Below, piece after piece: positions 1 to 64,000 of a stretch of DNA of 64,000 bases. This DNA comes from a virus. How positions within the stretch are numbered: the stretch's first letter is position 1; each line of letters opens with the position of its first letter. Where the stretch lies: the IMG/VR virus record IMGVR_UViG_3300044639_001144; one strand, 5' to 3'. Below the pieces are notes generated by a model that made no database searches, was not told the origin of the DNA, and was given only the letters and a program-made list of their open reading frames with translations. The translations under genes were made by a program, and so were the position numbers.

Positions 1-3000
1 TGGAATTGGATTCCGGCACCATCAGAGAGGCCATTGTTTAACACAATCCCCGATGTTGTAGTAATTGTTCCAGTTGCTGATATTAATCCGGCGGTTGATA
101 TATTACCGCCGGCTAAGTTTCCAGTGGCAGTAATTCCAAGGCCCGCTGTTATATTACCAACTGAACTAATACCTAAACTTGATACCCAAACGTTTGATGC
201 TGTGTTATATAATAATGTTGCGTATTCTGCGCCCGCAGGACCAACCCCAATACCGCCATTATTTGCTGCTGTTGCGTTAGCAGCATTGTTGGCCATATTA
301 ATTTGTAAATCATTTGTGGTAATTGTATTAGAATTAATTGTGGTTGTTGTACCATTGACAGTTAAGTTACCTGTAATAACAACGTTACCATCAGTACCAC
401 CCGATCCATTTGGATCAATAGTTAATGTTGGGCCAGCACCTACAATTAAGTTACCACTTAGTGTGATACCACCAACTGATATAGTTCCACTTGTTGTGAA
501 ATTACCACCAGTCGTGTTGCCTGTTACGCTTAAACTTGTTAATGTACCTAAACTAGTGACATTTGGCTGTGCCGCTGTAGCAAGAGTACCTGTAATTAAT
601 GTACCCGATAAATTACCGCCGGCAATATTACCAGTTGTACTGATTAATCCACTTGATGTTAAACTAGTTAATGTACCAACCGAAGTAATATTTGGTTGAG
701 CATTTGTAGTAACAGTAGCAGCAGTTCCAACCGCCGATCCTGCTGATACAGCAAATGTTGCGTTTGCTACAGTACCAGTTACGTTACCACCGGTTAATGA
801 TGTTAATGTAGAACCATTACCAATGTGATAGTTTGCTGTTATATTTCCAGTTGAACTAATCAATCCTGCTGTTAGAACATTACCGCCAGTTACATTAGCA
901 GTAGCACTTACAATACCTGCTGTTAAAATATTACCATGTATTGCGTTGCCAGTACTTGACATAATACCGGCAGTTAAGATATTTCCGCCTGTTACGTTAC
1001 CTGTAGCAGTTACTAGACCAGCAGTTGTAATATTTCCACCAACAACGTTTGCTGCTGATGTAATTGTTGAAGTTGCTGAAATCAATCCAGCTGTTAATAA
1101 GTTACCGCCAGTTACGTTTGCAGTTACCGAAACTACAGCACCTAAATGACTTGATCCTGTGATAGTTCCTGTTGAACTAATCAATCCTGCTGTTAATAAA
1201 TTGCCGCCAGTAATATTACCATTTCCAGCTATAGTTCCAAGTACACTAACACCAGTTGGTGAAAATACAGCAACGTTACCGACTGTGCTAACTGATATAG
1301 TTACATTGGCGTTTGCCGCAGCAATGTTTAAATTACTTCCACCGTTTACAACGTTAGATACACTTGTAATAATACCAGTAAGTTGCGATCCATTACCCAG
1401 TATAAAGTTACCAGTAATATTTCCGGTTGCTGAAACTAAGCCGGCTGTTAAGATATTGCCGTGTATTGCATTGCCAGTACTTGACATTATACCGGCTGTT
1501 AGGATATTTCCACCAATAACATTACCTGCTGCGCTGAACAATGCGCTTGCTGCAAGAATAGCAGCGGTTACAGTTAATGTGCCGGCACCAGTCGTGCCAG
1601 TATTACCAGAAGCTTGTATACGAGCATCAAAATCAACATAATTAGCACTAGAATTAAAATCAATATAAGGAGTAGTAGCAGATGCGTTGTTAGCTTGAAA
1701 TCCTAATGTTAAAGATCCTCCTCCATCTGTACCTAATCCTACTCTACCAGTGGCAGTATTAGCAGTAACCGATGCTGCGACTGTAGCACCAGTAACTGAG
1801 GTACTTGAACCTGTAATAACACCGCCAACTACGCTAGCTGCGGTTACTATTCCAGCAGAACTAACTGCTCCTGCTGTTAGGATATTTCCGCCAGTTACGT
1901 TACCAGTAGCAGTTATTAATCCAGCTGTTAGGATATTTCCATGTATTGCGTTGCCAGTACTTGACATTAATCCAGCTGTTAATATGTTACCACCAGTAAT
2001 ATTTGCTGCTGATGTAATTGTGCTCGTAGCTGAAATTAGGCCAGCAGTTAAAATATTGCCATGTATTGCGTTACCAGTACTGCTCATAATACCGGCAGTT
2101 AATATATTACCACCAGTAATATTTGCTGCTGATGTAATTGTGCTAGTAGCTGAAATTAGGCCAGCAGTTAAAATATTGCCATGTATTGCGTTGCCAGTAC
2201 TTGACATAATACCGGCAGTTAAGATATTACCATGTATCGCATTACCAGTACTGCTCATAATACCGGGAGTTAGTATATTTCCAGTTGTTAAATTACCAAT
2301 TCCGCCAGTTATATTGCCAGTAGTTGAAAGTGTTGCCGCAGCCAACGTTATAGTAGTTACGTTTGACACAGTATTCATTTTTATACCATTAGTTCCGCCT
2401 GCCCATGGTATAATTGAAAATCCTACATTACCTATAGTAGGACCTGTAGTTAATATTGCTATGTCACCATTTGACTGTAAGCTGTTAAATGATCCAGCAG
2501 AAATATTGGGCAGTATAGAAATTGTATTTCCAGCATTAGTAACACTAAATGCCGCGCCAGTTCCTTGTGGCGCTGTGTCTGTGATAGATACTAATGTATT
2601 AACAGCAGCATTACCTGAAACAACTACTCTACTTGTTACAATGTTACCGCCGTTTATATTTCCAGTTGCTGAAATTAATCCAGCTGTTCTGACATTACCT
2701 GCTTGAACATTTCCTGTAACACTTAAATTAGCACCTGTGTTAACATTACCAGTTCCATTTGGAGTTAACACAATGTTAGCATTACCTGCACTAGTTTGAA
2801 TATCTAATTGACCGGAATCAGTAATTGCTCCACTCAATAGTAAGTTACCACCAGTAATATTGCCGGTTGATACAGTTAAACTTGTTCCAGTTAATGCTGC
2901 GCCTGTTATGGCGCCAGTTGAACTAATTAAACCTGCTGTTAGAAGATTGCCACCAGTAATGTTAGCGGCACTTGTGATAGTACTTGTTGCTGATATTAAT

Positions 3001-3590
3001 CCGGCAGTAAGTATGTTACCACCTAATATATTACCAGTAGCAGTTAATAATCCAGCAGATAAAATATTAGCGCCATTTATATTGCCAGTTGCCGTGAATG
3101 CTGATGCGCCTAATATTCCACTAATTGGAACAAAAGTTAAAAATGGTGAATTCCAAATTGTCTGAGCGTTAGCACCGTCATCTGCAACAAAATCAATGTA
3201 AAAAGTATTTGCCGAGCCGCTAAATGTTGTGTTTATAGTATTGGCAACAACGTTAGTTAGTAGGTTACCATTACCAAATAGGTAATTGCCAACAATGTTG
3301 CCCGTTGTACTGATTAAACCAGACGATGTTAAACTAGTTAATGTTCCTACTGATGTAATATTCGGTTGAGCATTGGTAGTAACTGTTTGAGCAGTAGTAA
3401 CTGTGCCGGAAATATTACCTACGATATAATTACCGTAGATATTTCCAGCAGCTGATATATTACCAGATGCACCAATATTAACAAATCCCGTCGCAGACCT
3501 AGTCCACGTGTTGTTAGCAGTGGAAAATACGTAAACAATATTGTTTACGGTTGCGGTTTGCCCATTTACGGGCGATACGGGAAATGCCAT
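1..3590 (-). CDS. Long fibre/appendage protein, runs off the left window edge (>1190 aa); absent from the ORF track
   Basis: ATG at 3590-3588 overlaps the upstream stop (TAATG). It begins MAFPVSPVNGQTATVNNIVYVFS..., paralogous to the N-terminus of 3590..10246. It has G-N-[IV]-T repeats and a tail-fibre-type PYIDFNSSANYVDFDARIQ motif near 1615-1670. The frame is still open at the window edge (spot-checked, not every codon read). Confidence 0.8.
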   Translation of the reverse strand, partial: MAFPVSPVNGQTATVNNIVYVFSTANNTWTRSATGFVNIGASGNISAAGNIYGNYIVGNISGTVTTAQTVTTNAQPNITSVGTLTSLTSSGLISTTGNIVGNYLFGNGNLLTNVVANTINTTFSGSANTFYIDFVADDGANAQTIWNSPFLTFVPISGILGASAFTATGNINGANILSAGLLTATGNILGGNILTAGLISATSTITSAANITGGNLLTAGLISSTGAITGAALTGTSLTVSTGNITGGNLLLSGAITDSGQLDIQTSAGNANIVLTPNGTGNVNTGANLSVTGNVQAGNVRTAGLISATGNINGGNIVTSRVVVSGNAAVNTLVSITDTAPQGTGAAFSVTNAGNTISILPNISAGSFNSLQSNGDIAILTTGPTIGNVGFSIIPWAGGTNGIKMNTVSNVTTITLAAATLSTTGNITGGIGNLTTGNILTPGIMSSTGNAIHGNILTAGIMSSTGNAIHGNILTAGLISATSTITSAANITGGNILTAGIMSSTGNAIHGNILTAGLISATSTITSAANITGGNILTAGLMSSTGNAIHGNILTAGLITATGNVTGGNILTAGAVSSAGIVTAASVVGGVITGSSTSVTGATVAASVTANTATGRVGLGTDGGGSLTLGFQANNASATTPYIDFNSSANYVDFDARIQASGNTGTTGAGTLTVTAAILAASALFSAAGNVIGGNILTAGIMSSTGNAIHGNILTAGLVSATGNITGNFILGNGSQLTGIITSVSNVVNGGSNLNIAAANANVTISVSTVGNVAVFSPTGVSVLGTIAGNGNITGGNLLTAGLISSTGTITGSSHLGAVVSVTANVTGGNLLTAGLISATSTITSAANVVGGNITTAGLVTATGNVTGGNILTAGIMSSTGNAIHGNILTAGIVSATANVTGGNVLTAGLISSTGNITANYHIGNGSTLTSLTGGNVTGTVANATFAVSAGSAVGTAATVTTNAQPNITSVGTLTSLTSSGLISTTGNIAGGNLSGTLITGTLATAAQPNVTSLGTLTSLSVTGNTTGGNFTTSGTISVGGITLSGNLIVGAGPTLTIDPNGSGGTDGNVVITGNLTVNGTTTTINSNTITTNDLQINMANNAANATAANNGGIGVGPAGAEYATLLYNTASNVWVSSLGISSVGNITAGLGITATGNLAGGNISTAGLISATGTITTTSGIVLNNGLSDGAGIQF

Positions 3591-6500
3591 TAATACCTTC
3601 CGACAGCTACTTCAATTACTCCTGTTGAATCTAAATCATAATTCTCTAGAGCTTTGCCAATGATACATCCTGGCAAGTATTTAGTGATATCTAAAGCAGT
3701 TGCTACACCTTTTATATCACTAGCAACTAATCTGTCTCCTTTTCTAATTGTTCCTACTACACTACATGGAACACGCCCAGTTAATGCTACTGGCAAACCA
3801 ACTGCACCTGAGTTCATTAAGTAAGCAGGAGCTGTTGAAATAATACCAGCTACTCTTGTATCATGTGATACAGTTGACGCAGTAATTTCATCAGCACCAC
3901 CAAATATAACTAGTGTTCCAGGAGCATATCCAGCATCAGCAATATAAGTTTCAGCTAAGTCGGCGTATTGTGCTGATGTTGATTTAGCAAATACTGTGTT
4001 AAAGTAGTTACTTGCCGAACCAATGTTACCTACCGCGTTAGCATTTGAATTAACAATATTTCCTACAGTAATTGTTCCAGTGCCGACTGATAAATTGCCA
4101 CCAATTACATTTCCTGTTATACTAACATTACTAGAAACTGTGACTATACCTGTGCCATTTGGAGTCAACGCAATATTTCCATTACTGCCCGTTATGATAG
4201 TTAATGCCCCAGTATCAACAATATTGCCTGTTACGTTTAAATTACCGCCTGATACATTACCTGTAGCACTAATTAATCCAGCAGTAGTAATATTACCACC
4301 AATTACGTTTCCAGTTGCGCTGACAATACCAGTTACATATTGTCCCGTAGTTGCCCAAACAACAACGTTTGGTGTTCCGGCTACGCCAACTGTAATGTTA
4401 GCACTAGCACTAGCAGTTACGTTACTTGTACCGTTTGTAATAGCATTAAATGTGCCATTCATTCCAGTTGATGCACCAAAATCATCAATCCAGTAGTAAC
4501 TTGTACCGTCAAATGTAAAGCGATACTGTACGTTTGTATCAGTGTTGTACCAGAAGTCACCCACGCTTGGGCTGCTTGGAGCAGTAGAGCTTGATGTTGA
4601 GCGTATACCACCACCAAATATGTTACCTGATGTGCTAATAATACCAGAAGAAACAATGTTTCCGCCAGTTATATTACCAGTTGAGCTAACGATACCTGCT
4701 GTTAGAATATTTCCACCAGTTATATTAGCTGCCGAAGTAATTGTACTTGTAGCTGAAATCAATCCAGCTGTTAATACATTACCACCAGTTACGTTACCAC
4801 TAACACTTAATAAACCAGTTACATATTCACCAGTTGGGGCAAACACAACTACGTTGCCAACACCACTTACTGATATGGTTACGTTAGCGGCAGCAGCGGA
4901 AATATTAACATTACTGTTGCCGTTTGTTACGTTTGATACTGATGTAATGATACCAGTTAATTGACTACCGTTACCAAGTATAAAGTTACCAGTTATGTTG
5001 CCAGTAGCACTAATAATACCAGCTGTTAGAATATTTCCACCAGCAACGTTTCCAGTAGCTGATACTAGTCCAGCTGTTCTGACATTACCTGCTTGGACAT
5101 TACCAGTAACACTTAAATTAGCTCCAGTATTAACATTACCTGTGCCGTTTGGAGTTAATACAATGTTAGCATTACCTGCACTAGTTTGAATATCTAATTG
5201 GCCAGAATCAGTAATTGCACCACTTAGCAGCAAGTTTCCGCCGGTAATATTGCCGGTTGATACTGTTAAACTTGTGCCAGTTAGTGCTGCACCTGTAATA
5301 GCACCAGTAGCTGAAATTAATCCTGCTGTTGTAATATTACCACCGATAATATTAGCAGCACTAGTAATTGTACTTGTTGCTGAAATTAATCCAGCTGTTA
5401 ATAAGTTACCGCCTATAATATTGGCAGCACTAGTAATTGTACTTGTTGCTGAAATTAATCCAGCTGTTAAGATATTACCATGTATGGCATTACCAGTACT
5501 TGACATAATACCAGCGGTCAATACATTACCGCCAGTTACGTTACCAGTAGCCGTTACTAAACCAGCGGTAGTAATATTACCACCAATTACGTTTGCTGCT
5601 GATGTAATTGTTCCTGTTGAACTAATCAATCCAGCTGTTAGTAAGTTAGCACCAACTACGTTACCGGTTACACTTAATACGTTACCTACTGTGTTAAAAG
5701 TTAATCCAGCTGTAGCAGCTAAATTGCCGCTATTATTAAATTGTACTTGTGTGTTTGCTCCTGCTGCCGTTACGTTACCACTAATACTACCCGCAAATGT
5801 TCCTACAAAGAAACCGGCTGTAGTAATATTACCTGTAGCACTTACTTGTCCAGCTGTTAAGATGTTGCCGTGTATAGCATTACCAGTACTTGACATAATG
5901 CCAGCTGTTAATACGTTGCCACCCGCTAAGTTTCCTGTAGCAGTAATACCAAGTCCAGCTGTTACATTACCGACTGAGCTAATACCTAAGCTAGATATCC
6001 AAACATTTGATGCTGTATTATACAACCATGTTGCATATTCTGCTCCTACTGGGCCAACACCAATACCGCCATTATTTGCCGCAGTAGAGTTAGCAGCATT
6101 ATTGGCCATGTTAATTTGTAAATCGTTTGTGGTAATTGTATTAGAATTAATTGTAGTCGTTGTACCATTAACGGTTAAGTTACCTGTAATGACCACGTTA
6201 CCATCTGTGCCACCTGATCCATTTGGATCAATAGTTAGTGTTGGACCTGCACCAACGATTGTGTTTCCACTAATTACAATTCCACCAACTGATAAAGTTC
6301 CACCTGTTGTGAAATTGCCACCTGTAGTATTACCAGTAATACTTAAACTTGTTAAAGTGCCAACTGAGGTAACATTTGGCTGTGCCGCTGTAGCTAATGT
6401 GCCAGTAACTAATGTGCCTGATAAATTACCACCTGTAATATTACCAGTGGCACTAATTAATCCAGCTGTTGTAACGTTGCCACCAATAACGTTTCCAGTG

Positions 6501-9500
6501 GCACTCGCTAATCCTGCTGTTAAAATATTGCCATGTATCGCATTACCTGTGCTTGACATGATGCCAGCTGTTAATACATTGCCACCAGTTACATTACCAG
6601 TAGCAGTTATTAGTCCGGCAGTTGAAATATTGCCACCAACAACGTTTGCTGCTGATGTAATTGTACTTGTTGCTGAAATCAATCCAGCTGTTAAAATATT
6701 ACCATGTATCGCATTACCAGTACTTGACATAATACCAGCAGTTAGTATATTGCCGCCTGTGATATTAGCAGCACTTGTGATAGTCGAAGTTGCTGAAATC
6801 AATCCAGCTGTTAATAAATTTCCGCCAGTTACATTACCACTTGCACTAATTGGTCCAGTAAAGTTTACGCCTGAGTCATAAAATACAGCAACTACGTTTG
6901 AACTTGCCCCAATACCAATACTTAAATTGCTACCACTAGTTGGAATATTAGCATAACTTCCGCCGTTGCTGATTTTGCTTGACGAAGCAGCTACGTTAAT
7001 ACCCGATAATAATGCGCCATTACCTAAGAAATAATTAGCTGTCGTAACGTTACCAGTAGCTGAAATTAATCCCACTGTAGTTACATTACCACCAATTACG
7101 TTGCCGGAAGCACTAACAACAGTACCTAATAAACTTGAACCGGTTACTGTGCCAGTAGCACTAACTAATCCGGCTGTTAATAAATTACCGCCTGTAATAT
7201 TTGCTGCTGAGGTAATTGTGCTTGTTGCGCTGATTAATCCTGCTGTTAAAACATTACCGCCAGTTACGTTACCAGATGCACTGACAACTCCCGTTACGTT
7301 AACGCCGGTCGCTGTGAATACTACAACATTACTTGTTCCGCTAATAGTAATATTAGCGTTACCGTTTAGTGCTGTGGTAATATTAGTATTACCGTTTGTT
7401 AATGCTGTTCCTGCCGTTGAGCTAATACCAGTTAGTTGACTACCGTTACCAATAAAGAAATTACCAGTTACATTACCAGTAGCAGTTATTAATCCAGCTG
7501 TTAAAATATTGCCATGTATCGCATTACCAGCACTACTCATAATACCAGCAGTTAATACATTTCCGCCGGTTACGTTACCGGTAGCAGTTACTAACCCAGC
7601 CGTTGTAATATTACCACCAACTACGTTTGCCGCTGATGTAATAGTACTCGTAGCACTAATTAATCCAGCTGTTAATAAGTTACCACCGACAATATTAGCA
7701 GCACTTGTAATAGTACTCGTAGCACTAATTAATCCAGCTGTTAGTAAATTGCCACCTGTAATATTTGCTGCACTTGTAATAGTACTTGTTGCTGAAATTA
7801 ATCCCGCTGTTAAAACATTACCACCAGTTACATTACCTGTAGCAGTTACCAAGCCAGCCGTAGTAATATTACCGCCAACAATATTGGCCGCTGATGTGAT
7901 AGTGCTTGTTGCTGATATTAACCCAGCAGTTAGTAAGTTACCGCCAGTAACATTTCCCGTAGCTGATACTAGTCCAGCTGTTCTGACATTACCCGCTTGA
8001 ACATTTCCTGTAACACTTACGTTAGCGCCTGTATTAACATTACCTGTTCCATTAGGAGTTAACACAATGTTAGCATTACCTGCACTAGTTTGAATATCTA
8101 ATTGACCTGAGTCAGTAATTGCTCCACTCAATAATAAGTTACCACCAGTAATATTACCGGTTGATACTGTTAAACTTGTTCCAGTTAATGCTGCGCCTGT
8201 TATGGCACCAGTTGAACTAATTAAACCTGCTGTTAGAAAATTACCACCGTAAACGTTGCCAGTTGCTGTTAATGTAGTTGATGCAATTACATTAGCGCCA
8301 GTGATGTTACCACTTGCGCCTGTTGTTGAAAAATTAGCACCAGTAATATTACCGCCAGCACTAATGTCAGTTATTGCGCCAATATTATTGCCATATACAT
8401 TACCAGACGCACTAACAACAGTACCCAATAAACTTGATCCTGTTACTGTGCCAGTAGCACTTACTAAACCAACAGTAGTAATATTACCACCAATTACGTT
8501 TGCGGCTGATGTAATTGTTCCTGTTGAACTAATCAATCCTGCTGTTAGTAAATTACCGCCGGCAATATTACCGGCTACAGTTAATACATTACCCACTGTG
8601 TTAAATGTCAATCCAGCAGTAGCAGCTAAGTTACCACTATTATTAAATTGTACCTGTGTATTGGCACCAGCAGCAGTTACGTTACCGCTAATACTACCCG
8701 CAAATGTACCAACGAAGAATCCAGCCGTTGTAATATTACCAGTTGCTGATACTATGCCAGCTGTTAAAATATTTCCATGTATGGCGTTACCTGTGCTGCT
8801 CATCACACCAGCAGTTAAAATATTACCGCCATATACGTTGCCGGTTGCAGTAACGCCAGCACCGGTTGTTAGGTTACCAACTGCACTAATACCTAAACTA
8901 GATACCCAGACATTTGAGGCTGTGTTGTACAATAATGTTGCATATTCAGCACCTAACGGACCTACTCCAATACCGCCATTGTTAGCCGCTGTTGCATTGG
9001 CCGCATTATTGGCCATGTTAATTTGTAAATCGTTTGTGGTAATTGTATTTGAGTTAATAGTAGTTGTTGTACCATTAACGGTCAAGTTACCTGTAATGAC
9101 CACGTTACCATCTGTGCCACCTGATCCATTTGGATCAATAGTTAGAGTTGGACCTGCTCCTACAATTGTATTGCCGCTTATTACAATACCACCAACTGAT
9201 AGTGTTCCGCTTGTAGTAAAGTTACCACCTGTAGTATTGCCAGTAACACTTAAACTTGTTAATGTACCTAAACTAGTAACGTTAGGTTGTGCGATAGTAG
9301 TTAATGTACCAGTAACCAATGTACCTGATAAATTACCACCAGTAATATTGCCCGATGCGCTAATAACACCTGTTACATATTCACCAGTCGGAGAAAATAC
9401 AGCAACATTGCCTACGCCACTTACTGAAACAGTTATGTTCGCAGCAGCAGCGGCAATATTAACATTACTATTGCCATTTGTTACGTTTGATACTGATGTA

Positions 9501-10246
9501 ATAACACCAGTTAATTGTGAACCATTGCCTAAAATATAGTTACCAGTTACGTTGCCAGTTGCTGAAACTAATCCGGCAGTTGTGATATTGCCACCAATTA
9601 CGTTACCGCTTGCTGATACAACAGTACCTAGTACACTTGATCCTGTAACAGTTCCTGTTGCTGAAACTAACCCAGCTGTTGTAATATTGCCACCAATTAA
9701 ATTGCCGGTAGCACTTACCGCACCACTTGAAAATACATTACCAAGTGAAATGTTACCATTAGCATTGGTGACTGGAATAGCATTTCCGGCATAAGTCAGT
9801 TGAGTAGCATTTCCAGTTAACTGAACTCCGCCGATATAAATTGATGTATTGCTTACATAAAGATGTTGCCAAGTATTTGTCGCATTACCTAATGAATATG
9901 TGTTAGCAGCAGATGGAATAATGTTGCCATTAAATCCTGTGCTTAAATAAGCTAAAACGTTGCTGTTGCTGTATGCACCAACAATACTATTAGCAGTAAT
10001 ACCTGTTAATTGACTACCATTACCAAAGTAATAGTTACCAGTAATATTTCCCAGTGCGCTAACAATGCCACTTGTAAGAATATTACCGCCTACGACATTT
10101 CCGCCTGCCGAAATATTAGCTGAAGCCGACAGATTTACGAATCCTGTGGCAGTTCTTGTCCATGCGTTAGACGCAGATGAGTAAACATATGTTATATTAT
10201 TAACTACTGCTGTCTGTCCGTCGGTTGGTGAGGTTGGAAATGCCAT
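3590..10246 (-). CDS. 2218-aa Gly/Asn/Thr-rich fibre protein with C-terminal intramolecular-chaperone/autocleavage domain (Peptidase_G2-like)
   Basis: Dozens of TAGLISATGN[IV]TGGN repeats. C-terminus STSAQYADLAE...VALTGRVPC...KGD.LV...IGKALE is typical of phage fibre chaperone domains. A perfect TATAAATA lies upstream. Confidence 0.8.
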   Translation of the reverse strand: MAFPTSPTDGQTAVVNNITYVYSSASNAWTRTATGFVNLSASANISAGGNVVGGNILTSGIVSALGNITGNYYFGNGSQLTGITANSIVGAYSNSNVLAYLSTGFNGNIIPSAANTYSLGNATNTWQHLYVSNTSIYIGGVQLTGNATQLTYAGNAIPVTNANGNISLGNVFSSGAVSATGNLIGGNITTAGLVSATGTVTGSSVLGTVVSASGNVIGGNITTAGLVSATGNVTGNYILGNGSQLTGVITSVSNVTNGNSNVNIAAAAANITVSVSGVGNVAVFSPTGEYVTGVISASGNITGGNLSGTLVTGTLTTIAQPNVTSLGTLTSLSVTGNTTGGNFTTSGTLSVGGIVISGNTIVGAGPTLTIDPNGSGGTDGNVVITGNLTVNGTTTTINSNTITTNDLQINMANNAANATAANNGGIGVGPLGAEYATLLYNTASNVWVSSLGISAVGNLTTGAGVTATGNVYGGNILTAGVMSSTGNAIHGNILTAGIVSATGNITTAGFFVGTFAGSISGNVTAAGANTQVQFNNSGNLAATAGLTFNTVGNVLTVAGNIAGGNLLTAGLISSTGTITSAANVIGGNITTVGLVSATGTVTGSSLLGTVVSASGNVYGNNIGAITDISAGGNITGANFSTTGASGNITGANVIASTTLTATGNVYGGNFLTAGLISSTGAITGAALTGTSLTVSTGNITGGNLLLSGAITDSGQLDIQTSAGNANIVLTPNGTGNVNTGANVSVTGNVQAGNVRTAGLVSATGNVTGGNLLTAGLISATSTITSAANIVGGNITTAGLVTATGNVTGGNVLTAGLISATSTITSAANITGGNLLTAGLISATSTITSAANIVGGNLLTAGLISATSTITSAANVVGGNITTAGLVTATGNVTGGNVLTAGIMSSAGNAIHGNILTAGLITATGNVTGNFFIGNGSQLTGISSTAGTALTNGNTNITTALNGNANITISGTSNVVVFTATGVNVTGVVSASGNVTGGNVLTAGLISATSTITSAANITGGNLLTAGLVSATGTVTGSSLLGTVVSASGNVIGGNVTTVGLISATGNVTTANYFLGNGALLSGINVAASSSKISNGGSYANIPTSGSNLSIGIGASSNVVAVFYDSGVNFTGPISASGNVTGGNLLTAGLISATSTITSAANITGGNILTAGIMSSTGNAIHGNILTAGLISATSTITSAANVVGGNISTAGLITATGNVTGGNVLTAGIMSSTGNAIHGNILTAGLASATGNVIGGNVTTAGLISATGNITGGNLSGTLVTGTLATAAQPNVTSVGTLTSLSITGNTTGGNFTTGGTLSVGGIVISGNTIVGAGPTLTIDPNGSGGTDGNVVITGNLTVNGTTTTINSNTITTNDLQINMANNAANSTAANNGGIGVGPVGAEYATWLYNTASNVWISSLGISSVGNVTAGLGITATGNLAGGNVLTAGIMSSTGNAIHGNILTAGQVSATGNITTAGFFVGTFAGSISGNVTAAGANTQVQFNNSGNLAATAGLTFNTVGNVLSVTGNVVGANLLTAGLISSTGTITSAANVIGGNITTAGLVTATGNVTGGNVLTAGIMSSTGNAIHGNILTAGLISATSTITSAANIIGGNLLTAGLISATSTITSAANIIGGNITTAGLISATGAITGAALTGTSLTVSTGNITGGNLLLSGAITDSGQLDIQTSAGNANIVLTPNGTGNVNTGANLSVTGNVQAGNVRTAGLVSATGNVAGGNILTAGIISATGNITGNFILGNGSQLTGIITSVSNVTNGNSNVNISAAAANVTISVSGVGNVVVFAPTGEYVTGLLSVSGNVTGGNVLTAGLISATSTITSAANITGGNILTAGIVSSTGNITGGNIVSSGIISTSGNIFGGGIRSTSSSTAPSSPSVGDFWYNTDTNVQYRFTFDGTSYYWIDDFGASTGMNGTFNAITNGTSNVTASASANITVGVAGTPNVVVWATTGQYVTGIVSATGNVIGGNITTAGLISATGNVSGGNLNVTGNIVDTGALTIITGSNGNIALTPNGTGIVTVSSNVSITGNVIGGNLSVGTGTITVGNIVNSNANAVGNIGSASNYFNTVFAKSTSAQYADLAETYIADAGYAPGTLVIFGGADEITASTVSHDTRVAGIISTAPAYLMNSGAVGLPVALTGRVPCSVVGTIRKGDRLVASDIKGVATALDITKYLPGCIIGKALENYDLDSTGVIEVAVGRY

Positions 10247-10274
10247 TATGAATCCTTTGTTAAACTGCTATTCT

Positions 10275-10282
10275 TATTTATA
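10275..10282 (-). promoter_or_regulatory. T4-type late promoter TATAAATA
   Basis: Perfect consensus upstream of the 2218-aa fibre gene. The core TAAATA also occurs on the minus strand at 11356, 17883, 21579, 22727, 28387, 29396, 30388, 31792, 31920, 32706, 37024, 38892 and 51647, and on the plus strand at 22772, 23960, 51716, 59571 and 59985. Confidence 0.8.
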
Positions 10283-10296
10283 GTATCGTACATACG

Positions 10297-11334
10297 TTAC
10301 CATGTGCCTATAGGAGATCGTTTCCATGTGTTTGTGGCTATACAAACGTATACATAGTTAGAATCCCATGCTATTTGCCCTGCTACTCCCGTGGCCGAAC
10401 TACTAGCCGGAGTGAAACTTGTTGTTACATTTAATGCTGATGTATAAAATCCTGTGTTGGCAAAAACTGCTACATTACTGGTACCATTAATGCTAACCGC
10501 AGCATTTGAATTAGTATTAGCAATGGTAATATTACTAGTTCCATTAGTAACTGCACTAAACGAACCGTTAATTCCTAAGGTTGAGCCATAATCATCTAAC
10601 CAAAAATAGTCTGTTCCATCAAAAGTATAGCGATATTGTGCGTTTGTACTAGTATCGTACCAAAAATCACCCACGCTAGGATTACTAGGAGGTGTTGGAC
10701 TAGAAGTTGATCGTATACCACCACCAAATATATTGCCAGCAGCACTGATAATATTAGTGGCAAAAACACTATTACCTGTTATATTTCCAGTAACACTTGG
10801 ATTGTTTGACAAACTAAATGTAATAATGTCAGCAGCAGCGTTGCCTGTAATTGAAATATTATTGCCGCTTCCAAAAGATACTGTGCTACTAACACCGTTG
10901 GCAACAACATTTCCGCTGCCAACTACATTAATAATACTAAATGAATTGCCTGTATTTTGTAGAAAAGTTAATCCTGTAATTCCTATTACAATAGGATCGT
11001 CAGTGACTAATTTCCAAGAAGTATCGCCCCATTCGGTACCTTCTGTGACCATTACAATCATACCAGCATTAATTTCACCGGTTTGATTGGCATCAGATGT
11101 TCTTACCCAAGTTCCATTGCTACCAGAACCAACTGTAGCAACATCATACAGTCCATTTTGACTGGTAGTAGTTTGTCCTGTAACTAGTATACGATCACCC
11201 GCGACGAGGCTTACACCATCAACTGTACTAGGAGCTCCGCCCCCAAGTGCTACATTTGTTGTTGTAAGAACTCTAACCGATTGTTTATAATCAATGTCTG
11301 ATATCTGTTCAGCACGGATTCGTGTTAAGCCCAT
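10297..11334 (-). CDS. Virion fibre-associated structural protein (345 aa)
   Basis: VDGVSLVAGDRILVTGQ..QNGLY fibre module. PSNPSVGDFWYDT repeat is shared with 3590..10246, and the C-terminal GQIAWDSNYVYVC...WKR motif is shared with 17905..19548. Confidence 0.7.
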   Translation of the reverse strand: MGLTRIRAEQISDIDYKQSVRVLTTTNVALGGGAPSTVDGVSLVAGDRILVTGQTTTSQNGLYDVATVGSGSNGTWVRTSDANQTGEINAGMIVMVTEGTEWGDTSWKLVTDDPIVIGITGLTFLQNTGNSFSIINVVGSGNVVANGVSSTVSFGSGNNISITGNAAADIITFSLSNNPSVTGNITGNSVFATNIISAAGNIFGGGIRSTSSPTPPSNPSVGDFWYDTSTNAQYRYTFDGTDYFWLDDYGSTLGINGSFSAVTNGTSNITIANTNSNAAVSINGTSNVAVFANTGFYTSALNVTTSFTPASSSATGVAGQIAWDSNYVYVCIATNTWKRSPIGTW

Positions 11335-11364
11335 CTATTTTCCTGTTATTAGTATTATTTAGTT

Positions 11365-11387
11365 AAAACAAAGGGACCATAGGTCCC
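11365..11387 (-). terminator. Intrinsic terminator after 11417..17863
   Basis: GGGACC-TAT-GGTCCC-TTTGTTTT. Confidence 0.7.
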
Positions 11388-11416
11388 AGTGTTTTTAAAT
11401 TAAGTTGGGTTATAGA

Positions 11417-14400
11417 TTATCTAATACCAACTACAACCTCTATAATACCATTTTCGCCAGTAAAATCAGCAAGAGCTTTACCAATTACTGTACCAACTGC
11501 TGGATTTGCTTCAGCACGAGCTGTACCGTTGCCATTACTTACTAGCATATCACCCTTACGCACAGTGCCGGTTACGCTACATGGAACACGCCCTTGTAAG
11601 GCCACGGCCACAACATTTTCACCAATTAATCCGCTGTTCATTAAGTAACTTGGATTAGTTGATACAATGCCAGCTACTTTAGCATCGCTAGCAACAGTAC
11701 TTCCTGTTACTTCTAATTCACCACCAAACGATACTACTGTTCCAGGAGCATATTCTGCGTCTGCTAAGTATAATTCAGCTAAGTCAGCGTATAAGGCTGA
11801 GGTTGATTGAGCAAATACTCTGTTAAAGTAGTTACTTGAGCTACCAATATTTCCTACTGCATTACCATTTGAATTAACAATATTTCCTGCTGTAATTGTA
11901 CCTGTACCAACTGACAAGTTACCACCGTTTATATTTCCAGTTGCTGATATTAATCCAGCTGTTCTGACATTACCTGCTTGAACATTACCAGTAACACTTA
12001 CGTTAGCACCTGTATTAACATTACCTGTGCCGTTTGGAGTTAATACAATATTAGAATTAGCAGCACTAGTTTGAATATCTAATTGACCTGAGTCAGTAAT
12101 TGCTCCACTTAGCAGCAAGTTACCACCAGTAATATTACCAGTTGATACCGTTAAATTTGTTCCAGTTAATGCTGCGCCTGTTATGGCGCCAGTTGAACTA
12201 ATTAAACCTGCTGTTAGAAGATTGCCACCAGTAATGTTTGCTGTTACAGCTAAACTACCCAAAGTACCAACTGAAGTAATACTTGTTTGTGATGCTGTGG
12301 CAATAGTACCAATTAAACTAGCACCAGAGACATTACCAACAGCACTAATACCTAAACTTGATACCCAAACATTCGCAGATGTGTTATACAGCAATGTCGC
12401 ATATGCCGAACCTACTGGCCCAACCTCAATTCCACCGTTATTAGCAGCGGTAGAGTTAGCAGCATTATTGGCCATGTTAATTTGTAAATCGTTTGTACTA
12501 ATTGTATTTGAATTAATAGTTGTAGTAGTACCATTAACTGTCAAGTTACCAGTAATAACCACGTTACCATCAGTTCCACCTGATCCATTTGGATCAATAG
12601 TTAGAGTAGGGCCAACACCTACGATTAAGTTACCACTTAATGTAATACCTCCAACTGATATTGTGCCAGCCGTAGTAAAGTTGCCGCCAGTAGTATTACC
12701 TGTTACACTTAAACTACCCAATGTGCCAACGCTAGTAATACTTGTTTGTGATGCTGTGGCAATAGTACCAATTAAACTAGCACCAGAGACATTACCAGTA
12801 GCTGAAATTAATCCACCTGTCAATAAGTTGCCGCCAGTAGTATTACCTGTTACACTTAAACTTGTTAATGTACCTAAACTAGTAACATTAGCTTGAGCAT
12901 TACCTGTTACAGTAGCCGCAGTAGTAGCTGACCCTGCAGTAGTGGCTGATCCTGCCGAAGTTGCGTAAGTTGCGTTAGCCACTGTGCCAGTTACATTACC
13001 GCCTGCTATGCTTGATAATGTTGCGCCATTGCCCACAAAATAATTACCAATAATATTACCAGTGGCACTTACTGTTGTTGCAGTAACATTACCGCCTGAT
13101 ATATTACCATTGGCATTTTGTGTTACAATTGGTGCGCCACCAAAACTTAATGTTGTGGCATTAGCAGTAATATTAGATCCACCAATGAATATTGTGTTGC
13201 CACTTATCCATAAGTTACTCCAACGATTAGTACTGTTACCTAAACTTTGTGTATTATTACCATTAGGATTTAAATTACCAGTTACTGTGATTTGCGTTGC
13301 GCTAACATTAATAACGTTTGAATTACCAACCGCCATGTAAATGTCTCCACCAGGAGAAGCAATGTTAACTTGGCTATTGCCACTTTGAATTCTTGATGCT
13401 ACAACATTACCACCACCTACGTTTGTAAGATATGTACCATCTCCGTAAATGAATCCATTTCCAGAATTAACTACTAAATTACCCGTAATAGCAACGTTAG
13501 CATTTGAATCAGTTACACCTATCACAGCGTTTCCACTGCTGTTACTAATACTCATTACAGATGTAGTAGTTGTAATTTCACGAACATCGATTGTATCGCC
13601 AACTACGGGTGCTTCTGTAAATGTCAATACACAAGTAGGATCCACTCCGCTTACTGAATATGCGGTAGTTGGAATTTGAACAATACCGTTAATAGTAACA
13701 ATACAACTATCAGTAGTTTGACTTGAACCTAAGGTAAACGCAGTAGTAACTCCGTCGCCATTAAATTGTTCATTTTGAATAATAGTGAATTCACTGCCAC
13801 TAACATCAACCCAAACAGATCCATTCCATACTTCCAAGTAACTAAATGATGTATTCCATCGGAACATACCAATTGCTGGAGATCCAGGACGCTGAGCAGT
13901 ATTACCAACTGGTAGTAACATAGAGTCTGTGGCATTAATTGCCAGTGTAGCACCTGTTGTTTGTGTAACATTAGCACCTAGTGTTACTGAGTTAGCTGCT
14001 GTATCAACTAGGAAAGTTGTACTAGATTGGATATTGCCAGTAGAACTTATAATGCCAGCAGTTAAAATATTGCCGCTAGTTAAATTGCCAGTAGAACTAA
14101 ACTCGCCAACTGTTAATACGTTTCCTGCTATAACATTACCAGTAGCACTAAATTCTCCACCAGACAATACATTTCCACTAGCACTAACGTTACCTGTGCT
14201 TACATTGCCACTAGTAACATTACCGCCCACGCTTACATTTGTTATACCATAAATGTTATTAGCTGTTACATCTAAAGAAACACTTAAATTAGAAACTACA
14301 TTACCTGATAAACTTAATTGATTAGCATTAATACTAGCATTAGTATCGACATTTCCCAATAAAGTCACACCTTGATCGTAAAATGTAGCAACTACATTTG

Positions 14401-17400
14401 AACCACCACCAACAGCAATGACTAAATTGCCATCTGCGCTCGCAATATTAGCATAACTTCCGCCGTTACTGATCTTAGTTGAAGAAACGTTAGCAGCATT
14501 AATGTTACTGATATATGCGCCATCGCCAATGAAGTAATTTCCAGTTGAAATATTACCAAGGGCACTCATTTGTCCCGATGTATCAATGTTACCAACAGTA
14601 ACATTGCCACTTGTGCTGATAATACCAGATCCAACTAATACATTACCACCTGTTATATTTCCAGAAGCACTTACAGTAACTGAACTAACAAGGTTACCAG
14701 TAATATTACCAGAAGAACTTACATCTCCGCCTGTTAATATATTTCCACCTGTAATATTACCTGCTGCTGATACACTAGCTGTTGTAAATAAATTATTTGA
14801 AGTAACATTGCCTGTAACATTCAATCCGCTAGTTACATTGCCACTTAAACTTAGCGTATTTCCATTTAATGCGTTATTAGAAACAATATTTCCAAACGCC
14901 GAAACATCGGCAACAGCAACTAAATTACCAGCCGCTACATTACCAGTTACATTCAATGTAGATGTTACATTGCCACTTAGACTTAACGTATTTCCATTTA
15001 ATGCGTTATTAGAAACAATATTTCCCAATGCCGAAACATCATATACAGAAACTACATTACCTGAAATAATATTACCAGTTACATTCAATGTTGATGTTAC
15101 ATTGCCACTTAAACTTAAATTGCCGGTATTAACAACAGTAAGAGCATTAATTACATTTCCTGTAATTTGATTATCAACGTTTAAATTGCCAAGTACATTA
15201 CCGCTTAATGAAATATTAGTAACTGAAATATTGCCAGCAGAAAGATTTCCAGTAACGCTAAATGTAGTCGCATTTATAACATTACCTGTTATACTACCAG
15301 TGACACTTAAACTTGATCCCGTCGCATCACCAATATTTGGTGTAACTAGTGGAGCATTAGCAGGAATGTAAAGTTGATTGCTACCATTTCTACTGATAGT
15401 ACTGCCATCATATAATGCGTCAATAACTGTGCCAGTTACACTGATTGCGTTACCACCAGTATATTGACCAGCACCAGAAAATTGAGACCAAAGAATTTGT
15501 GTTGTACCAACGGTAATTGGATTATTAGTTATACATACCCAACCAGTATCTGCTTGAGTTGAACCATATTCAACAAAAGTAAATGACGATGCCATTTCTG
15601 TGCCGATATCAAAATCAATGGCACGAGTCAATACATACGCAACACTTGGACTGCCCGCTGTTGTAACGGTATAGATACCGTTAAACGCAGCTGATTGTGT
15701 TGTGTTATTGACAAATGCGCCAACTTCATTTTTAATTAATACACGTTCGCCTGCTGATACTACGGTACCATCAATTGTTAAGTTACCAACTGCGGCTCCT
15801 GTTAGGGTTGCGCCAACACCGCTTGATCCATTATTGTAAGTATAGCCACCGCCAAAAATGTTGCCTGTAGTAGCATAAGCCACCGATGCTTTAAGATCAA
15901 GTCCCTGCGCTACACTATCAACATATTGTTTGTTTGCTACATCTAATGCCGCAACAGGATCTGGTACGTTTGTAATCCATGTATTACCAGCATTAATGTT
16001 ACCAGTTACACTAAATTGTAATCCCGCGTATGTGCTGGTAACAATAAGTGTGTTACCCGTAATAGCATTACCAACAAAAGTTTGATTTGTGATAATATTT
16101 CCGGCAGCACTTATAATATTTCCAGAATATACATTACCTGTATAAACGCCACCAACTGCGCTAACATCAGCAGCAGAAATTAAGTTTCCGGCAGATACAT
16201 TACCCGTTGCTGTCATGAAACCAGATGTTGATACATTTCCAACGGTAACAGTTCCTGTAGAACTAATTACACCAGGAGTGGCAATATTGCCAGCTGCTAC
16301 ATTGCCTGTTACGTTTAATGCGCTAGTTACGTTGCCACTTAGATTTAATGTATTTCCATTTAATGCGCTGTTTGCGACAATGTTACCTAGTGCCGAAACA
16401 TCGGTAGTTGCAACAATATATTGTGCAATTACATTGCCAGTTACGTTTAATGCTGATGTTACATTGCCACTTAGGCTTAATGAATTAGCATTAATTGCTG
16501 CGTTTGTCGAAACATCACCGACAAAACTTATTCCTGTATCATAGAAAGTGGCAACTACATTTGAACTTGCGCCAACAGCAATGACTAGGTTGCCATCTAC
16601 ACTGGCAATGTTCGCATATGTATTACCGTTTGAAATTTTTGTTGATGAAACGTTGGCTGCGTTAATATTACTGATATATGCGCCATCGCCAATGAAATAA
16701 TTTGCGGTTTGAATATTACCAACTGCGCTTACTAACCCGGCAGTCAATAAATTAGCACCATACACATTACCAGTTGCTGTCAATGTTGTCGCAGCAATTA
16801 CATTAGCACCAGTAATATTGCCTGATGCGCCTGTTGTTGAAAAATTCGCAGCGGTAACATTTCCGCCAGCACTAATATCTGTTGTTGCGCTAACATTGTT
16901 GCCATATACATTACCAGTAGCACTTAAATTGTTTACTGCGCTAATATTATTGGCTGTAATGTTACTTGTTACGTTTAAATCGCTGGTTACGTTGCCACTT
17001 AAACTTAATGTATTTCCATTTACTGCGTTATTAGCAACAATATTACCCAATGCTGAAACATCGGTAATAGCCACTAGATTACCGGCGGTAGCTGTGCCAG
17101 TAGCACTTACATTACCAGTAAAATCAACTCCATTGTTATAAAACGTTGAAACCAATACATTGGCAATTGTAATTACCAAGTTACTATCAACAGACCCAAT
17201 GTTAGCTGAACTATTTCCGTTACTAATCTTAGTCGCAGAAACGTTTGCAGCGTTAATATTACTAATATATGCGCCATCGCCAATAAGGAAATTGGCTGTA
17301 GTAATATTTCCAGTAGAACTTATTTGTCCTGTAGTAGCAATATTGCCAACAGTAATATTACCAGAAATATTCAATGGACTTACAATATTACCGCCTATTG

Positions 17401-17863
17401 AAACATTTCCTGCAATTAATAATTCACCAGTTACATTGGCACTACCTGTAACAAGGTTTGCATAACTAAGAATATTAATGGTTGTGTTATCGCCCGCACC
17501 AGAATCCGTGTAGACTGTCACAAATGCTGTTGAACTCTCGTCCCAAACGAAAGCTATGTTATTTGATGTACCACGTTGACCAATATAACCAATATCTAAT
17601 GTGGGGGAAGCTGTTTGGTTACTGGCTAATAGCAGTAAAGGATCTTCAATTGTTACGTTTGTTGTGTCAATTGCGGTAACATTACCAGAAACTGATAGGT
17701 TACCAGTAATTGTTAAGTCGGATCCGTATGTTAAATTGTTGGCAAGTAGAACTGAGGTCACCGAATAAGGCTGAACTTTAGTGTTCGCATTAATACCAAA
17801 ATATATATTTCCACTGATAGCATCAGTTATTTGATTATTATTAATTCTGGTTAGATTGCTCAT
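11417..17863 (-). CDS. 2148-aa fibre protein with C-terminal chaperone/autocleavage domain
   Basis: GN[IV][TS] repeats, DVANKQYVD motif, G.RVLIKNE...NGIY module, LPVGNTAQRP motif, C-terminal ADLAE...ALQGRVPC...KGD domain. Confidence 0.8.
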   Translation of the reverse strand: MSNLTRINNNQITDAISGNIYFGINANTKVQPYSVTSVLLANNLTYGSDLTITGNLSVSGNVTAIDTTNVTIEDPLLLLASNQTASPTLDIGYIGQRGTSNNIAFVWDESSTAFVTVYTDSGAGDNTTINILSYANLVTGSANVTGELLIAGNVSIGGNIVSPLNISGNITVGNIATTGQISSTGNITTANFLIGDGAYISNINAANVSATKISNGNSSANIGSVDSNLVITIANVLVSTFYNNGVDFTGNVSATGTATAGNLVAITDVSALGNIVANNAVNGNTLSLSGNVTSDLNVTSNITANNISAVNNLSATGNVYGNNVSATTDISAGGNVTAANFSTTGASGNITGANVIAATTLTATGNVYGANLLTAGLVSAVGNIQTANYFIGDGAYISNINAANVSSTKISNGNTYANIASVDGNLVIAVGASSNVVATFYDTGISFVGDVSTNAAINANSLSLSGNVTSALNVTGNVIAQYIVATTDVSALGNIVANSALNGNTLNLSGNVTSALNVTGNVAAGNIATPGVISSTGTVTVGNVSTSGFMTATGNVSAGNLISAADVSAVGGVYTGNVYSGNIISAAGNIITNQTFVGNAITGNTLIVTSTYAGLQFSVTGNINAGNTWITNVPDPVAALDVANKQYVDSVAQGLDLKASVAYATTGNIFGGGYTYNNGSSGVGATLTGAAVGNLTIDGTVVSAGERVLIKNEVGAFVNNTTQSAAFNGIYTVTTAGSPSVAYVLTRAIDFDIGTEMASSFTFVEYGSTQADTGWVCITNNPITVGTTQILWSQFSGAGQYTGGNAISVTGTVIDALYDGSTISRNGSNQLYIPANAPLVTPNIGDATGSSLSVTGSITGNVINATTFSVTGNLSAGNISVTNISLSGNVLGNLNVDNQITGNVINALTVVNTGNLSLSGNVTSTLNVTGNIISGNVVSVYDVSALGNIVSNNALNGNTLSLSGNVTSTLNVTGNVAAGNLVAVADVSAFGNIVSNNALNGNTLSLSGNVTSGLNVTGNVTSNNLFTTASVSAAGNITGGNILTGGDVSSSGNITGNLVSSVTVSASGNITGGNVLVGSGIISTSGNVTVGNIDTSGQMSALGNISTGNYFIGDGAYISNINAANVSSTKISNGGSYANIASADGNLVIAVGGGSNVVATFYDQGVTLLGNVDTNASINANQLSLSGNVVSNLSVSLDVTANNIYGITNVSVGGNVTSGNVSTGNVSASGNVLSGGEFSATGNVIAGNVLTVGEFSSTGNLTSGNILTAGIISSTGNIQSSTTFLVDTAANSVTLGANVTQTTGATLAINATDSMLLPVGNTAQRPGSPAIGMFRWNTSFSYLEVWNGSVWVDVSGSEFTIIQNEQFNGDGVTTAFTLGSSQTTDSCIVTINGIVQIPTTAYSVSGVDPTCVLTFTEAPVVGDTIDVREITTTTSVMSISNSSGNAVIGVTDSNANVAITGNLVVNSGNGFIYGDGTYLTNVGGGNVVASRIQSGNSQVNIASPGGDIYMAVGNSNVINVSATQITVTGNLNPNGNNTQSLGNSTNRWSNLWISGNTIFIGGSNITANATTLSFGGAPIVTQNANGNISGGNVTATTVSATGNIIGNYFVGNGATLSSIAGGNVTGTVANATYATSAGSATTAGSATTAATVTGNAQANVTSLGTLTSLSVTGNTTGGNLLTGGLISATGNVSGASLIGTIATASQTSITSVGTLGSLSVTGNTTGGNFTTAGTISVGGITLSGNLIVGVGPTLTIDPNGSGGTDGNVVITGNLTVNGTTTTINSNTISTNDLQINMANNAANSTAANNGGIEVGPVGSAYATLLYNTSANVWVSSLGISAVGNVSGASLIGTIATASQTSITSVGTLGSLAVTANITGGNLLTAGLISSTGAITGAALTGTNLTVSTGNITGGNLLLSGAITDSGQLDIQTSAANSNIVLTPNGTGNVNTGANVSVTGNVQAGNVRTAGLISATGNINGGNLSVGTGTITAGNIVNSNGNAVGNIGSSSNYFNRVFAQSTSALYADLAELYLADAEYAPGTVVSFGGELEVTGSTVASDAKVAGIVSTNPSYLMNSGLIGENVVAVALQGRVPCSVTGTVRKGDMLVSNGNGTARAEANPAVGTVIGKALADFTGENGIIEVVVGIR

Positions 17864-17904
17864 AAAATTCCCTATGTAGGAGTATTTATGTCAGATTGTT
17901 AAAT

Positions 17905-19548
17905 TCAATATCCGCCAGTCAATGCAGTTCTTTTCCAAGTATTTGTGGCTGTACAAACGTAGATATAATTAGTATCCCAACATATTTGCCCTATTGAACC
18001 TGTTGCATTTGATGCTTTTGTCTGTTGAGGAGATGTTAATAATCCGCCAACAGTAATGTTACCAGCAGCACTTACTGAATAATTTATATCAAAAGAACTT
18101 GAAGTCATTGTGGCAAATGTATTATTTGCTGTGGTAAACAGTATATTACCATAAGGAGTTACATTGATAGCACTATTTCCTGCACTATTAGTTAAATATG
18201 ATACTTGTGACAAGTAAGAAATAAAACGAATGTCTATTATATCTGTATTAAATGGGGTTTGAGTAAATGATATCGAATTACCAGTAACTGAATATGCGTT
18301 TCCTGGTTGCTGCCATACTCCGTTAATTGAAACCAATACGCTTGATGTAGTGGATTCTTGATTTAACGTAAATGTATTGCCAGTGCCATCCGGAGTAATT
18401 TGTTGATTAGAAATAGAACCAGGGGCAATAACATTACCACCCGCAACCCATTGTACACCATCATAAGTTTCCGCAGAATCTAATGTAATATTGAATCTTG
18501 TTGTTCCTGTTGGTGGACTAACTGGTCTTTGAGCAGTATTTCCAGATGGAAGTACTATGCCAGAATTTCCAGCAAATGCTATTAAATTTCCAGTTGAACT
18601 AAGGGTAGTATCTACGATAGTAATATTAGCAAGAGTAACATTGCCATTTACACTTAAATTGGCCAATGTTCCTAATGTTGTCAAACTACTAAAGATAACA
18701 TTACTAGATAATGTATTACCAATCAAAGAATTAGCATATGTAATAATACCAGTTAATTGACTACCGTTGCCAAGAATAAAGTTACCAGTTACGTTACCAG
18801 TCGCACTAATCAATCCAACTGTTAATATATTACCACTAGAAGTGTTTCCACTAACAGTCATTACATTAGTTGCTTGATCGAATGTGAATCCTGAACTTGC
18901 CCCTGCGTTACCACTATTGTTATATAATACCTGTGTATTTGCTCCAGGAACTGTTATGTTACCTGAAATGTTACCTATTAATGTACCAACAAAGAACCCC
19001 GATGTTGTAATATTACCAGTTGCACTGATTGTATTAGAAACTGCAACATTTCCCAATATACTAACACCAGTTGGAGTAAAGACAGCTACGTTACCAACAG
19101 TACTAACTGATATCGTTACATTAGCATTGGCTGTTGCAATATTTAAATTACTATCACCGTTTACTACATTAGAAACTGATGTAATAATACCAGTTAACTG
19201 TGATCCGTTGCCAAGTATAAAATTGCCGGTTATATTTCCAGTGGCTGAAACTACTCCTCCAGTGATAATGTTGCCACCAGTTACATTACTTGAAGCAGAA
19301 ACCAATCCACTTGTCAATAAGTTACCACCTGTAATATTACCTGAAACAGAAACAGATGATAAAGTTATAGAATTACTCCAAACTCTTGTGTTATTGGTTG
19401 ATATTGTTAAAATGCTGTTATCAGCACCTGCCCCAAGATTAGGTTCAGCTTCGCCTAATGCTAAAAATTCGTATCTAGTAGTACTAAGATTAGCATAAGA
19501 TACTACCGGAGAACGGCCGCTAAGAAGTTTTGTTGTGTTTATTGACAT
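17905..19548 (-). CDS. Virion fibre/structural protein (547 aa)
   Basis: Same repeat family. LPSGNTAQRP and VSINGVWQQP modules, C-terminal GQICWDTNYIYVC...WKR. Confidence 0.7.
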   Translation of the reverse strand: MSINTTKLLSGRSPVVSYANLSTTRYEFLALGEAEPNLGAGADNSILTISTNNTRVWSNSITLSSVSVSGNITGGNLLTSGLVSASSNVTGGNIITGGVVSATGNITGNFILGNGSQLTGIITSVSNVVNGDSNLNIATANANVTISVSTVGNVAVFTPTGVSILGNVAVSNTISATGNITTSGFFVGTLIGNISGNITVPGANTQVLYNNSGNAGASSGFTFDQATNVMTVSGNTSSGNILTVGLISATGNVTGNFILGNGSQLTGIITYANSLIGNTLSSNVIFSSLTTLGTLANLSVNGNVTLANITIVDTTLSSTGNLIAFAGNSGIVLPSGNTAQRPVSPPTGTTRFNITLDSAETYDGVQWVAGGNVIAPGSISNQQITPDGTGNTFTLNQESTTSSVLVSINGVWQQPGNAYSVTGNSISFTQTPFNTDIIDIRFISYLSQVSYLTNSAGNSAINVTPYGNILFTTANNTFATMTSSSFDINYSVSAAGNITVGGLLTSPQQTKASNATGSIGQICWDTNYIYVCTATNTWKRTALTGGY

Positions 19549-19549
19549 A

Positions 19550-19894
19550 TTATGCTGTTAATGTTTCTAGAAAACTCAAAACTAATTGTGCGCTAGTATT
19601 GGCGCTTGCAGAAAGTTGCAATGAATCTCCGTACTGTAAAATTAATCTACCAGTAAGAATACTAGCGGCATCATCAACTGGAATACTATAGTTGTTAATC
19701 AACGAAGTAGAAGCTGTTACATTACCAGTAGTTCTACTTATACCAGCAGAAACTTCAACTGTGCTACCTCCGGTATTACTAACTTGCGCCAATAACACTA
19801 CTGTAGCATATCCCAACGGAGGAGTATATACCGTTGTTGTAGTAGTCGTAACATTTGCTAAAGTTGTTTTAAATAAATTTAATGCGCCTGACAT
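19550..19894 (-). CDS. Small virion structural protein (114 aa)
   Basis: Clean ORF with an AAGGA RBS, tightly coupled to neighbouring structural genes; beta-rich pattern (VYTPP...GRLILQYGDSL). Confidence 0.6.
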   Translation of the reverse strand: MSGALNLFKTTLANVTTTTTTVYTPPLGYATVVLLAQVSNTGGSTVEVSAGISRTTGNVTASTSLINNYSIPVDDAASILTGRLILQYGDSLQLSASANTSAQLVLSFLETLTA

Positions 19895-19915
19895 AATTTT
19901 TCCTTGTTTTGCTGG

Positions 19916-21559
19916 TTAATCGCCTGATATAGCTAAAATGTACGGTGTCATTTGAGCAAATAAACTTTTGTAAAAAGCGTCACCCGTGATAGTTGCTGTT
20001 GCTTGATTAACAATAAATCCGTCACCTACTTTAAAGTTACCTTTTTGATCAGTACTTGTATAAGTTATGACCGCGCCATTTGTGGACACTACTTCATTTG
20101 CTTCAATAGGAATGCCACCATATTGCGGTAATGCAGTGGCAGGATCCGTTCCCGCGCCCACGTACTCAAACGTATGTGCTGAAGCAATAATACTACTGCG
20201 AGTGTAAAATGATATTCCTGTACCGGGAGCAGCATTACCTAAGTATGTTTGCTGTACGCTGACTGTGCTATTTCCTACTCCTGGAATATTAGGAAGAATA
20301 ATGTCAATGGTATAATATTCTGGATCTCCGTCTATTAGTACGACGGTGTTAACATGAGGTTGACCATTAGATAAATTGTCAATAACAAATGTTCCTTGGA
20401 ATTGACTTACAATATTTCCAGAAGTTTGAAGTGGCCCTACGCCGTCAGCCACCAATCCATAGTTGCCTATTGAACAATCTGATCCGTTAAGAGTAATGAA
20501 TGATCCTGATTCAACTTTGACTCCAATATCACAGGCAATTGTATAAATGTTAACTGATTGACTATATGCCGAATTTACAAGATGTATTCCTATACCACCT
20601 CTATTGATAATGGTAAAAAAACCTACAATCATTGCTTTAGTTCCAATACACACATCACCATCAACATACACGGCAGTTCCAGTGGTAGTACTTGAGGTAA
20701 GGTTTTGAATATATGGACTAACAAAAGCTGTAGTTACAGTAGTTGGATCATAACTAAATGCTTTACCAGTATAATCCCGTACAGTTACACCCCATACATA
20801 ACTTCCGCCCGACATGTAAAACATATCACTGCTTGTTACGGTTGGTTTTATGAATACATTTCTTAAATTGTCGCCCATTAATGCTGTATTAGGTGGAATA
20901 GTAATAGGCATATCTTCAACATACGTACCAGGAGCAACGTGAATCGATACGTTGCCTCCTAACCCAGCTGCCATATTCATAGCACTTTCAATTGTTAACA
21001 AAGGGGTTGTTAATCCACCTGTATTATCGTCGTTACCATTTTTTGCTACATATATGATATTAGCACTAGCAGAAGTAATATTTATATTGGCATTAATATT
21101 TTGTGCTGTGACATTACCAGAAACACTAAGATTTCCTGCCAATAACATTAAATTTGTACTTGTGTTAAATGTTAAATTAGAATTGCCACCAAATACACCA
21201 TTAGCGTTAAACTGAATAGCTGTATCTGGACCTGCCGGAGGAGTATTAATATTAGCATAAGCTGTTATGGGCGCACCGTTTGACGTAACACTATTACTAG
21301 TTTGCCATGCATTAACAAGTGTATCAAACCGTAATCCAGCAAATGTGTTAGCACCAGTTTGCCCTAATAATCCCATATCAGTAATTGCACCAGTATTATT
21401 AGCCGCTACTGTTATAAAAGGATCAGTTGTAACTGTTGGAACAGTATAAATTACATTACCATTGAAAACTGTTTGAGCATTTACTGTAAAAATGCCATTT
21501 CCGGCTGGAGTGCCCACATTCAATGTATAGTCAGTATTGATATTTTTAACCGAAGCCAT
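19916..21559 (-). CDS. Structural protein with a right-handed parallel beta-helix (pectin-lyase-like) domain
   Basis: IYVAKNGNDDNTG...PLLTIESA...IHVAPGTYVE..PITIP...LMGDNLR is the typical start of beta-helix tailspike-like domains. Confidence 0.6.
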   Translation of the reverse strand: MASVKNINTDYTLNVGTPAGNGIFTVNAQTVFNGNVIYTVPTVTTDPFITVAANNTGAITDMGLLGQTGANTFAGLRFDTLVNAWQTSNSVTSNGAPITAYANINTPPAGPDTAIQFNANGVFGGNSNLTFNTSTNLMLLAGNLSVSGNVTAQNINANINITSASANIIYVAKNGNDDNTGGLTTPLLTIESAMNMAAGLGGNVSIHVAPGTYVEDMPITIPPNTALMGDNLRNVFIKPTVTSSDMFYMSGGSYVWGVTVRDYTGKAFSYDPTTVTTAFVSPYIQNLTSSTTTGTAVYVDGDVCIGTKAMIVGFFTIINRGGIGIHLVNSAYSQSVNIYTIACDIGVKVESGSFITLNGSDCSIGNYGLVADGVGPLQTSGNIVSQFQGTFVIDNLSNGQPHVNTVVLIDGDPEYYTIDIILPNIPGVGNSTVSVQQTYLGNAAPGTGISFYTRSSIIASAHTFEYVGAGTDPATALPQYGGIPIEANEVVSTNGAVITYTSTDQKGNFKVGDGFIVNQATATITGDAFYKSLFAQMTPYILAISGD

Positions 21560-21610
21560 TAGTCCGAATCCTTTTTATTATTTATGTTGAAATACAAATG
21601 CTCTATCCAT

Positions 21611-21638
21611 AAAAAATCCCCTGTTTTACCAAGGGATT
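21611..21638 (-). terminator. Intrinsic terminator after 21731..22645
   Basis: AATCCC...GGGATT followed by TTTT. Confidence 0.65.
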
Positions 21639-21730
21639 AAACTTAACTAATTAAGTCTGCGTACACAGGCTGTATAATCTTACCTAATTACGAGTATACC
21701 GTGTCTACGTAGGACTCAGCTGTTATAATA

Positions 21731-22645
21731 TTACGGATTACTTGGTACTTTAGCCATTGTAATATTACCAACACTATCAGTAAATGTAATAGCATCAGCA
21801 CCAGATTTAACTACAGAAATAGGTAGACTTCCCACAGTAAATGTTAATCCACGTGTATTTCCTGCTGTAGTAACAATATTAGCTCCACCCACAGTGTCAG
21901 ACAATGTAAATGTTGATGTACCGTTAGTAGTTGTAACAAAATATGTAGTAGGGTCTGAATAACCAACAAGTGTAGCATTACCAGTTAAATTTCCGGCAAC
22001 AATAATCGGAGCATTTGCTAAAATAGTAGTAGCAACAGTACTAAATGTACCTGCATTGCCAGTAACTGTTGTAGTTCCTAGTGTAATATTACCGGCTGGA
22101 TCAAAAAAGTTTAAGAAATACTGAGTAGCATTGTTATTAACAATAACTCCATCTACTTGATCAGCTGTGCTAAATCCAACACCATACTTGTTGTTGATAC
22201 GCGACATATATGTTACTGTAACATTGCCAGTACCATCAGGAACACTAACTCCAACACTCATTTGATTAACTGTTAACGCACCATTTGCAACGTTAGCTAG
22301 ATAAGCAACCCCAGTTACGCCAGAAGTTTCTCCTGTAACTAAGAATTTACTTGCGCCTTTTTGACGAGTAATAAATGCTGCTTCGTTTTGTGTACCATCA
22401 ATATTAGCTGAAACTGTAATTACTGGAAATGTAGCCGAACCACCAGCCATTGTAGCATTACCATTGTTCCAACCTGTTTGTGAATTTTGTACATTACCAC
22501 CGACAATACCGTAGTAATTACTGTCTGTTAGTCCTGTTGGAGTAACAGCATTGTCTAGTGTACCAATTTGCGGATAACCTGCGTTAACTGCATCACCTGG
22601 AGTAGCAGCATAACCTTGTTTTTGAATTTTTAAAGCACGACCCAT
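21731..22645 (-). CDS. Putative virion structural protein (304 aa, MGRALKIQK...)
   Basis: Has its own TAAATA promoter, an AAGGA RBS and a downstream terminator; Thr/Gly-rich. Function not recognised. Confidence 0.55.
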   Translation of the reverse strand: MGRALKIQKQGYAATPGDAVNAGYPQIGTLDNAVTPTGLTDSNYYGIVGGNVQNSQTGWNNGNATMAGGSATFPVITVSANIDGTQNEAAFITRQKGASKFLVTGETSGVTGVAYLANVANGALTVNQMSVGVSVPDGTGNVTVTYMSRINNKYGVGFSTADQVDGVIVNNNATQYFLNFFDPAGNITLGTTTVTGNAGTFSTVATTILANAPIIVAGNLTGNATLVGYSDPTTYFVTTTNGTSTFTLSDTVGGANIVTTAGNTRGLTFTVGSLPISVVKSGADAITFTDSVGNITMAKVPSNP

Positions 22646-22782
22646 TGAATTTCCTTTGTTTTAGTTGTAGGTTCTATTCTACTACGGGGGGATAAGACCC
22701 CATAAAACGCATTATTACGTTACTATTATTTATTGAAACATGAATTTTTTAAACAGCACACTAAATGACAGTAAATATCACC

Positions 22783-23934
22783 ATGACTCCTGACGAATAT
22801 CTAGCACATGGTAATAATTTTCGTTCATTAACTGAACCTGAAAAAGCACTAGCTTGCTACGCACAAGCATTTATAAAAAATCCCAAGATGGGATCTGCCT
22901 ATAACAATTATGGTAACGTAGTACGTGAAATGGGTTATCCTGAACAGGCAATTGGCTTCTTACTTAATGCAATTGCCATTGATCCAAAGGATACTGTTGC
23001 TCAATTCAATCTTGCTGTAGCATATTTGCTGTCAGGCGATCTTGAACGTGGATGGAAACAGTATGAAAAACGCTGGAGTTTTGAACATTTAGACGGTAAA
23101 TTGCCACAATTTCAAAAGCCACGATGGGAAGGGCAGGATTTAACTGGAAAAACTATACTTGTAACTGGTGAACAAGGTCATGGCGACAATATACAGTTTT
23201 GTCGTTTTGCCGAACAGCTTGTACATGCGGGTGCGAAAGTGTACATCAGTGTAGACAATAATTTACGTCCATTATTTTTGGCATCATTTTTAAATGCTGT
23301 TACAATATTAGCACCAGAAGATTTACTTCCTGAGTTTGATTACTGGACTCCGATTATGAGTATACCTGGATTTTTAGGCATTACCTATGATAATTTGCCC
23401 TACAAATTACAGTATCTTAATCCCAGTGCAGCAACAGTTCAAACTTGGGCTAAAAGATTAGGTTTAAAAAATCGTTTACGAGTTGGGTTTTGCTGGAGTG
23501 GTCGTAAAGATAGCTGGATTAATCAACACAAAGCAGTACCTTTTGAGAAAATGTTAGCTTTAATACAACGAAATCCTGATTATGAATGGCTTAATCTTCA
23601 GGCTGAATGTAGTTCTGATGAAGAAGCCAAATTAGTCGCAGCGGGAGTAAAAGCATATCCTGCTAGTATTGGCAATTGGGATGATACTGCTGGATTAATG
23701 CAACATCTAGACGTTGTAATAGCAGTAGATACTTCAGTGGGACATTTAGCAGGAGCTATGGGCAGACCATTTTGGTTACCGCTCAATAAATTTGGGCAAG
23801 ATTGGCGTTGGTTACTTGACAGAAATGATAGTCCTTGGTATGGATCATGCCGCATATTCCGTCAACCTACAATTGGCAACTGGGACGATCCACTTGAACA
23901 AATTCACAATAATCTAAAGCTGTTTAAGATTTAA
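22783..23934 (+). CDS. TPR-repeat glycosyltransferase (GT-B fold, GT9-like C-terminus)
   Basis: N-terminal TPRs (AYNNYGNV..., AQFNLAVAYL). EQGHGDNIQFCRF, LDVVIAVDTSVGHLAGAMG and DWRW...SPWY motifs. Start placed at the second ATG (22783), 5 nt after TAAATA; the ORF track starts at 22765. Confidence 0.85.
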   Translation: MTPDEYLAHGNNFRSLTEPEKALACYAQAFIKNPKMGSAYNNYGNVVREMGYPEQAIGFLLNAIAIDPKDTVAQFNLAVAYLLSGDLERGWKQYEKRWSFEHLDGKLPQFQKPRWEGQDLTGKTILVTGEQGHGDNIQFCRFAEQLVHAGAKVYISVDNNLRPLFLASFLNAVTILAPEDLLPEFDYWTPIMSIPGFLGITYDNLPYKLQYLNPSAATVQTWAKRLGLKNRLRVGFCWSGRKDSWINQHKAVPFEKMLALIQRNPDYEWLNLQAECSSDEEAKLVAAGVKAYPASIGNWDDTAGLMQHLDVVIAVDTSVGHLAGAMGRPFWLPLNKFGQDWRWLLDRNDSPWYGSCRIFRQPTIGNWDDPLEQIHNNLKLFKI

Positions 23935-23990
23935 TGTAGTAAAATTATACTAATTCAAATAAATACTTCATAATAACAAGGAGTGTTAAA

Positions 23991-26900
23991 ATGGCTGATG
24001 GTAATTTTGATAATGTATCCGCAACGGGTAATATACTAGCTGATGGTTATATTTCAGCAGCAGGAAATGTAACAGCAGAAGGATTATTGTTTAATAGTCC
24101 AACTACTGCTAATATCAGTGTAGGCAATATTGGTGTATACGATAATTTAAATATGTCTGGCACATTGTCAACTAGTGGCAACGTGACAGCAGCTAGAATA
24201 ACAGGTAATCTTGTTACAGGAAATCAGCCTAATATCACTAACGTCGGCACATTATCTAGCTTGACCGTGTCAGGTAATGCCACTTCCGGTAATGTATTAA
24301 CATCAGGCGTTATTAGTTCAACCGGCAATGCTAGACATGGCAATGTAACAGCAGGAATTGTTTCTGCAAATACTGTACTAGCCAATGCCATAACATTTAA
24401 CAGTCCAACTACAGCTAATATTGATGTTGGCAACCTTGCGTTGTATAGTAATTTAAATATGACCGGAGCTATATCTACTAGTGGTAATATTACTGGTGCT
24501 AGATTTATTGGTAATTTATTCACAGCAAATCAACCTAATATCACTAACGTTGGAACATTAACTAGTTTAACAGTAAGTGGTAATGCTACAGCTGGTAATG
24601 TATTAACGGCAGGCGTTGTTAGTTCAACTGGTAACGCGACACATGGTAATGTAGCAGCAGGAATTGTTTCCGCAAATGCTGTATTAACCAATACCATAAC
24701 ATTTAACAGTCCAACCACTGCTAACATTAGTGTTGGCAATCTTGCGTTATATAGTAATTTAAATATGACTGGCTCTGTGTCAGCTGCTGGAAATATTAGA
24801 GGCAACTATTTTCTAGGAAATGGTTACTACTTGACAGGCATAAGTGGTGTAGCAAGTACCTATGGAAATAGTAATGTAGCAGCTTACTTACCTACATATA
24901 CAGGTAATTTAACAGCAAACGTTATATCAACAACCGGTAATATTACTGGAAGTTACATTTTTGGCAATGGAAGTCAGCTAACTGGTATTACTACTAGCTA
25001 TGGAAATGCAAATACTGCTGGTTTCTTAGCAAACTTTGGTTCCAACACAATTAGTACGACAGGATCAATCAGCGCCGGCGATGTTACTTTAAATAATCTT
25101 TACTCTCCTAATTATTTTGCTAATGCTGTAGCGTTTGCTAATGCTACCGGTTATATTACTACTTCTAGTTTATTCAAGTATAATTCCGGAACAGAAGTTC
25201 TTACAGTAGGCGCTGTATCTGCTACAGGCAATATCACTGCTAATTATTTCGTTGGTAATGGAAGTCAATTAACTGATCTTCCAGCCGGTTATTCAAATGC
25301 TGATGTTTCTACATATCTCGCAAATAGCAATGTAGTAATTTCAACAACTGGTAATATCACTGCTAATTATTTCGTTGGTAATGGAAGTCAATTAACTGAT
25401 CTTCCAGCCGGTTATTCAAATGCTGATGTTTCTACATATCTCGCAAATAGCAATGTAGTAATTTCAACAACTGGTAATATTACCGGAAGTTATATTCTAG
25501 GTAATGGAAGTCAATTAACTGGTCTGCCATCTGGTAGCGGTAACACAGGCAATGTTACATTTGATGATGTCAACATCATTGGCACAGGAAACTTAAACCT
25601 ACAACCAAACGGTGCCAGCAATGAGTATTTAAATATTTACTTGACTGGGAACGCGGATATACATGTAGCAGCTGGTGGTGGCGTTGGTAATGTAATTTTG
25701 GGCACAGATGAACAAGCCAATGTTGCTGTTTTACAGGATGGCAATGTGGCCATACAGGCTGGTAATGTCAGTGGCACAAAGACTTGGAACTTTGACATTA
25801 CTGGTAACTTGACCTTGCCATTGAATAGTGTTGTTTATGAAACCAACATTCCAGACGGCGGACTTAGCGGCAGTGCTATTGCTTTAAAGCCAACAGGTGG
25901 AACAAATGCTGATCAACAGTTATTAATTTATCCAACCACTAATGATGCCAATCACCTACACTTGACTTCGGGCAACTTATACAGCACAGAATTGTTCTTT
26001 GGTAGTGATAACTTGTATGTGAAATTAGCAAATACAGGCAACGTTGTAATTAATAGTAATGATGGCATTGGCAATAGTGCTCAATGGACATTTGATACCA
26101 CTGGCAATTTAACATTACCAGGCAATACTTTCGCAGTTAACTATGCTAATGGTACTCAAGTATCAATCAGTGGTGGCAATGCTAGTACAGGTAATGTAAC
26201 ATTTGATAATAACATTGTAGTAGGTACAGGCGATGAATTCGGCGGCAGTGGATTGTATTTGGCTCCTGGCGCTAACAGCTCAGGCAATTTACAATATATT
26301 CGTGTGCGTGGTGGTGATGTTGTCACACACATACATTTAGATACCGGAAACAATGCTTATTTTGACCAATACTTTGGCGATGATGGCAAGTATGTTAAGT
26401 TAGCAAATACCGGTAATATTGAAATCAGAAGTGATGATGCCACCGGTAACGCAGCTCAATGGACATTTGATACCACTGGCAATTTAACATTACCAGGCAA
26501 CACTTTCGCAGTTAACTATGCTAATGGTACTCAAGTATCAATCGGTGGTGGCGGCAACACTGACTGGGCTAACATTGGTAATATCAACAATGTCAATGGC
26601 CCAACAAAAATAGCAGTTGGCGCTAATGCCGGACTGACCACACAAGGTGCATATTCTGTGGCCGTTGGCGAGAGTGCTGGCTCAAATAATCAAGGCTATG
26701 GGGGAGTGGCCGTTGGTAACTATGCTGGTTCTAACACACAAGGCGATTATGCAGTGGCCATTGGCGCCGATGCCGGACAAACCACACAAGGTGCTGGTGC
26801 AGTGGCCATTGGTAAAGATGCTGGAACAACCACACAAGGCGAATACGCAGTGGCCATTGGTCAAGATGCTGGAACAACCACACAAGGCGAATACGCAGTG

Positions 26901-27599
26901 GCCGTTGGTCCCCTTGCTGGAACAACCGAACAAGGCGCCCTCGCAGTGGCCGTTGGGACCGGTGCTGGCGAAACCTCACAAGGCACCCAAGCAGTGGCCA
27001 TTGGTTATAATGCTGGTCGCACTTCACAAGGCAACAACTCAATCATATTAAATGCTACTGGAGCTAACTTAAATCAAACCACAGCCAACACATTCACAGT
27101 GGCACCGGTCCGCAATGATGTGGCCAACATTGGAGAAGTGGTATTCTACAACACTGCCAGCAAGGAAATCACTTATGGCAATACCATAAATGTTACAGGT
27201 AACGTAACTGGTGGTAATATTTCTACCGGTGGTACATTAACTGCAACTGGTAAAATTGGTTATGCTTCAGGTTCAACTGTTACACAGCTTACCTCTAGAG
27301 GAACCGGTGTAATTATCAATACACTAGCAGGAACTATTATAACAACTAGTGCCGCTATGGTGGCAACCGAAATTGATACATTCTCTGTTACAAATAGTTC
27401 AGTGGATCCTAATAGTGATATTGTACTAGCGCAAATAGTTAGTCCTAACCAAGGAACATATAATTGTATCGCAAATCCTGCTACTATCGGTGGATTCAAC
27501 CCTGGATTCTTTTTAAACATTGTAAACATCAGTGGTTTTACAACTAGTGATGAAACAATTACTATAAGATTTATGATTATCAAAGCTCCCAACGCATAA
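23991..27599 (+). CDS. 1202-aa fibre/adhesin-like protein with YadA-head-like repeats
   Basis: GN[IV]T repeats. About nine 16-aa AVA[IV]GxxAGxxxQG repeats (~26610-27030) resemble trimeric-autotransporter head repeats. AGGAG RBS. Confidence 0.7.
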   Translation: MADGNFDNVSATGNILADGYISAAGNVTAEGLLFNSPTTANISVGNIGVYDNLNMSGTLSTSGNVTAARITGNLVTGNQPNITNVGTLSSLTVSGNATSGNVLTSGVISSTGNARHGNVTAGIVSANTVLANAITFNSPTTANIDVGNLALYSNLNMTGAISTSGNITGARFIGNLFTANQPNITNVGTLTSLTVSGNATAGNVLTAGVVSSTGNATHGNVAAGIVSANAVLTNTITFNSPTTANISVGNLALYSNLNMTGSVSAAGNIRGNYFLGNGYYLTGISGVASTYGNSNVAAYLPTYTGNLTANVISTTGNITGSYIFGNGSQLTGITTSYGNANTAGFLANFGSNTISTTGSISAGDVTLNNLYSPNYFANAVAFANATGYITTSSLFKYNSGTEVLTVGAVSATGNITANYFVGNGSQLTDLPAGYSNADVSTYLANSNVVISTTGNITANYFVGNGSQLTDLPAGYSNADVSTYLANSNVVISTTGNITGSYILGNGSQLTGLPSGSGNTGNVTFDDVNIIGTGNLNLQPNGASNEYLNIYLTGNADIHVAAGGGVGNVILGTDEQANVAVLQDGNVAIQAGNVSGTKTWNFDITGNLTLPLNSVVYETNIPDGGLSGSAIALKPTGGTNADQQLLIYPTTNDANHLHLTSGNLYSTELFFGSDNLYVKLANTGNVVINSNDGIGNSAQWTFDTTGNLTLPGNTFAVNYANGTQVSISGGNASTGNVTFDNNIVVGTGDEFGGSGLYLAPGANSSGNLQYIRVRGGDVVTHIHLDTGNNAYFDQYFGDDGKYVKLANTGNIEIRSDDATGNAAQWTFDTTGNLTLPGNTFAVNYANGTQVSIGGGGNTDWANIGNINNVNGPTKIAVGANAGLTTQGAYSVAVGESAGSNNQGYGGVAVGNYAGSNTQGDYAVAIGADAGQTTQGAGAVAIGKDAGTTTQGEYAVAIGQDAGTTTQGEYAVAVGPLAGTTEQGALAVAVGTGAGETSQGTQAVAIGYNAGRTSQGNNSIILNATGANLNQTTANTFTVAPVRNDVANIGEVVFYNTASKEITYGNTINVTGNVTGGNISTGGTLTATGKIGYASGSTVTQLTSRGTGVIINTLAGTIITTSAAMVATEIDTFSVTNSSVDPNSDIVLAQIVSPNQGTYNCIANPATIGGFNPGFFLNIVNISGFTTSDETITIRFMIIKAPNA
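25230..25480. repeat. Exact 123-nt in-frame tandem duplication
   Basis: Units start at 25230 and 25353 (NITANYFVGNGSQLTDLPAGYSNADVSTYLANSNVVISTTG). Confidence 0.9.
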
Positions 27600-27672
27600 T
27601 TGATCATATATAGATAAAAGGATAACAACTGGGAATAGTAATAAAAAGTAACAGTTAGTATTGTAGTAAATT

Positions 27673-27693
27673 AAAAAGCACCGTTTGGTGCTT
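27673..27693 (-). terminator. Intrinsic terminator after 27709..28368
   Basis: AAGCACC-AAAC-GGTGCTT-TTT. Confidence 0.7.
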
Positions 27694-27708
27694 GATTGTG
27701 TTGATTTA

Positions 27709-28368
27709 TTATTCAGATAGAGGTGTAGCTAGTATATTATTATTTTCTGTAGTAGTGTTAGTGTTTTGAATTTTTAACGGTTGGACCTGTGTTAGTTCAA
27801 CTTTCAGTGGATCGTTGCTGGATTTTAACAGGAAAGAGTCTTTGGGAATCAATCCTAGACCTTTTAGCGCATTCCAAGTAACAGGATTACTCATGGCATT
27901 ACGAATTTTTGCTGGACTTGGATGACCAGTGGCTAATATTTCTGCGTAAATTTCTTTACCTATTACTGCAGTAAATTCATTGGCAGCATTTACCTCAAAC
28001 ATCTGCTCATCAGTATATCCAGGAATACGAGTAGGCTCGGCGATTTCGTAGTATTCGGCCAACAAATTCTGCAGTATTTCTATTTCTTGACGATTGAGTT
28101 CAAATGCATAACTGGGATCACCAAAACTTTCAGTTTCTTTAATGTTCGCTTCTAATTCTAATATTTCATATTCTGGAGTGTCGGGTTGAGATTTTAAGTA
28201 TTCAAGTTTTGCTTTTTGTGCTTTGAAACGAATAATAGAAACTTCTTCCAATTTAGAGGCTCTGATACGGCCTTCTAAGAATCCCTGTAGTGTTTTGATT
28301 TTTTCCCAAACAGTTTCGCCGATTACTTGATAGCGATAGTTAAATTCTGAATTTAATTTTGATGGCAT
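27709..28368 (-). CDS. Hypothetical helical protein linked to the propeller-repeat genes (219 aa)
   Basis: Clean ORF with TAAATA, an AAGGA RBS and a terminator. Function not recognised. Confidence 0.6.
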   Translation of the reverse strand: MPSKLNSEFNYRYQVIGETVWEKIKTLQGFLEGRIRASKLEEVSIIRFKAQKAKLEYLKSQPDTPEYEILELEANIKETESFGDPSYAFELNRQEIEILQNLLAEYYEIAEPTRIPGYTDEQMFEVNAANEFTAVIGKEIYAEILATGHPSPAKIRNAMSNPVTWNALKGLGLIPKDSFLLKSSNDPLKVELTQVQPLKIQNTNTTTENNNILATPLSE

Positions 28369-28425
28369 AATATTCCTTAGATACAGTATTTATTATGCCA
28401 TCAATCGAGCCTTAAATTTTATTAA

Positions 28426-29376
28426 TTAACCGTATGAGGCTGCGGCGAGGCTGTCGCGAGCAGTGCCAACTCCGGTGGTATCAGTGGCAACAACACCGGT
28501 ATTGGATACCAAGTTAGTCATACTGACGGGGGCATATCCGGCAGAAACCAAACCATAACCAAATATGGCAGTATCTGTTCCATAACCGGCTGCGGCGAGG
28601 CCGATGCGAGCAGTGCCAACTCCGGTGGTATCAGTGGCAACAACACCTGTATCAGATACCAAGTTAGTCATACTGACAAAGGCAGATCCGTCATTACCAT
28701 ATCCAAATATTGCCTTGTCCCCTCCATAACCGGCTGCAGCAAGAAGGGCGCGAGCAGTGCCAACTCCGGTGGTATCAGTGGCAACAACACCTGTATTGGA
28801 TACCAAGTTAGTTACACTGAGGGAGGCAGATCCGTCATTACCATATCCAAATATGGCAGTATCTGTTCCATAACCTGCTGCAGCAAGACCGGAACGAGCA
28901 GTGCCAACTCCGGTGGTATCAGTGGCAACTACACCGGTATTGGATACCAAGTTAGTGACTGCTGTGCCGCTCGGGGCAATACTGCCATATCCAAATATTG
29001 CCTTGTCCCCTCCATAACCTGCTGCAGCAAGCCTGGAACGAGCAGTGCCAACTCCGGTGGTATCAGTGGCAACTACACCGGTATTGGATACCAAATTAGT
29101 TACACTGAGCAGGTTGATGTCGTCATCTCCATATCCAAATATTGCCTTGTCCCCTCCATAACCTGCTGCAGCAAGACCGAAGCGAGCAGTGCCAACTCCG
29201 GTGGTATCAGTGGCAATTACACCGGTATTGGATACCAAGTTAGTCATACTGACGGGGGCAAATCCGGCATCCAAACCATAACCAAATATTGCCTTTTTTC
29301 CAGTCCCAGGCGGAGGTGGTGACGGAGGTGCAGTTATTGTCATTCCGGTTAATACTACATTAGTGATTGTTCCCAT
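28426..29376 (-). CDS. Six-repeat beta-propeller-like protein (Kelch-like), paralogue 2
   Basis: Six ~48-aa repeats AIFGYG-x(n)-TNLVSNTGVVATDTTGVGTAR-xx-LAAAGYG after a short N-terminus and a poly-Pro linker. Confidence 0.65.
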   Translation of the reverse strand: MGTITNVVLTGMTITAPPSPPPPGTGKKAIFGYGLDAGFAPVSMTNLVSNTGVIATDTTGVGTARFGLAAAGYGGDKAIFGYGDDDINLLSVTNLVSNTGVVATDTTGVGTARSRLAAAGYGGDKAIFGYGSIAPSGTAVTNLVSNTGVVATDTTGVGTARSGLAAAGYGTDTAIFGYGNDGSASLSVTNLVSNTGVVATDTTGVGTARALLAAAGYGGDKAIFGYGNDGSAFVSMTNLVSDTGVVATDTTGVGTARIGLAAAGYGTDTAIFGYGLVSAGYAPVSMTNLVSNTGVVATDTTGVGTARDSLAAASYG

Positions 29377-29402
29377 TATAATTCCTGTTAGATTTTATTT
29401 AA

Positions 29403-30368
29403 TTAACCGTATGATGAGGCAGCAAGATCGGAGCGAGCAGTGCCAACTCCAGTGGTATCAGTGGCAACGACACCAGTATTGGATATCAAGTTAGTTACAC
29501 TGACATCGACAGATGTGTCATTTCCATAACCAAATATTGCAGTATCTGTTCCGTATCCGGCTGCAGCAAGTTGGTAACGAGCAGTGCCAACTCCGGTGGT
29601 ATCAGTGGCAACAACACCTGTATTGGATACCAAGTTAGTCATACTATACACGGTTGGTGTCGCTGGTGGAGGACCCGGTGGCGGTAGCCCTCCATATCCA
29701 AATATTGCCTTGTCCCCTCCATAACCTGCTGCAGCAAGAGCGTAACGAGCAGTGCCAACTCCGGTGGTATCAGTGGCAACTACACCGGTATTGGATACCA
29801 AGTTAGTTACACTGACAGCAGCAGATCCGGTATATCCATATCCAAATATGGCAGTATCTGTTCCGTATCCAGCTGCGGCAACACCATTACGAGCAGTACC
29901 GACTCCGGTGGTATCAGTGGCAACTACACCGGTATTGGATACCAAGTTAGTCATACTGACAACGCTCGCGCCGGTAGTACCATAACCAAATATGGCAGTA
30001 TCTGTTCCATATCCGGCTGCAGCAAGACTGGCGCGAGCAGTGCCAACTCCGGTGGTATCAGTGGCAACTACACCGGTATCAGATACCAAGTTAGTGACTG
30101 CTGTGAATGCGAAAGATCCGTTAAATCCATATCCAAATATTGCCTTGTCCCCTCCATAACCTGCTGCGGCAGGACCGACACGAGCAGTGCCAACTCCGGT
30201 GGTATCAGTGGCAACTACACCGGTATCAGATACCAAGTTAGTGACTGCTGTAAAAGGAGATCCACCAGAGCCAAAACCAAATATTGCATTTTTTCCAGTC
30301 CCAGGCGGTGGTGGCGCTGGAGGTGCAGTTATTTCCAATCCTACTAGTGTTAAACCTGTAATTTCCAT
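29403..30368 (-). CDS. Six-repeat beta-propeller-like protein (Kelch-like), paralogue 1
   Basis: Same six-repeat architecture and an identical upstream promoter/RBS block. Confidence 0.65.
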   Translation of the reverse strand: MEITGLTLVGLEITAPPAPPPPGTGKNAIFGFGSGGSPFTAVTNLVSDTGVVATDTTGVGTARVGPAAAGYGGDKAIFGYGFNGSFAFTAVTNLVSDTGVVATDTTGVGTARASLAAAGYGTDTAIFGYGTTGASVVSMTNLVSNTGVVATDTTGVGTARNGVAAAGYGTDTAIFGYGYTGSAAVSVTNLVSNTGVVATDTTGVGTARYALAAAGYGGDKAIFGYGGLPPPGPPPATPTVYSMTNLVSNTGVVATDTTGVGTARYQLAAAGYGTDTAIFGYGNDTSVDVSVTNLISNTGVVATDTTGVGTARSDLAASSYG

Positions 30369-30394
30369 TATAATTCCTGTTAGATTTTATTTAA

Positions 30395-31570
30395 TTAATT
30401 CAATGATACCCAAGTTGATCCATCATATCCATAGAAATTTGGCCCAGCAGTAACAAACACTATCATTCCAGCAGCAGGTGAAGCAATTGCAGCATCTCTT
30501 GCTGTTGTATTGGCATATACTGATGTTTGTATATATCCAACACCGGATGGTAAAACAATAGCATTTGCAGTTATAACATTTGCAGTTATAATATTAGCAT
30601 TGCTAATGTTACCACCAGTTCCTGATCCTAATGTTATTGTATTGGCAGTTATAACATCTACGTTACTAATGTTACCACCGGTTCCTGATCCAAGTATAAG
30701 AGTAGGTCCTAAAATATTGCCAGTACTGCTAATAATACCGACTGTTAATACATTACCGCCAGTTACATTACCAGTAACACTTATACTTGAACCTGTAATA
30801 ACTCCACCAACAACTGAGGCTGCGGTGGTTGTACCAGTGACACTTGTTGAAGAACCTGTAATAACTCCACCAACTACACTTGCTGCTGTGGTTGTACCTG
30901 TAACACTTGTTGAAGAACCTGTAATAACTCCACCAACAACTGAGGCCGCGGTGGTTGTACCAGTGACACTTGTACTTGATCCTGTAATAACTCCACCAAC
31001 TATTGAGTCTGCTGTGGTTGTACCTGTAACACTTGTTGAAGAACCTGTAATAACTCCACCAACTACACTTGCTGCTGTGGTTGTACCAGTAACACTTGTT
31101 GAAGAACCTGTAATAACTCCACCAACTACACTTGCACCTCTGATGGCACCGGTGGCACTGACAAGGCCAGTCGTGCGGATATTACTGGCTTGTACATTGC
31201 CAGTGGCACTTACTAGACCGCCAGTTAAGATATTAGATCCAGTGACGTTACCGCTTGAACTAATAACACCCGAATTTAACGAAGTTAATGTGCCAACTGA
31301 TGTAATATTTGATTGTGCGTTAGTTGTAACTGTGCCTGCTGTAGTTGCGTATGTGGCATTGGCTACTGCTCCTGTTACATTGGCACCGGTCAATGATGTT
31401 AACCTGCTACCATTACCAATAATATTACCACCGGTTATGTTACCGGTTGTGCTTAATAGAGTAGATACTGCTACTTGGTATGTAGTTCCACCATCAACAA
31501 TGGGTAACACATCGGAAGTGCTTCCCACAGCAGATAACACCGGTAATTGACTAATTTTTATGTCTGCCAT
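30395..31570 (-). CDS. Fibre-like structural protein (391 aa)
   Basis: MADIKISQLP N-terminus typical of phage fibre proteins, 21-aa tandem repeats, C-terminal ARDAAIASPAAGMIVF...YDGSTW motif. Confidence 0.65.
   Translation of the reverse strand: MADIKISQLPVLSAVGSTSDVLPIVDGGTTYQVAVSTLLSTTGNITGGNIIGNGSRLTSLTGANVTGAVANATYATTAGTVTTNAQSNITSVGTLTSLNSGVISSSGNVTGSNILTGGLVSATGNVQASNIRTTGLVSATGAIRGASVVGGVITGSSTSVTGTTTAASVVGGVITGSSTSVTGTTTADSIVGGVITGSSTSVTGTTTAASVVGGVITGSSTSVTGTTTAASVVGGVITGSSTSVTGTTTAASVVGGVITGSSISVTGNVTGGNVLTVGIISSTGNILGPTLILGSGTGGNISNVDVITANTITLGSGTGGNISNANIITANVITANAIVLPSGVGYIQTSVYANTTARDAAIASPAAGMIVFVTAGPNFYGYDGSTWVSLN
30770..31135. repeat. About six 63-nt in-frame tandem repeats
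   Basis: Encode ASVVGGVITGSSTSVTGTTTA; a single copy of the same unit occurs near 1790-1845 in another fibre gene. Confidence 0.85.
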
Positions 31571-31582
31571 TTTTATTCCCTT

Positions 31583-31735
31583 TTATGATTCTGTAATTAG
31601 ATTAAGCCCAGACTCAGTGAGTAATGGTTCTAATATTTCTGTAGAGATATTGGTGGCTGTGCTAGGAGGTGGTGAGGTGATTTCAATTATGATGCCGCCG
31701 CCAATTGTGATGCCGCTGCCTATGATTATTGCCAC
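31583..31735 (-). CDS. 50-aa small structural protein (below the ORF-track cutoff)
   Basis: GTG start 7 nt after AAGGA, downstream of TAAATA (31792-31797). Reads MAIIIGSGITIGGGIIIEITSPPPSTATNISTEILEPLLTESGLNLITES. Confidence 0.65.
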   Translation of the reverse strand: MAIIIGSGITIGGGIIIEITSPPPSTATNISTEILEPLLTESGLNLITES

Positions 31736-31944
31736 GTTTTTATCCTTAATATTATTATAAAGAATAAAAATCAGTCTTTAAAATATAATAGTATTTAGTT
31801 ATGTTTCAATAATCAAGCACCTTACTGTGCTTGATTGTGTTGAATACCCGGTACCAGGATTGCCGACCAACAGCCGAACGAGTTATACTCCGAACGGTTA
31901 GGAGTTTGTTGCTTTGTATTATTTAGTGGCAGATATTCTGGCGG

Positions 31945-32700
31945 CTACAATTTTTTACAGTTATCACCGTGCCAACGAGCGTACCCGTTCACTGCTACAT
32001 GTTGATCACAATGTGGACATAATTTTTTTTCACGCTTTTTGCCCATGTTAGCTAAACTTCTTACTAACTTTTCTTCTTCTGTTTGCTTACGTCCACGAAG
32101 TTTATCACCAATTCTTTTACGAGTTTCTTCCGACACTTCAACACCATAACGAGGATTGCCTTCGCTCGTGTACATTTTACTTCTTTCTAATTTGTATTCT
32201 TCACTATACTCTGCTCGTTTAATCCCTTGCTCTTTTCTTTTTAGTAAAGATTGTTTTAATTTATCTATTTCATGTTGTGGTGGTTTTCTTCCTGTATTTG
32301 CTTCACTAATTCGTCTGCGAGCTTCATCTGAGTGAGTTTTTCCATAAAAACCGTTGCCCTTTCCCCGAAACTGTGTACTTTGTAACTTTGAATATTCTTT
32401 TTTAATACTCTCGTATACTCTTGCTGTTATTTTTGTTTTATATCTTTCTTGATTTTGATTTTCTGCTCGCATCATACGTAACGCATTTAACATTCTATGA
32501 TGATCTTTTCCGCTAGTCATTTTTACTAGTAGCCAATGACATATAAAATGCTCTCGAGGTGTGAGATCTACCAAATTAGTAACATCATCGGATCCACCTA
32601 AACTGCGTGGTTGAATGTGATGACTTTCTGTGTAGTCAGATAAAATGCGATTTTTGGCATTTTCAGTAATATTATTGTACCATTTTGTGTATTTGTTCAT
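31945..32700 (-). CDS. Free-standing HNH homing endonuclease with NUMOD3-type repeats and C-terminal Zn finger
   Basis: ESHHIQPRSLGGSD..NLVDLT.REHFICH.LL HNH motif, FYGKTHSDEARRRIS NUMOD3-like repeat, CPHC...WHGDNC. Start placed at ATG 32700 (MNKYTKWY), since the ORF-track start lies inside the gp23 terminator. Confidence 0.9.
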   Translation of the reverse strand: MNKYTKWYNNITENAKNRILSDYTESHHIQPRSLGGSDDVTNLVDLTPREHFICHWLLVKMTSGKDHHRMLNALRMMRAENQNQERYKTKITARVYESIKKEYSKLQSTQFRGKGNGFYGKTHSDEARRRISEANTGRKPPQHEIDKLKQSLLKRKEQGIKRAEYSEEYKLERSKMYTSEGNPRYGVEVSEETRKRIGDKLRGRKQTEEEKLVRSLANMGKKREKKLCPHCDQHVAVNGYARWHGDNCKKL

Positions 32701-32725
32701 AAGTTTATTTATGTTAGTAAGCTCA

Positions 32726-32754
32726 ATAGTAACATTTTTATAAACAAAAGTCAA
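32726..32754 (-). promoter_or_regulatory. Sigma70-type promoter for the HNH gene
   Basis: TTGACT-N17 (ending TGn)-TACTAT, starting in the U-tail of the gp23 terminator. Confidence 0.5.
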
Positions 32755-32781
32755 CAAAAAAGACACATTTCTGTGTCTTTT
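32752..32781 (-). terminator. Intrinsic terminator after gp23
   Basis: AAAAGACAC-AGAAAT-GTGTCTTTT followed by further T residues. Confidence 0.75.
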
Positions 32782-32822
32782 CTGAAACTTCCCATCCCTG
32801 AGTTGTTTGTATTGCGTTTGTA

Positions 32823-34019
32823 TTAACTAAAGCTGAGATTTTGGACGGCAATTTCTCCGACATAATCGGCAGCATTACCAAATGAACTTGCAGTATTCGT
32901 TAATTCCACAAATCCGTAACGGGTCATAAATGATACGACTGGTTCGAATGTGCTTGGATCCAACACAACGCCAGAACTCATCAGCGGAATGTATGGGCAA
33001 TAGAACGCAGCGGCATCAGCCTCTGACGAACCTTTGTACCCAACCAATACTGATTGTGTATCTGGAGCATAGCTGTTTACGAATACACGTAATGAACCAT
33101 TTAATGTACCAACAAACTTAGTGTTTGTAGGAGCTTCAAATGTTCCTTCTGTTGTACGAGCAAAAGCTGATGTTGTTGCAGATTGTAGTACTGTTAAAGC
33201 AGCACTTGAAACAACGGCCCAGTTACCAGCGCCACGACGTGTGCGTTGGGCGATCAAGTTAGCAACACGATTGATCAGAACAGCTAAAGCAGCGTGTTCA
33301 TCACCAACGAATGTAGCAGTACCTGATACTGTAGCTTGGTTGTATGTGTACTCTGTAGCAGCCAATGAGCTTAACGATAAGAGAATCTCTTGATCGATTT
33401 CAGCTGTGATTTCTTGGGCTAAAGCAGCCATAATTTCTGCTTCAACGTCAATACCATGCATAGCTTGAGCGTCTTGTGCTGACTCAAATGTCCAACGAGC
33501 TTGTAACTTACGTGTCTTAGCTTCAACAGCTTGTTTCAAGATCTGGATACTGATTTGTTTACCGCCAGTACCTTCCATTGTAGCTGTGTTGTTACCAGTA
33601 TACGCAGAAGCAGTAGTAGTACCTTGTGGAACTGTTGAGTATGCTGTAGCAATGGTGAATGGGCTTAAAGCTTCTTGACCAGCTGTTACACTTGTTGCGG
33701 CTAAGCTATTGTCAGTCAATGACTGAGCATAACGTACACGCAATGTATGGATCTGTGAAACAGGTCCTGTCATTGGCTGTACACCAACCAACTCGTTAGC
33801 AATAACAGTTGGCATTACACGACGGATAACTGGCAGAATTACACGGTTTAATGTAGCAATGTTGCCTGATGCTGTCGAACCCGATGTTGCATTTTCTTTC
33901 AAATACTTACGGGTGTTTTCGAGGATTACAGACATTGAGCTACGCTTTGAACCGTTAAGTCCTTCTAGCAATGCATCTTTTGTCTCGCCCCAACGGCTTT
34001 CTAATAACGCTTGTGACAT
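32823..34019 (-). CDS. gp23: Major capsid protein
   Basis: ILPVIRRVMP..IANELVGVQPMTGP, VEAKTRKLQARWTFE.AQD, EITAEIDQE and FYCPYIPL...TRYG: T4 gp23 family motifs. Confidence 0.97.
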   Translation of the reverse strand: MSQALLESRWGETKDALLEGLNGSKRSSMSVILENTRKYLKENATSGSTASGNIATLNRVILPVIRRVMPTVIANELVGVQPMTGPVSQIHTLRVRYAQSLTDNSLAATSVTAGQEALSPFTIATAYSTVPQGTTTASAYTGNNTATMEGTGGKQISIQILKQAVEAKTRKLQARWTFESAQDAQAMHGIDVEAEIMAALAQEITAEIDQEILLSLSSLAATEYTYNQATVSGTATFVGDEHAALAVLINRVANLIAQRTRRGAGNWAVVSSAALTVLQSATTSAFARTTEGTFEAPTNTKFVGTLNGSLRVFVNSYAPDTQSVLVGYKGSSEADAAAFYCPYIPLMSSGVVLDPSTFEPVVSFMTRYGFVELTNTASSFGNAADYVGEIAVQNLSFS

Positions 34020-34041
34020 TTAAGTCTCCTTTTTTTTCTTT

Positions 34042-35136
34042 TTACAGCCCTGCCAACCGCTTAAGATCAATGACGTTGCTTTCGCTTTCGTCTTCTTGCT
34101 CTTGGACACGGGCAGATTTATCGCCAGTTGCTTCAGTTAATGTTTCTGTAAAGACTTTTTTAGCTTTTACAGAGCGATTTTCTAAAACTGCTGGTAGATA
34201 CTTTTCAAAAGCACCTTTCAAACGTGAAGTTTGAACGCTTTCAAGTAAATTACGCATTACTTCTGCTTTTTCTTCGTTAAGAGGATTAAGCAAATCTTCC
34301 ATTGTACGAGCACGTACATTAGATTCTTTTAAGATGCGTACTTCACGTTCTTTAGATTCGACTAAGACAGTTGCCTTCTTAGCGAATTTGATGGCTTCAG
34401 CAATTTTTTGATCTTTTTGAGCAATCATATCATGCAGTTTGCGGACTTCAGCTTTTTCATTTAAATGAGTAGCTCCGAATTCTGTACTGTATGCTTCAAA
34501 AATACGACGACCAAAATTGTTCTCACGAGCAACTTGGATGTCTTCTTTCAATTGGCTGAGTTCAGCTTTGAGATGCTTGGATACAGCCTGTGTCATCTTT
34601 TCTGCAGATTCTTTTACGAAACGGCTCTTTAGTGCTTCCAATTGCCCACGTGCATTTTGAACTAAGCGAACCTTAGTTTCAACTACATCACGTTTGTCTT
34701 CTTGGAATTCACGGATTTCACGGGCTAACGCATGAACGATAAAACCTTCTAATTTTTGAAGGCCTTCATTATGTGTTTTACGATCTTTACGCAATTCACC
34801 AATTTCTTCTGCTAATTTAGATACCATGAAGTTGTTAAACTTGTTAGTATCTTCTTTAATTTTGCGTTGGAATTTGACACGATCTTCGGCAAGTGCGGCT
34901 TTTTCGGCACGAACTTGTTGAACTTCTGCGATAAGACTTTCTGTTACCATGCGATCTAAGGCTTCTACCATCACTGATTTGTCATGCTCATAGCGTTGTG
35001 CAAACTCTTCGCGGAGTTCTGCACGGGCTTGTTCTTTGGCTTCAACAATCTTGGCTTCCCAAGCTTCGTTGATTTCAGCTTTCGCTTCCTCAGTAACAAA
35101 CTCGCTATCTAATAACGGTTTCAATGCGTCTAGCAT
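34042..35136 (-). CDS. gp22: Prohead core scaffolding protein
   Basis: Coiled-coil, Glu/Lys-rich protein between the protease and the capsid gene. Confidence 0.8.
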   Translation of the reverse strand: MLDALKPLLDSEFVTEEAKAEINEAWEAKIVEAKEQARAELREEFAQRYEHDKSVMVEALDRMVTESLIAEVQQVRAEKAALAEDRVKFQRKIKEDTNKFNNFMVSKLAEEIGELRKDRKTHNEGLQKLEGFIVHALAREIREFQEDKRDVVETKVRLVQNARGQLEALKSRFVKESAEKMTQAVSKHLKAELSQLKEDIQVARENNFGRRIFEAYSTEFGATHLNEKAEVRKLHDMIAQKDQKIAEAIKFAKKATVLVESKEREVRILKESNVRARTMEDLLNPLNEEKAEVMRNLLESVQTSRLKGAFEKYLPAVLENRSVKAKKVFTETLTEATGDKSARVQEQEDESESNVIDLKRLAGL

Positions 35137-35137
35137 A

Positions 35138-35788
35138 TTATTTTCCTTCGATCTTCAGATCACGTATTAAACGAAGAACTTCATTTGATACGTATTTCTG
35201 TGCTTTGTTGCTTTTAGCCGGATCTTTAAACATTTCCAATAACTTTTGTCCGCCGGCATGGTTTAATAAGCCTTCGTAAATTGCTGTTGGATATGCGTTT
35301 GGAGCACTTGGCTGAGCAACTACATCAACAGTGACGATTTCAAAGTCACTGACATGTCCGTTGGAGTCGTTGACATTACCTGATCCACGACTACTAACCC
35401 CTAATTTCACACCTTGGTCTAACATTGTTTTCACAAGTAAACCCATTGGTGTTCCTAATATCTTTAATTTGCCATACCCACAATGTCCTTCCATCCACAT
35501 TTTTTCAATCATATGTGAAACACGATCTAAATTAATCTTAAGATCATCAGGATGGTCAACTTCACCTAGGACAGAGTGACCTGTTTTAAGTTGATTGTTG
35601 ATTGCGTCTACTGCTTTTTCAATTTCGTCTACTGGATATACACGCTCATTGGCATTTCGTATGCCGCCCTCAATACAAATACCCTTCATATAAAGGGTTT
35701 TGCCGCCATCATGGGCTTCCTCAGTTAAAAGTTCTACTTTTGCCTGAGTGAAGCTTAGATGTTCTTTGAGATATGTGTTGCGAGCCAT
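35138..35788 (-). CDS. gp21: Prohead protease
   Basis: N.NERVYP, GEVDHP, LGVSSRGSG and DVVAQPSAPNAY catalytic motifs. Confidence 0.95.
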   Translation of the reverse strand: MARNTYLKEHLSFTQAKVELLTEEAHDGGKTLYMKGICIEGGIRNANERVYPVDEIEKAVDAINNQLKTGHSVLGEVDHPDDLKINLDRVSHMIEKMWMEGHCGYGKLKILGTPMGLLVKTMLDQGVKLGVSSRGSGNVNDSNGHVSDFEIVTVDVVAQPSAPNAYPTAIYEGLLNHAGGQKLLEMFKDPAKSNKAQKYVSNEVLRLIRDLKIEGK

Positions 35789-35797
35789 ATCAGTCTA

Positions 35798-36691
35798 TTA
35801 ACCTTTTGGAAAAGGTGTTTTTGTATTAACGCCAGCTGCCTGGGCTAAATGTGGCTTTGGAGCTGCTGCTAATTTAGCATTTGCGCCGCCTTTTGCTGGA
35901 ACATTTTTGAATGAACCTGCGCCTGGTAAATCGCCACGACCTTTGTCAGCATAACTGTTTGGTGCTTTGTAAGCTGATGTACCGTCTGGATTTGCTTCAG
36001 AAGCTACATTGCGTACTGGCTTACCTTGCATGCCGGCTGCGCCTGAATTAAATGTTGTTGGCGATTTAGCATTAGCACCGTTATCACCCATTTTAGCTGG
36101 AGCAACTTTTTGTAAACTAATGTTTTCCATCACGCCCATATCAGCTTCTTCTTCATCAAATTCTGATGTATCGTCGTCAGCATAAGCATCACCACCAACT
36201 TCACCATCAACTGGATCCATGTCAAAATCGTCGCCGCCGTGTTCAGCTTCTTCGTCGCCCATTAACGCTTCAAATTCAGCCATTAATTCGTCGAGTTTGT
36301 CTTCTAAATCAACTACGCGATCTTCGAGATCTTCTTCGCCTGCGTCGTCGTCATGATCATGTTCAATATCTTTGGTCATGTCTTCTCCGTCATCTTCAGC
36401 TTCGTCGTCAAATTCAGCATCTGCATCATCTTCTTCGTTCATGCCGCCGTCTTGATCGGTTTGAACTTCGCGCATTACATCTTCTGTTGCAGAACCGGAA
36501 GTATCGTCCATTCCTTCTTCAATATCTTCTTCTTCGTCAAGCTCTTCGCTTTCTTCGCCGTCTTCTTCATTCATTAAATTTTCATAAATTTCGCGTGATT
36601 TCTCAACTACGATGTTATGGAAAAGCTCGCGGGCTTTTTGTTCGTCATCGTTAATCACATACTCGATTAACTGTTCAAATTTCGATGTCAT
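35798..36691 (-). CDS. Highly acidic prohead core/internal protein
   Basis: Asp/Glu-rich, low complexity; sits between the portal and protease genes, where T4 has gp67/gp68. Confidence 0.55.
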   Translation of the reverse strand: MTSKFEQLIEYVINDDEQKARELFHNIVVEKSREIYENLMNEEDGEESEELDEEEDIEEGMDDTSGSATEDVMREVQTDQDGGMNEEDDADAEFDDEAEDDGEDMTKDIEHDHDDDAGEEDLEDRVVDLEDKLDELMAEFEALMGDEEAEHGGDDFDMDPVDGEVGGDAYADDDTSEFDEEEADMGVMENISLQKVAPAKMGDNGANAKSPTTFNSGAAGMQGKPVRNVASEANPDGTSAYKAPNSYADKGRGDLPGAGSFKNVPAKGGANAKLAAAPKPHLAQAAGVNTKTPFPKG

Positions 36692-36788
36692 ATTATCTCC
36701 TTGGATGATGGCTCGTGCTAATACTTAGTATTAAGTAATAATATTACTCGATTATCGGGGAGAAAGTGACTATTTTATGTAATTTGTA

Positions 36789-37016
36789 TTACACAGGTGC
36801 CCCTGCAGGTTCTGCAGGCGGAGCGTATTGAGCTTTGACATATTTTAATTTATTAGTATGTTCTATTTTACGCAAATCATTCATTTGCCGTAATTTACGA
36901 ATTTGTGCCAAAGTTAAACGAGTCTTACGTAATTGTCCCATTTGTGGTTGGGTATTATCATTTTCTAAATCCTGATAAGATTCGGGACTTTTTTCGTAGA
37001 GTTCGTTTAGTATCAT
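36789..37016 (-). CDS. Small head-module protein (75 aa)
   Basis: Preceded by TAAATA; RKTRLTL.QI.KLR motif. Function not recognised. Confidence 0.55.
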   Translation of the reverse strand: MILNELYEKSPESYQDLENDNTQPQMGQLRKTRLTLAQIRKLRQMNDLRKIEHTNKLKYVKAQYAPPAEPAGAPV

Positions 37017-37045
37017 AGTTTATTATTTAGTTTATATTGTTAAGT

Positions 37046-38884
37046 TTACGCCCCGGCAGTATTTCCAGCTGGACTACCTACGCTGCCTGCACCTGGTGCT
37101 GTTTGCGAAGCTGGAGCTGGTCCTGCCCCAGTATCAACATCAGCAGTTCCTACACCAGTATTCGCTAAATCATCACCCATATCTATATCTGCATCCATTC
37201 CAGCAGGAGTTACACCCACTGAACGCAAATCTTGGCCTGATACATTAACAAGTTCAGAAAGATCTCTTTCTTCTTTCCACAATTTTTCATTTTCGAGGAT
37301 TTCTTCTTCAGTTAATCCTAAATATCTCTTTAATAAGAAACGTTTTGACAGATATGGCAACGGTTCAATTGCTGAAAATGTACTGACACGAGCTGTATCA
37401 AGCTCAGATTGACGATAACTAGCAAAGTTCTGTGGTTGAGTTAGACGTAAAGTAAAGATACTGCTATCAATACTAAACCCTCTCCAGTGTAAAAACATCT
37501 TAAATTCGTCATCTAACTTCTGCATAATTAGTTTTTGTAAACGTTCGCAGTACTTGTTAAAACGGAATTCTTGTATTAATGCTGTACCAACACGGCCGTC
37601 ATTCATTGGAGCTGAACTATCATCTGGCCCTGTTGGAAGATAACTACTAGGAACACGCAATCCTCGTGCCATTTTGTTGTTAAAATACTTTAAATCGTCA
37701 ATTTCGCCTAGATTTTGCCCACCCGGCAATACTTCAACTGAACTACCACGTCCGTCTGTTGTTTGCGGAAAGAAGTAATCTTCATTAACACTTAATGGAT
37801 TGTAACTAGCATCCATCATGTTAGATCCACCGCCAGTTATAGTAGGAATACGGCGTTGATGCATTTCGTTTTTAACACGCTCAACGAATGCCATAGCCAT
37901 GTGACTAGGCATATTACCCACGTCAATTTTAAATAAACGGCGTTCCGGAGCACGTTGTACACGATAAATCAATACAGAATCTTCTAAAAGTTCTTTTTGT
38001 TTATAAACTTTGTAAATGTTTTCTAAAATACTTTGCCCAAATGGCCAAAAATAATCTAATCCTTCATTTAAACTTAGATGTACAACGTGTTTAGCGTCAA
38101 TACATGATTCATTCATAGCTTGTGTGAAGCGACTATTGCCTGTTCCCCCACCACCACCACCGCCGCCACCACCATTAGGTGCGTTATAATTACCGCCTGT
38201 TGTAACCGACCCAGTTGAACGGCTTACATAATAATCAGATGTGGTCTTAGCCGCCATACTCATATTTTGGAAGTTAGGATTAATGTCACGAATAATATAT
38301 TGTTCAGGGCGTTTGCCTTCCGACTCGTTAACAATAATACGAGCCACTTTAATCATGTCAATCCAATACATTTCAAATGTTTCTGGATCACGAACAAATA
38401 CTTGATCACCGTATTTGATAGCGTTTCTAAACAATTTAAAAATACGCTGATCTAATTTGTTTAACTTAGTCCATTGCTGCAATTGTTTTTTAATAATTTC
38501 AATTTCATGATCAGTTGGATTTTCAGCAAAATCAATATCAAAAGGAGTACCGTTGTCGCCATTGGCTTGTGTACTAAATTCAGCAATAATATCTAAGCAA
38601 GCGTTTACTTCGCTATCACAATCCATATTTTCATATTGATTATAACGTTCTAATCTATTTGGATGTCCTGAATAAACTTCAGGTAATCTACTTGCGTAAT
38701 TACGAAATGCAAATTCGTTTCGTGTTCCACTTTCAAAATCAGAACCTGGTCTGTTATAACCTGGTAGTCCAAAATTATTCTTGCCTGAAATAGGGCTAAG
38801 TTGACCCATCTGATTTGTATCAGCGAGTTTAAAATATTTGCGCCAAGAGCCGTTGCGTCCGTTAGTACCGTTTGAAGTTGCCAT
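37046..38884 (-). CDS. gp20: Portal vertex protein
   Basis: LLEDSVLIYRVQRAPERRLFKIDVGNMP, EDYFFP...GRGSSVEVLPGGQNLGEIDDLKYF and LRVPSSYL: T4 gp20 motifs. Confidence 0.95.
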   Translation of the reverse strand: MATSNGTNGRNGSWRKYFKLADTNQMGQLSPISGKNNFGLPGYNRPGSDFESGTRNEFAFRNYASRLPEVYSGHPNRLERYNQYENMDCDSEVNACLDIIAEFSTQANGDNGTPFDIDFAENPTDHEIEIIKKQLQQWTKLNKLDQRIFKLFRNAIKYGDQVFVRDPETFEMYWIDMIKVARIIVNESEGKRPEQYIIRDINPNFQNMSMAAKTTSDYYVSRSTGSVTTGGNYNAPNGGGGGGGGGGTGNSRFTQAMNESCIDAKHVVHLSLNEGLDYFWPFGQSILENIYKVYKQKELLEDSVLIYRVQRAPERRLFKIDVGNMPSHMAMAFVERVKNEMHQRRIPTITGGGSNMMDASYNPLSVNEDYFFPQTTDGRGSSVEVLPGGQNLGEIDDLKYFNNKMARGLRVPSSYLPTGPDDSSAPMNDGRVGTALIQEFRFNKYCERLQKLIMQKLDDEFKMFLHWRGFSIDSSIFTLRLTQPQNFASYRQSELDTARVSTFSAIEPLPYLSKRFLLKRYLGLTEEEILENEKLWKEERDLSELVNVSGQDLRSVGVTPAGMDADIDMGDDLANTGVGTADVDTGAGPAPASQTAPGAGSVGSPAGNTAGA

Positions 38885-38902
38885 AGTCTGTTATTTAGTT
38901 CA

Positions 38903-41900
38903 TTAACCTTGTAGTTGTAATAACTCTTTCGACATATTAGCGTGTTTTGTCATACCATCAACTAATAATCCTAATTTTTGTACCTTTTCTGCAAGTAATG
39001 ATGCAATTATTGTAGCCGATCCGTCATCTTGATTCGGCATATCTAATGGTATTGACTTGCCATCAGGTAAAGGTACAACAGCTTCGTCGCCGTGTAGCAT
39101 TGCTTGATACCCATCTTTAGGTCCAGTCAATACACCACCTAACTGAGCCGATTGCATTTTTTTACCTTCTGCACCTTCGATAGGCGCTGCTGCTACAGAT
39201 GCAGCAGGAATTTCAGCAGCGGCTGTTCCCACTGGTGCAGTTGCAGATGCCGTCTGAGTAGCTGCTCCCCCACCTTTTTTCATAAATGACAAATCAGCTA
39301 CTTTTTCTGAGCCAAATTGACCTGTTTCCAAATTTCTTGCGTATGCGTCTTTCTTTCGTTGCTCTGTTACTGCATTTGAATTACCAATACTTCGTGCTAC
39401 CTGTGTATATGGATCTGCACCTGGATTTCGTTTCATTCCATCTAGCATCATCATAACCGCAATTTTAGCGGCAATTTTTGGATCATTGGCTAAATCTGGA
39501 TTTCCAACTAGGTCTATGCCTAATTTTTCGCCGTATTTTTTATAATTTGTTTTAAAAGTAATACCAATAAATCCACGACCGCGATATTTGTATCCATCCC
39601 CAGGTTGGTCATTGCCATAACCCTTAAACGCAGGATTTTTGTCACCATACACATAGTCAAAGAATTTTACAGGATCTGCTTTTAATGCAGTCAACTCATC
39701 ATCTGGCATTTTACCAAAAATAGATCCTGCTCCAAATGATTTTCTAATATTTTCGTTACTAGTATTTTGGTAACCAATCTCTGATTGCATTTTAAAACCA
39801 GACTCTCCTTCGGCAGCAGCAGCCATAGAGGCTCTTATTTTAGGATCAGTAACTCCTAACTCGTTCATTGCTTGTAACAATAGTTGTTGATTCTGACCAA
39901 CAGTAGTAGGGCCAGTGCCCTCTGCTAATCCGCCTGCTTTTTCTGTTTCTGCTGTACCGCCAGCTACACTACCAGTACCTCCTGCATTAAGTTTCATAGC
40001 ATTAGCAGCACTACCACCTGGGCTACCACTAGGAGTACCTTCTGCTGCACCTGGGCTACCGCCAGCACTACCACCGGCACTGCCACCTGGGCTACCGCCA
40101 GCACTGCCACCACTACTACCGCTACTGCCACCAGCACTGCCACCGCTACTGCCGCTACTGCCACCGCTACTGCCGCTACTGCCACCAGCACTACTACCAA
40201 CCATGTTATTCAACATAGCCTTACTTCTGTTTAATAAAGAATTTGTGCCAGTTAATTTGCCTGAAGAATCTGCACCACTGCTACCAGTAGAACGTAATTC
40301 TAACATAGCACTCAATGTCTCGAAAGATTTTTGTGTAGGATTAATGCCTTTTGAAACTATTCTAGTAGTTAATTCAGTAATACTGTTTAATTTAGCAGAG
40401 TTTATTTCTAAACTTTTATCAGCATCACTTTTTGCTAACTGTTGATTGGCTAATTGTTCTTTGCTTGTTTTAGCAGTAGTAGTTGTATAATTATTTTGTA
40501 ATATACCTGCTCTCGATAATTCATTCGATATTACCTTGAAAGGATTAACAAACCATACAGAGCCATTTTCTTTATTAGAGTTAGGTTTTTCTGTAGGTTG
40601 ATTGGCAAATGCGGATCTAGTAGTAGCCATACCAGAAGGAATTTCCGATAATGTTTGTGTTATTCCTGTATTTCTATCTCTGTTTGTAGTATTTGTAGTA
40701 TTTGTAGTATTTGTAGTATTTCTAGCAGCATTAGAGTTAGGTTTTTCTGTAGGTTGATTGGCAAATGCGGATCTAGTAGTAGCCATACCAGAAGGAATTT
40801 CCGATAGTGTTTGTGTTATTCCTGTATTTCTATCTCTGTTTGTAGTATTTGTAGTATTTCTAGCAGCGGTAGTAGCAGTAGCAGCAATAGCAGCAATAGG
40901 AACCGCAGCAGTAGCAGCAGTAGCAGCAATAGGAACCGCAGCGGTAGTAGCAGTAGTAGCAGCGGTAGTAGCAGCAGCGGTAGTAGCAGTAGCATTTCTA
41001 CTCATACCTCTAGTATTAGTATCACTGCCCGTCGATCTACCAGGCATAACTCTAGCATTTTCATCTCCGGCACCGCTTGATTTTCCAAAACCAAATAATC
41101 CCCTGGCTTTATCCCATAACGTAGTTCCGCCACCTGCCTGTCCTTCTTTACCTGCTGCTTGCCCTGCCACACCTGCTGTTTGTTGGGCTAACCCCGATAT
41201 TAATTTAAGGGCTGATGTTGCAGGACCAATACCTTTATTAATCACTGCGTCTGCAGATTGTGTTGCATTGCGTTGAGCATTTTTTATCGCAGCCATTCTA
41301 GCAGCATTTGGATCTGCTGCACCTGTTTTTTGTGCTTCTTGGTCTGCTATAGCTTTAGCATTGGTTGCCACATAATCTTTTGTGCTAATAGCACTTAAAG
41401 CCATAATGCCTGTTACTGGCCCCATCAATCGTTCCATCTCACCAGCTTGTGCTGTTCCGAGATTGTTTTCCATTGTAGTAGTAGCTTCTTTACCTAAACT
41501 ATCAAAAAGTACATTGGCGTTCTTTTCCCCCGCTTGAATTTGTTTAACTAGATTAGGGAATGCTCGATTAAATTTAACAAATGCAGGGTCATTAACAGCA
41601 TTTGATAATACCATTGCCAATCCATCAGATTGTGATTCTGCACCAGCGGCTGTCATCATCGACATTAAATCTCGATTACGATTAAGTTCCGCTTCTGCTT
41701 CTTTTGAACCTACTCCACCAGCATCTACTTTTCGTTGCAATTCTACTTGATTGGCATTAAATTGCTCTAGACGCATAGCTTTTGCATAAGCTTCGTTTTG
41801 TCTTTCAGCATTTAATCCAGTTAATTTAGCTAATCGATCTTGTTCAAAGATATATTTTGTAGTGCCAGCTGTAAGTTCTGCTGTGGTTTTTATTTTCGAA

Positions 41901-42574
41901 GAACCATTTAATTGTTGGAATTTTAAATAATTTGCAGAACCTTCTGTAATGTCAGTTATAGACATACCCATATTTGAAAACTGGGTCATCAAACTTGTAG
42001 TCGTTAACGCACGACTAACTTCAGTAAATCCTTTAAGTCCATCAGCAGCAGTGCCGCCTAATGCTACTAATGTAGTAGCATTTTTTTTCATTAATGATGT
42101 AAATTCACCAATTTCAGATACAGTAAATCCAGCTGCTTGGAGATTTTTAAAAGTAGAATCCATACCAACTACAAGTCCCGAACGACTCATACTTTGATAA
42201 TTTTTAAATATTTCGTCGCCTTGTTTCATTGAGGCGGCAAAATATTTCCCTGTAAATTCTGCTACTCTTTTAGCAGCTCCTCCGAAAAATGGAAGTTTTG
42301 ATGCCCATGCACCTAAAGCATCAGCACCTTTTTCAACCACATCGGTATAAACACTAAGCCCTTCTTCGCCTTGCGATAACCTATCAGCTGTTTTAATAGT
42401 TGCATCTTTTAAATCATTAACTTTTTTATGCAATGAATCAGAATAATCTTTAATGCCAATTGCAGCATCGCGCATATCCTTTGCTAATGCCGCGGTTACT
42501 GGTTTGCCACTGGCTAATGCAGCATTGTATCTATTGACAATAGCTTGTGCTTCTTCCGGAGTAAATTTTGCCAT
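38903..42574 (-). CDS. Tape-measure-like protein with GH19 chitinase/lysozyme-like domain
   Basis: Long Ala/Gly-rich helical N-terminus. ESG...E..YG.KN...GN...GDGYKYRGRGFIGITFKTNY...DLVGNPDL is the GH19 endolysin signature. Confidence 0.75.
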   Translation of the reverse strand: MAKFTPEEAQAIVNRYNAALASGKPVTAALAKDMRDAAIGIKDYSDSLHKKVNDLKDATIKTADRLSQGEEGLSVYTDVVEKGADALGAWASKLPFFGGAAKRVAEFTGKYFAASMKQGDEIFKNYQSMSRSGLVVGMDSTFKNLQAAGFTVSEIGEFTSLMKKNATTLVALGGTAADGLKGFTEVSRALTTTSLMTQFSNMGMSITDITEGSANYLKFQQLNGSSKIKTTAELTAGTTKYIFEQDRLAKLTGLNAERQNEAYAKAMRLEQFNANQVELQRKVDAGGVGSKEAEAELNRNRDLMSMMTAAGAESQSDGLAMVLSNAVNDPAFVKFNRAFPNLVKQIQAGEKNANVLFDSLGKEATTTMENNLGTAQAGEMERLMGPVTGIMALSAISTKDYVATNAKAIADQEAQKTGAADPNAARMAAIKNAQRNATQSADAVINKGIGPATSALKLISGLAQQTAGVAGQAAGKEGQAGGGTTLWDKARGLFGFGKSSGAGDENARVMPGRSTGSDTNTRGMSRNATATTAAATTAATTATTAAVPIAATAATAAVPIAAIAATATTAARNTTNTTNRDRNTGITQTLSEIPSGMATTRSAFANQPTEKPNSNAARNTTNTTNTTNTTNRDRNTGITQTLSEIPSGMATTRSAFANQPTEKPNSNKENGSVWFVNPFKVISNELSRAGILQNNYTTTTAKTSKEQLANQQLAKSDADKSLEINSAKLNSITELTTRIVSKGINPTQKSFETLSAMLELRSTGSSGADSSGKLTGTNSLLNRSKAMLNNMVGSSAGGSSGSSGGSSGSSGGSAGGSSGSSGGSAGGSPGGSAGGSAGGSPGAAEGTPSGSPGGSAANAMKLNAGGTGSVAGGTAETEKAGGLAEGTGPTTVGQNQQLLLQAMNELGVTDPKIRASMAAAAEGESGFKMQSEIGYQNTSNENIRKSFGAGSIFGKMPDDELTALKADPVKFFDYVYGDKNPAFKGYGNDQPGDGYKYRGRGFIGITFKTNYKKYGEKLGIDLVGNPDLANDPKIAAKIAVMMMLDGMKRNPGADPYTQVARSIGNSNAVTEQRKKDAYARNLETGQFGSEKVADLSFMKKGGGAATQTASATAPVGTAAAEIPAASVAAAPIEGAEGKKMQSAQLGGVLTGPKDGYQAMLHGDEAVVPLPDGKSIPLDMPNQDDGSATIIASLLAEKVQKLGLLVDGMTKHANMSKELLQLQG
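40574..40867. repeat. Near-exact in-frame tandem duplication with a variable 9-nt microsatellite
   Basis: Copies start at 40574 and 40730; TTTGTAGTA occurs four times in one copy and twice in the other. Confidence 0.9.
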
Positions 42575-42584
42575 TTATAAAGTA

Positions 42585-45500
42585 TTAACCTTGATTTTGT
42601 AACATACGATCAGTAATATTATTTTGTTTTGTCATAACACTTAGTAAAGAATCTAATTTAGATAATTCTTGTGTCAATAAAGAAATTTGTTCTTCTGCAC
42701 CGGCGCTGCTGCCAGTACCGCCGCCTTTAGATTGCACAGGAATAGTTCTGCCATCAGGTAACGGTACAACAGCTTCGTTACCATGTAATAATGCTTGATA
42801 ACCACTTGTTGGACCACTTAATATACCACCCATAGCAGCAGATGGCATCGGTGTATCTGTCTTGCCTGCTCTTCGATCAGTAATTAATTGTGTTAAAAAC
42901 GGAGAATCTCCTGTAGGTGGCCATTTATAATCACTTCCCCACGCCATCAATCCTGAATGTGAAGTGTCCAAATGAATATGAGCGCCACCAGGAGCACGAT
43001 ATTCTGCTCCTATGCCATTAAATCCTAAATCAAGAGCTTTAACATATAGTTTATTTCTTTCTGGTTCACTTAATTGATTTGCTCCAAATCCTAAATCAAT
43101 AGCATCTCCAGTACCATGATTAGCTGCACCTGGTCTAAATCCGCTAGTAACAGTTAATTTTTTACCAAGAACTGATTCTATCGCTGCTTTTTTAGCTAAT
43201 ACGTCAGGTTTAACACCCTCTTCTTTACCAGTACCACCGCCACTGCCAGCCGCCGGAGTAGCTGCACTTTTTGCTTCTGCTGCTGACGGAGGGGAACCTG
43301 ACGGCACTTGCTCAGTAGGCGAAGTATCTTTTGGTTTTTGAGCTCCGTTTGGAGCACCTCCTGCTGCACCCCCTGCTGCACCCCCGCTAGTTCCTCCTGA
43401 TGATGTAGTAGCAGTAGGACTAAATCCTAAAGTTTGTTTAATTTTATCTATAGTTGACAACACTAAAGTTTTAGTTTTATCAATTAATCCAACTGTATCT
43501 TCTGCTTTCCCTTCCCCAGTTCCACTTTCAAGCAATTCAGTTAATCTATCAGTAGTTTTAGTTAACAATGTAAAACTTTTAATTACAGGAGTAAACGATG
43601 TATTAAGAGTTTTTGCTAGTGCCTGTGTATTTTCTTTCTGACCTTCGGTTATATCAGAAAATGAATCTGTTAATTCAATTGTAGTACCTTTAGCACCAGT
43701 GACCTGTTTTGCCGACTGTTCCATTACTTTTTGGTAAGCAGCAAGACTTTCTGTTAACTTTGCTACACTAGTTTCACCGGTTTGTTCATATATTGCGTTC
43801 TCGGATAAAGTACGCAGTTGATCCTGTCGATTTCGTGTCTTCTGTGCTACCATACTTGGAGAATCTGTGGGTCTAATAGTTGATTTAACCATTGCGTGAA
43901 GTTGATTAATTCTTGCATGTAGCTTTTCAATATCAATACCCGCTAATGCCGGATCATTTTTCGGATCTTTAACTAACCCACCATCGGCATACCCTGGTCC
44001 AGAACTAATACTTCGGTTTAATCCCAATGCCGGATCATTTTTCGGATCTTTAACTAACCCACCATCGGCATACCCTGGTCCAGAACTAATACTTCGGTTT
44101 AATCCCAATGCCGGATCATTTTTCGGATCTTTAACTAACCCACCATCGGCATACCCTGGTCCAGAACTAATACTTCGGTTTAATCCCAATGCCTTTGTTG
44201 TTTCGGCATCTATTACATATTCGCCTTTGTGTACAATACCTGCTGGTTGATATTTGCCACCATCACCAGTATATCCACCTTCTGCAAACCAGGAAAATGG
44301 ATTATACCATGAGGATTCAGATTTCCCTCCAATTTTACCTTCTTTGCCAGCTATTTTTCCTAACACTCCGGCTGCATCAGCAGCAACAGTAGATAATGCT
44401 TTGAGAGCAGAAGTCACTGGGCCCATTGCTTTATCAAGTACTTTTGTAGTTGATTGTTCTATATCGCGAGCATTCTGATTTATCTTAACCATATCAGCTG
44501 TATTTTTATCTTTACCAGCTGCTTGTCCTTCTATTTGCTTACCTGCAGAATTTACAGCATCTACATAGTCTATTCCGCTACTAGATAAGGCTTTTGAATA
44601 TTCTCCAAAATTGCCTAAGAATTTATTAAATACCCCGGCTCCTGCTAATCCTTTATAAGTTGTTGTGGTTCTTTGTACATCTTTCATTAATGTATTGGTA
44701 AATTCACCAATATCAGTACCACCTTGATCTATAAATTGAGCTGTTTGTCCCAATCCTCTTTGAAATACTGCATACCCTTCAGTATTAGTAGCACCAGCCA
44801 AATACATCATGGCATTTTTCTTCATCTCAGGCCCCATCTTGCCTTCGACCATTGTAAGCATTGCTTGATTAGCATCTAGTTTTTTCTGTGCAGCCGCACC
44901 TTCGTCGCCGCCTCTTGCAGCTATTTGTTTTAATTCAAAGGTTTTAGCTGCATATTGCTCAGTAGCCAATGCTTGTTCTTGTATTTTATTTTGTGAATCT
45001 GCACTTAATCCAGTTAATTTGGTTAATTTATCCTGATTAACCATGTACTCCATAGCACCTTGCGTTACTGCCTTGGTATCATTTGAAACTGCTTGTCCAC
45101 TTAATTGCTGTAGCCTTACATAATTTGCAATACCCTCATTAATTTGTGGTATTTGCATACCCATATTCAGCAGCTGAGTGCCTAACCCTGACCCTACAAT
45201 TTCCTTAGATATTTTAGAAAATCTAGTAAGCCCTTCTTGTGCAGTCCCACCCATATTGGCCAATACGGTGGAATTTTGTTTCATCAGGTCGCCATATGCC
45301 CCGATTTCCTTCATTGTATAACCAGCAGCCTGCAAATTCTTAAATGCGTCGTTCATGCCGGTAGCTAGTCCTGAACGACTTAAATCTTGATAAAGTTTAA
45401 ATTGTTGATCAGCTAATGTGGCTACTCTAGTTGCTACTTCAGCTAATACTTCAGCTGTTTTTCCCAGTACATTACTGCCACTTTTAGCGTCTTTATTCCA

Positions 45501-45770
45501 ATCTGAAAATACTTTTGCACCGGATTTGATAGTATCGTTATAAACTGCGGCCCCAGATTCCCCATCTATTAGGCTTTTGACCAGTCCGCCCATGCTGGCT
45601 GTTAATGCTGCTTTGCTAGCTCTTAACTGTGCTGAATACCCTTTGATACCTACAGAGGCGTCTTTTATCGAATCTCTAAGTTCTTCGGTGATTGGTATTC
45701 CGCTAGCCAGTGCTTGATTGTATTCATCAGTTCGGGCCTGAATTTCTTCCGGTGTCATGTTTTGTGGCAT
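42585..45770 (-). CDS. Tape-measure-like protein with M15-type Zn peptidase domain
   Basis: Paralogous to 38903..42574. FAEGGYTGDGGKYQPAGIVHKGEYV tape-measure motif and VTSGFR...HGTGDAID...HIHLD metallopeptidase motif. Confidence 0.75.
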   Translation of the reverse strand: MPQNMTPEEIQARTDEYNQALASGIPITEELRDSIKDASVGIKGYSAQLRASKAALTASMGGLVKSLIDGESGAAVYNDTIKSGAKVFSDWNKDAKSGSNVLGKTAEVLAEVATRVATLADQQFKLYQDLSRSGLATGMNDAFKNLQAAGYTMKEIGAYGDLMKQNSTVLANMGGTAQEGLTRFSKISKEIVGSGLGTQLLNMGMQIPQINEGIANYVRLQQLSGQAVSNDTKAVTQGAMEYMVNQDKLTKLTGLSADSQNKIQEQALATEQYAAKTFELKQIAARGGDEGAAAQKKLDANQAMLTMVEGKMGPEMKKNAMMYLAGATNTEGYAVFQRGLGQTAQFIDQGGTDIGEFTNTLMKDVQRTTTTYKGLAGAGVFNKFLGNFGEYSKALSSSGIDYVDAVNSAGKQIEGQAAGKDKNTADMVKINQNARDIEQSTTKVLDKAMGPVTSALKALSTVAADAAGVLGKIAGKEGKIGGKSESSWYNPFSWFAEGGYTGDGGKYQPAGIVHKGEYVIDAETTKALGLNRSISSGPGYADGGLVKDPKNDPALGLNRSISSGPGYADGGLVKDPKNDPALGLNRSISSGPGYADGGLVKDPKNDPALAGIDIEKLHARINQLHAMVKSTIRPTDSPSMVAQKTRNRQDQLRTLSENAIYEQTGETSVAKLTESLAAYQKVMEQSAKQVTGAKGTTIELTDSFSDITEGQKENTQALAKTLNTSFTPVIKSFTLLTKTTDRLTELLESGTGEGKAEDTVGLIDKTKTLVLSTIDKIKQTLGFSPTATTSSGGTSGGAAGGAAGGAPNGAQKPKDTSPTEQVPSGSPPSAAEAKSAATPAAGSGGGTGKEEGVKPDVLAKKAAIESVLGKKLTVTSGFRPGAANHGTGDAIDLGFGANQLSEPERNKLYVKALDLGFNGIGAEYRAPGGAHIHLDTSHSGLMAWGSDYKWPPTGDSPFLTQLITDRRAGKTDTPMPSAAMGGILSGPTSGYQALLHGNEAVVPLPDGRTIPVQSKGGGTGSSAGAEEQISLLTQELSKLDSLLSVMTKQNNITDRMLQNQG
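43945..44193. repeat. Three exact 81-nt in-frame tandem repeats
   Basis: Units start at 43945, 44026 and 44107 and encode ALGLNRSISSGPGYADGGLVKDPKNDP. Confidence 0.95.
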
Positions 45771-45776
45771 AACTAA

Positions 45777-45784
45777 TATTTATA
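45777..45784 (-). promoter_or_regulatory. T4-type late promoter TATAAATA for the tape-measure-like genes
   Basis: Perfect consensus 6 nt upstream of ATG 45770. Confidence 0.75.
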
Positions 45785-45797
45785 CAAGGAAAAAACC

Positions 45798-46628
45798 ATG
45801 AATCCATTGACTCAATATTTTAGACAACCTTCAATTTATATTAAATTGCCTAGCCAAGGCAATTACTACCCTGCGGGAGCTATCGAAATGCCACAAAATG
45901 GCGAGCTTCCTGTATTGCCCATGACGGCAATAGATGAAATTACATATCGTACACCTGATGCATTATTCAGTGGACAAGCAGTTATTAATGTTATACAAAG
46001 CTGTATTCCCGCTATCAAAGATGCATGGGCAATCCCATCAATTGATATTGATACCATATTAGTAGCTATACGTATTGCCAGCTACGGTCATGAAATGACT
46101 TTTGCCACAGTTTGCCCACATTGCCAAAATGATGACGAATATGCTGTTGATTTACGTACTGTACTTGAGCAAATGAAAACCCCTGATTATTCAGATCCAG
46201 TTAAACAAGGCGATATCGAAATTTACTTTAGACCAATGACTTATAAAAATTTGTCTGATAACAATAAAATTCAATTTGACGAACAACGTATTTTTCAATC
46301 GTTGCCTGATGACAAAGCCGTAGATAATGTTCAATTATCAGCTATGTCAGCAGCATTACAGCGCATGACTGAGATGACTGTATCTGCACTAAGTCAAAGT
46401 ATTTTAACCATTAAAACTCCTAGCGCCATGGTTACAGAACAAGAATATATTAGCGAATTTATGAAAAATTGTGATAGTGGATTGTTCAATCGTATTCAAA
46501 CTTATGTAGTCGATCATAAATCTGAAGCAGAGATGAAACCTATTACAATTAAATGTAATAAATGTCAAACTAATTACTTACAATCTATTACGTTGGATAT
46601 GTCGAATTTTTTCGAGCGCGCCTCCTAA
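45798..46628 (+). CDS. gp26: Baseplate hub/tail assembly protein (T4 gp26-like)
   Basis: YIKLPSQG.YYP, PMTAIDE and D.DTILVAIRIASYG motifs, two CxxC motifs, C-terminal NFF; AAGGA RBS. Confidence 0.7.
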   Translation: MNPLTQYFRQPSIYIKLPSQGNYYPAGAIEMPQNGELPVLPMTAIDEITYRTPDALFSGQAVINVIQSCIPAIKDAWAIPSIDIDTILVAIRIASYGHEMTFATVCPHCQNDDEYAVDLRTVLEQMKTPDYSDPVKQGDIEIYFRPMTYKNLSDNNKIQFDEQRIFQSLPDDKAVDNVQLSAMSAALQRMTEMTVSALSQSILTIKTPSAMVTEQEYISEFMKNCDSGLFNRIQTYVVDHKSEAEMKPITIKCNKCQTNYLQSITLDMSNFFERAS

Positions 46629-46666
46629 TATTAGATCCTGAACGTGTTGCTACTTACATAGACAAC

Positions 46667-46843
46667 ATGGATAAAGAGATCAATGATATTAGACTTGAGG
46701 CGTTACGTATGTCTTGGTACATGAGAGGGGGATTACCTTATGATCAAGCCTTACAACTCAGTGTCGCTGAAAGAAAAATAATCAGTGATATCATCAAAGA
46801 TAATATGGAGACAACTAAGAAAAGTGGTTTGCCTTTCTTTTAA
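46667..46843 (+). CDS. 58-codon ORF (hub assembly partner, gp51-like position), possibly expressed as a -1 frameshift extension of the upstream gene
   Basis: MDKEINDIRLEALRMSWYMRGGLPYDQALQLSVAERKIISDIIKDNMETTKKSGLPFF. The frame is open from 46607 and there is no obvious RBS before the ATG. Confidence 0.75.
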   Translation: MDKEINDIRLEALRMSWYMRGGLPYDQALQLSVAERKIISDIIKDNMETTKKSGLPFF

Positions 46844-46899
46844 GTTTTTTGTTTTTTCCATGACCCTCCTTAAGGTTCTGAATGATTACTTTATATTTC

Positions 46900-47416
46900 T
46901 TTTTGATTTAACAGATTAGCTGCGCTAATCCAAGACTCGCATACTGCTCGTCTTATTGTTTTAAGTAGTTGCTTTTAAATACTATTCGTCTAGAACTAAT
47001 GTCATAATTCACCGTAAGCACGGTGAAAAAAATGACCTCTTCGTCTGAGTCCGCAGTCATTTATTATAAAGAGATTGTGCTTTCACACTCGGAGGCGGTT
47101 GACCTGTACCCCCTACTCTAGCTTCACATATCAACGGAACCCTAGTAACCCCATAATAAATCAAAGTCCTATAAGCATGGGTCGTATCTTTTTCACGTTG
47201 CCCAAACCATTTGTTGCCTTAAGTTGGCTTTTGCCTTTGACACCCGAGTAGGCTTGCGCCTCTTCTATCCGAATTGGGTTTCTCACCAATCCTCAACGGG
47301 GATCGAGCAGCCTCGATCAAACGCTGTCAGTGTGATGCCTCCCAGAGTTTCACTGGTTCTGACTAATAGTGTCGGGCTTCCCCTAACTTAGTCTGTCGAT
47401 GCCTATCTAAGATGAT
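46900..47416 (-). ncRNA. Candidate large structured non-coding RNA / hairpin-rich locus, family not recognised
   Basis: Longest gene-free interval in the window, GC-richer than its flanks, with at least 10 helices. GNRA tetraloops (GCAA, GAAA) read correctly only on the minus strand. Confidence 0.55.
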
Positions 47417-47845
47417 TTAAATTTTGTTTTTGATGTGACTACCATGTATACGGCAAACTATTTGTCCGTTATAGTAATCGTCACTTTCTAATACACGATG
47501 CTTAAATTGTTCACGGGCTTCAATATAACTGCATTCCGATTTGGTGTTGCAATAATATAATATTTGCCTAGTGAAATTTTCGATGCCTAACTGTTCGATG
47601 TCTTTATTTAATTCTATGCTGCTGCCGGTGTACTGTTGCCAGTCTGATTCCACTTTACTTTTGATTCTCTTACGTTTTTTGGTGCCGTTCTTAAGTTTTA
47701 CTATTTTATATGTTGTTTTACTAAATTTTGATAGTTTTTTTCCGATATATTTTCTGCCGGATATGTTGTTTGTAATGCAATAAACAAATCCAGCACAATC
47801 TTCCGGTAGTATTTCAACATGAGTGTTTTCAAAAAGCCATGACAT
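47417..47845 (-). CDS. Stand-alone GIY-YIG nuclease (T4 endonuclease II-like)
   Basis: GFVYCITNNISGRKYIGKK...ESDWQQYTGSS...E.REQF...YYNGQI. Confidence 0.85.
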   Translation of the reverse strand: MSWLFENTHVEILPEDCAGFVYCITNNISGRKYIGKKLSKFSKTTYKIVKLKNGTKKRKRIKSKVESDWQQYTGSSIELNKDIEQLGIENFTRQILYYCNTKSECSYIEAREQFKHRVLESDDYYNGQIVCRIHGSHIKNKI

Positions 47846-47881
47846 GTACTAGTTAGTGTCTTTTTGATAGTGCTCATATTT

Positions 47882-49645
47882 TTATGCTACCTCTACATCT
47901 GTATTATAACTGGTAAATCCGCCATCCTTGATTACTTTGAGTATATTTTCTACTCTTCCGGCTAACTCGTCTCTATGACTTACTAACCAAATTGATTTTT
48001 GTCGCTCACGTGACATTTGTTTTAATAATCCCAACGCTGATTCCACACCTTGTGTGTCAAGCCCGTTGTCAATCATTTCATCAATGAATAATACATTGAT
48101 GGGAGTATATAAGGATTCAAACACATCTCTAAATGCCCATGCCATACTTAAAATAAGTCGATTACGCTCGCCTCTTGACAGATTATCAAAGTCAAGTTCA
48201 CGTCCTAGCTCTTCGATACTAACCGAAAGATCATTTTGAAATACAACAGTATGTGGTAATCCAATACGATCTAAGTAATGTGTTAGTCTTGTGTTAAGAT
48301 ATGATAAGTTTTGTTCAATAATCTTCTTGCGTATGAAACTATCCTTACTGGTGAGTAATTTTAATAAAAATTCTTGATGTTCTTGTAAACGTGTTAAGTC
48401 GTTTAACCCATCGTAAGTAACCTCTGCTAATGCTTGTTCAGTCATTTCAGTAATCTGTTCAGCATAAGGATCAATTTCAGTACTTTTATTTTCTAATTGA
48501 GCTTGCAAGCCAGCAATCGTAGCACGATGCTGTATGGCGTCTTCTTCTTTATCGTAAAACATCTTAGGTGGTTTACCTAAAACTCCCAACGATTTTTGCA
48601 TTGACTCTAATTCCGACAACAACTCACTGTATTCTTTATTTGATACTTGTGAAGTTGTTAATTCTTTTTGTTTTGTCTCCAACACCTGTTTGTGTTTACT
48701 ATCATGGAACGGTTGTCCACACGAATGGCACTCATGATTATCAAGCGTTTTAATCTCAGCTAACAGCCGATTGATTATTTTTTCTTCCCTGCTAATATCT
48801 AATTTAACTCTACTGATTTGTGTAGTTAGCTCATTGATATCTTTACGTTTTTGATCCCATGCTGTGTGATCTTTGTGTGCTTGTATTTCTAAATCGATAT
48901 CAATTTCCTGGAGCGAAGCCAATGCTACTTCAAGTTTTGAAATATCGTCGGTGTTTTTAGTAGTCCAAAGTGTTTGTCTACGTTTTAGCGATTCAATTTG
49001 CTCTAAAATCCTTTTATTAGCATCTTGTACGGCACGTATTCTAAATTCTTCTGCTTGTATAGCATCTTTTGTAGTGCGATTTAGCTCTTTAATCTTATCA
49101 GCACGTTCACTAAGCATAGTAATGCCCAGTAATTGTTCAATGATTGTACGTTGATCATTGGCTTTTAATGATAAAAACGGTTCGGTATAAGTGTTAAGTG
49201 CCATAATATGTTTAAACATATCGTGACTCATACCTAGCATGTCTTCGATTGCTGTTTGAGTTTCTCTACTATCGCCTTGTGCATTATCTTCGGCTTCAGT
49301 TTCTTTGTTATTGACATAAAACTTTAGCAAATTAGGCTTACGTCCACGCTCAATACGATATTGTTGATCACTGATGACAAAATCCAGTGATACAATCATA
49401 TTCTTGCCGTTAGTTTTGTTAACAAGATTATCTCGCCGTATATTACTAAGTGCTACTCCATACAACGCATATGAAAGTGCATTAATAATAGTAGTCTTGC
49501 CAGTGCCGTTTCTACTGCCATCACCGCCTAAGTCTAAGTTTTCGCCTAATACTAATGTTAAATCACGTCGATCAAAGTTAATAGCCTGGGTAGCATTGCC
49601 TACACTCATGAAATTCTTTACAGTTAAATTCTTAATCTGGATCAT
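47882..49645 (-). CDS. gp46: Recombination endonuclease ATPase subunit (Rad50/SbcC-like)
   Basis: Walker A NGTGKTT, Zn-hook CHSC, signature LSRGE, Walker B LFIDE, H-loop VSH. Confidence 0.95.
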   Translation of the reverse strand: MIQIKNLTVKNFMSVGNATQAINFDRRDLTLVLGENLDLGGDGSRNGTGKTTIINALSYALYGVALSNIRRDNLVNKTNGKNMIVSLDFVISDQQYRIERGRKPNLLKFYVNNKETEAEDNAQGDSRETQTAIEDMLGMSHDMFKHIMALNTYTEPFLSLKANDQRTIIEQLLGITMLSERADKIKELNRTTKDAIQAEEFRIRAVQDANKRILEQIESLKRRQTLWTTKNTDDISKLEVALASLQEIDIDLEIQAHKDHTAWDQKRKDINELTTQISRVKLDISREEKIINRLLAEIKTLDNHECHSCGQPFHDSKHKQVLETKQKELTTSQVSNKEYSELLSELESMQKSLGVLGKPPKMFYDKEEDAIQHRATIAGLQAQLENKSTEIDPYAEQITEMTEQALAEVTYDGLNDLTRLQEHQEFLLKLLTSKDSFIRKKIIEQNLSYLNTRLTHYLDRIGLPHTVVFQNDLSVSIEELGRELDFDNLSRGERNRLILSMAWAFRDVFESLYTPINVLFIDEMIDNGLDTQGVESALGLLKQMSRERQKSIWLVSHRDELAGRVENILKVIKDGGFTSYNTDVEVA

Positions 49646-50658
49646 AGGCTCTGGTAAATTTTTAATAACAACTTGGGATCATAGAATTCTGATTCAATAT
49701 TTGTAATTTGATCAGTAACAATTTGATCCACAGACTCAAACTTTATTTCACCTGGGGCTAAATCAGTATCAACTGAGTTAGTCTTAACAGGGATCAACGC
49801 CATTTCGCGTAAATTGTAGTCTTTAATGAATGTTTCTTTAATAAATGTAGCTTCTTCATAACTAATGCCAATGTCTAGCTCAACACGCACAAGCATGTTA
49901 GGTTGGAAGATGTTTGCGCCATTATCAATTGCTTCACTTAGTTTTAGTACACGATATAATGGTTGTCCTGGCCAAGAAAAATACTTGTCTTCCATTCCCC
50001 ATTCTTTAACCATCATGCCACGAGCACTATCTCCAGCATCAGCAAAGTTATGCGGAAAACAGTTACCTATGTAAGTAACATTTTCTTTCTTTTGTCTCAA
50101 GTGAAAGTGACCACTGTACACGCTTTCGAAGCCGTTAAAATGATCTACTTTGATTTCGCCATGATCAGGCATTTCTACCATAGCATTCATTTTAAAATGT
50201 GGTAGTTCAAAGTGACCAAACATATATTGTCCACTTAGTTTATGAATTTTTTTATGATCATCGCCTACTAGCCAAGGGGCAATAGTAACATTGCCTTCAG
50301 TAAACCAATCGTTTACGATAATAATATTAGGAATGTGTTTAGCCCATTCGGCTCCGTGAATATCACGTTTATCACGATAATATAAATCATGGTTGCCGGG
50401 AATGAAATAAAACTTATCAAATGCTTTTGATAATTTTTCCAATGCTCGTACACTAAATTGTAGTGTTTGTAAGTTGATTGAAGCACGATGATTATGCCAA
50501 TCGCCAAGAAAAAGACCGGTTTCGCAACCTTCTTCTTTAGCTTTGGCAATAAACCAATCAATAAATGCTTCACAATCACGATTATGTACTAAACTATTGG
50601 ATTTTAATCCCCAATGTATGTCAGTACATACCGCTGCCTTCTTGAATAAGTTAGTCAT
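49642..50658 (-). CDS. gp47: Recombination endonuclease nuclease subunit (Mre11/SbcD-like)
   Basis: DIHWG, LGDWH, GNHD, GHFE and SGHFH metallophosphoesterase motifs; overlaps the gp46 start. Confidence 0.95.
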   Translation of the reverse strand: MTNLFKKAAVCTDIHWGLKSNSLVHNRDCEAFIDWFIAKAKEEGCETGLFLGDWHNHRASINLQTLQFSVRALEKLSKAFDKFYFIPGNHDLYYRDKRDIHGAEWAKHIPNIIIVNDWFTEGNVTIAPWLVGDDHKKIHKLSGQYMFGHFELPHFKMNAMVEMPDHGEIKVDHFNGFESVYSGHFHLRQKKENVTYIGNCFPHNFADAGDSARGMMVKEWGMEDKYFSWPGQPLYRVLKLSEAIDNGANIFQPNMLVRVELDIGISYEEATFIKETFIKDYNLREMALIPVKTNSVDTDLAPGEIKFESVDQIVTDQITNIESEFYDPKLLLKIYQSL

Positions 50659-50664
50659 AAGTCC

Positions 50665-50693
50665 AGTATAAACTATTGCTTAATACAATACAA
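50665..50693 (-). promoter_or_regulatory. Sigma70-type promoter for gp47
   Basis: TTGTAT-N17-TATACT, ending 6 nt before the gp47 ATG. Confidence 0.5.
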
Positions 50694-50702
50694 CTAAAAC
50701 GG

Positions 50703-51626
50703 CTAATCCTGGTTGTATTCGTCAACCGGAATACTAATTACCGGGCCGTGAGCATGTGCTTCGCGCCTACCTGAGTTTTGTCTTGACCAAGAAGGAGTTA
50801 ATCCATGTTGTTCAAGCAAATCATCGCGTATATTTTGATTTTTCTTTTCAGAGTTTAGAATATGTGTAAACGAATTGGTAATGGCTGCTGTATAATAAGC
50901 AAATGGATTTTGTGATTTACTTTCATCAAATCTTAATCCAATTTGTGACAATTGAACTAACGCTGACCCGCGCATTTCTTCGTTATATGTATACCCACGC
51001 CAATTTGAACGTGTAGCATAGCGATCACACAGCTTAATGAACATTGTTGCTAGGGTATGTGTCATAGTACCGTGATCTTTACAAAACTCGCCTGTTTCTA
51101 AATCACCTTTCCAGTGGCTTTTGCCAACCAAATAAGGTTGTTTGTTTTCATCTAATCTGTAATGATAAAATGGAGGAAAAGGTAATCTAATATATTTGGT
51201 TGCAGCAGCATCAGGTTCGATGGGTAAAATTGCATCTAAAATTGCATCGTCGTCGATTAATTCAAGATCAAATATATCTTCAATTTTCTTCTTTTTAGTA
51301 GCACTCTTGGGTATTTTTTTAGGTGCCATGGGTATATGTTCCCATGAAGTTATACGAAATACTACATCAGTATTGGGTATTTTTTTAGGGTCAACAATTA
51401 CTTTAGTTTCTTTTTTAATACGATCAGCACGATTGCGTCTGGCTTCTGCTACTGTACGTTGATTAATTTTACTTAAACTAGGCAAAATCATATCATATTG
51501 ATGATCGTTTGCTGGATCTAAATATGTACAATATGTATTTTTACTTAAATGTATTTGTTTTAACAGATCTCTATTATTGAGATAAATGACTTTTTTTACT
51601 GGTGCTACTATGGGTTTTGTGGCCAC
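50703..51626 (-). CDS. gp55: Late-transcription sigma factor
   Basis: YLNN.DLL, NWRGYTYNEEM and FDESKSQNPFAYYT motifs; gp55-gp47-gp46 synteny; GTG start after AGGAG. Confidence 0.9.
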   Translation of the reverse strand: MATKPIVAPVKKVIYLNNRDLLKQIHLSKNTYCTYLDPANDHQYDMILPSLSKINQRTVAEARRNRADRIKKETKVIVDPKKIPNTDVVFRITSWEHIPMAPKKIPKSATKKKKIEDIFDLELIDDDAILDAILPIEPDAAATKYIRLPFPPFYHYRLDENKQPYLVGKSHWKGDLETGEFCKDHGTMTHTLATMFIKLCDRYATRSNWRGYTYNEEMRGSALVQLSQIGLRFDESKSQNPFAYYTAAITNSFTHILNSEKKNQNIRDDLLEQHGLTPSWSRQNSGRREAHAHGPVISIPVDEYNQD

Positions 51627-51651
51627 TAGTTATGTCTCCTAACTAATATTT

Positions 51652-51679
51652 AGTATAACAGAAATCAATTAATTGTCAA
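51652..51679 (-). promoter_or_regulatory. Sigma70-type promoter for gp55
   Basis: TTGACA (51679-51674), 16-nt spacer ending in TGn, TATACT (51657-51652). Confidence 0.65.
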
Positions 51680-51740
51680 CCTATTTGACATAATATGGAT
51701 ACATTAATATACACATAAATATTAATATAGGAAAAATACA

Positions 51741-53024
51741 ATGGCAACAGCCTCGATACTACTAATAGGTGGACAACCGTGGACTCCCGGGTCACAGTTG
51801 ACGTCTATTCAAATGACAGCAGTTTCTGTTGCGTTAGCGATGGGCAATACAGTTAATCCTGCGGTATTAGCACAGTTTTATGCACAAGGAGGGCAGGCAC
51901 AACAACCCAATCCGTCGCCTACATCAGTAAATCCGGCAGTAGATCCAGCATCAACTAGAACTAATGCCAATACAAACAATGGTGGTCTTAGATCACGTGC
52001 AACTACATTGCCTCCTACAGTAAACCCAAAGGTAGATCCTGAAGCTGCTTCGGCATCAAATCGAGAATTTGTTAATAATGAGGGCGGCGCAGCTACTGGA
52101 ATTCGTCCTAAACAAGTTACTAGAGAAACAATAGACGCTAAGAAACATTTTGAAGAAGTACAACCAGAAAGTCCTTTAGCGGGTGAAATTCAATCAGGCA
52201 TTGAAAATGCACAAAATCAACCGGCACAAACGGTAATATTAGGTAATGAAGCTAGTAATGGTGATTGGAGAGTTAGATTAAGTTTAGGACAAAATGCCAA
52301 TTACCTTTATAATGATCCTCAGCCAGGAATATTGCAACCATTATTAGCTACTAACGGAGTTATATTTCCTTATACTCCAAAAATTGACACATCCTATAAA
52401 ACAAATTATTCACCCTACGATGTAACACATTCTAATTTTCGCGGTTATTATTATCAAAATAGTCAAGTGGGTGATATTAGTATTACAGCTCATTTTACAG
52501 CACAGAATACATTTGAAGCAAATTATTTGTTGGCAGTTATACATTTTTTCCGTTCTGCTGGCAAAATGTTTTATGGGCAAGATGCACAACGCGGTACCCC
52601 TCCGCCATTGTTATTTTTAACAGGGTTAGGGCAATATCAATTCAATAAACATCCAGTGTTGCTTAGTAGTTTTACATATGGCTTGCCTGAAGATGTAGAT
52701 TATATTCGTGCTCATGTTACTAATCAAATAGGAACTAATTTAACTCAACAAAATAACGTAAAAAAAAGCGTAGCAACATCATCAAATGCAGCAGCCGGTG
52801 ATAGATTAAGCAATGCTGGACTAGATAAAGGTGCATTACCAAATACTCCCTTTGGATCTGCTCCATCTACTCCTGAGTTGGCATCAGGGGCACCTACGTA
52901 TGTACCAACTAAAATGGATATTACTATTACCTTATTGCCAGTCAATACTCGTCAACAAATCAGTAATCAATTTAGTCTTAAACAATTTGCCAATGGCAAT
53001 TTACTCAGAGGAGGATTTTGGTAA
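51741..53024 (+). CDS. Baseplate/tail-tube initiator-type protein (gp48/gp54-like)
   Basis: DWRVRLSL...GVIFPYTP...PPPLLFL.G.G...PV...F...LP.DVDY core; directly upstream of the gp53-like gene. Confidence 0.5.
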   Translation: MATASILLIGGQPWTPGSQLTSIQMTAVSVALAMGNTVNPAVLAQFYAQGGQAQQPNPSPTSVNPAVDPASTRTNANTNNGGLRSRATTLPPTVNPKVDPEAASASNREFVNNEGGAATGIRPKQVTRETIDAKKHFEEVQPESPLAGEIQSGIENAQNQPAQTVILGNEASNGDWRVRLSLGQNANYLYNDPQPGILQPLLATNGVIFPYTPKIDTSYKTNYSPYDVTHSNFRGYYYQNSQVGDISITAHFTAQNTFEANYLLAVIHFFRSAGKMFYGQDAQRGTPPPLLFLTGLGQYQFNKHPVLLSSFTYGLPEDVDYIRAHVTNQIGTNLTQQNNVKKSVATSSNAAAGDRLSNAGLDKGALPNTPFGSAPSTPELASGAPTYVPTKMDITITLLPVNTRQQISNQFSLKQFANGNLLRGGFW

Positions 53025-53326
53025 TGGCATCATCATACAATCAATCTAGTCCCTACTATGCAACAGGATATAGTCAATATTTCCTAGATGTAATGATTAA
53101 TAGACCTATTCCGAAATTAAATGATGATCAATATTTTGCAATAAATTTAACATATCAGTATCGTCCAGATTTATTAGCATACGATTTATATGATAATAGC
53201 AATTTATGGTGGGTGTTTTATCAACGTAATCCAAATACATTGTCTAAACCTCCATTAGATTTTATATCAGGGACACAAATTTATCTCCCAAAAATTACTA
53301 CTCTTCAATCAGTATTAGGATTATAA
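53024..53326 (+). CDS. gp53: Baseplate wedge protein, LysM-like
   Basis: YRPDLLAYDLY....LWWVF...N motif; ATG overlaps the upstream TAA. Confidence 0.75.
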   Translation: MASSYNQSSPYYATGYSQYFLDVMINRPIPKLNDDQYFAINLTYQYRPDLLAYDLYDNSNLWWVFYQRNPNTLSKPPLDFISGTQIYLPKITTLQSVLGL

Positions 53327-53327
53327 A

Positions 53328-54674
53328 ATGTCAGCAACAAATGGTGGATTAAGATCTCGAAGAATAATTGTATCTTCTGTAGATACAGGGACATCTGCAC
53401 CTAAACGTACCACAGAACAAACTCAAAGTACATCTACACAAACTCCAGCAGGGCCTAAGCCTTATGTACATCCAGTGGGATTTACTACTAATGTTGAAAA
53501 TGGCGCAGCATTTGGTGTGCCCAGCGCCACAGCTCGTGCTTTAAGACAAAATGAAAATCGTCTTGCTGTATCAGCAGATTCGGCAATTACTACTATTGTA
53601 CCAACACCAGCCACTCCAACCACACCCACTACTCCTACATCTGCTAATATTCCCATTATTTCACCACCTCCTACGGCGCCTACTAATGTCGAATCAACTT
53701 CGATAGCAACAACAAAAGATGATAATCCTAATAACCCACCAAATTCAATACAGCAAGAGATATTAATTAACACAGGTACTCAGCCAGGGTTACCTATTCA
53801 GCCTCGACCTAACGTGCTAGATCAATTTGCTAGCTATACCTACAATCTTGCTTGGTACGGCCTTACTCCTGAACAATATAGCGCAGTAGTTTCTACATCA
53901 AGAATTAATGTAAATTCCTGGTCTTTATTAGTACAAAGTGGAGGTGCAGCACAACAGCAGCAAGGAGTGTCAAATCAGGGTGTTAATTTTGGGCAAGATA
54001 CTCCAATCAATGGGCCGTTGACCAAAATAGTTACTCCTAACCGCAACAAATATTTTACTCTTGATTATTTTTTAGATGATTTGACTATAGAAACTTCGGT
54101 AACTGGAGTATCTGCTAGTCAATTTACCAAAATATCATTTAAAGTATCTGAGCCTAACGGTATAACATTAATTCCCAATCTTAATTATGCCGGCAGGGAG
54201 TTTAACTCTAGTCCTCTCAATGCTGACTATTGTATGGTTGTGAAATTTTATGGCTGGGATATTAATGGAAATTTAATAACTGATCCAACAAGAACTACAG
54301 GTACTCCAGGGGCAACTCCAAGTATTTCAAATGCAATTCTTACAAGGTATTACCCATTTACAATAATTGATGTAACATTTAAAATAGACGGAAAAAATAT
54401 CATATATGAAGTGACGGGTCAGCCAAAAAATTATGCTAAAGCAGCATCAACTAGTCTTGGTAGTATACCGGCTAATTTTGAACTTAGTGGAGAAACGGTA
54501 AGTCAAGTATTGTCTGCAAGTCAGAATAGTGTCACATCTGCTCTTAACTCTTTAATTTCAGCTGCATCAGGCGGCAGAGAAAATACAAATTCTTCATCGC
54601 CTCCAACTAGCCAAACGGGAGAATCTACGAAAGCAGATTCTATGTCGTTTGATATTTCTAATAATATAATGTAA
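53328..54674 (+). CDS. Baseplate hub-region protein (N-terminal-type domain)
   Basis: Located between gp53 and gp5. PNVLDQFASYTY, F.V.EP.G and FYGWD.NG core after a Pro/Thr-rich linker. Confidence 0.45.
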   Translation: MSATNGGLRSRRIIVSSVDTGTSAPKRTTEQTQSTSTQTPAGPKPYVHPVGFTTNVENGAAFGVPSATARALRQNENRLAVSADSAITTIVPTPATPTTPTTPTSANIPIISPPPTAPTNVESTSIATTKDDNPNNPPNSIQQEILINTGTQPGLPIQPRPNVLDQFASYTYNLAWYGLTPEQYSAVVSTSRINVNSWSLLVQSGGAAQQQQGVSNQGVNFGQDTPINGPLTKIVTPNRNKYFTLDYFLDDLTIETSVTGVSASQFTKISFKVSEPNGITLIPNLNYAGREFNSSPLNADYCMVVKFYGWDINGNLITDPTRTTGTPGATPSISNAILTRYYPFTIIDVTFKIDGKNIIYEVTGQPKNYAKAASTSLGSIPANFELSGETVSQVLSASQNSVTSALNSLISAASGGRENTNSSSPPTSQTGESTKADSMSFDISNNIM

Positions 54675-54684
54675 GGGAGTTAAC

Positions 54685-56514
54685 ATGGCAACTAATGGTA
54701 ATGCAACCTCTACTAGTGCTCCTCCCAAAGCTGATGCTGCTCCGGGAGGCACTACTAAGTTTGCCTACAATAGTTTATGCGATGCAATGAATTCGCAAGA
54801 ACAACAATATGTTAAAGATGGAAAATTTGAAATTGCCAATGTTTACGATATAGTATTTGCGCCAGCTTCTTTGGCTTCGGCAAAAGTTACAACTAAAGGC
54901 CCAACAGATAAAACTCAAACTCCAATGCAACAAGAGAATACTGCGGTGGCAGCAATTTCTTCTGATAAGAATAGTGTTAATACACAAGCTAAAAATTTAT
55001 CAGCGTCACAAGGTACTCAAATTATACAATTTATTGAAAGAACTATTCGTAATAGTTCTTATATTACCGATCAACAATTAGCCAGCCCTGACCCATTAAA
55101 CCCAATTGCGGCGTTGATACCAAATACTACTACAAAAGGTACTGGTCCTACCACTTGGTTTAAAATTTTAGTTACTGCAACACCAATAGGAAATAGAGTA
55201 GATACAAAAAGAAATGATTATGCTTATAATATAAAATATTTTGTAACTACATATGCCATCAATGATATGCAAAGTGATTATTTTCCAGAAGCACGATTTA
55301 GAGGCGCACACAAAGTTTATAATTATTGGTTTACCGGGTTGAATACACAAGTATTGCATTTTGAGCAACATTTCAATACTGTATATCGTGTTGTGGCTGG
55401 TGCTGGAAGTATAGCAGAAGGAATAAAAGCATTACAATCTCCATCTAACGCACAAACTGATAAAGTCGGAGATGTTTATACACTTGGTCCTCCAATTAAA
55501 ACTCCTAACCCTCCAAATCAAACAGTACAATCAGCAACAAACGATGCTAATACTCCGGCAGCAACTGCGGCCGATTTTTTGTATAGTGCAAATGATCAGA
55601 ATCAAAGTACTATTAAAATTGTTGGCGATCCTGCGTGGCTTTTTCAAGGAGAACTTGTCGGAGTAACTGAAGAATCTTTAACTAATGCGACAGGATGGTG
55701 GCCTGATGGCACCATATGTTCAGAAAAACAAGATGCAGTTTTTGTTATAAATTTCAATACTCCTGCAGATTATAACAATGGAGAAAATGGGCCATATAGC
55801 GGCACTGGATTGATGGATATCAACATAGGCGGTACAAAAGGTGATTCTAATAAATTATCAAAAACAGCTACTGAAGCAAGTGCAGCATATAAAGCAACTG
55901 CTGTAGTTTCTACTTTTAGCAGAGGTAAATTTGAACAATCGTTGACTGGGACTCGAATTAAAAATCTGGCAAAAACAGATCTCAATCAATATAGACCTCC
56001 GGTTGTAACTAAAAAGGTAACTCCGACCTCATCTGCAACTCCTACTACACCTACAACTCCACGGAAACCATTAGCATTTGAAGAAGGTCCTAATGGTGCA
56101 GCATTTGGAAATCCATTAGCTTCTCGTCGTGGTCAAAAATATGGGGCAACACAAGTGACTCCTGCCGAAAAAAATTCTGCAACTTCAGTAATAAATCCTT
56201 CAGTGGCGCCAGCTAAAGCTGCTGGTGCTCCTACGTCAGATGGTGTTCCAGTAGGGTCGGCAAAACCAGCAGCAACATCTCCAGCACCTATCAGCAAAGC
56301 TGCCGGACAACGAATATCTCAGGCACAAAATGCTTATCAAAATGCAACGGAAGATCTTAGACAAGCACGTAAATATTATCCTAATCAAGTAGCTGAGGCA
56401 CAGCAAGCAGTAAATACTGCTAGAAACGCATGGAAATCAGCAGTCGATGCAAGTCAAACGCCTGACATACAAACGGGTACAAGCACACAAACAACAGCGC
56501 CAAAGGATCAATAA
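54685..56514 (+). CDS. Baseplate hub-region protein (gp27-like C-terminal-type domain)
   Basis: K.YNYWFTG.NT.V..F, IKIVGDP.WL and F..GKFEQ.L motifs; coupled to gp5 by a TAATG overlap. Confidence 0.45.
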   Translation: MATNGNATSTSAPPKADAAPGGTTKFAYNSLCDAMNSQEQQYVKDGKFEIANVYDIVFAPASLASAKVTTKGPTDKTQTPMQQENTAVAAISSDKNSVNTQAKNLSASQGTQIIQFIERTIRNSSYITDQQLASPDPLNPIAALIPNTTTKGTGPTTWFKILVTATPIGNRVDTKRNDYAYNIKYFVTTYAINDMQSDYFPEARFRGAHKVYNYWFTGLNTQVLHFEQHFNTVYRVVAGAGSIAEGIKALQSPSNAQTDKVGDVYTLGPPIKTPNPPNQTVQSATNDANTPAATAADFLYSANDQNQSTIKIVGDPAWLFQGELVGVTEESLTNATGWWPDGTICSEKQDAVFVINFNTPADYNNGENGPYSGTGLMDINIGGTKGDSNKLSKTATEASAAYKATAVVSTFSRGKFEQSLTGTRIKNLAKTDLNQYRPPVVTKKVTPTSSATPTTPTTPRKPLAFEEGPNGAAFGNPLASRRGQKYGATQVTPAEKNSATSVINPSVAPAKAAGAPTSDGVPVGSAKPAATSPAPISKAAGQRISQAQNAYQNATEDLRQARKYYPNQVAEAQQAVNTARNAWKSAVDASQTPDIQTGTSTQTTAPKDQ

Positions 56515-58028
56515 TGGCAAATAATATAGCAAGAATTACTGGCAGGTCGCAGTCATTTAAATTTGATAAAGGTAATACTCCTGCAGATGTAGGCACATTC
56601 ATTGGTGAGGTAATGAATAATGTTGATCCAACACGCGGCGGGCGCCTTCAAGTTTACATTACACAATTTGCCGGTAACGATAAAGAAAATGACAAATTAT
56701 GGCGTACAGTACGTCCATTACAAACTCAAGGAGGATCTACGCCGCAAACAAGTTCGTCAACAGGGCCTGGATCATATGGATCAAATAGTAATCAACAAAG
56801 TTATGGAGCAGCCGCAGGTTCTCCAGATCTCGGAACAAAATTATTATGTACTTTTGTTGCAGGAGATCCTGACGGAGGATATTATCTGGGAATAGTTCCT
56901 GCACAAGGTGCTAATCATATGGTACCAGCACTAGGTGCAGCAAAGAATGCTGTTAAACAAAATGCAGATCAAGAGACATATTTAGAAAAAAGTCCTCAAT
57001 TACCAACCACTGAAATTAATACCTCTTCGAGCAATACTGCCATTACAGAGGATCCGCAATTTTTTAATAAAGAAAAACCGGTACACAGTTATGTAGCAGC
57101 TACTATGTTTCAGCAGGGTACTGTTAGTGATCCTATACGTGGCCCAATAGATTCGTCTAGTCAGCGTGAAAGTCCAAGTAATGTTACTGGAACTAGCACA
57201 CCTGGTAGACCAATTTATCAAGGTGGATTAAAAGATCCAACTATTACGCAAAAAGTAGCTTCTGGTGAAGTAACTGAAGAAGATGCTACTATTGTTGGAA
57301 GAACTGGCGGGCATAGTGTAGTAATGGATGACGGTGCAACTGATGGCAAAACGGCAATTGTTCGTATTCGTACAGCCAAAGGTCATCAAGTTACAATGAG
57401 TGATGATGGTAACAATCTTTATATTGCTCATGCTAACGGTCAAGTATGGTTAGAGTTTGGTCAAGAAGGAACATTAGATGTGTACACTACAAATTCTATT
57501 AATTTACGCACAGAAGGCACTATAAATTTACATGCTGATAAAGATTTCAATGTGTGGGCCGGTGGAAATATCAATATGATGAGTAATGTATCCACAACAA
57601 TGCAAAGTGAGGGCAAATTTACTTGTGCCACCACCGAAGAATTGTTATTGTTTAGTCAATCTACGATAGGAGTTAAAAGTAACGGACAATTAACTCTTGA
57701 TAGTAAATTAGGAGCATGGGCATCGGGTGGTAGTTTAGCATTGCAAGCAGGATTGATAGATTTGAATTCAGGTTCGGCAGCAAGTGTATCTGTGCCCACA
57801 GGGTTAATAAAATATACAATGCCAGCAAGTAGTTTTAATACCTCATCGGGATTTAAAGTTGAATCAGCAGGTACTGAAAGTATTGTTACTAGAGCACCGG
57901 CTCATGAACCATGGCCTTATCATAATCAAGGTGTTCAAGTTAGCGTTGATTTAGGTGATGGAACTAACTCAAGTCCGCCTAGTGCTCCGACTATTCCATC
58001 AGGTACTTCTATAACTAAGACAAATTAA
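56514..58028 (+). CDS. gp5: Baseplate central spike (gp5/VgrG-like, OB-fold plus beta-helix, no lysozyme domain)
   Basis: DPTRGGRLQVYI...P.LGTKLLC.F..GD OB-fold, RIRTAKGHQVTMSD, spike beta-helix repeats, RAPAHEPWPYH tip motif. Confidence 0.75.
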   Translation: MANNIARITGRSQSFKFDKGNTPADVGTFIGEVMNNVDPTRGGRLQVYITQFAGNDKENDKLWRTVRPLQTQGGSTPQTSSSTGPGSYGSNSNQQSYGAAAGSPDLGTKLLCTFVAGDPDGGYYLGIVPAQGANHMVPALGAAKNAVKQNADQETYLEKSPQLPTTEINTSSSNTAITEDPQFFNKEKPVHSYVAATMFQQGTVSDPIRGPIDSSSQRESPSNVTGTSTPGRPIYQGGLKDPTITQKVASGEVTEEDATIVGRTGGHSVVMDDGATDGKTAIVRIRTAKGHQVTMSDDGNNLYIAHANGQVWLEFGQEGTLDVYTTNSINLRTEGTINLHADKDFNVWAGGNINMMSNVSTTMQSEGKFTCATTEELLLFSQSTIGVKSNGQLTLDSKLGAWASGGSLALQAGLIDLNSGSAASVSVPTGLIKYTMPASSFNTSSGFKVESAGTESIVTRAPAHEPWPYHNQGVQVSVDLGDGTNSSPPSAPTIPSGTSITKTN

Positions 58029-58029
58029 T

Positions 58030-59568
58030 ATGGCAATTTATAATTATACATTACCTTCTGGGGCAAAATATCAATTAAATGCACCTAATGGCACGACACA
58101 AGTAGAAGCAGATAATATTTTTTATTCACAAGTGGCCGCAGGAACATTTGTTGGATATACTAAGGGCGACACATTATTAAATCCGGTAGAAGTATTAACT
58201 AATTTTGGGTTATCACGTTTACAAAGGGGTACAGCAGGAGTTGATGATAAAACGTTAATGGCTGTTGTTGCGAATTTGCCTATAGTTGTTGAATTGCCCA
58301 TATTAACATCTGTTCCTGTAAGTAATCCAATTAGTCAAGCTAGTTATATCAAAGTAACTAGTACTCCAGTAGGTAGAACTACTATAACTTTGCAAGCTGG
58401 ACAGTTAACTTCGCAGGAAACTCAATCGCTAATGGCACAGCTATCAGCAATAGCAAACAATGATGTTAACACATTTACGCAAGCTGATGGAATTGGAATT
58501 TATGGATTTAATTGTAATCAACTGGAACAAGCAGGATTAATTAAACCAGGTATGAGTGAATTGTATTGCCCACTTGATGAAACTACGGGTGATAATCCTG
58601 CTAATTTTGTTGATTTTATGAGTTCACCGACCCCTTGGACAGGATTATTTGGTGTTACTAGTGTGTTTGATATATTAGGCGATGCTGCAATACAAAATCA
58701 AATAGAAGAAATATTATTAGATCGTAGCTACAATCAACTTGTAGCTAGTGGTGTGATTATTCCGCCGAAGCAAAGGGTAACAACTCCAAGTGTAAGCACT
58801 GGAAGAGTGTATACAGCCGGTGGTACACTAGCATCAGCATCATCATTGACATTACTTACATCAACTCCATCATTAACTAATGGAGCTCTTGATGCTAGTT
58901 TAACTCCCGTTGGCATTGTGCCACAGGAAATAAAAAATCTCGGAGAAGAGTCCAGTGCAATTTATAGTTATGGATTATCATCATTGGCTACTGGGGCAGT
59001 CGGATTTAATACTGGGCCAGGTCAATTGTCAGGATTATCCACAGGATTAGCAGCCGGCACCGCAGCAGGAGTATCTGCATTAATAGGATCAAGGATTAGC
59101 GGAGATGTAGGTGCATTAATGGCAATAGGAAGTAAGTATGGTGTTGCACTTGCTAGTAGCTGGGCATCAGGGTCAGCATCTGGAGTTATATCATCTGCAG
59201 CCGGCATTGGAGCATTAGTAGGAAGTTTGGTTCCAATACCTCCGGGATTAGCAAAAATCAGTGCTAAAATTAATACAGCAGTTAATACTATTGCAAAAGC
59301 AGCACAATTTGCTTCTAGTTTTAGTAATTTTTCACTAAGCGGGTTAATATCAGGTATACAACCAGCAGCTGGGTTTAATAATACAGTAAATCGCTCTACG
59401 CTTGATGCAGCAGTATCTCGAGTGATAGGATCTCCTCTTATTAATCCTCCTATGTATGAAATACCATCTATTAAAAGTTTGGGTATTTTGGCAGATATTG
59501 GATCTGCTAAAAAAATATTAAATCTAGTACAATCAAACATAGGCAGTAGAATAGTTAACATTAGATAG
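58030..59568 (+). CDS. Baseplate-associated protein, possible lysozyme-like domain
   Basis: Lies between gp5 and gp25. The GIYGF...QLE..GLIKPG...WTG..GV.S...L....Q segment resembles lysozyme-fold proteins. Confidence 0.4.
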   Translation: MAIYNYTLPSGAKYQLNAPNGTTQVEADNIFYSQVAAGTFVGYTKGDTLLNPVEVLTNFGLSRLQRGTAGVDDKTLMAVVANLPIVVELPILTSVPVSNPISQASYIKVTSTPVGRTTITLQAGQLTSQETQSLMAQLSAIANNDVNTFTQADGIGIYGFNCNQLEQAGLIKPGMSELYCPLDETTGDNPANFVDFMSSPTPWTGLFGVTSVFDILGDAAIQNQIEEILLDRSYNQLVASGVIIPPKQRVTTPSVSTGRVYTAGGTLASASSLTLLTSTPSLTNGALDASLTPVGIVPQEIKNLGEESSAIYSYGLSSLATGAVGFNTGPGQLSGLSTGLAAGTAAGVSALIGSRISGDVGALMAIGSKYGVALASSWASGSASGVISSAAGIGALVGSLVPIPPGLAKISAKINTAVNTIAKAAQFASSFSNFSLSGLISGIQPAAGFNNTVNRSTLDAAVSRVIGSPLINPPMYEIPSIKSLGILADIGSAKKILNLVQSNIGSRIVNIR

Positions 59569-59582
59569 GGTAAATACATATT

Positions 59583-59957
59583 ATGGCAACCTTTATTGGA
59601 TTTTCTACAGTTAGACAAAACAAAAATTTTGTATTAGTTGACTACGAGTTAATCAAACAGGATTTACTTAACGCTTTTAATATTAGACAAGGCGAAGTAG
59701 TGGGTCGACCAGGATATGGCACATTGTTATGGACTTATTTGTTTGAAAACCAAACTCCTGAGTTGCAAACTGCCATTTATAATGAAGTACAGCGTGTAAT
59801 TGCCGGAGATCCTAGATTATATCTTAATAATGTTACTATGTATCCACAAAACAACGGTATATTATTACAGCTTAATTTACAAACGGTGGCAACAACATCG
59901 GCTCAAATATTATCTATTTTCTTTAATGAAAGCCAACGGTCTGCTAGTTACGTTTAA
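59583..59957 (+). CDS. gp25: Baseplate wedge / sheath initiator
   Basis: LIKQDLLNAFNIRQGE...P.YGT.LW.YLFE...DPR motif. Confidence 0.9.
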   Translation: MATFIGFSTVRQNKNFVLVDYELIKQDLLNAFNIRQGEVVGRPGYGTLLWTYLFENQTPELQTAIYNEVQRVIAGDPRLYLNNVTMYPQNNGILLQLNLQTVATTSAQILSIFFNESQRSASYV

Positions 59958-60009
59958 CTTAAACACCCCAGATTATTAATACCATAAATACTGTAACATT
60001 GGAACGACC

Positions 60010-63000
60010 ATGGCTACATCTACAAGACAAACAGTATTATTTGGAGTTGAAGATTGGAAAAGAATCTATCAAACCTATAGTGAAGGCAATTTTCAAAGCT
60101 ATGATTTTGAAACCTTACGTAAGAGTTTCATAGATTACCTACGTCAGTACTATCCAGAAACATTCAATGATTATATTGAATCATCAGAATTTATTGCATT
60201 GCTTGATGTTATGGCATTTATGGGTCAAGCATTGGCATTTCGTACAGATTTAAATACACGCGAAAACTATATTGACACAGCAGAACGTCGTGACAGCGTT
60301 ATTAAACTTGCTAATTTAGTTTCTTATAATCCACAACGTAATACAGAAGCTAATGGATATCTTAAAGTATTTTCAGTACAAACTACTGAAAATATAACAG
60401 ATTATAACGGAATAAACTTAGCTAACCTTACAATTAACTGGGCTGATCCTAGTAATTTTGATTGGCAAGAACAATTTACAGCTATTATTAATGCTTCTTT
60501 AGTTGATACACAAAATATAGGTTCTCCCGGCAATGATCAAGTTATATTAGGTATAGACACAAAAGAATATACTATCAATTTAGTTCCTGGATATTTGCCA
60601 GTAGTGCCGTATACAGCAACTATTAATGGTGTTAGCATGCCATTCGAAGCAGTTAATGCCACTTCTCTTGGCGAAACTTATATATATGAACCGCCTCCAT
60701 TGCCAAATGGTCAGTTTAACATTTTATATCGAAACGATCAACTAGGGTTTCAGTCAGCTAATACCGGATTTTTCTTTTATTTTAAACAAGGATCTTTACA
60801 AAATCAAGATTTTAACTTAGTAGAGCAAATTGCCAATCGTACGGTTGATATTAATATCGAAGGTATTAATAATACAGATGTTTGGTTATATCAACTTGAC
60901 AATGTAGGAAATGTTAGTGAAATTTGGTCAAAAGTTCCTTCAATTTACGCAGCAGCAGTAGAGCAAATGTCTCCTAATCTGCGTAACGCATATTCAGTAA
61001 CAAGTCGTACCAATGATCAAATTACATTAGCTTTTGGTGATAATGTTTTTGCTGCTATTCCGGTTGGGCAATTCCGTAACTATGTTCGTGCATCTAATGG
61101 ATTACAATATGTTATTAATCCAGAAAATATGCAGTCAATACAGATTCCTATATCTTATGTTAGTCGAACTGGACAACTTGAAACTTTAACTTTTAATTGT
61201 GGTATTACTACTCCGGTAACTAACGCCGCGGCTCGCGAAACTATCGATCAAATTAAACAACGTGCTCCTGCTCGTTATTATACACAAAATCGTATGGTTA
61301 ACGGTGAAGATTACACTAATTTTCCATTCACAACTTATAATTCTATCATTAAAAGTTCTGCACTTAATCGTAGTTCAATAGGAACTAGTCGATACTTAGA
61401 TTTAGTTGATCCCACAGGTAAGTATTCATCTACGAATGTATTTGGTGCCGATGGTGCATTATGGTATATTAATAATACTCCTGCGTTTACGTTTACATTC
61501 CAAACTAATAATGATATTAATAATGTTATCTTGAATGATATTACACCTATATTATCGAAAGTAACGTTTAAACAATTTTATTACGCATATTTCCCACGCC
61601 CAAGTTTAACGTATTTAAACTACACATGGAGTAAAAGCACAACTATAGTAAATGAAACTACTGGTTATTTTCAAAATAGTAGCGGTGTTCCTATGCCAGT
61701 TGGGCCAACAGTTAGTAATGATGCTTTTTTTATTAATGAAACGGCCCTAGTTAAATTTGTTCCACCTAGTGGATATCACTTTGATACTAATAATGAATTA
61801 AAACCTGGTGTACCCACTGAAGCAGATGACCATTTAGTAATTTGGGCTAGTATAACTGCACTTTATGGAGATGGTACTAATAGTGGGGCAGGTAATTTAA
61901 CAGATGGCACAGGGCCAGTAGTACTGAATACATATGTTCCAACAGGAGCTATTCCAACAGAAGTTATTCCTATTCTAACTACTATTTTTGATTCAACATT
62001 ACAAAGTTCTATACTTAATCAAATTTATTTGAAACAAAATTTTGGACTTGGATATGATAGTACTGGTGCAATTACTGGAACTGCTTACTCGTGGTACATT
62101 ATAACTTCATCTAATCTTGATACAGGTGCGACTTGGAGTCAAACAAACGCTGGTAATACAGCAGGTGCAAATCTTGATGCCAGTTGGCTGGTACAAGCAA
62201 CTTTTGATGGTTCGCAATACACAGTGATATCACGCAGTCTTAATTATTATTTTGGCAGTGTGTTAGAAGTGCGGTTTTTCTTTGACTCTGCTCAAGCGAT
62301 TTATGATAGTCGTACTGGCACAGTTATATCAGATTTTGCTAAAGTTTTACGATCGAATAGTCAGCCAACAAACAATGCTCCGTTATTAACGGACATACCA
62401 CTTAAAATTATTGGACAACCAGTGTTAAGTGATGGATTAGTTGATGATTATCAAGTATTAGTTGGTTACCAAGATTTTAACAATGATGGTATTCCTGATG
62501 ATCCAGATTTTTTCCAACAAATTGTCGGAGTATCTCCAGCAAGTACTACTATTCCGCAGCCATATGTTTATTTCCAACTGACTGTTGATTTTGACAATTT
62601 AGAACGTTATTTGTTACAACCAAACGGAATTGTAGACGATGATTATGCTACATTATCACAAATTCAACTGGTGAAAGAACAATACCCAACGGGACAGATA
62701 TTTTATGCTTACCAAGAAAATAATTTTTATACGTTAACATTAACATTAACAGGCACTAGAACATTATCATTGACACAAGGATGGTTAGCACAAGTTGGTC
62801 GTCAAGATTTATATTTTCAATATCGTCATAATTCATCATTGACTAATCTTATTGATCCAGGCAGTACAAATATCATTGATTTGTATGTAGTAACATTGGC
62901 TTATTATACAGCGTATTCACAATGGATACGCGATACAACAGGTACAGTTTCACAACCATTGCCTCCAACTATTAATGAATTGACAACAGCTTATGCTGGA

Positions 63001-63441
63001 TTGCAAGATTATAAAATGATAAGCGATAATATGATTCTCAATAGCGTGGAATTTTTGCCGTTATTTGGTAGCAAAGCTCCAGAGGCATTGCGAGCTATTA
63101 TTAGAGTTGTTCCGGCTGCAAATACCAATGCTAGCAATAATCAAATTCAAAATTTAGTATTATCGACTATGAATGCATATTTTGACATTGCTAATTGGAA
63201 TTTTGGACAAACGTTTTATTTCTCTGAATTAGCGTCTTATATACATAATCAAATTGGAACTTACGTAGCATCTGTAGTATTAGTTCCGCTTAATCCGCAA
63301 AAATCATTCGGTGATTTATACGAAGTACAATGTGCTCCGTATCAAATTTTCGTCAATGGTGCTACTATTAACAATATTGAAATTATTCAAACGTTAACTA
63401 GCACCAACTTACAAACTGCCCCTGGTAGTGGAGCAATTTAA
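60010..63441 (+). CDS. gp6: Baseplate wedge subunit
   Basis: DFETLRK..IDYLR...FNDY.ESS, RENYIDTAERRDSV.KLA, FGD, ET..QIK..AP..YYTQNRMV.GEDY motifs. Confidence 0.9.
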   Translation: MATSTRQTVLFGVEDWKRIYQTYSEGNFQSYDFETLRKSFIDYLRQYYPETFNDYIESSEFIALLDVMAFMGQALAFRTDLNTRENYIDTAERRDSVIKLANLVSYNPQRNTEANGYLKVFSVQTTENITDYNGINLANLTINWADPSNFDWQEQFTAIINASLVDTQNIGSPGNDQVILGIDTKEYTINLVPGYLPVVPYTATINGVSMPFEAVNATSLGETYIYEPPPLPNGQFNILYRNDQLGFQSANTGFFFYFKQGSLQNQDFNLVEQIANRTVDINIEGINNTDVWLYQLDNVGNVSEIWSKVPSIYAAAVEQMSPNLRNAYSVTSRTNDQITLAFGDNVFAAIPVGQFRNYVRASNGLQYVINPENMQSIQIPISYVSRTGQLETLTFNCGITTPVTNAAARETIDQIKQRAPARYYTQNRMVNGEDYTNFPFTTYNSIIKSSALNRSSIGTSRYLDLVDPTGKYSSTNVFGADGALWYINNTPAFTFTFQTNNDINNVILNDITPILSKVTFKQFYYAYFPRPSLTYLNYTWSKSTTIVNETTGYFQNSSGVPMPVGPTVSNDAFFINETALVKFVPPSGYHFDTNNELKPGVPTEADDHLVIWASITALYGDGTNSGAGNLTDGTGPVVLNTYVPTGAIPTEVIPILTTIFDSTLQSSILNQIYLKQNFGLGYDSTGAITGTAYSWYIITSSNLDTGATWSQTNAGNTAGANLDASWLVQATFDGSQYTVISRSLNYYFGSVLEVRFFFDSAQAIYDSRTGTVISDFAKVLRSNSQPTNNAPLLTDIPLKIIGQPVLSDGLVDDYQVLVGYQDFNNDGIPDDPDFFQQIVGVSPASTTIPQPYVYFQLTVDFDNLERYLLQPNGIVDDDYATLSQIQLVKEQYPTGQIFYAYQENNFYTLTLTLTGTRTLSLTQGWLAQVGRQDLYFQYRHNSSLTNLIDPGSTNIIDLYVVTLAYYTAYSQWIRDTTGTVSQPLPPTINELTTAYAGLQDYKMISDNMILNSVEFLPLFGSKAPEALRAIIRVVPAANTNASNNQIQNLVLSTMNAYFDIANWNFGQTFYFSELASYIHNQIGTYVASVVLVPLNPQKSFGDLYEVQCAPYQIFVNGATINNIEIIQTLTSTNLQTAPGSGAI

Positions 63442-64000
63442 TGGCCGCAAAAATTCGTTCTGTTGATTTTTTACCTGAGATATTTCAAACTCCGGTAAAC
63501 ACTCAGTTTTTAACAGCTACACTTGATCAATTAATTCAAGAACCTAAATATAAACAAACACAAGGGTTTATTGGTCAAAAAGTTGGACCCGGAGTCATAC
63601 CGACTGATGGATATGTAGTCGAACCAACAGCAAATCGTAACAATTATCAATTAGAACCAGGTGTAGTGAGTTTAGACCCAACAACATCAAAAATTAAAGA
63701 TGCCATTACATATCCGGGTATTATTAATGCATTAGCCATACAAGGCGGTATTACTAATCAAGCAGATAGATTGTTTGAAAGTGAATACTATAGTTGGGAT
63801 CCATTTGTAGATTTTGACAAATATAATAATTATGCTCAATATTATTGGATGCCTGACGGACCAGATTTAGTTACTGTTGCTCCTACATCAATCCCAACCG
63901 AACAAACATTTAATGTTACACGCGGTAACGGGGCTTATTCATTTACTGATTATGCTGGCACTAATCCAACATTGACTTTAGTACGCAATGGTAGATACAA
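63441..64000 (+). CDS. Baseplate wedge protein (gp7-like), truncated by the window end; absent from the ORF track
   Basis: ATG overlaps the gp6 stop; MAAKIRSVDFLPEIFQTPVNTQFL.ATLDQL...; no stop seen before 64000. Confidence 0.65.
   Translation, partial: MAAKIRSVDFLPEIFQTPVNTQFLTATLDQLIQEPKYKQTQGFIGQKVGPGVIPTDGYVVEPTANRNNYQLEPGVVSLDPTTSKIKDAITYPGIINALAIQGGITNQADRLFESEYYSWDPFVDFDKYNNYAQYYWMPDGPDLVTVAPTSIPTEQTFNVTRGNGAYSFTDYAGTNPTLTLVRNGRY

What the first reader, a model, noticed from the sequence alone, without database searches (positions are those of the whole stretch)
46960..47416. Candidate large ornate ncRNA directly downstream of a GIY-YIG nuclease
Seen: the only long gene-free stretch in a densely coded window, beginning right at the nuclease stop codon on the same (minus) strand and GC-richer than its flanks. 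Minus-strand helices include GACUAA/UUAGUC (47393-47361), GAUCGAG-GCUG-CUCGAUC (47318-47301), AGGC-GCAA-GCCU (47261-47250), GGC-AAAA-GCC (47235-47226), UGGG..CGU/ACG..CCCA (~47204-47178), GGGGG..GGU-CA-ACC..CCUCC (47113-47091), GUGU-GAAA-GCAC (47088-47077) and GUCAU..UUCACCGU-GCUU-ACGGUGAA..AUGAC (47036-47001). A 9-bp long-range pair AUUUAUUAU/AUAAUAAAU (47161-47153 with 47067-47059) closes a multi-stem domain. GNRA loops and G-U pairs favour RNA on the minus strand. I see no tRNA, tmRNA, RNase P or group II domain V signature. Established: phages carry large ornate RNAs (GOLLD, ROOL), and some nucleases partner with adjacent structured RNAs (IscB with omegaRNA/HEARO). Inference: an undescribed phage RNA co-transcribed with gp47-gp46-nuclease, acting either as a nuclease partner or as an R-loop primer for a replication origin.
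Basis: partly seen in the sequence, partly recalled or inferred. Interest (0 to 1): 0.85.

Follow-up and report, generated by a model that had tools for sequence, protein, structure and literature searches.

The report
Twin-box structured RNA of lake phages
The gap behind the small nuclease gene holds a real folded non-coding RNA of about 500 bases. Hundreds of uncultured freshwater T4-like phages and some bacterial genomic islands share it, and it carries two identical 7-base boxes that always change together; what it does is not known.

Summary
Window 46905-47416 (minus strand) encodes a large pseudoknotted RNA. On 54 relatives, 85 proposed pairs are 94.6% paired. 36 pairs show compensatory changes, against 3-11 in slid controls.

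Rfam 15 has no family for the window copy. A model built from the core finds divergent homologues whose first ~135 nt are the orphan Rfam motif Polynucleobacter-1, RF01718. The window copy is therefore a member of a larger, mostly uncatalogued superfamily, with a different 5' domain.

This scan had already found the same RNA on other genomes. I re-tested those leads here.

The RNA is not a dedicated partner of the GIY-YIG nuclease:
- the nuclease family is common in phages that lack the RNA;
- extra genes can sit between the two;
- one phage locus and all bacterial copies have no such nuclease nearby.

The hallmark is two direct 7-nt boxes (47046-47040 and 46991-46985). They are identical in 214 of 215 family members despite at least 13 sequence variants and at least 21 switches. 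I found no complementary partner.

My best but unproven reading (about 0.3) is that the loop box pairs with the DNA complement of the downstream box. This would anchor an R-loop, as ColE1 RNA II does, and perhaps prime replication.

The parts
47417..47845 (-). 142-aa catalytic-domain-only GIY-YIG protein (SegE type). It is the upstream neighbour, not an obligate partner.
   Evidence: Pfam PF19835, E 8e-33; phrog_447; alignment with RNA-less homologues
47239..47416 (-). Variable 5' domain of the RNA. It contains a conserved start motif right after the stop codon (47411-47398) and lineage-specific inserted hairpins (47393-47342 and 47261-47250). It also has a covarying hairpin (47318-47301), a GNRA-type hairpin (47292-47271), and two closing helices (47300-47297 with 47246-47243; 47328-47326 with 47241-47239).
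   Evidence: helices 1-3; no RF01718 match here
47059..47238 (-). Conserved core. It comprises helix 47229-47225/47217-47213 and helix 47208-47174. A pseudoknot is formed by 47171-47162/47152-47143 together with the long-range helix 47161-47153/47067-47059. About 60 nt (47142-47091) are nearly invariant. A three-way junction carries hairpins 47113-47091 and 47088-47077.
   Evidence: covariance model R1 hits at 287 bits in the window
47033..47059 (-). Hairpin A, whose loop displays box 1
   Evidence: Duplex test of the stem flanks against shuffled partners. Fixed-column counts are weak because of alignment register (helices 14-16).
47040..47046 (-). Box 1 (7 nt), identical to box 2
47008..47027 (-). 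Hairpin B, a stable 8-9-bp stem between the boxes
   Evidence: helix 17; 3 pairs covary
46985..46991 (-). Box 2 (7 nt), single-stranded, 55 nt after box 1
46905..46984 (-). 3' tail. It has an A-rich linker, a hairpin with tandem G-A pairs (46954-46932) and a terminal hairpin (46930-46914) that is the likely terminator.
   Evidence: The same two hairpins follow box 2 in L048 and in bacterial copies. The simple terminator scan found none, so the 3' end is inferred.

Best explanation
SHOWN: window ~46905-47416 (minus strand) is a single-copy gene for a large pseudoknotted non-coding RNA. It belongs to a superfamily carried by uncultured freshwater T4-like jumbo phages and by genomic islands of small Burkholderiales genomes. 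The superfamily has a swappable 5' domain (Polynucleobacter-1 in many members, a different one here) and a conserved core. Its 3' module shows the same 7-nt box twice: once in a hairpin loop, and once single-stranded about 55 nt further on.

INFERRED mechanism: while the gene is transcribed, the loop box pairs with the template DNA strand of the downstream box, which has the complementary sequence only if the two boxes are identical. This would hold the transcript on its own DNA as an R-loop. It is the principle by which a G-run in ColE1 RNA II pairs with a downstream C-run in the template. The 3' end of the held RNA could then prime DNA synthesis of the phage or the excised island. The large folded body would position the loop and set when the hybrid forms. 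The neighbouring GIY-YIG nuclease is not required.
For: Real RNA:
- 85 pairs, 94.6% paired, 36 with double changes against 3-11 in slid controls, 0 of 500 shuffles.
- Invariant G-U pairs on the minus strand.
- One copy in each of two complete 337-347 kb genomes.
- Contigs of relatives in a metatranscriptome library (weak).

Box identity:
- 214 identical pairs against 1 with a single mismatch.
- At least 13 variants in phages and 4 more in bacteria.
- At least 21 state changes on a tree of 64 close members, with both boxes changing together at positions 1, 5 and 7 (13, 9 and 5 times).

No third covarying segment:
- none in the RNA;
- none within about 7 kb;
- none evident in two complete genomes.
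This is what is expected if the partner is the complementary DNA strand itself.

Other points:
- Exact identity even at A/G positions argues against a shared RNA partner using G-U wobble.
- Box 1 lies in a loop and box 2 is unpaired.
- The RNA travels without the nuclease and sits in mobile elements: at the end of the replication/recombination gene row in phages, and beside an integrase in G055.
- From established knowledge: T4 origins oriF and oriG use R-loop transcripts as primers, and ColE1 RNA II uses rG/dC pairing.
Against: - There is no direct evidence of an R-loop, of a replication start, or of the transcript's ends.
- Seven base pairs is a short anchor.
- The locus is a point of convergent transcription, and GC skew shows no turn there.
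- The tract after box 2 is only mildly purine-rich (0.60 against 0.54).
- The size and near-invariance of the core (about 60 nt) look more like a catalytic or protein-binding centre than ColE1 RNA II does.
- The mechanism rests mainly on exclusion of other partners.
- The ColE1 analogy came from an earlier unchecked note of this scan.
Confidence: 0.3

Rival explanations
1. A trans-acting structured RNA whose two boxes bind two copies of an unknown complementary nucleic acid. Alternatively it could be a self-assembling or host-factor-binding RNA like ROOL, GOLLD or raiA, with the boxes as contact sites.
For: It is large, ornate, mobile-element-borne and single-copy, with GNRA and UUCG loops and a near-invariant core. 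No cis partner was found. Its presence in both phages and bacterial islands suggests a portable function.
Against: No complementary site was found near the gene or in two complete genomes. A host partner would not explain 13 or more variants among close relatives. An RNA partner would tolerate A/G differences through wobble, yet the boxes are exactly identical.
Confidence: 0.25
2. A ribozyme or self-processing RNA. The conserved core would cut or rejoin at the two identical boxes, excising or circularising the ~55-nt piece that holds hairpin B.
For: The near-invariant ~60-nt core, the pseudoknot and the three-way junction resemble catalytic RNAs. The two sites lie in the same local context, a pyrimidine tetrad before each box. 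G-rich invariant stretches could pair with both tetrads by wobble (my inspection).
Against: No guide sequence covaries with the boxes. No match to any ribozyme family in Rfam. No member lacks the inter-box segment. No concatemer or junction form was seen in IMG/VR.
Confidence: 0.15
3. A 3'-UTR, terminator or insulator element that ends the early/middle gene row and shields it from the convergent late genes, or that stabilises the mRNA.
For: It is always the last element before convergent genes, even when extra genes are inserted. Hairpins follow. No separate promoter was recognised.
Against: About 500 nt with a pseudoknot and an invariant core is far more than termination needs. In G055 it precedes co-oriented genes. 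This reading does not explain the identity of the boxes.
Confidence: 0.08
4. RNA partner or guide of the adjacent domain-only GIY-YIG nuclease.
For: Among RNA-bearing IMG/VR loci with enough upstream flank, nearly all have the nuclease gene directly upstream (100 of 119 loci examined). The protein lacks a DNA-binding domain and has a somewhat longer basic loop in the RNA-bearing clade.
Against: The nuclease family is widespread without the RNA. Inserted genes can separate the two. L287 has a full-length Seg-type enzyme instead. L300 and all the bacterial copies I examined lack it. The box variation is restricted, unlike a guide.
Confidence: 0.07
5. Not an RNA: a structured single-stranded DNA element, such as a lagging-strand initiation site or a recombination site with two 7-bp crossover cores.
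For: G-T pairs also form in DNA, and identical 7-bp cores are typical of tyrosine-recombinase sites. An integrase lies next to the G055 copy.
Against: GNRA and UUCG loops, pseudoknots and 85 covarying pairs are RNA hallmarks. Part of the family is an accepted Rfam RNA. The phages show no integrase at the locus. A 55-bp circle is physically implausible.
Confidence: 0.05

Closest known systems
Polynucleobacter-1 RNA motif (Rfam RF01718; Weinberg et al. 2010, PMC2864571)
   Same: In the divergent half of this superfamily, RF01718 (88-119 bits) forms the first ~135 nt. It is followed directly by the same core and twin-box module as in the window. It comes from the same habitats (fresh water, Burkholderiales). 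Its function is unknown, and the paper only lists it in a table.
   Different: The window copy and its close relatives give no RF01718 match even at E <= 10; they carry another 5' domain. The Rfam model covers 141 nt and omits the core, the pseudoknot and the boxes.
ColE1 RNA II replication primer (works like; from established knowledge)
   Same: A long folded transcript in which an upstream RNA segment has the same sequence as a downstream stretch of the RNA-like DNA strand, so it can pair with the template and make a persistent hybrid.
   Different: There is no sequence or structural homology. No RNase H site, antisense regulator or DNA start is known here. The context is a phage or island, not a plasmid.
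GOLLD, ROOL and HEARO/omega RNAs (large ornate RNAs of phages and mobile elements)
   Same: Size class, ornate multi-helix architecture, carriage by phages and mobile elements, unknown or recently found functions.
   Different: No Rfam match to any of them. No adjacent tRNA genes. No IscB/TnpB nuclease. The twin boxes have no counterpart.
T4 mobA plus gene 60 bypass cassette (homing endonuclease next to a ~50-nt insert flanked by matched codons)
   Same: An endonuclease gene lies next to a ~50-nt hairpin-containing segment flanked by short identical direct repeats.
   Different: No ORF crosses the boxes, and the spacer before box 1 changes length, so no reading frame is kept. The module also occurs without any endonuclease.

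Membership tests
Polynucleobacter-1 (RF01718) | Match to the Rfam covariance model at or above 37 bits | tested here: not met
   The window gives no hit at gathering or at E <= 10. Eight close relatives are also negative, while nine divergent relatives score 88-119 bits.
Twin-box RNA superfamily (uncatalogued; includes RF01718-bearing RNAs) | Shared core detected by a covariance model built from the window's clade | tested here: met
   R1 scores the window at 287 bits and RF01718-bearing loci at 24-131 bits over the full model length.
Twin-box RNA superfamily | Two identical 7-nt boxes 45-75 nt apart flanking a stable hairpin, each preceded by a pyrimidine tetrad | tested here: met
   Window boxes lie at 47046-47040 and 46991-46985, 55 nt apart. 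214 of 215 members have identical boxes, and the bacterial copies do too.
Group I intron | Interrupts a host gene; P3-P7 pseudoknot enclosing a P4-P6 domain; Rfam RF00028 match | tested here: not met
   gp46 is complete and nothing downstream is interrupted. The two pseudoknot strands are adjacent with no domain between them. No Rfam hit.
tRNA / tmRNA / RNase P / 6S / SRP | Detection by ARAGORN or Rfam models | tested here: not met
Nuclease guide RNAs (omega RNA of IscB/TnpB, HEARO) | Obligate linkage to the nuclease gene and a freely variable guide at one end | tested here: not met
   The linkage is broken in L300, L027, L042 and the bacterial copies. The boxes vary only within a narrow pattern. 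No Rfam HEARO hit.
ColE1-type R-loop primer | Upstream RNA segment identical to a downstream segment of the RNA-like DNA strand | tested here: met
   The twin boxes
ColE1-type R-loop primer | Persistent RNA-DNA hybrid and a DNA synthesis start at its end | not testable with these tools
   Needs DRIP/S9.6 mapping, 5'-end mapping of nascent DNA or marker-frequency data.
Reverse-transcriptase template RNAs (DRT2-type, retron) | A reverse transcriptase encoded by the element | tested here: not met
   No RVT_1 in three near-complete phage genomes; no concatemer of the inter-box unit in IMG/VR.

The most novel reading that the evidence does not exclude
The twin boxes reveal a recognition rule based on identity rather than complementarity. 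A loop of a large mobile-element RNA would read the DNA it was copied from by homology, giving an RNA-anchored R-loop that fires replication of jumbo phages and of bacterial islands. This would be a new class of RNA-defined replication origin. If instead the two like strands pair directly, it would be a new RNA structural principle.
Probability: 0.3. Interest if true: 0.85.

Novelty: new variant of a known kind. Interest (0 to 1): 0.7.

Why it matters
- A 141-nt orphan motif listed in 2010 turns out to be one optional domain of a ~350-500-nt pseudoknotted RNA.
- That RNA is shared by hundreds of uncultured jumbo phages and by islands in streamlined freshwater bacteria.
- Its two boxes stay identical through many changes, with no complementary partner. 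This is a rare and clean evolutionary signal and points to an unusual mechanism.
- The signal gives a direct experiment: mutate one box, then both.
- If the RNA marks a replication origin, it would help to annotate and engineer a large group of environmental phages. If not, it is still one of the larger unexplained RNA classes.

Tried and rejected
- Rfam at gathering and at E <= 10 on the window gave nothing in the gap.
- blastn against isolated phages found no match.
- No whole genome is held for the window.
- Single-sequence MFE is not significant.
- RNAalifold missed the long-range helix, so I set it by hand.
- A search for a complement of the boxes found none inside the RNA, in the flanking kilobases, in the window or in two complete genomes.
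- Pairing between the spacers before box 1 and box 2 was no better than in shuffled pairs.
- A weak link between box position 5 and a purine 20 nt upstream of box 2 does not hold in the divergent subfamily.
- A mini-ORF or translational bypass reading is rejected: the spacer length varies and no frame is kept.
- K-turn or box C/D, CsrA-site, anticodon-loop and promoter (-10/-35) readings of the boxes did not fit all variants on inspection.
- No sigma-70 promoter or canonical terminator was found, and no late promoter lies before the RNA.
- GC skew is uninformative.
- A polypurine tract after box 2 shows only a weak enrichment.
- A concatemer of hairpin B was not found in IMG/VR.
- A test of the RNA gene as an integrase attachment site in G055 found no duplicate of its 3' end within 6 kb.
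- The genome contigs pattern scan gave mostly chance hits in GC-rich genomes; only L384 and L351 are real.
- The paper on 10,000 candidate viral RNAs has no held supplement to check, and two 2026 preprints do not mention the element.
- RNA-library contigs cover only parts of the element and come from relatives. They cannot show ends or strand.

Full report
**1. What is in the window**

The window is part of a T4-like jumbo phage. On the minus strand lie:
- a late sigma factor (50703-51626);
- Mre11-like gp47 (49642-50658);
- Rad50-like gp46 (47882-49645);
- a 142-aa SegE-type GIY-YIG domain protein (47417-47845).

Only ORFs under 60 aa lie between 47416 and 46862. On the plus strand, a baseplate-hub gene ends at 46628. 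GC rises to 0.46-0.51 inside the gap against 0.30-0.37 around it. ARAGORN finds no tRNA or tmRNA. Rfam finds nothing at gathering or at E <= 10. The minimum-free-energy fold of the window sequence alone is no better than shuffles (z = -1.26), so all evidence for structure is comparative.

**2. Conservation and structure**

The GIY-YIG protein has more than 590 relatives in IMG/VR. nhmmer found a ~250-nt conserved block (window 46999-47250) downstream of the gene in 42 of 80 loci.

- In an alignment of 33 close relatives, a hand-set structure with a pseudoknot gave 63 pairs, 97.8% paired. 21 pairs had changes on both sides, against 0-3 for slid controls.
- A longer alignment of 54 relatives, running from just after the nuclease stop codon to beyond the second box, gave 85 pairs in 17 helices, 94.6% paired. 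36 pairs had double changes against 3-11, with 0 of 500 shuffles reaching this.
- Invariant G-U pairs place the RNA on the minus strand.

It forms a pseudoknot with 47171-47162/47152-47143.

The window's own lineage (with L001 and L003, partly L010 and L011) carries extra hairpins in the 5' domain. Such expansions are typical of structured RNAs.

**3. Extent of the family and link to a known motif**

A covariance model of the core (R1) found divergent homologues at 24-131 bits, directly after the nuclease gene, in nearly every locus with enough flank.

Earlier notes of this scan on other genomes named Rfam RF01718. I tested this. Nine divergent loci score 88-119 bits for Polynucleobacter-1 over the first ~135 nt after the nuclease stop, immediately before the R1 core. 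The window, eight close relatives, L029 and L287 do not match. So Polynucleobacter-1 is an optional 5' domain of a larger RNA, and the window carries a different 5' domain. The 2010 paper lists the motif only in a table, as a possible cis-regulatory RNA of Burkholderiales and fresh water.

RF01718 also occurs in 3-4 of 151 sampled Burkholderiales genomes of 1.7-1.9 Mb, and on a second contig of a Haliscomenobacter MAG. R1 does not reach these copies. Reading them shows a related core hairpin, the two boxes, the tandem G-A hairpin and a terminator hairpin.

In genome G055 the RNA lies between two gene groups, with no GIY-YIG gene nearby:
- on one side, a Zorya-like defence cluster and a DUF6641 gene;
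- on the other, a 224-aa ORF and a small tyrosine integrase.

**4. Relation to the nuclease**

Among 119 further RNA-bearing or pattern-bearing loci, 100 had the GIY-YIG gene upstream on the same strand. Most of these lay within ~330 nt, and a few at 1.0-1.1 kb. Several facts argue against an obligate link:
- The protein family occurs in 493 isolated phages, 339 of them Synechococcus phages.
- Three examples I checked have gaps of only 29-149 nt downstream and no R1 hit.
- In L027 and L042, one or two unrelated genes sit between nuclease and RNA, and the RNA stays last before the convergent genes.
- L287 has a 355-aa Seg-type enzyme instead.
- L300 has the RNA (114 bits) with no GIY-YIG within 7.7 kb.

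The protein alignment shows the same fold and motifs in RNA-bearing and RNA-less clades. The only difference is a slightly longer basic loop in the former. The linkage is therefore best read as conserved gene order.

**5. The twin boxes**

After the core, every member has the same layout:
- a short conserved motif;
- a spacer;
- a pyrimidine tetrad;
- a 7-nt box;
- hairpin B;
- the same motif, spacer, tetrad and the same 7-nt box again.

The window boxes lie at 47046-47040 and 46991-46985, 55 nt apart.

- Across 215 family tails, 214 have identical boxes. One (L079) differs at one position, G in box 1 and A in box 2.
- Thirteen variants occur in phages and four more in bacteria.
- On a tree of 64 close members built without the box columns, the box changes state at least 21 times. 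Positions 1, 5 and 7 change 13, 9 and 5 times, in both copies together. Recombination may inflate these counts, but each variant still needs a concerted double change.
- Box 1 lies in the loop of a hairpin whose stem flanks pair better than shuffled partners. Box 2 has no local partner.

No segment complementary to the box covaries with it. The phage genomes have one RNA copy and no reverse transcriptase.

**6. Mechanism**

Identity of two direct repeats without a third covarying partner is expected when a strand made at one copy must anneal to the complement of the other. With no reverse transcriptase present, the simplest case is the RNA loop (box 1) pairing with the template DNA strand of box 2, as in persistent-hybrid formation by ColE1 RNA II. 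T4 itself starts replication from R-loop transcripts at oriF and oriG (established knowledge). This reading accounts for several observations:
- exact identity even at purine transitions;
- the loop display of box 1;
- the unpaired state of box 2;
- single copy per replicon;
- carriage by mobile elements.

It remains an inference. I have no hybrid, no DNA start and no transcript ends. The locus is a convergent point without a skew signal, and the downstream tract is only mildly purine-rich. I put it at about 0.3. The rivals are an unknown trans partner or assembly (0.25), a ribozyme acting at both boxes (0.15), a terminator or insulator element (0.08), a nuclease partner (0.07) and a DNA-level element (0.05).

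**7. Expression**

Eighteen lake or freshwater metagenome runs hold half or more of the stretch's sampled words. Two metatranscriptome libraries hold small parts. Laid on the window, one RNA library has contigs of relatives over the conserved core (one at depth 40) and over the nuclease gene (depth ~6). Contigs cannot show strand, ends or level, so this is only a weak hint of transcription.

**8. Verdict**

Relative to the literature, the RNA is a new variant: an extension of, and sibling to, the orphan Polynucleobacter-1 motif. The same RNA class was already met by this scan on other genomes, and my tests agree with those notes.

Noticed in passing
L384 (148-kb contig of a Haliscomenobacter MAG) and L444 (another contig of the same MAG): The MAG holds a close-family copy of the RNA (321 bits) and, on a second contig, an RF01718-type copy. 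Either phage contigs were binned with a Bacteroidota host, or the binning is an artefact. Burkholderiales copies point to a different host group.
   Followed up: partly
L449 (G055:C4:62000-81999), about 12262-19947: A Zorya-like defence cluster lies next to the bacterial RNA copy. It comprises a MotB/OmpA-like protein, an EH_Signature protein and an SNF2 helicase fused to an Mrr nuclease. A small tyrosine integrase lies on the other side.
   Followed up: partly
L029:3430-3905 and L074:3444-3918: Downstream of the same nuclease gene lies a ~440-nt non-coding stretch. Its 5' body matches neither R1 nor any Rfam family, but it ends in the same twin-box module. It may be a third 5'/core variant of the superfamily.
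   Followed up: partly
L027:3390-4418; L042:3401-5221: One or two unrelated genes (342 aa; 347 and 258 aa) are inserted between the GIY-YIG gene and the RNA and overlap the nuclease stop codon.
   Followed up: no
L287:2743-4857: Two full-length GIY-YIG homing-endonuclease-type genes (355 and 236 aa) sit in tandem between gp46 and the RNA, in place of the 142-aa domain-only protein.
   Followed up: no
window 10275-10282 and 45777-45784 (minus strand): The T4 late-promoter octamer TATAAATA is depleted in the window (3 copies against 10.8 expected). Two of the three copies lie just upstream of the starts of large minus-strand genes (at 10246 and 45770).
   Followed up: no
window 46751-46861 (minus) and 46667-46843 (plus): A 36-codon ORF with a strong ribosome-binding site lies just after the RNA. 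It overlaps, in antisense, a 58-codon plus-strand ORF that other notes of this scan link by frameshift to the baseplate-hub gene. At most one of the two is likely to be real.
   Followed up: no
L325 (Cyclobacteriaceae MAG chromosome), 828-3602: Three exact copies of the 17-nt core pattern occur within 3 kb, none recognised by the RNA model. This is too many for chance and is unexplained.
   Followed up: no
window 3590-10246 and 11417-17863 (minus strand): Two very large ORFs of 2218 and 2148 aa lie in tandem. I did not examine them.
   Followed up: no
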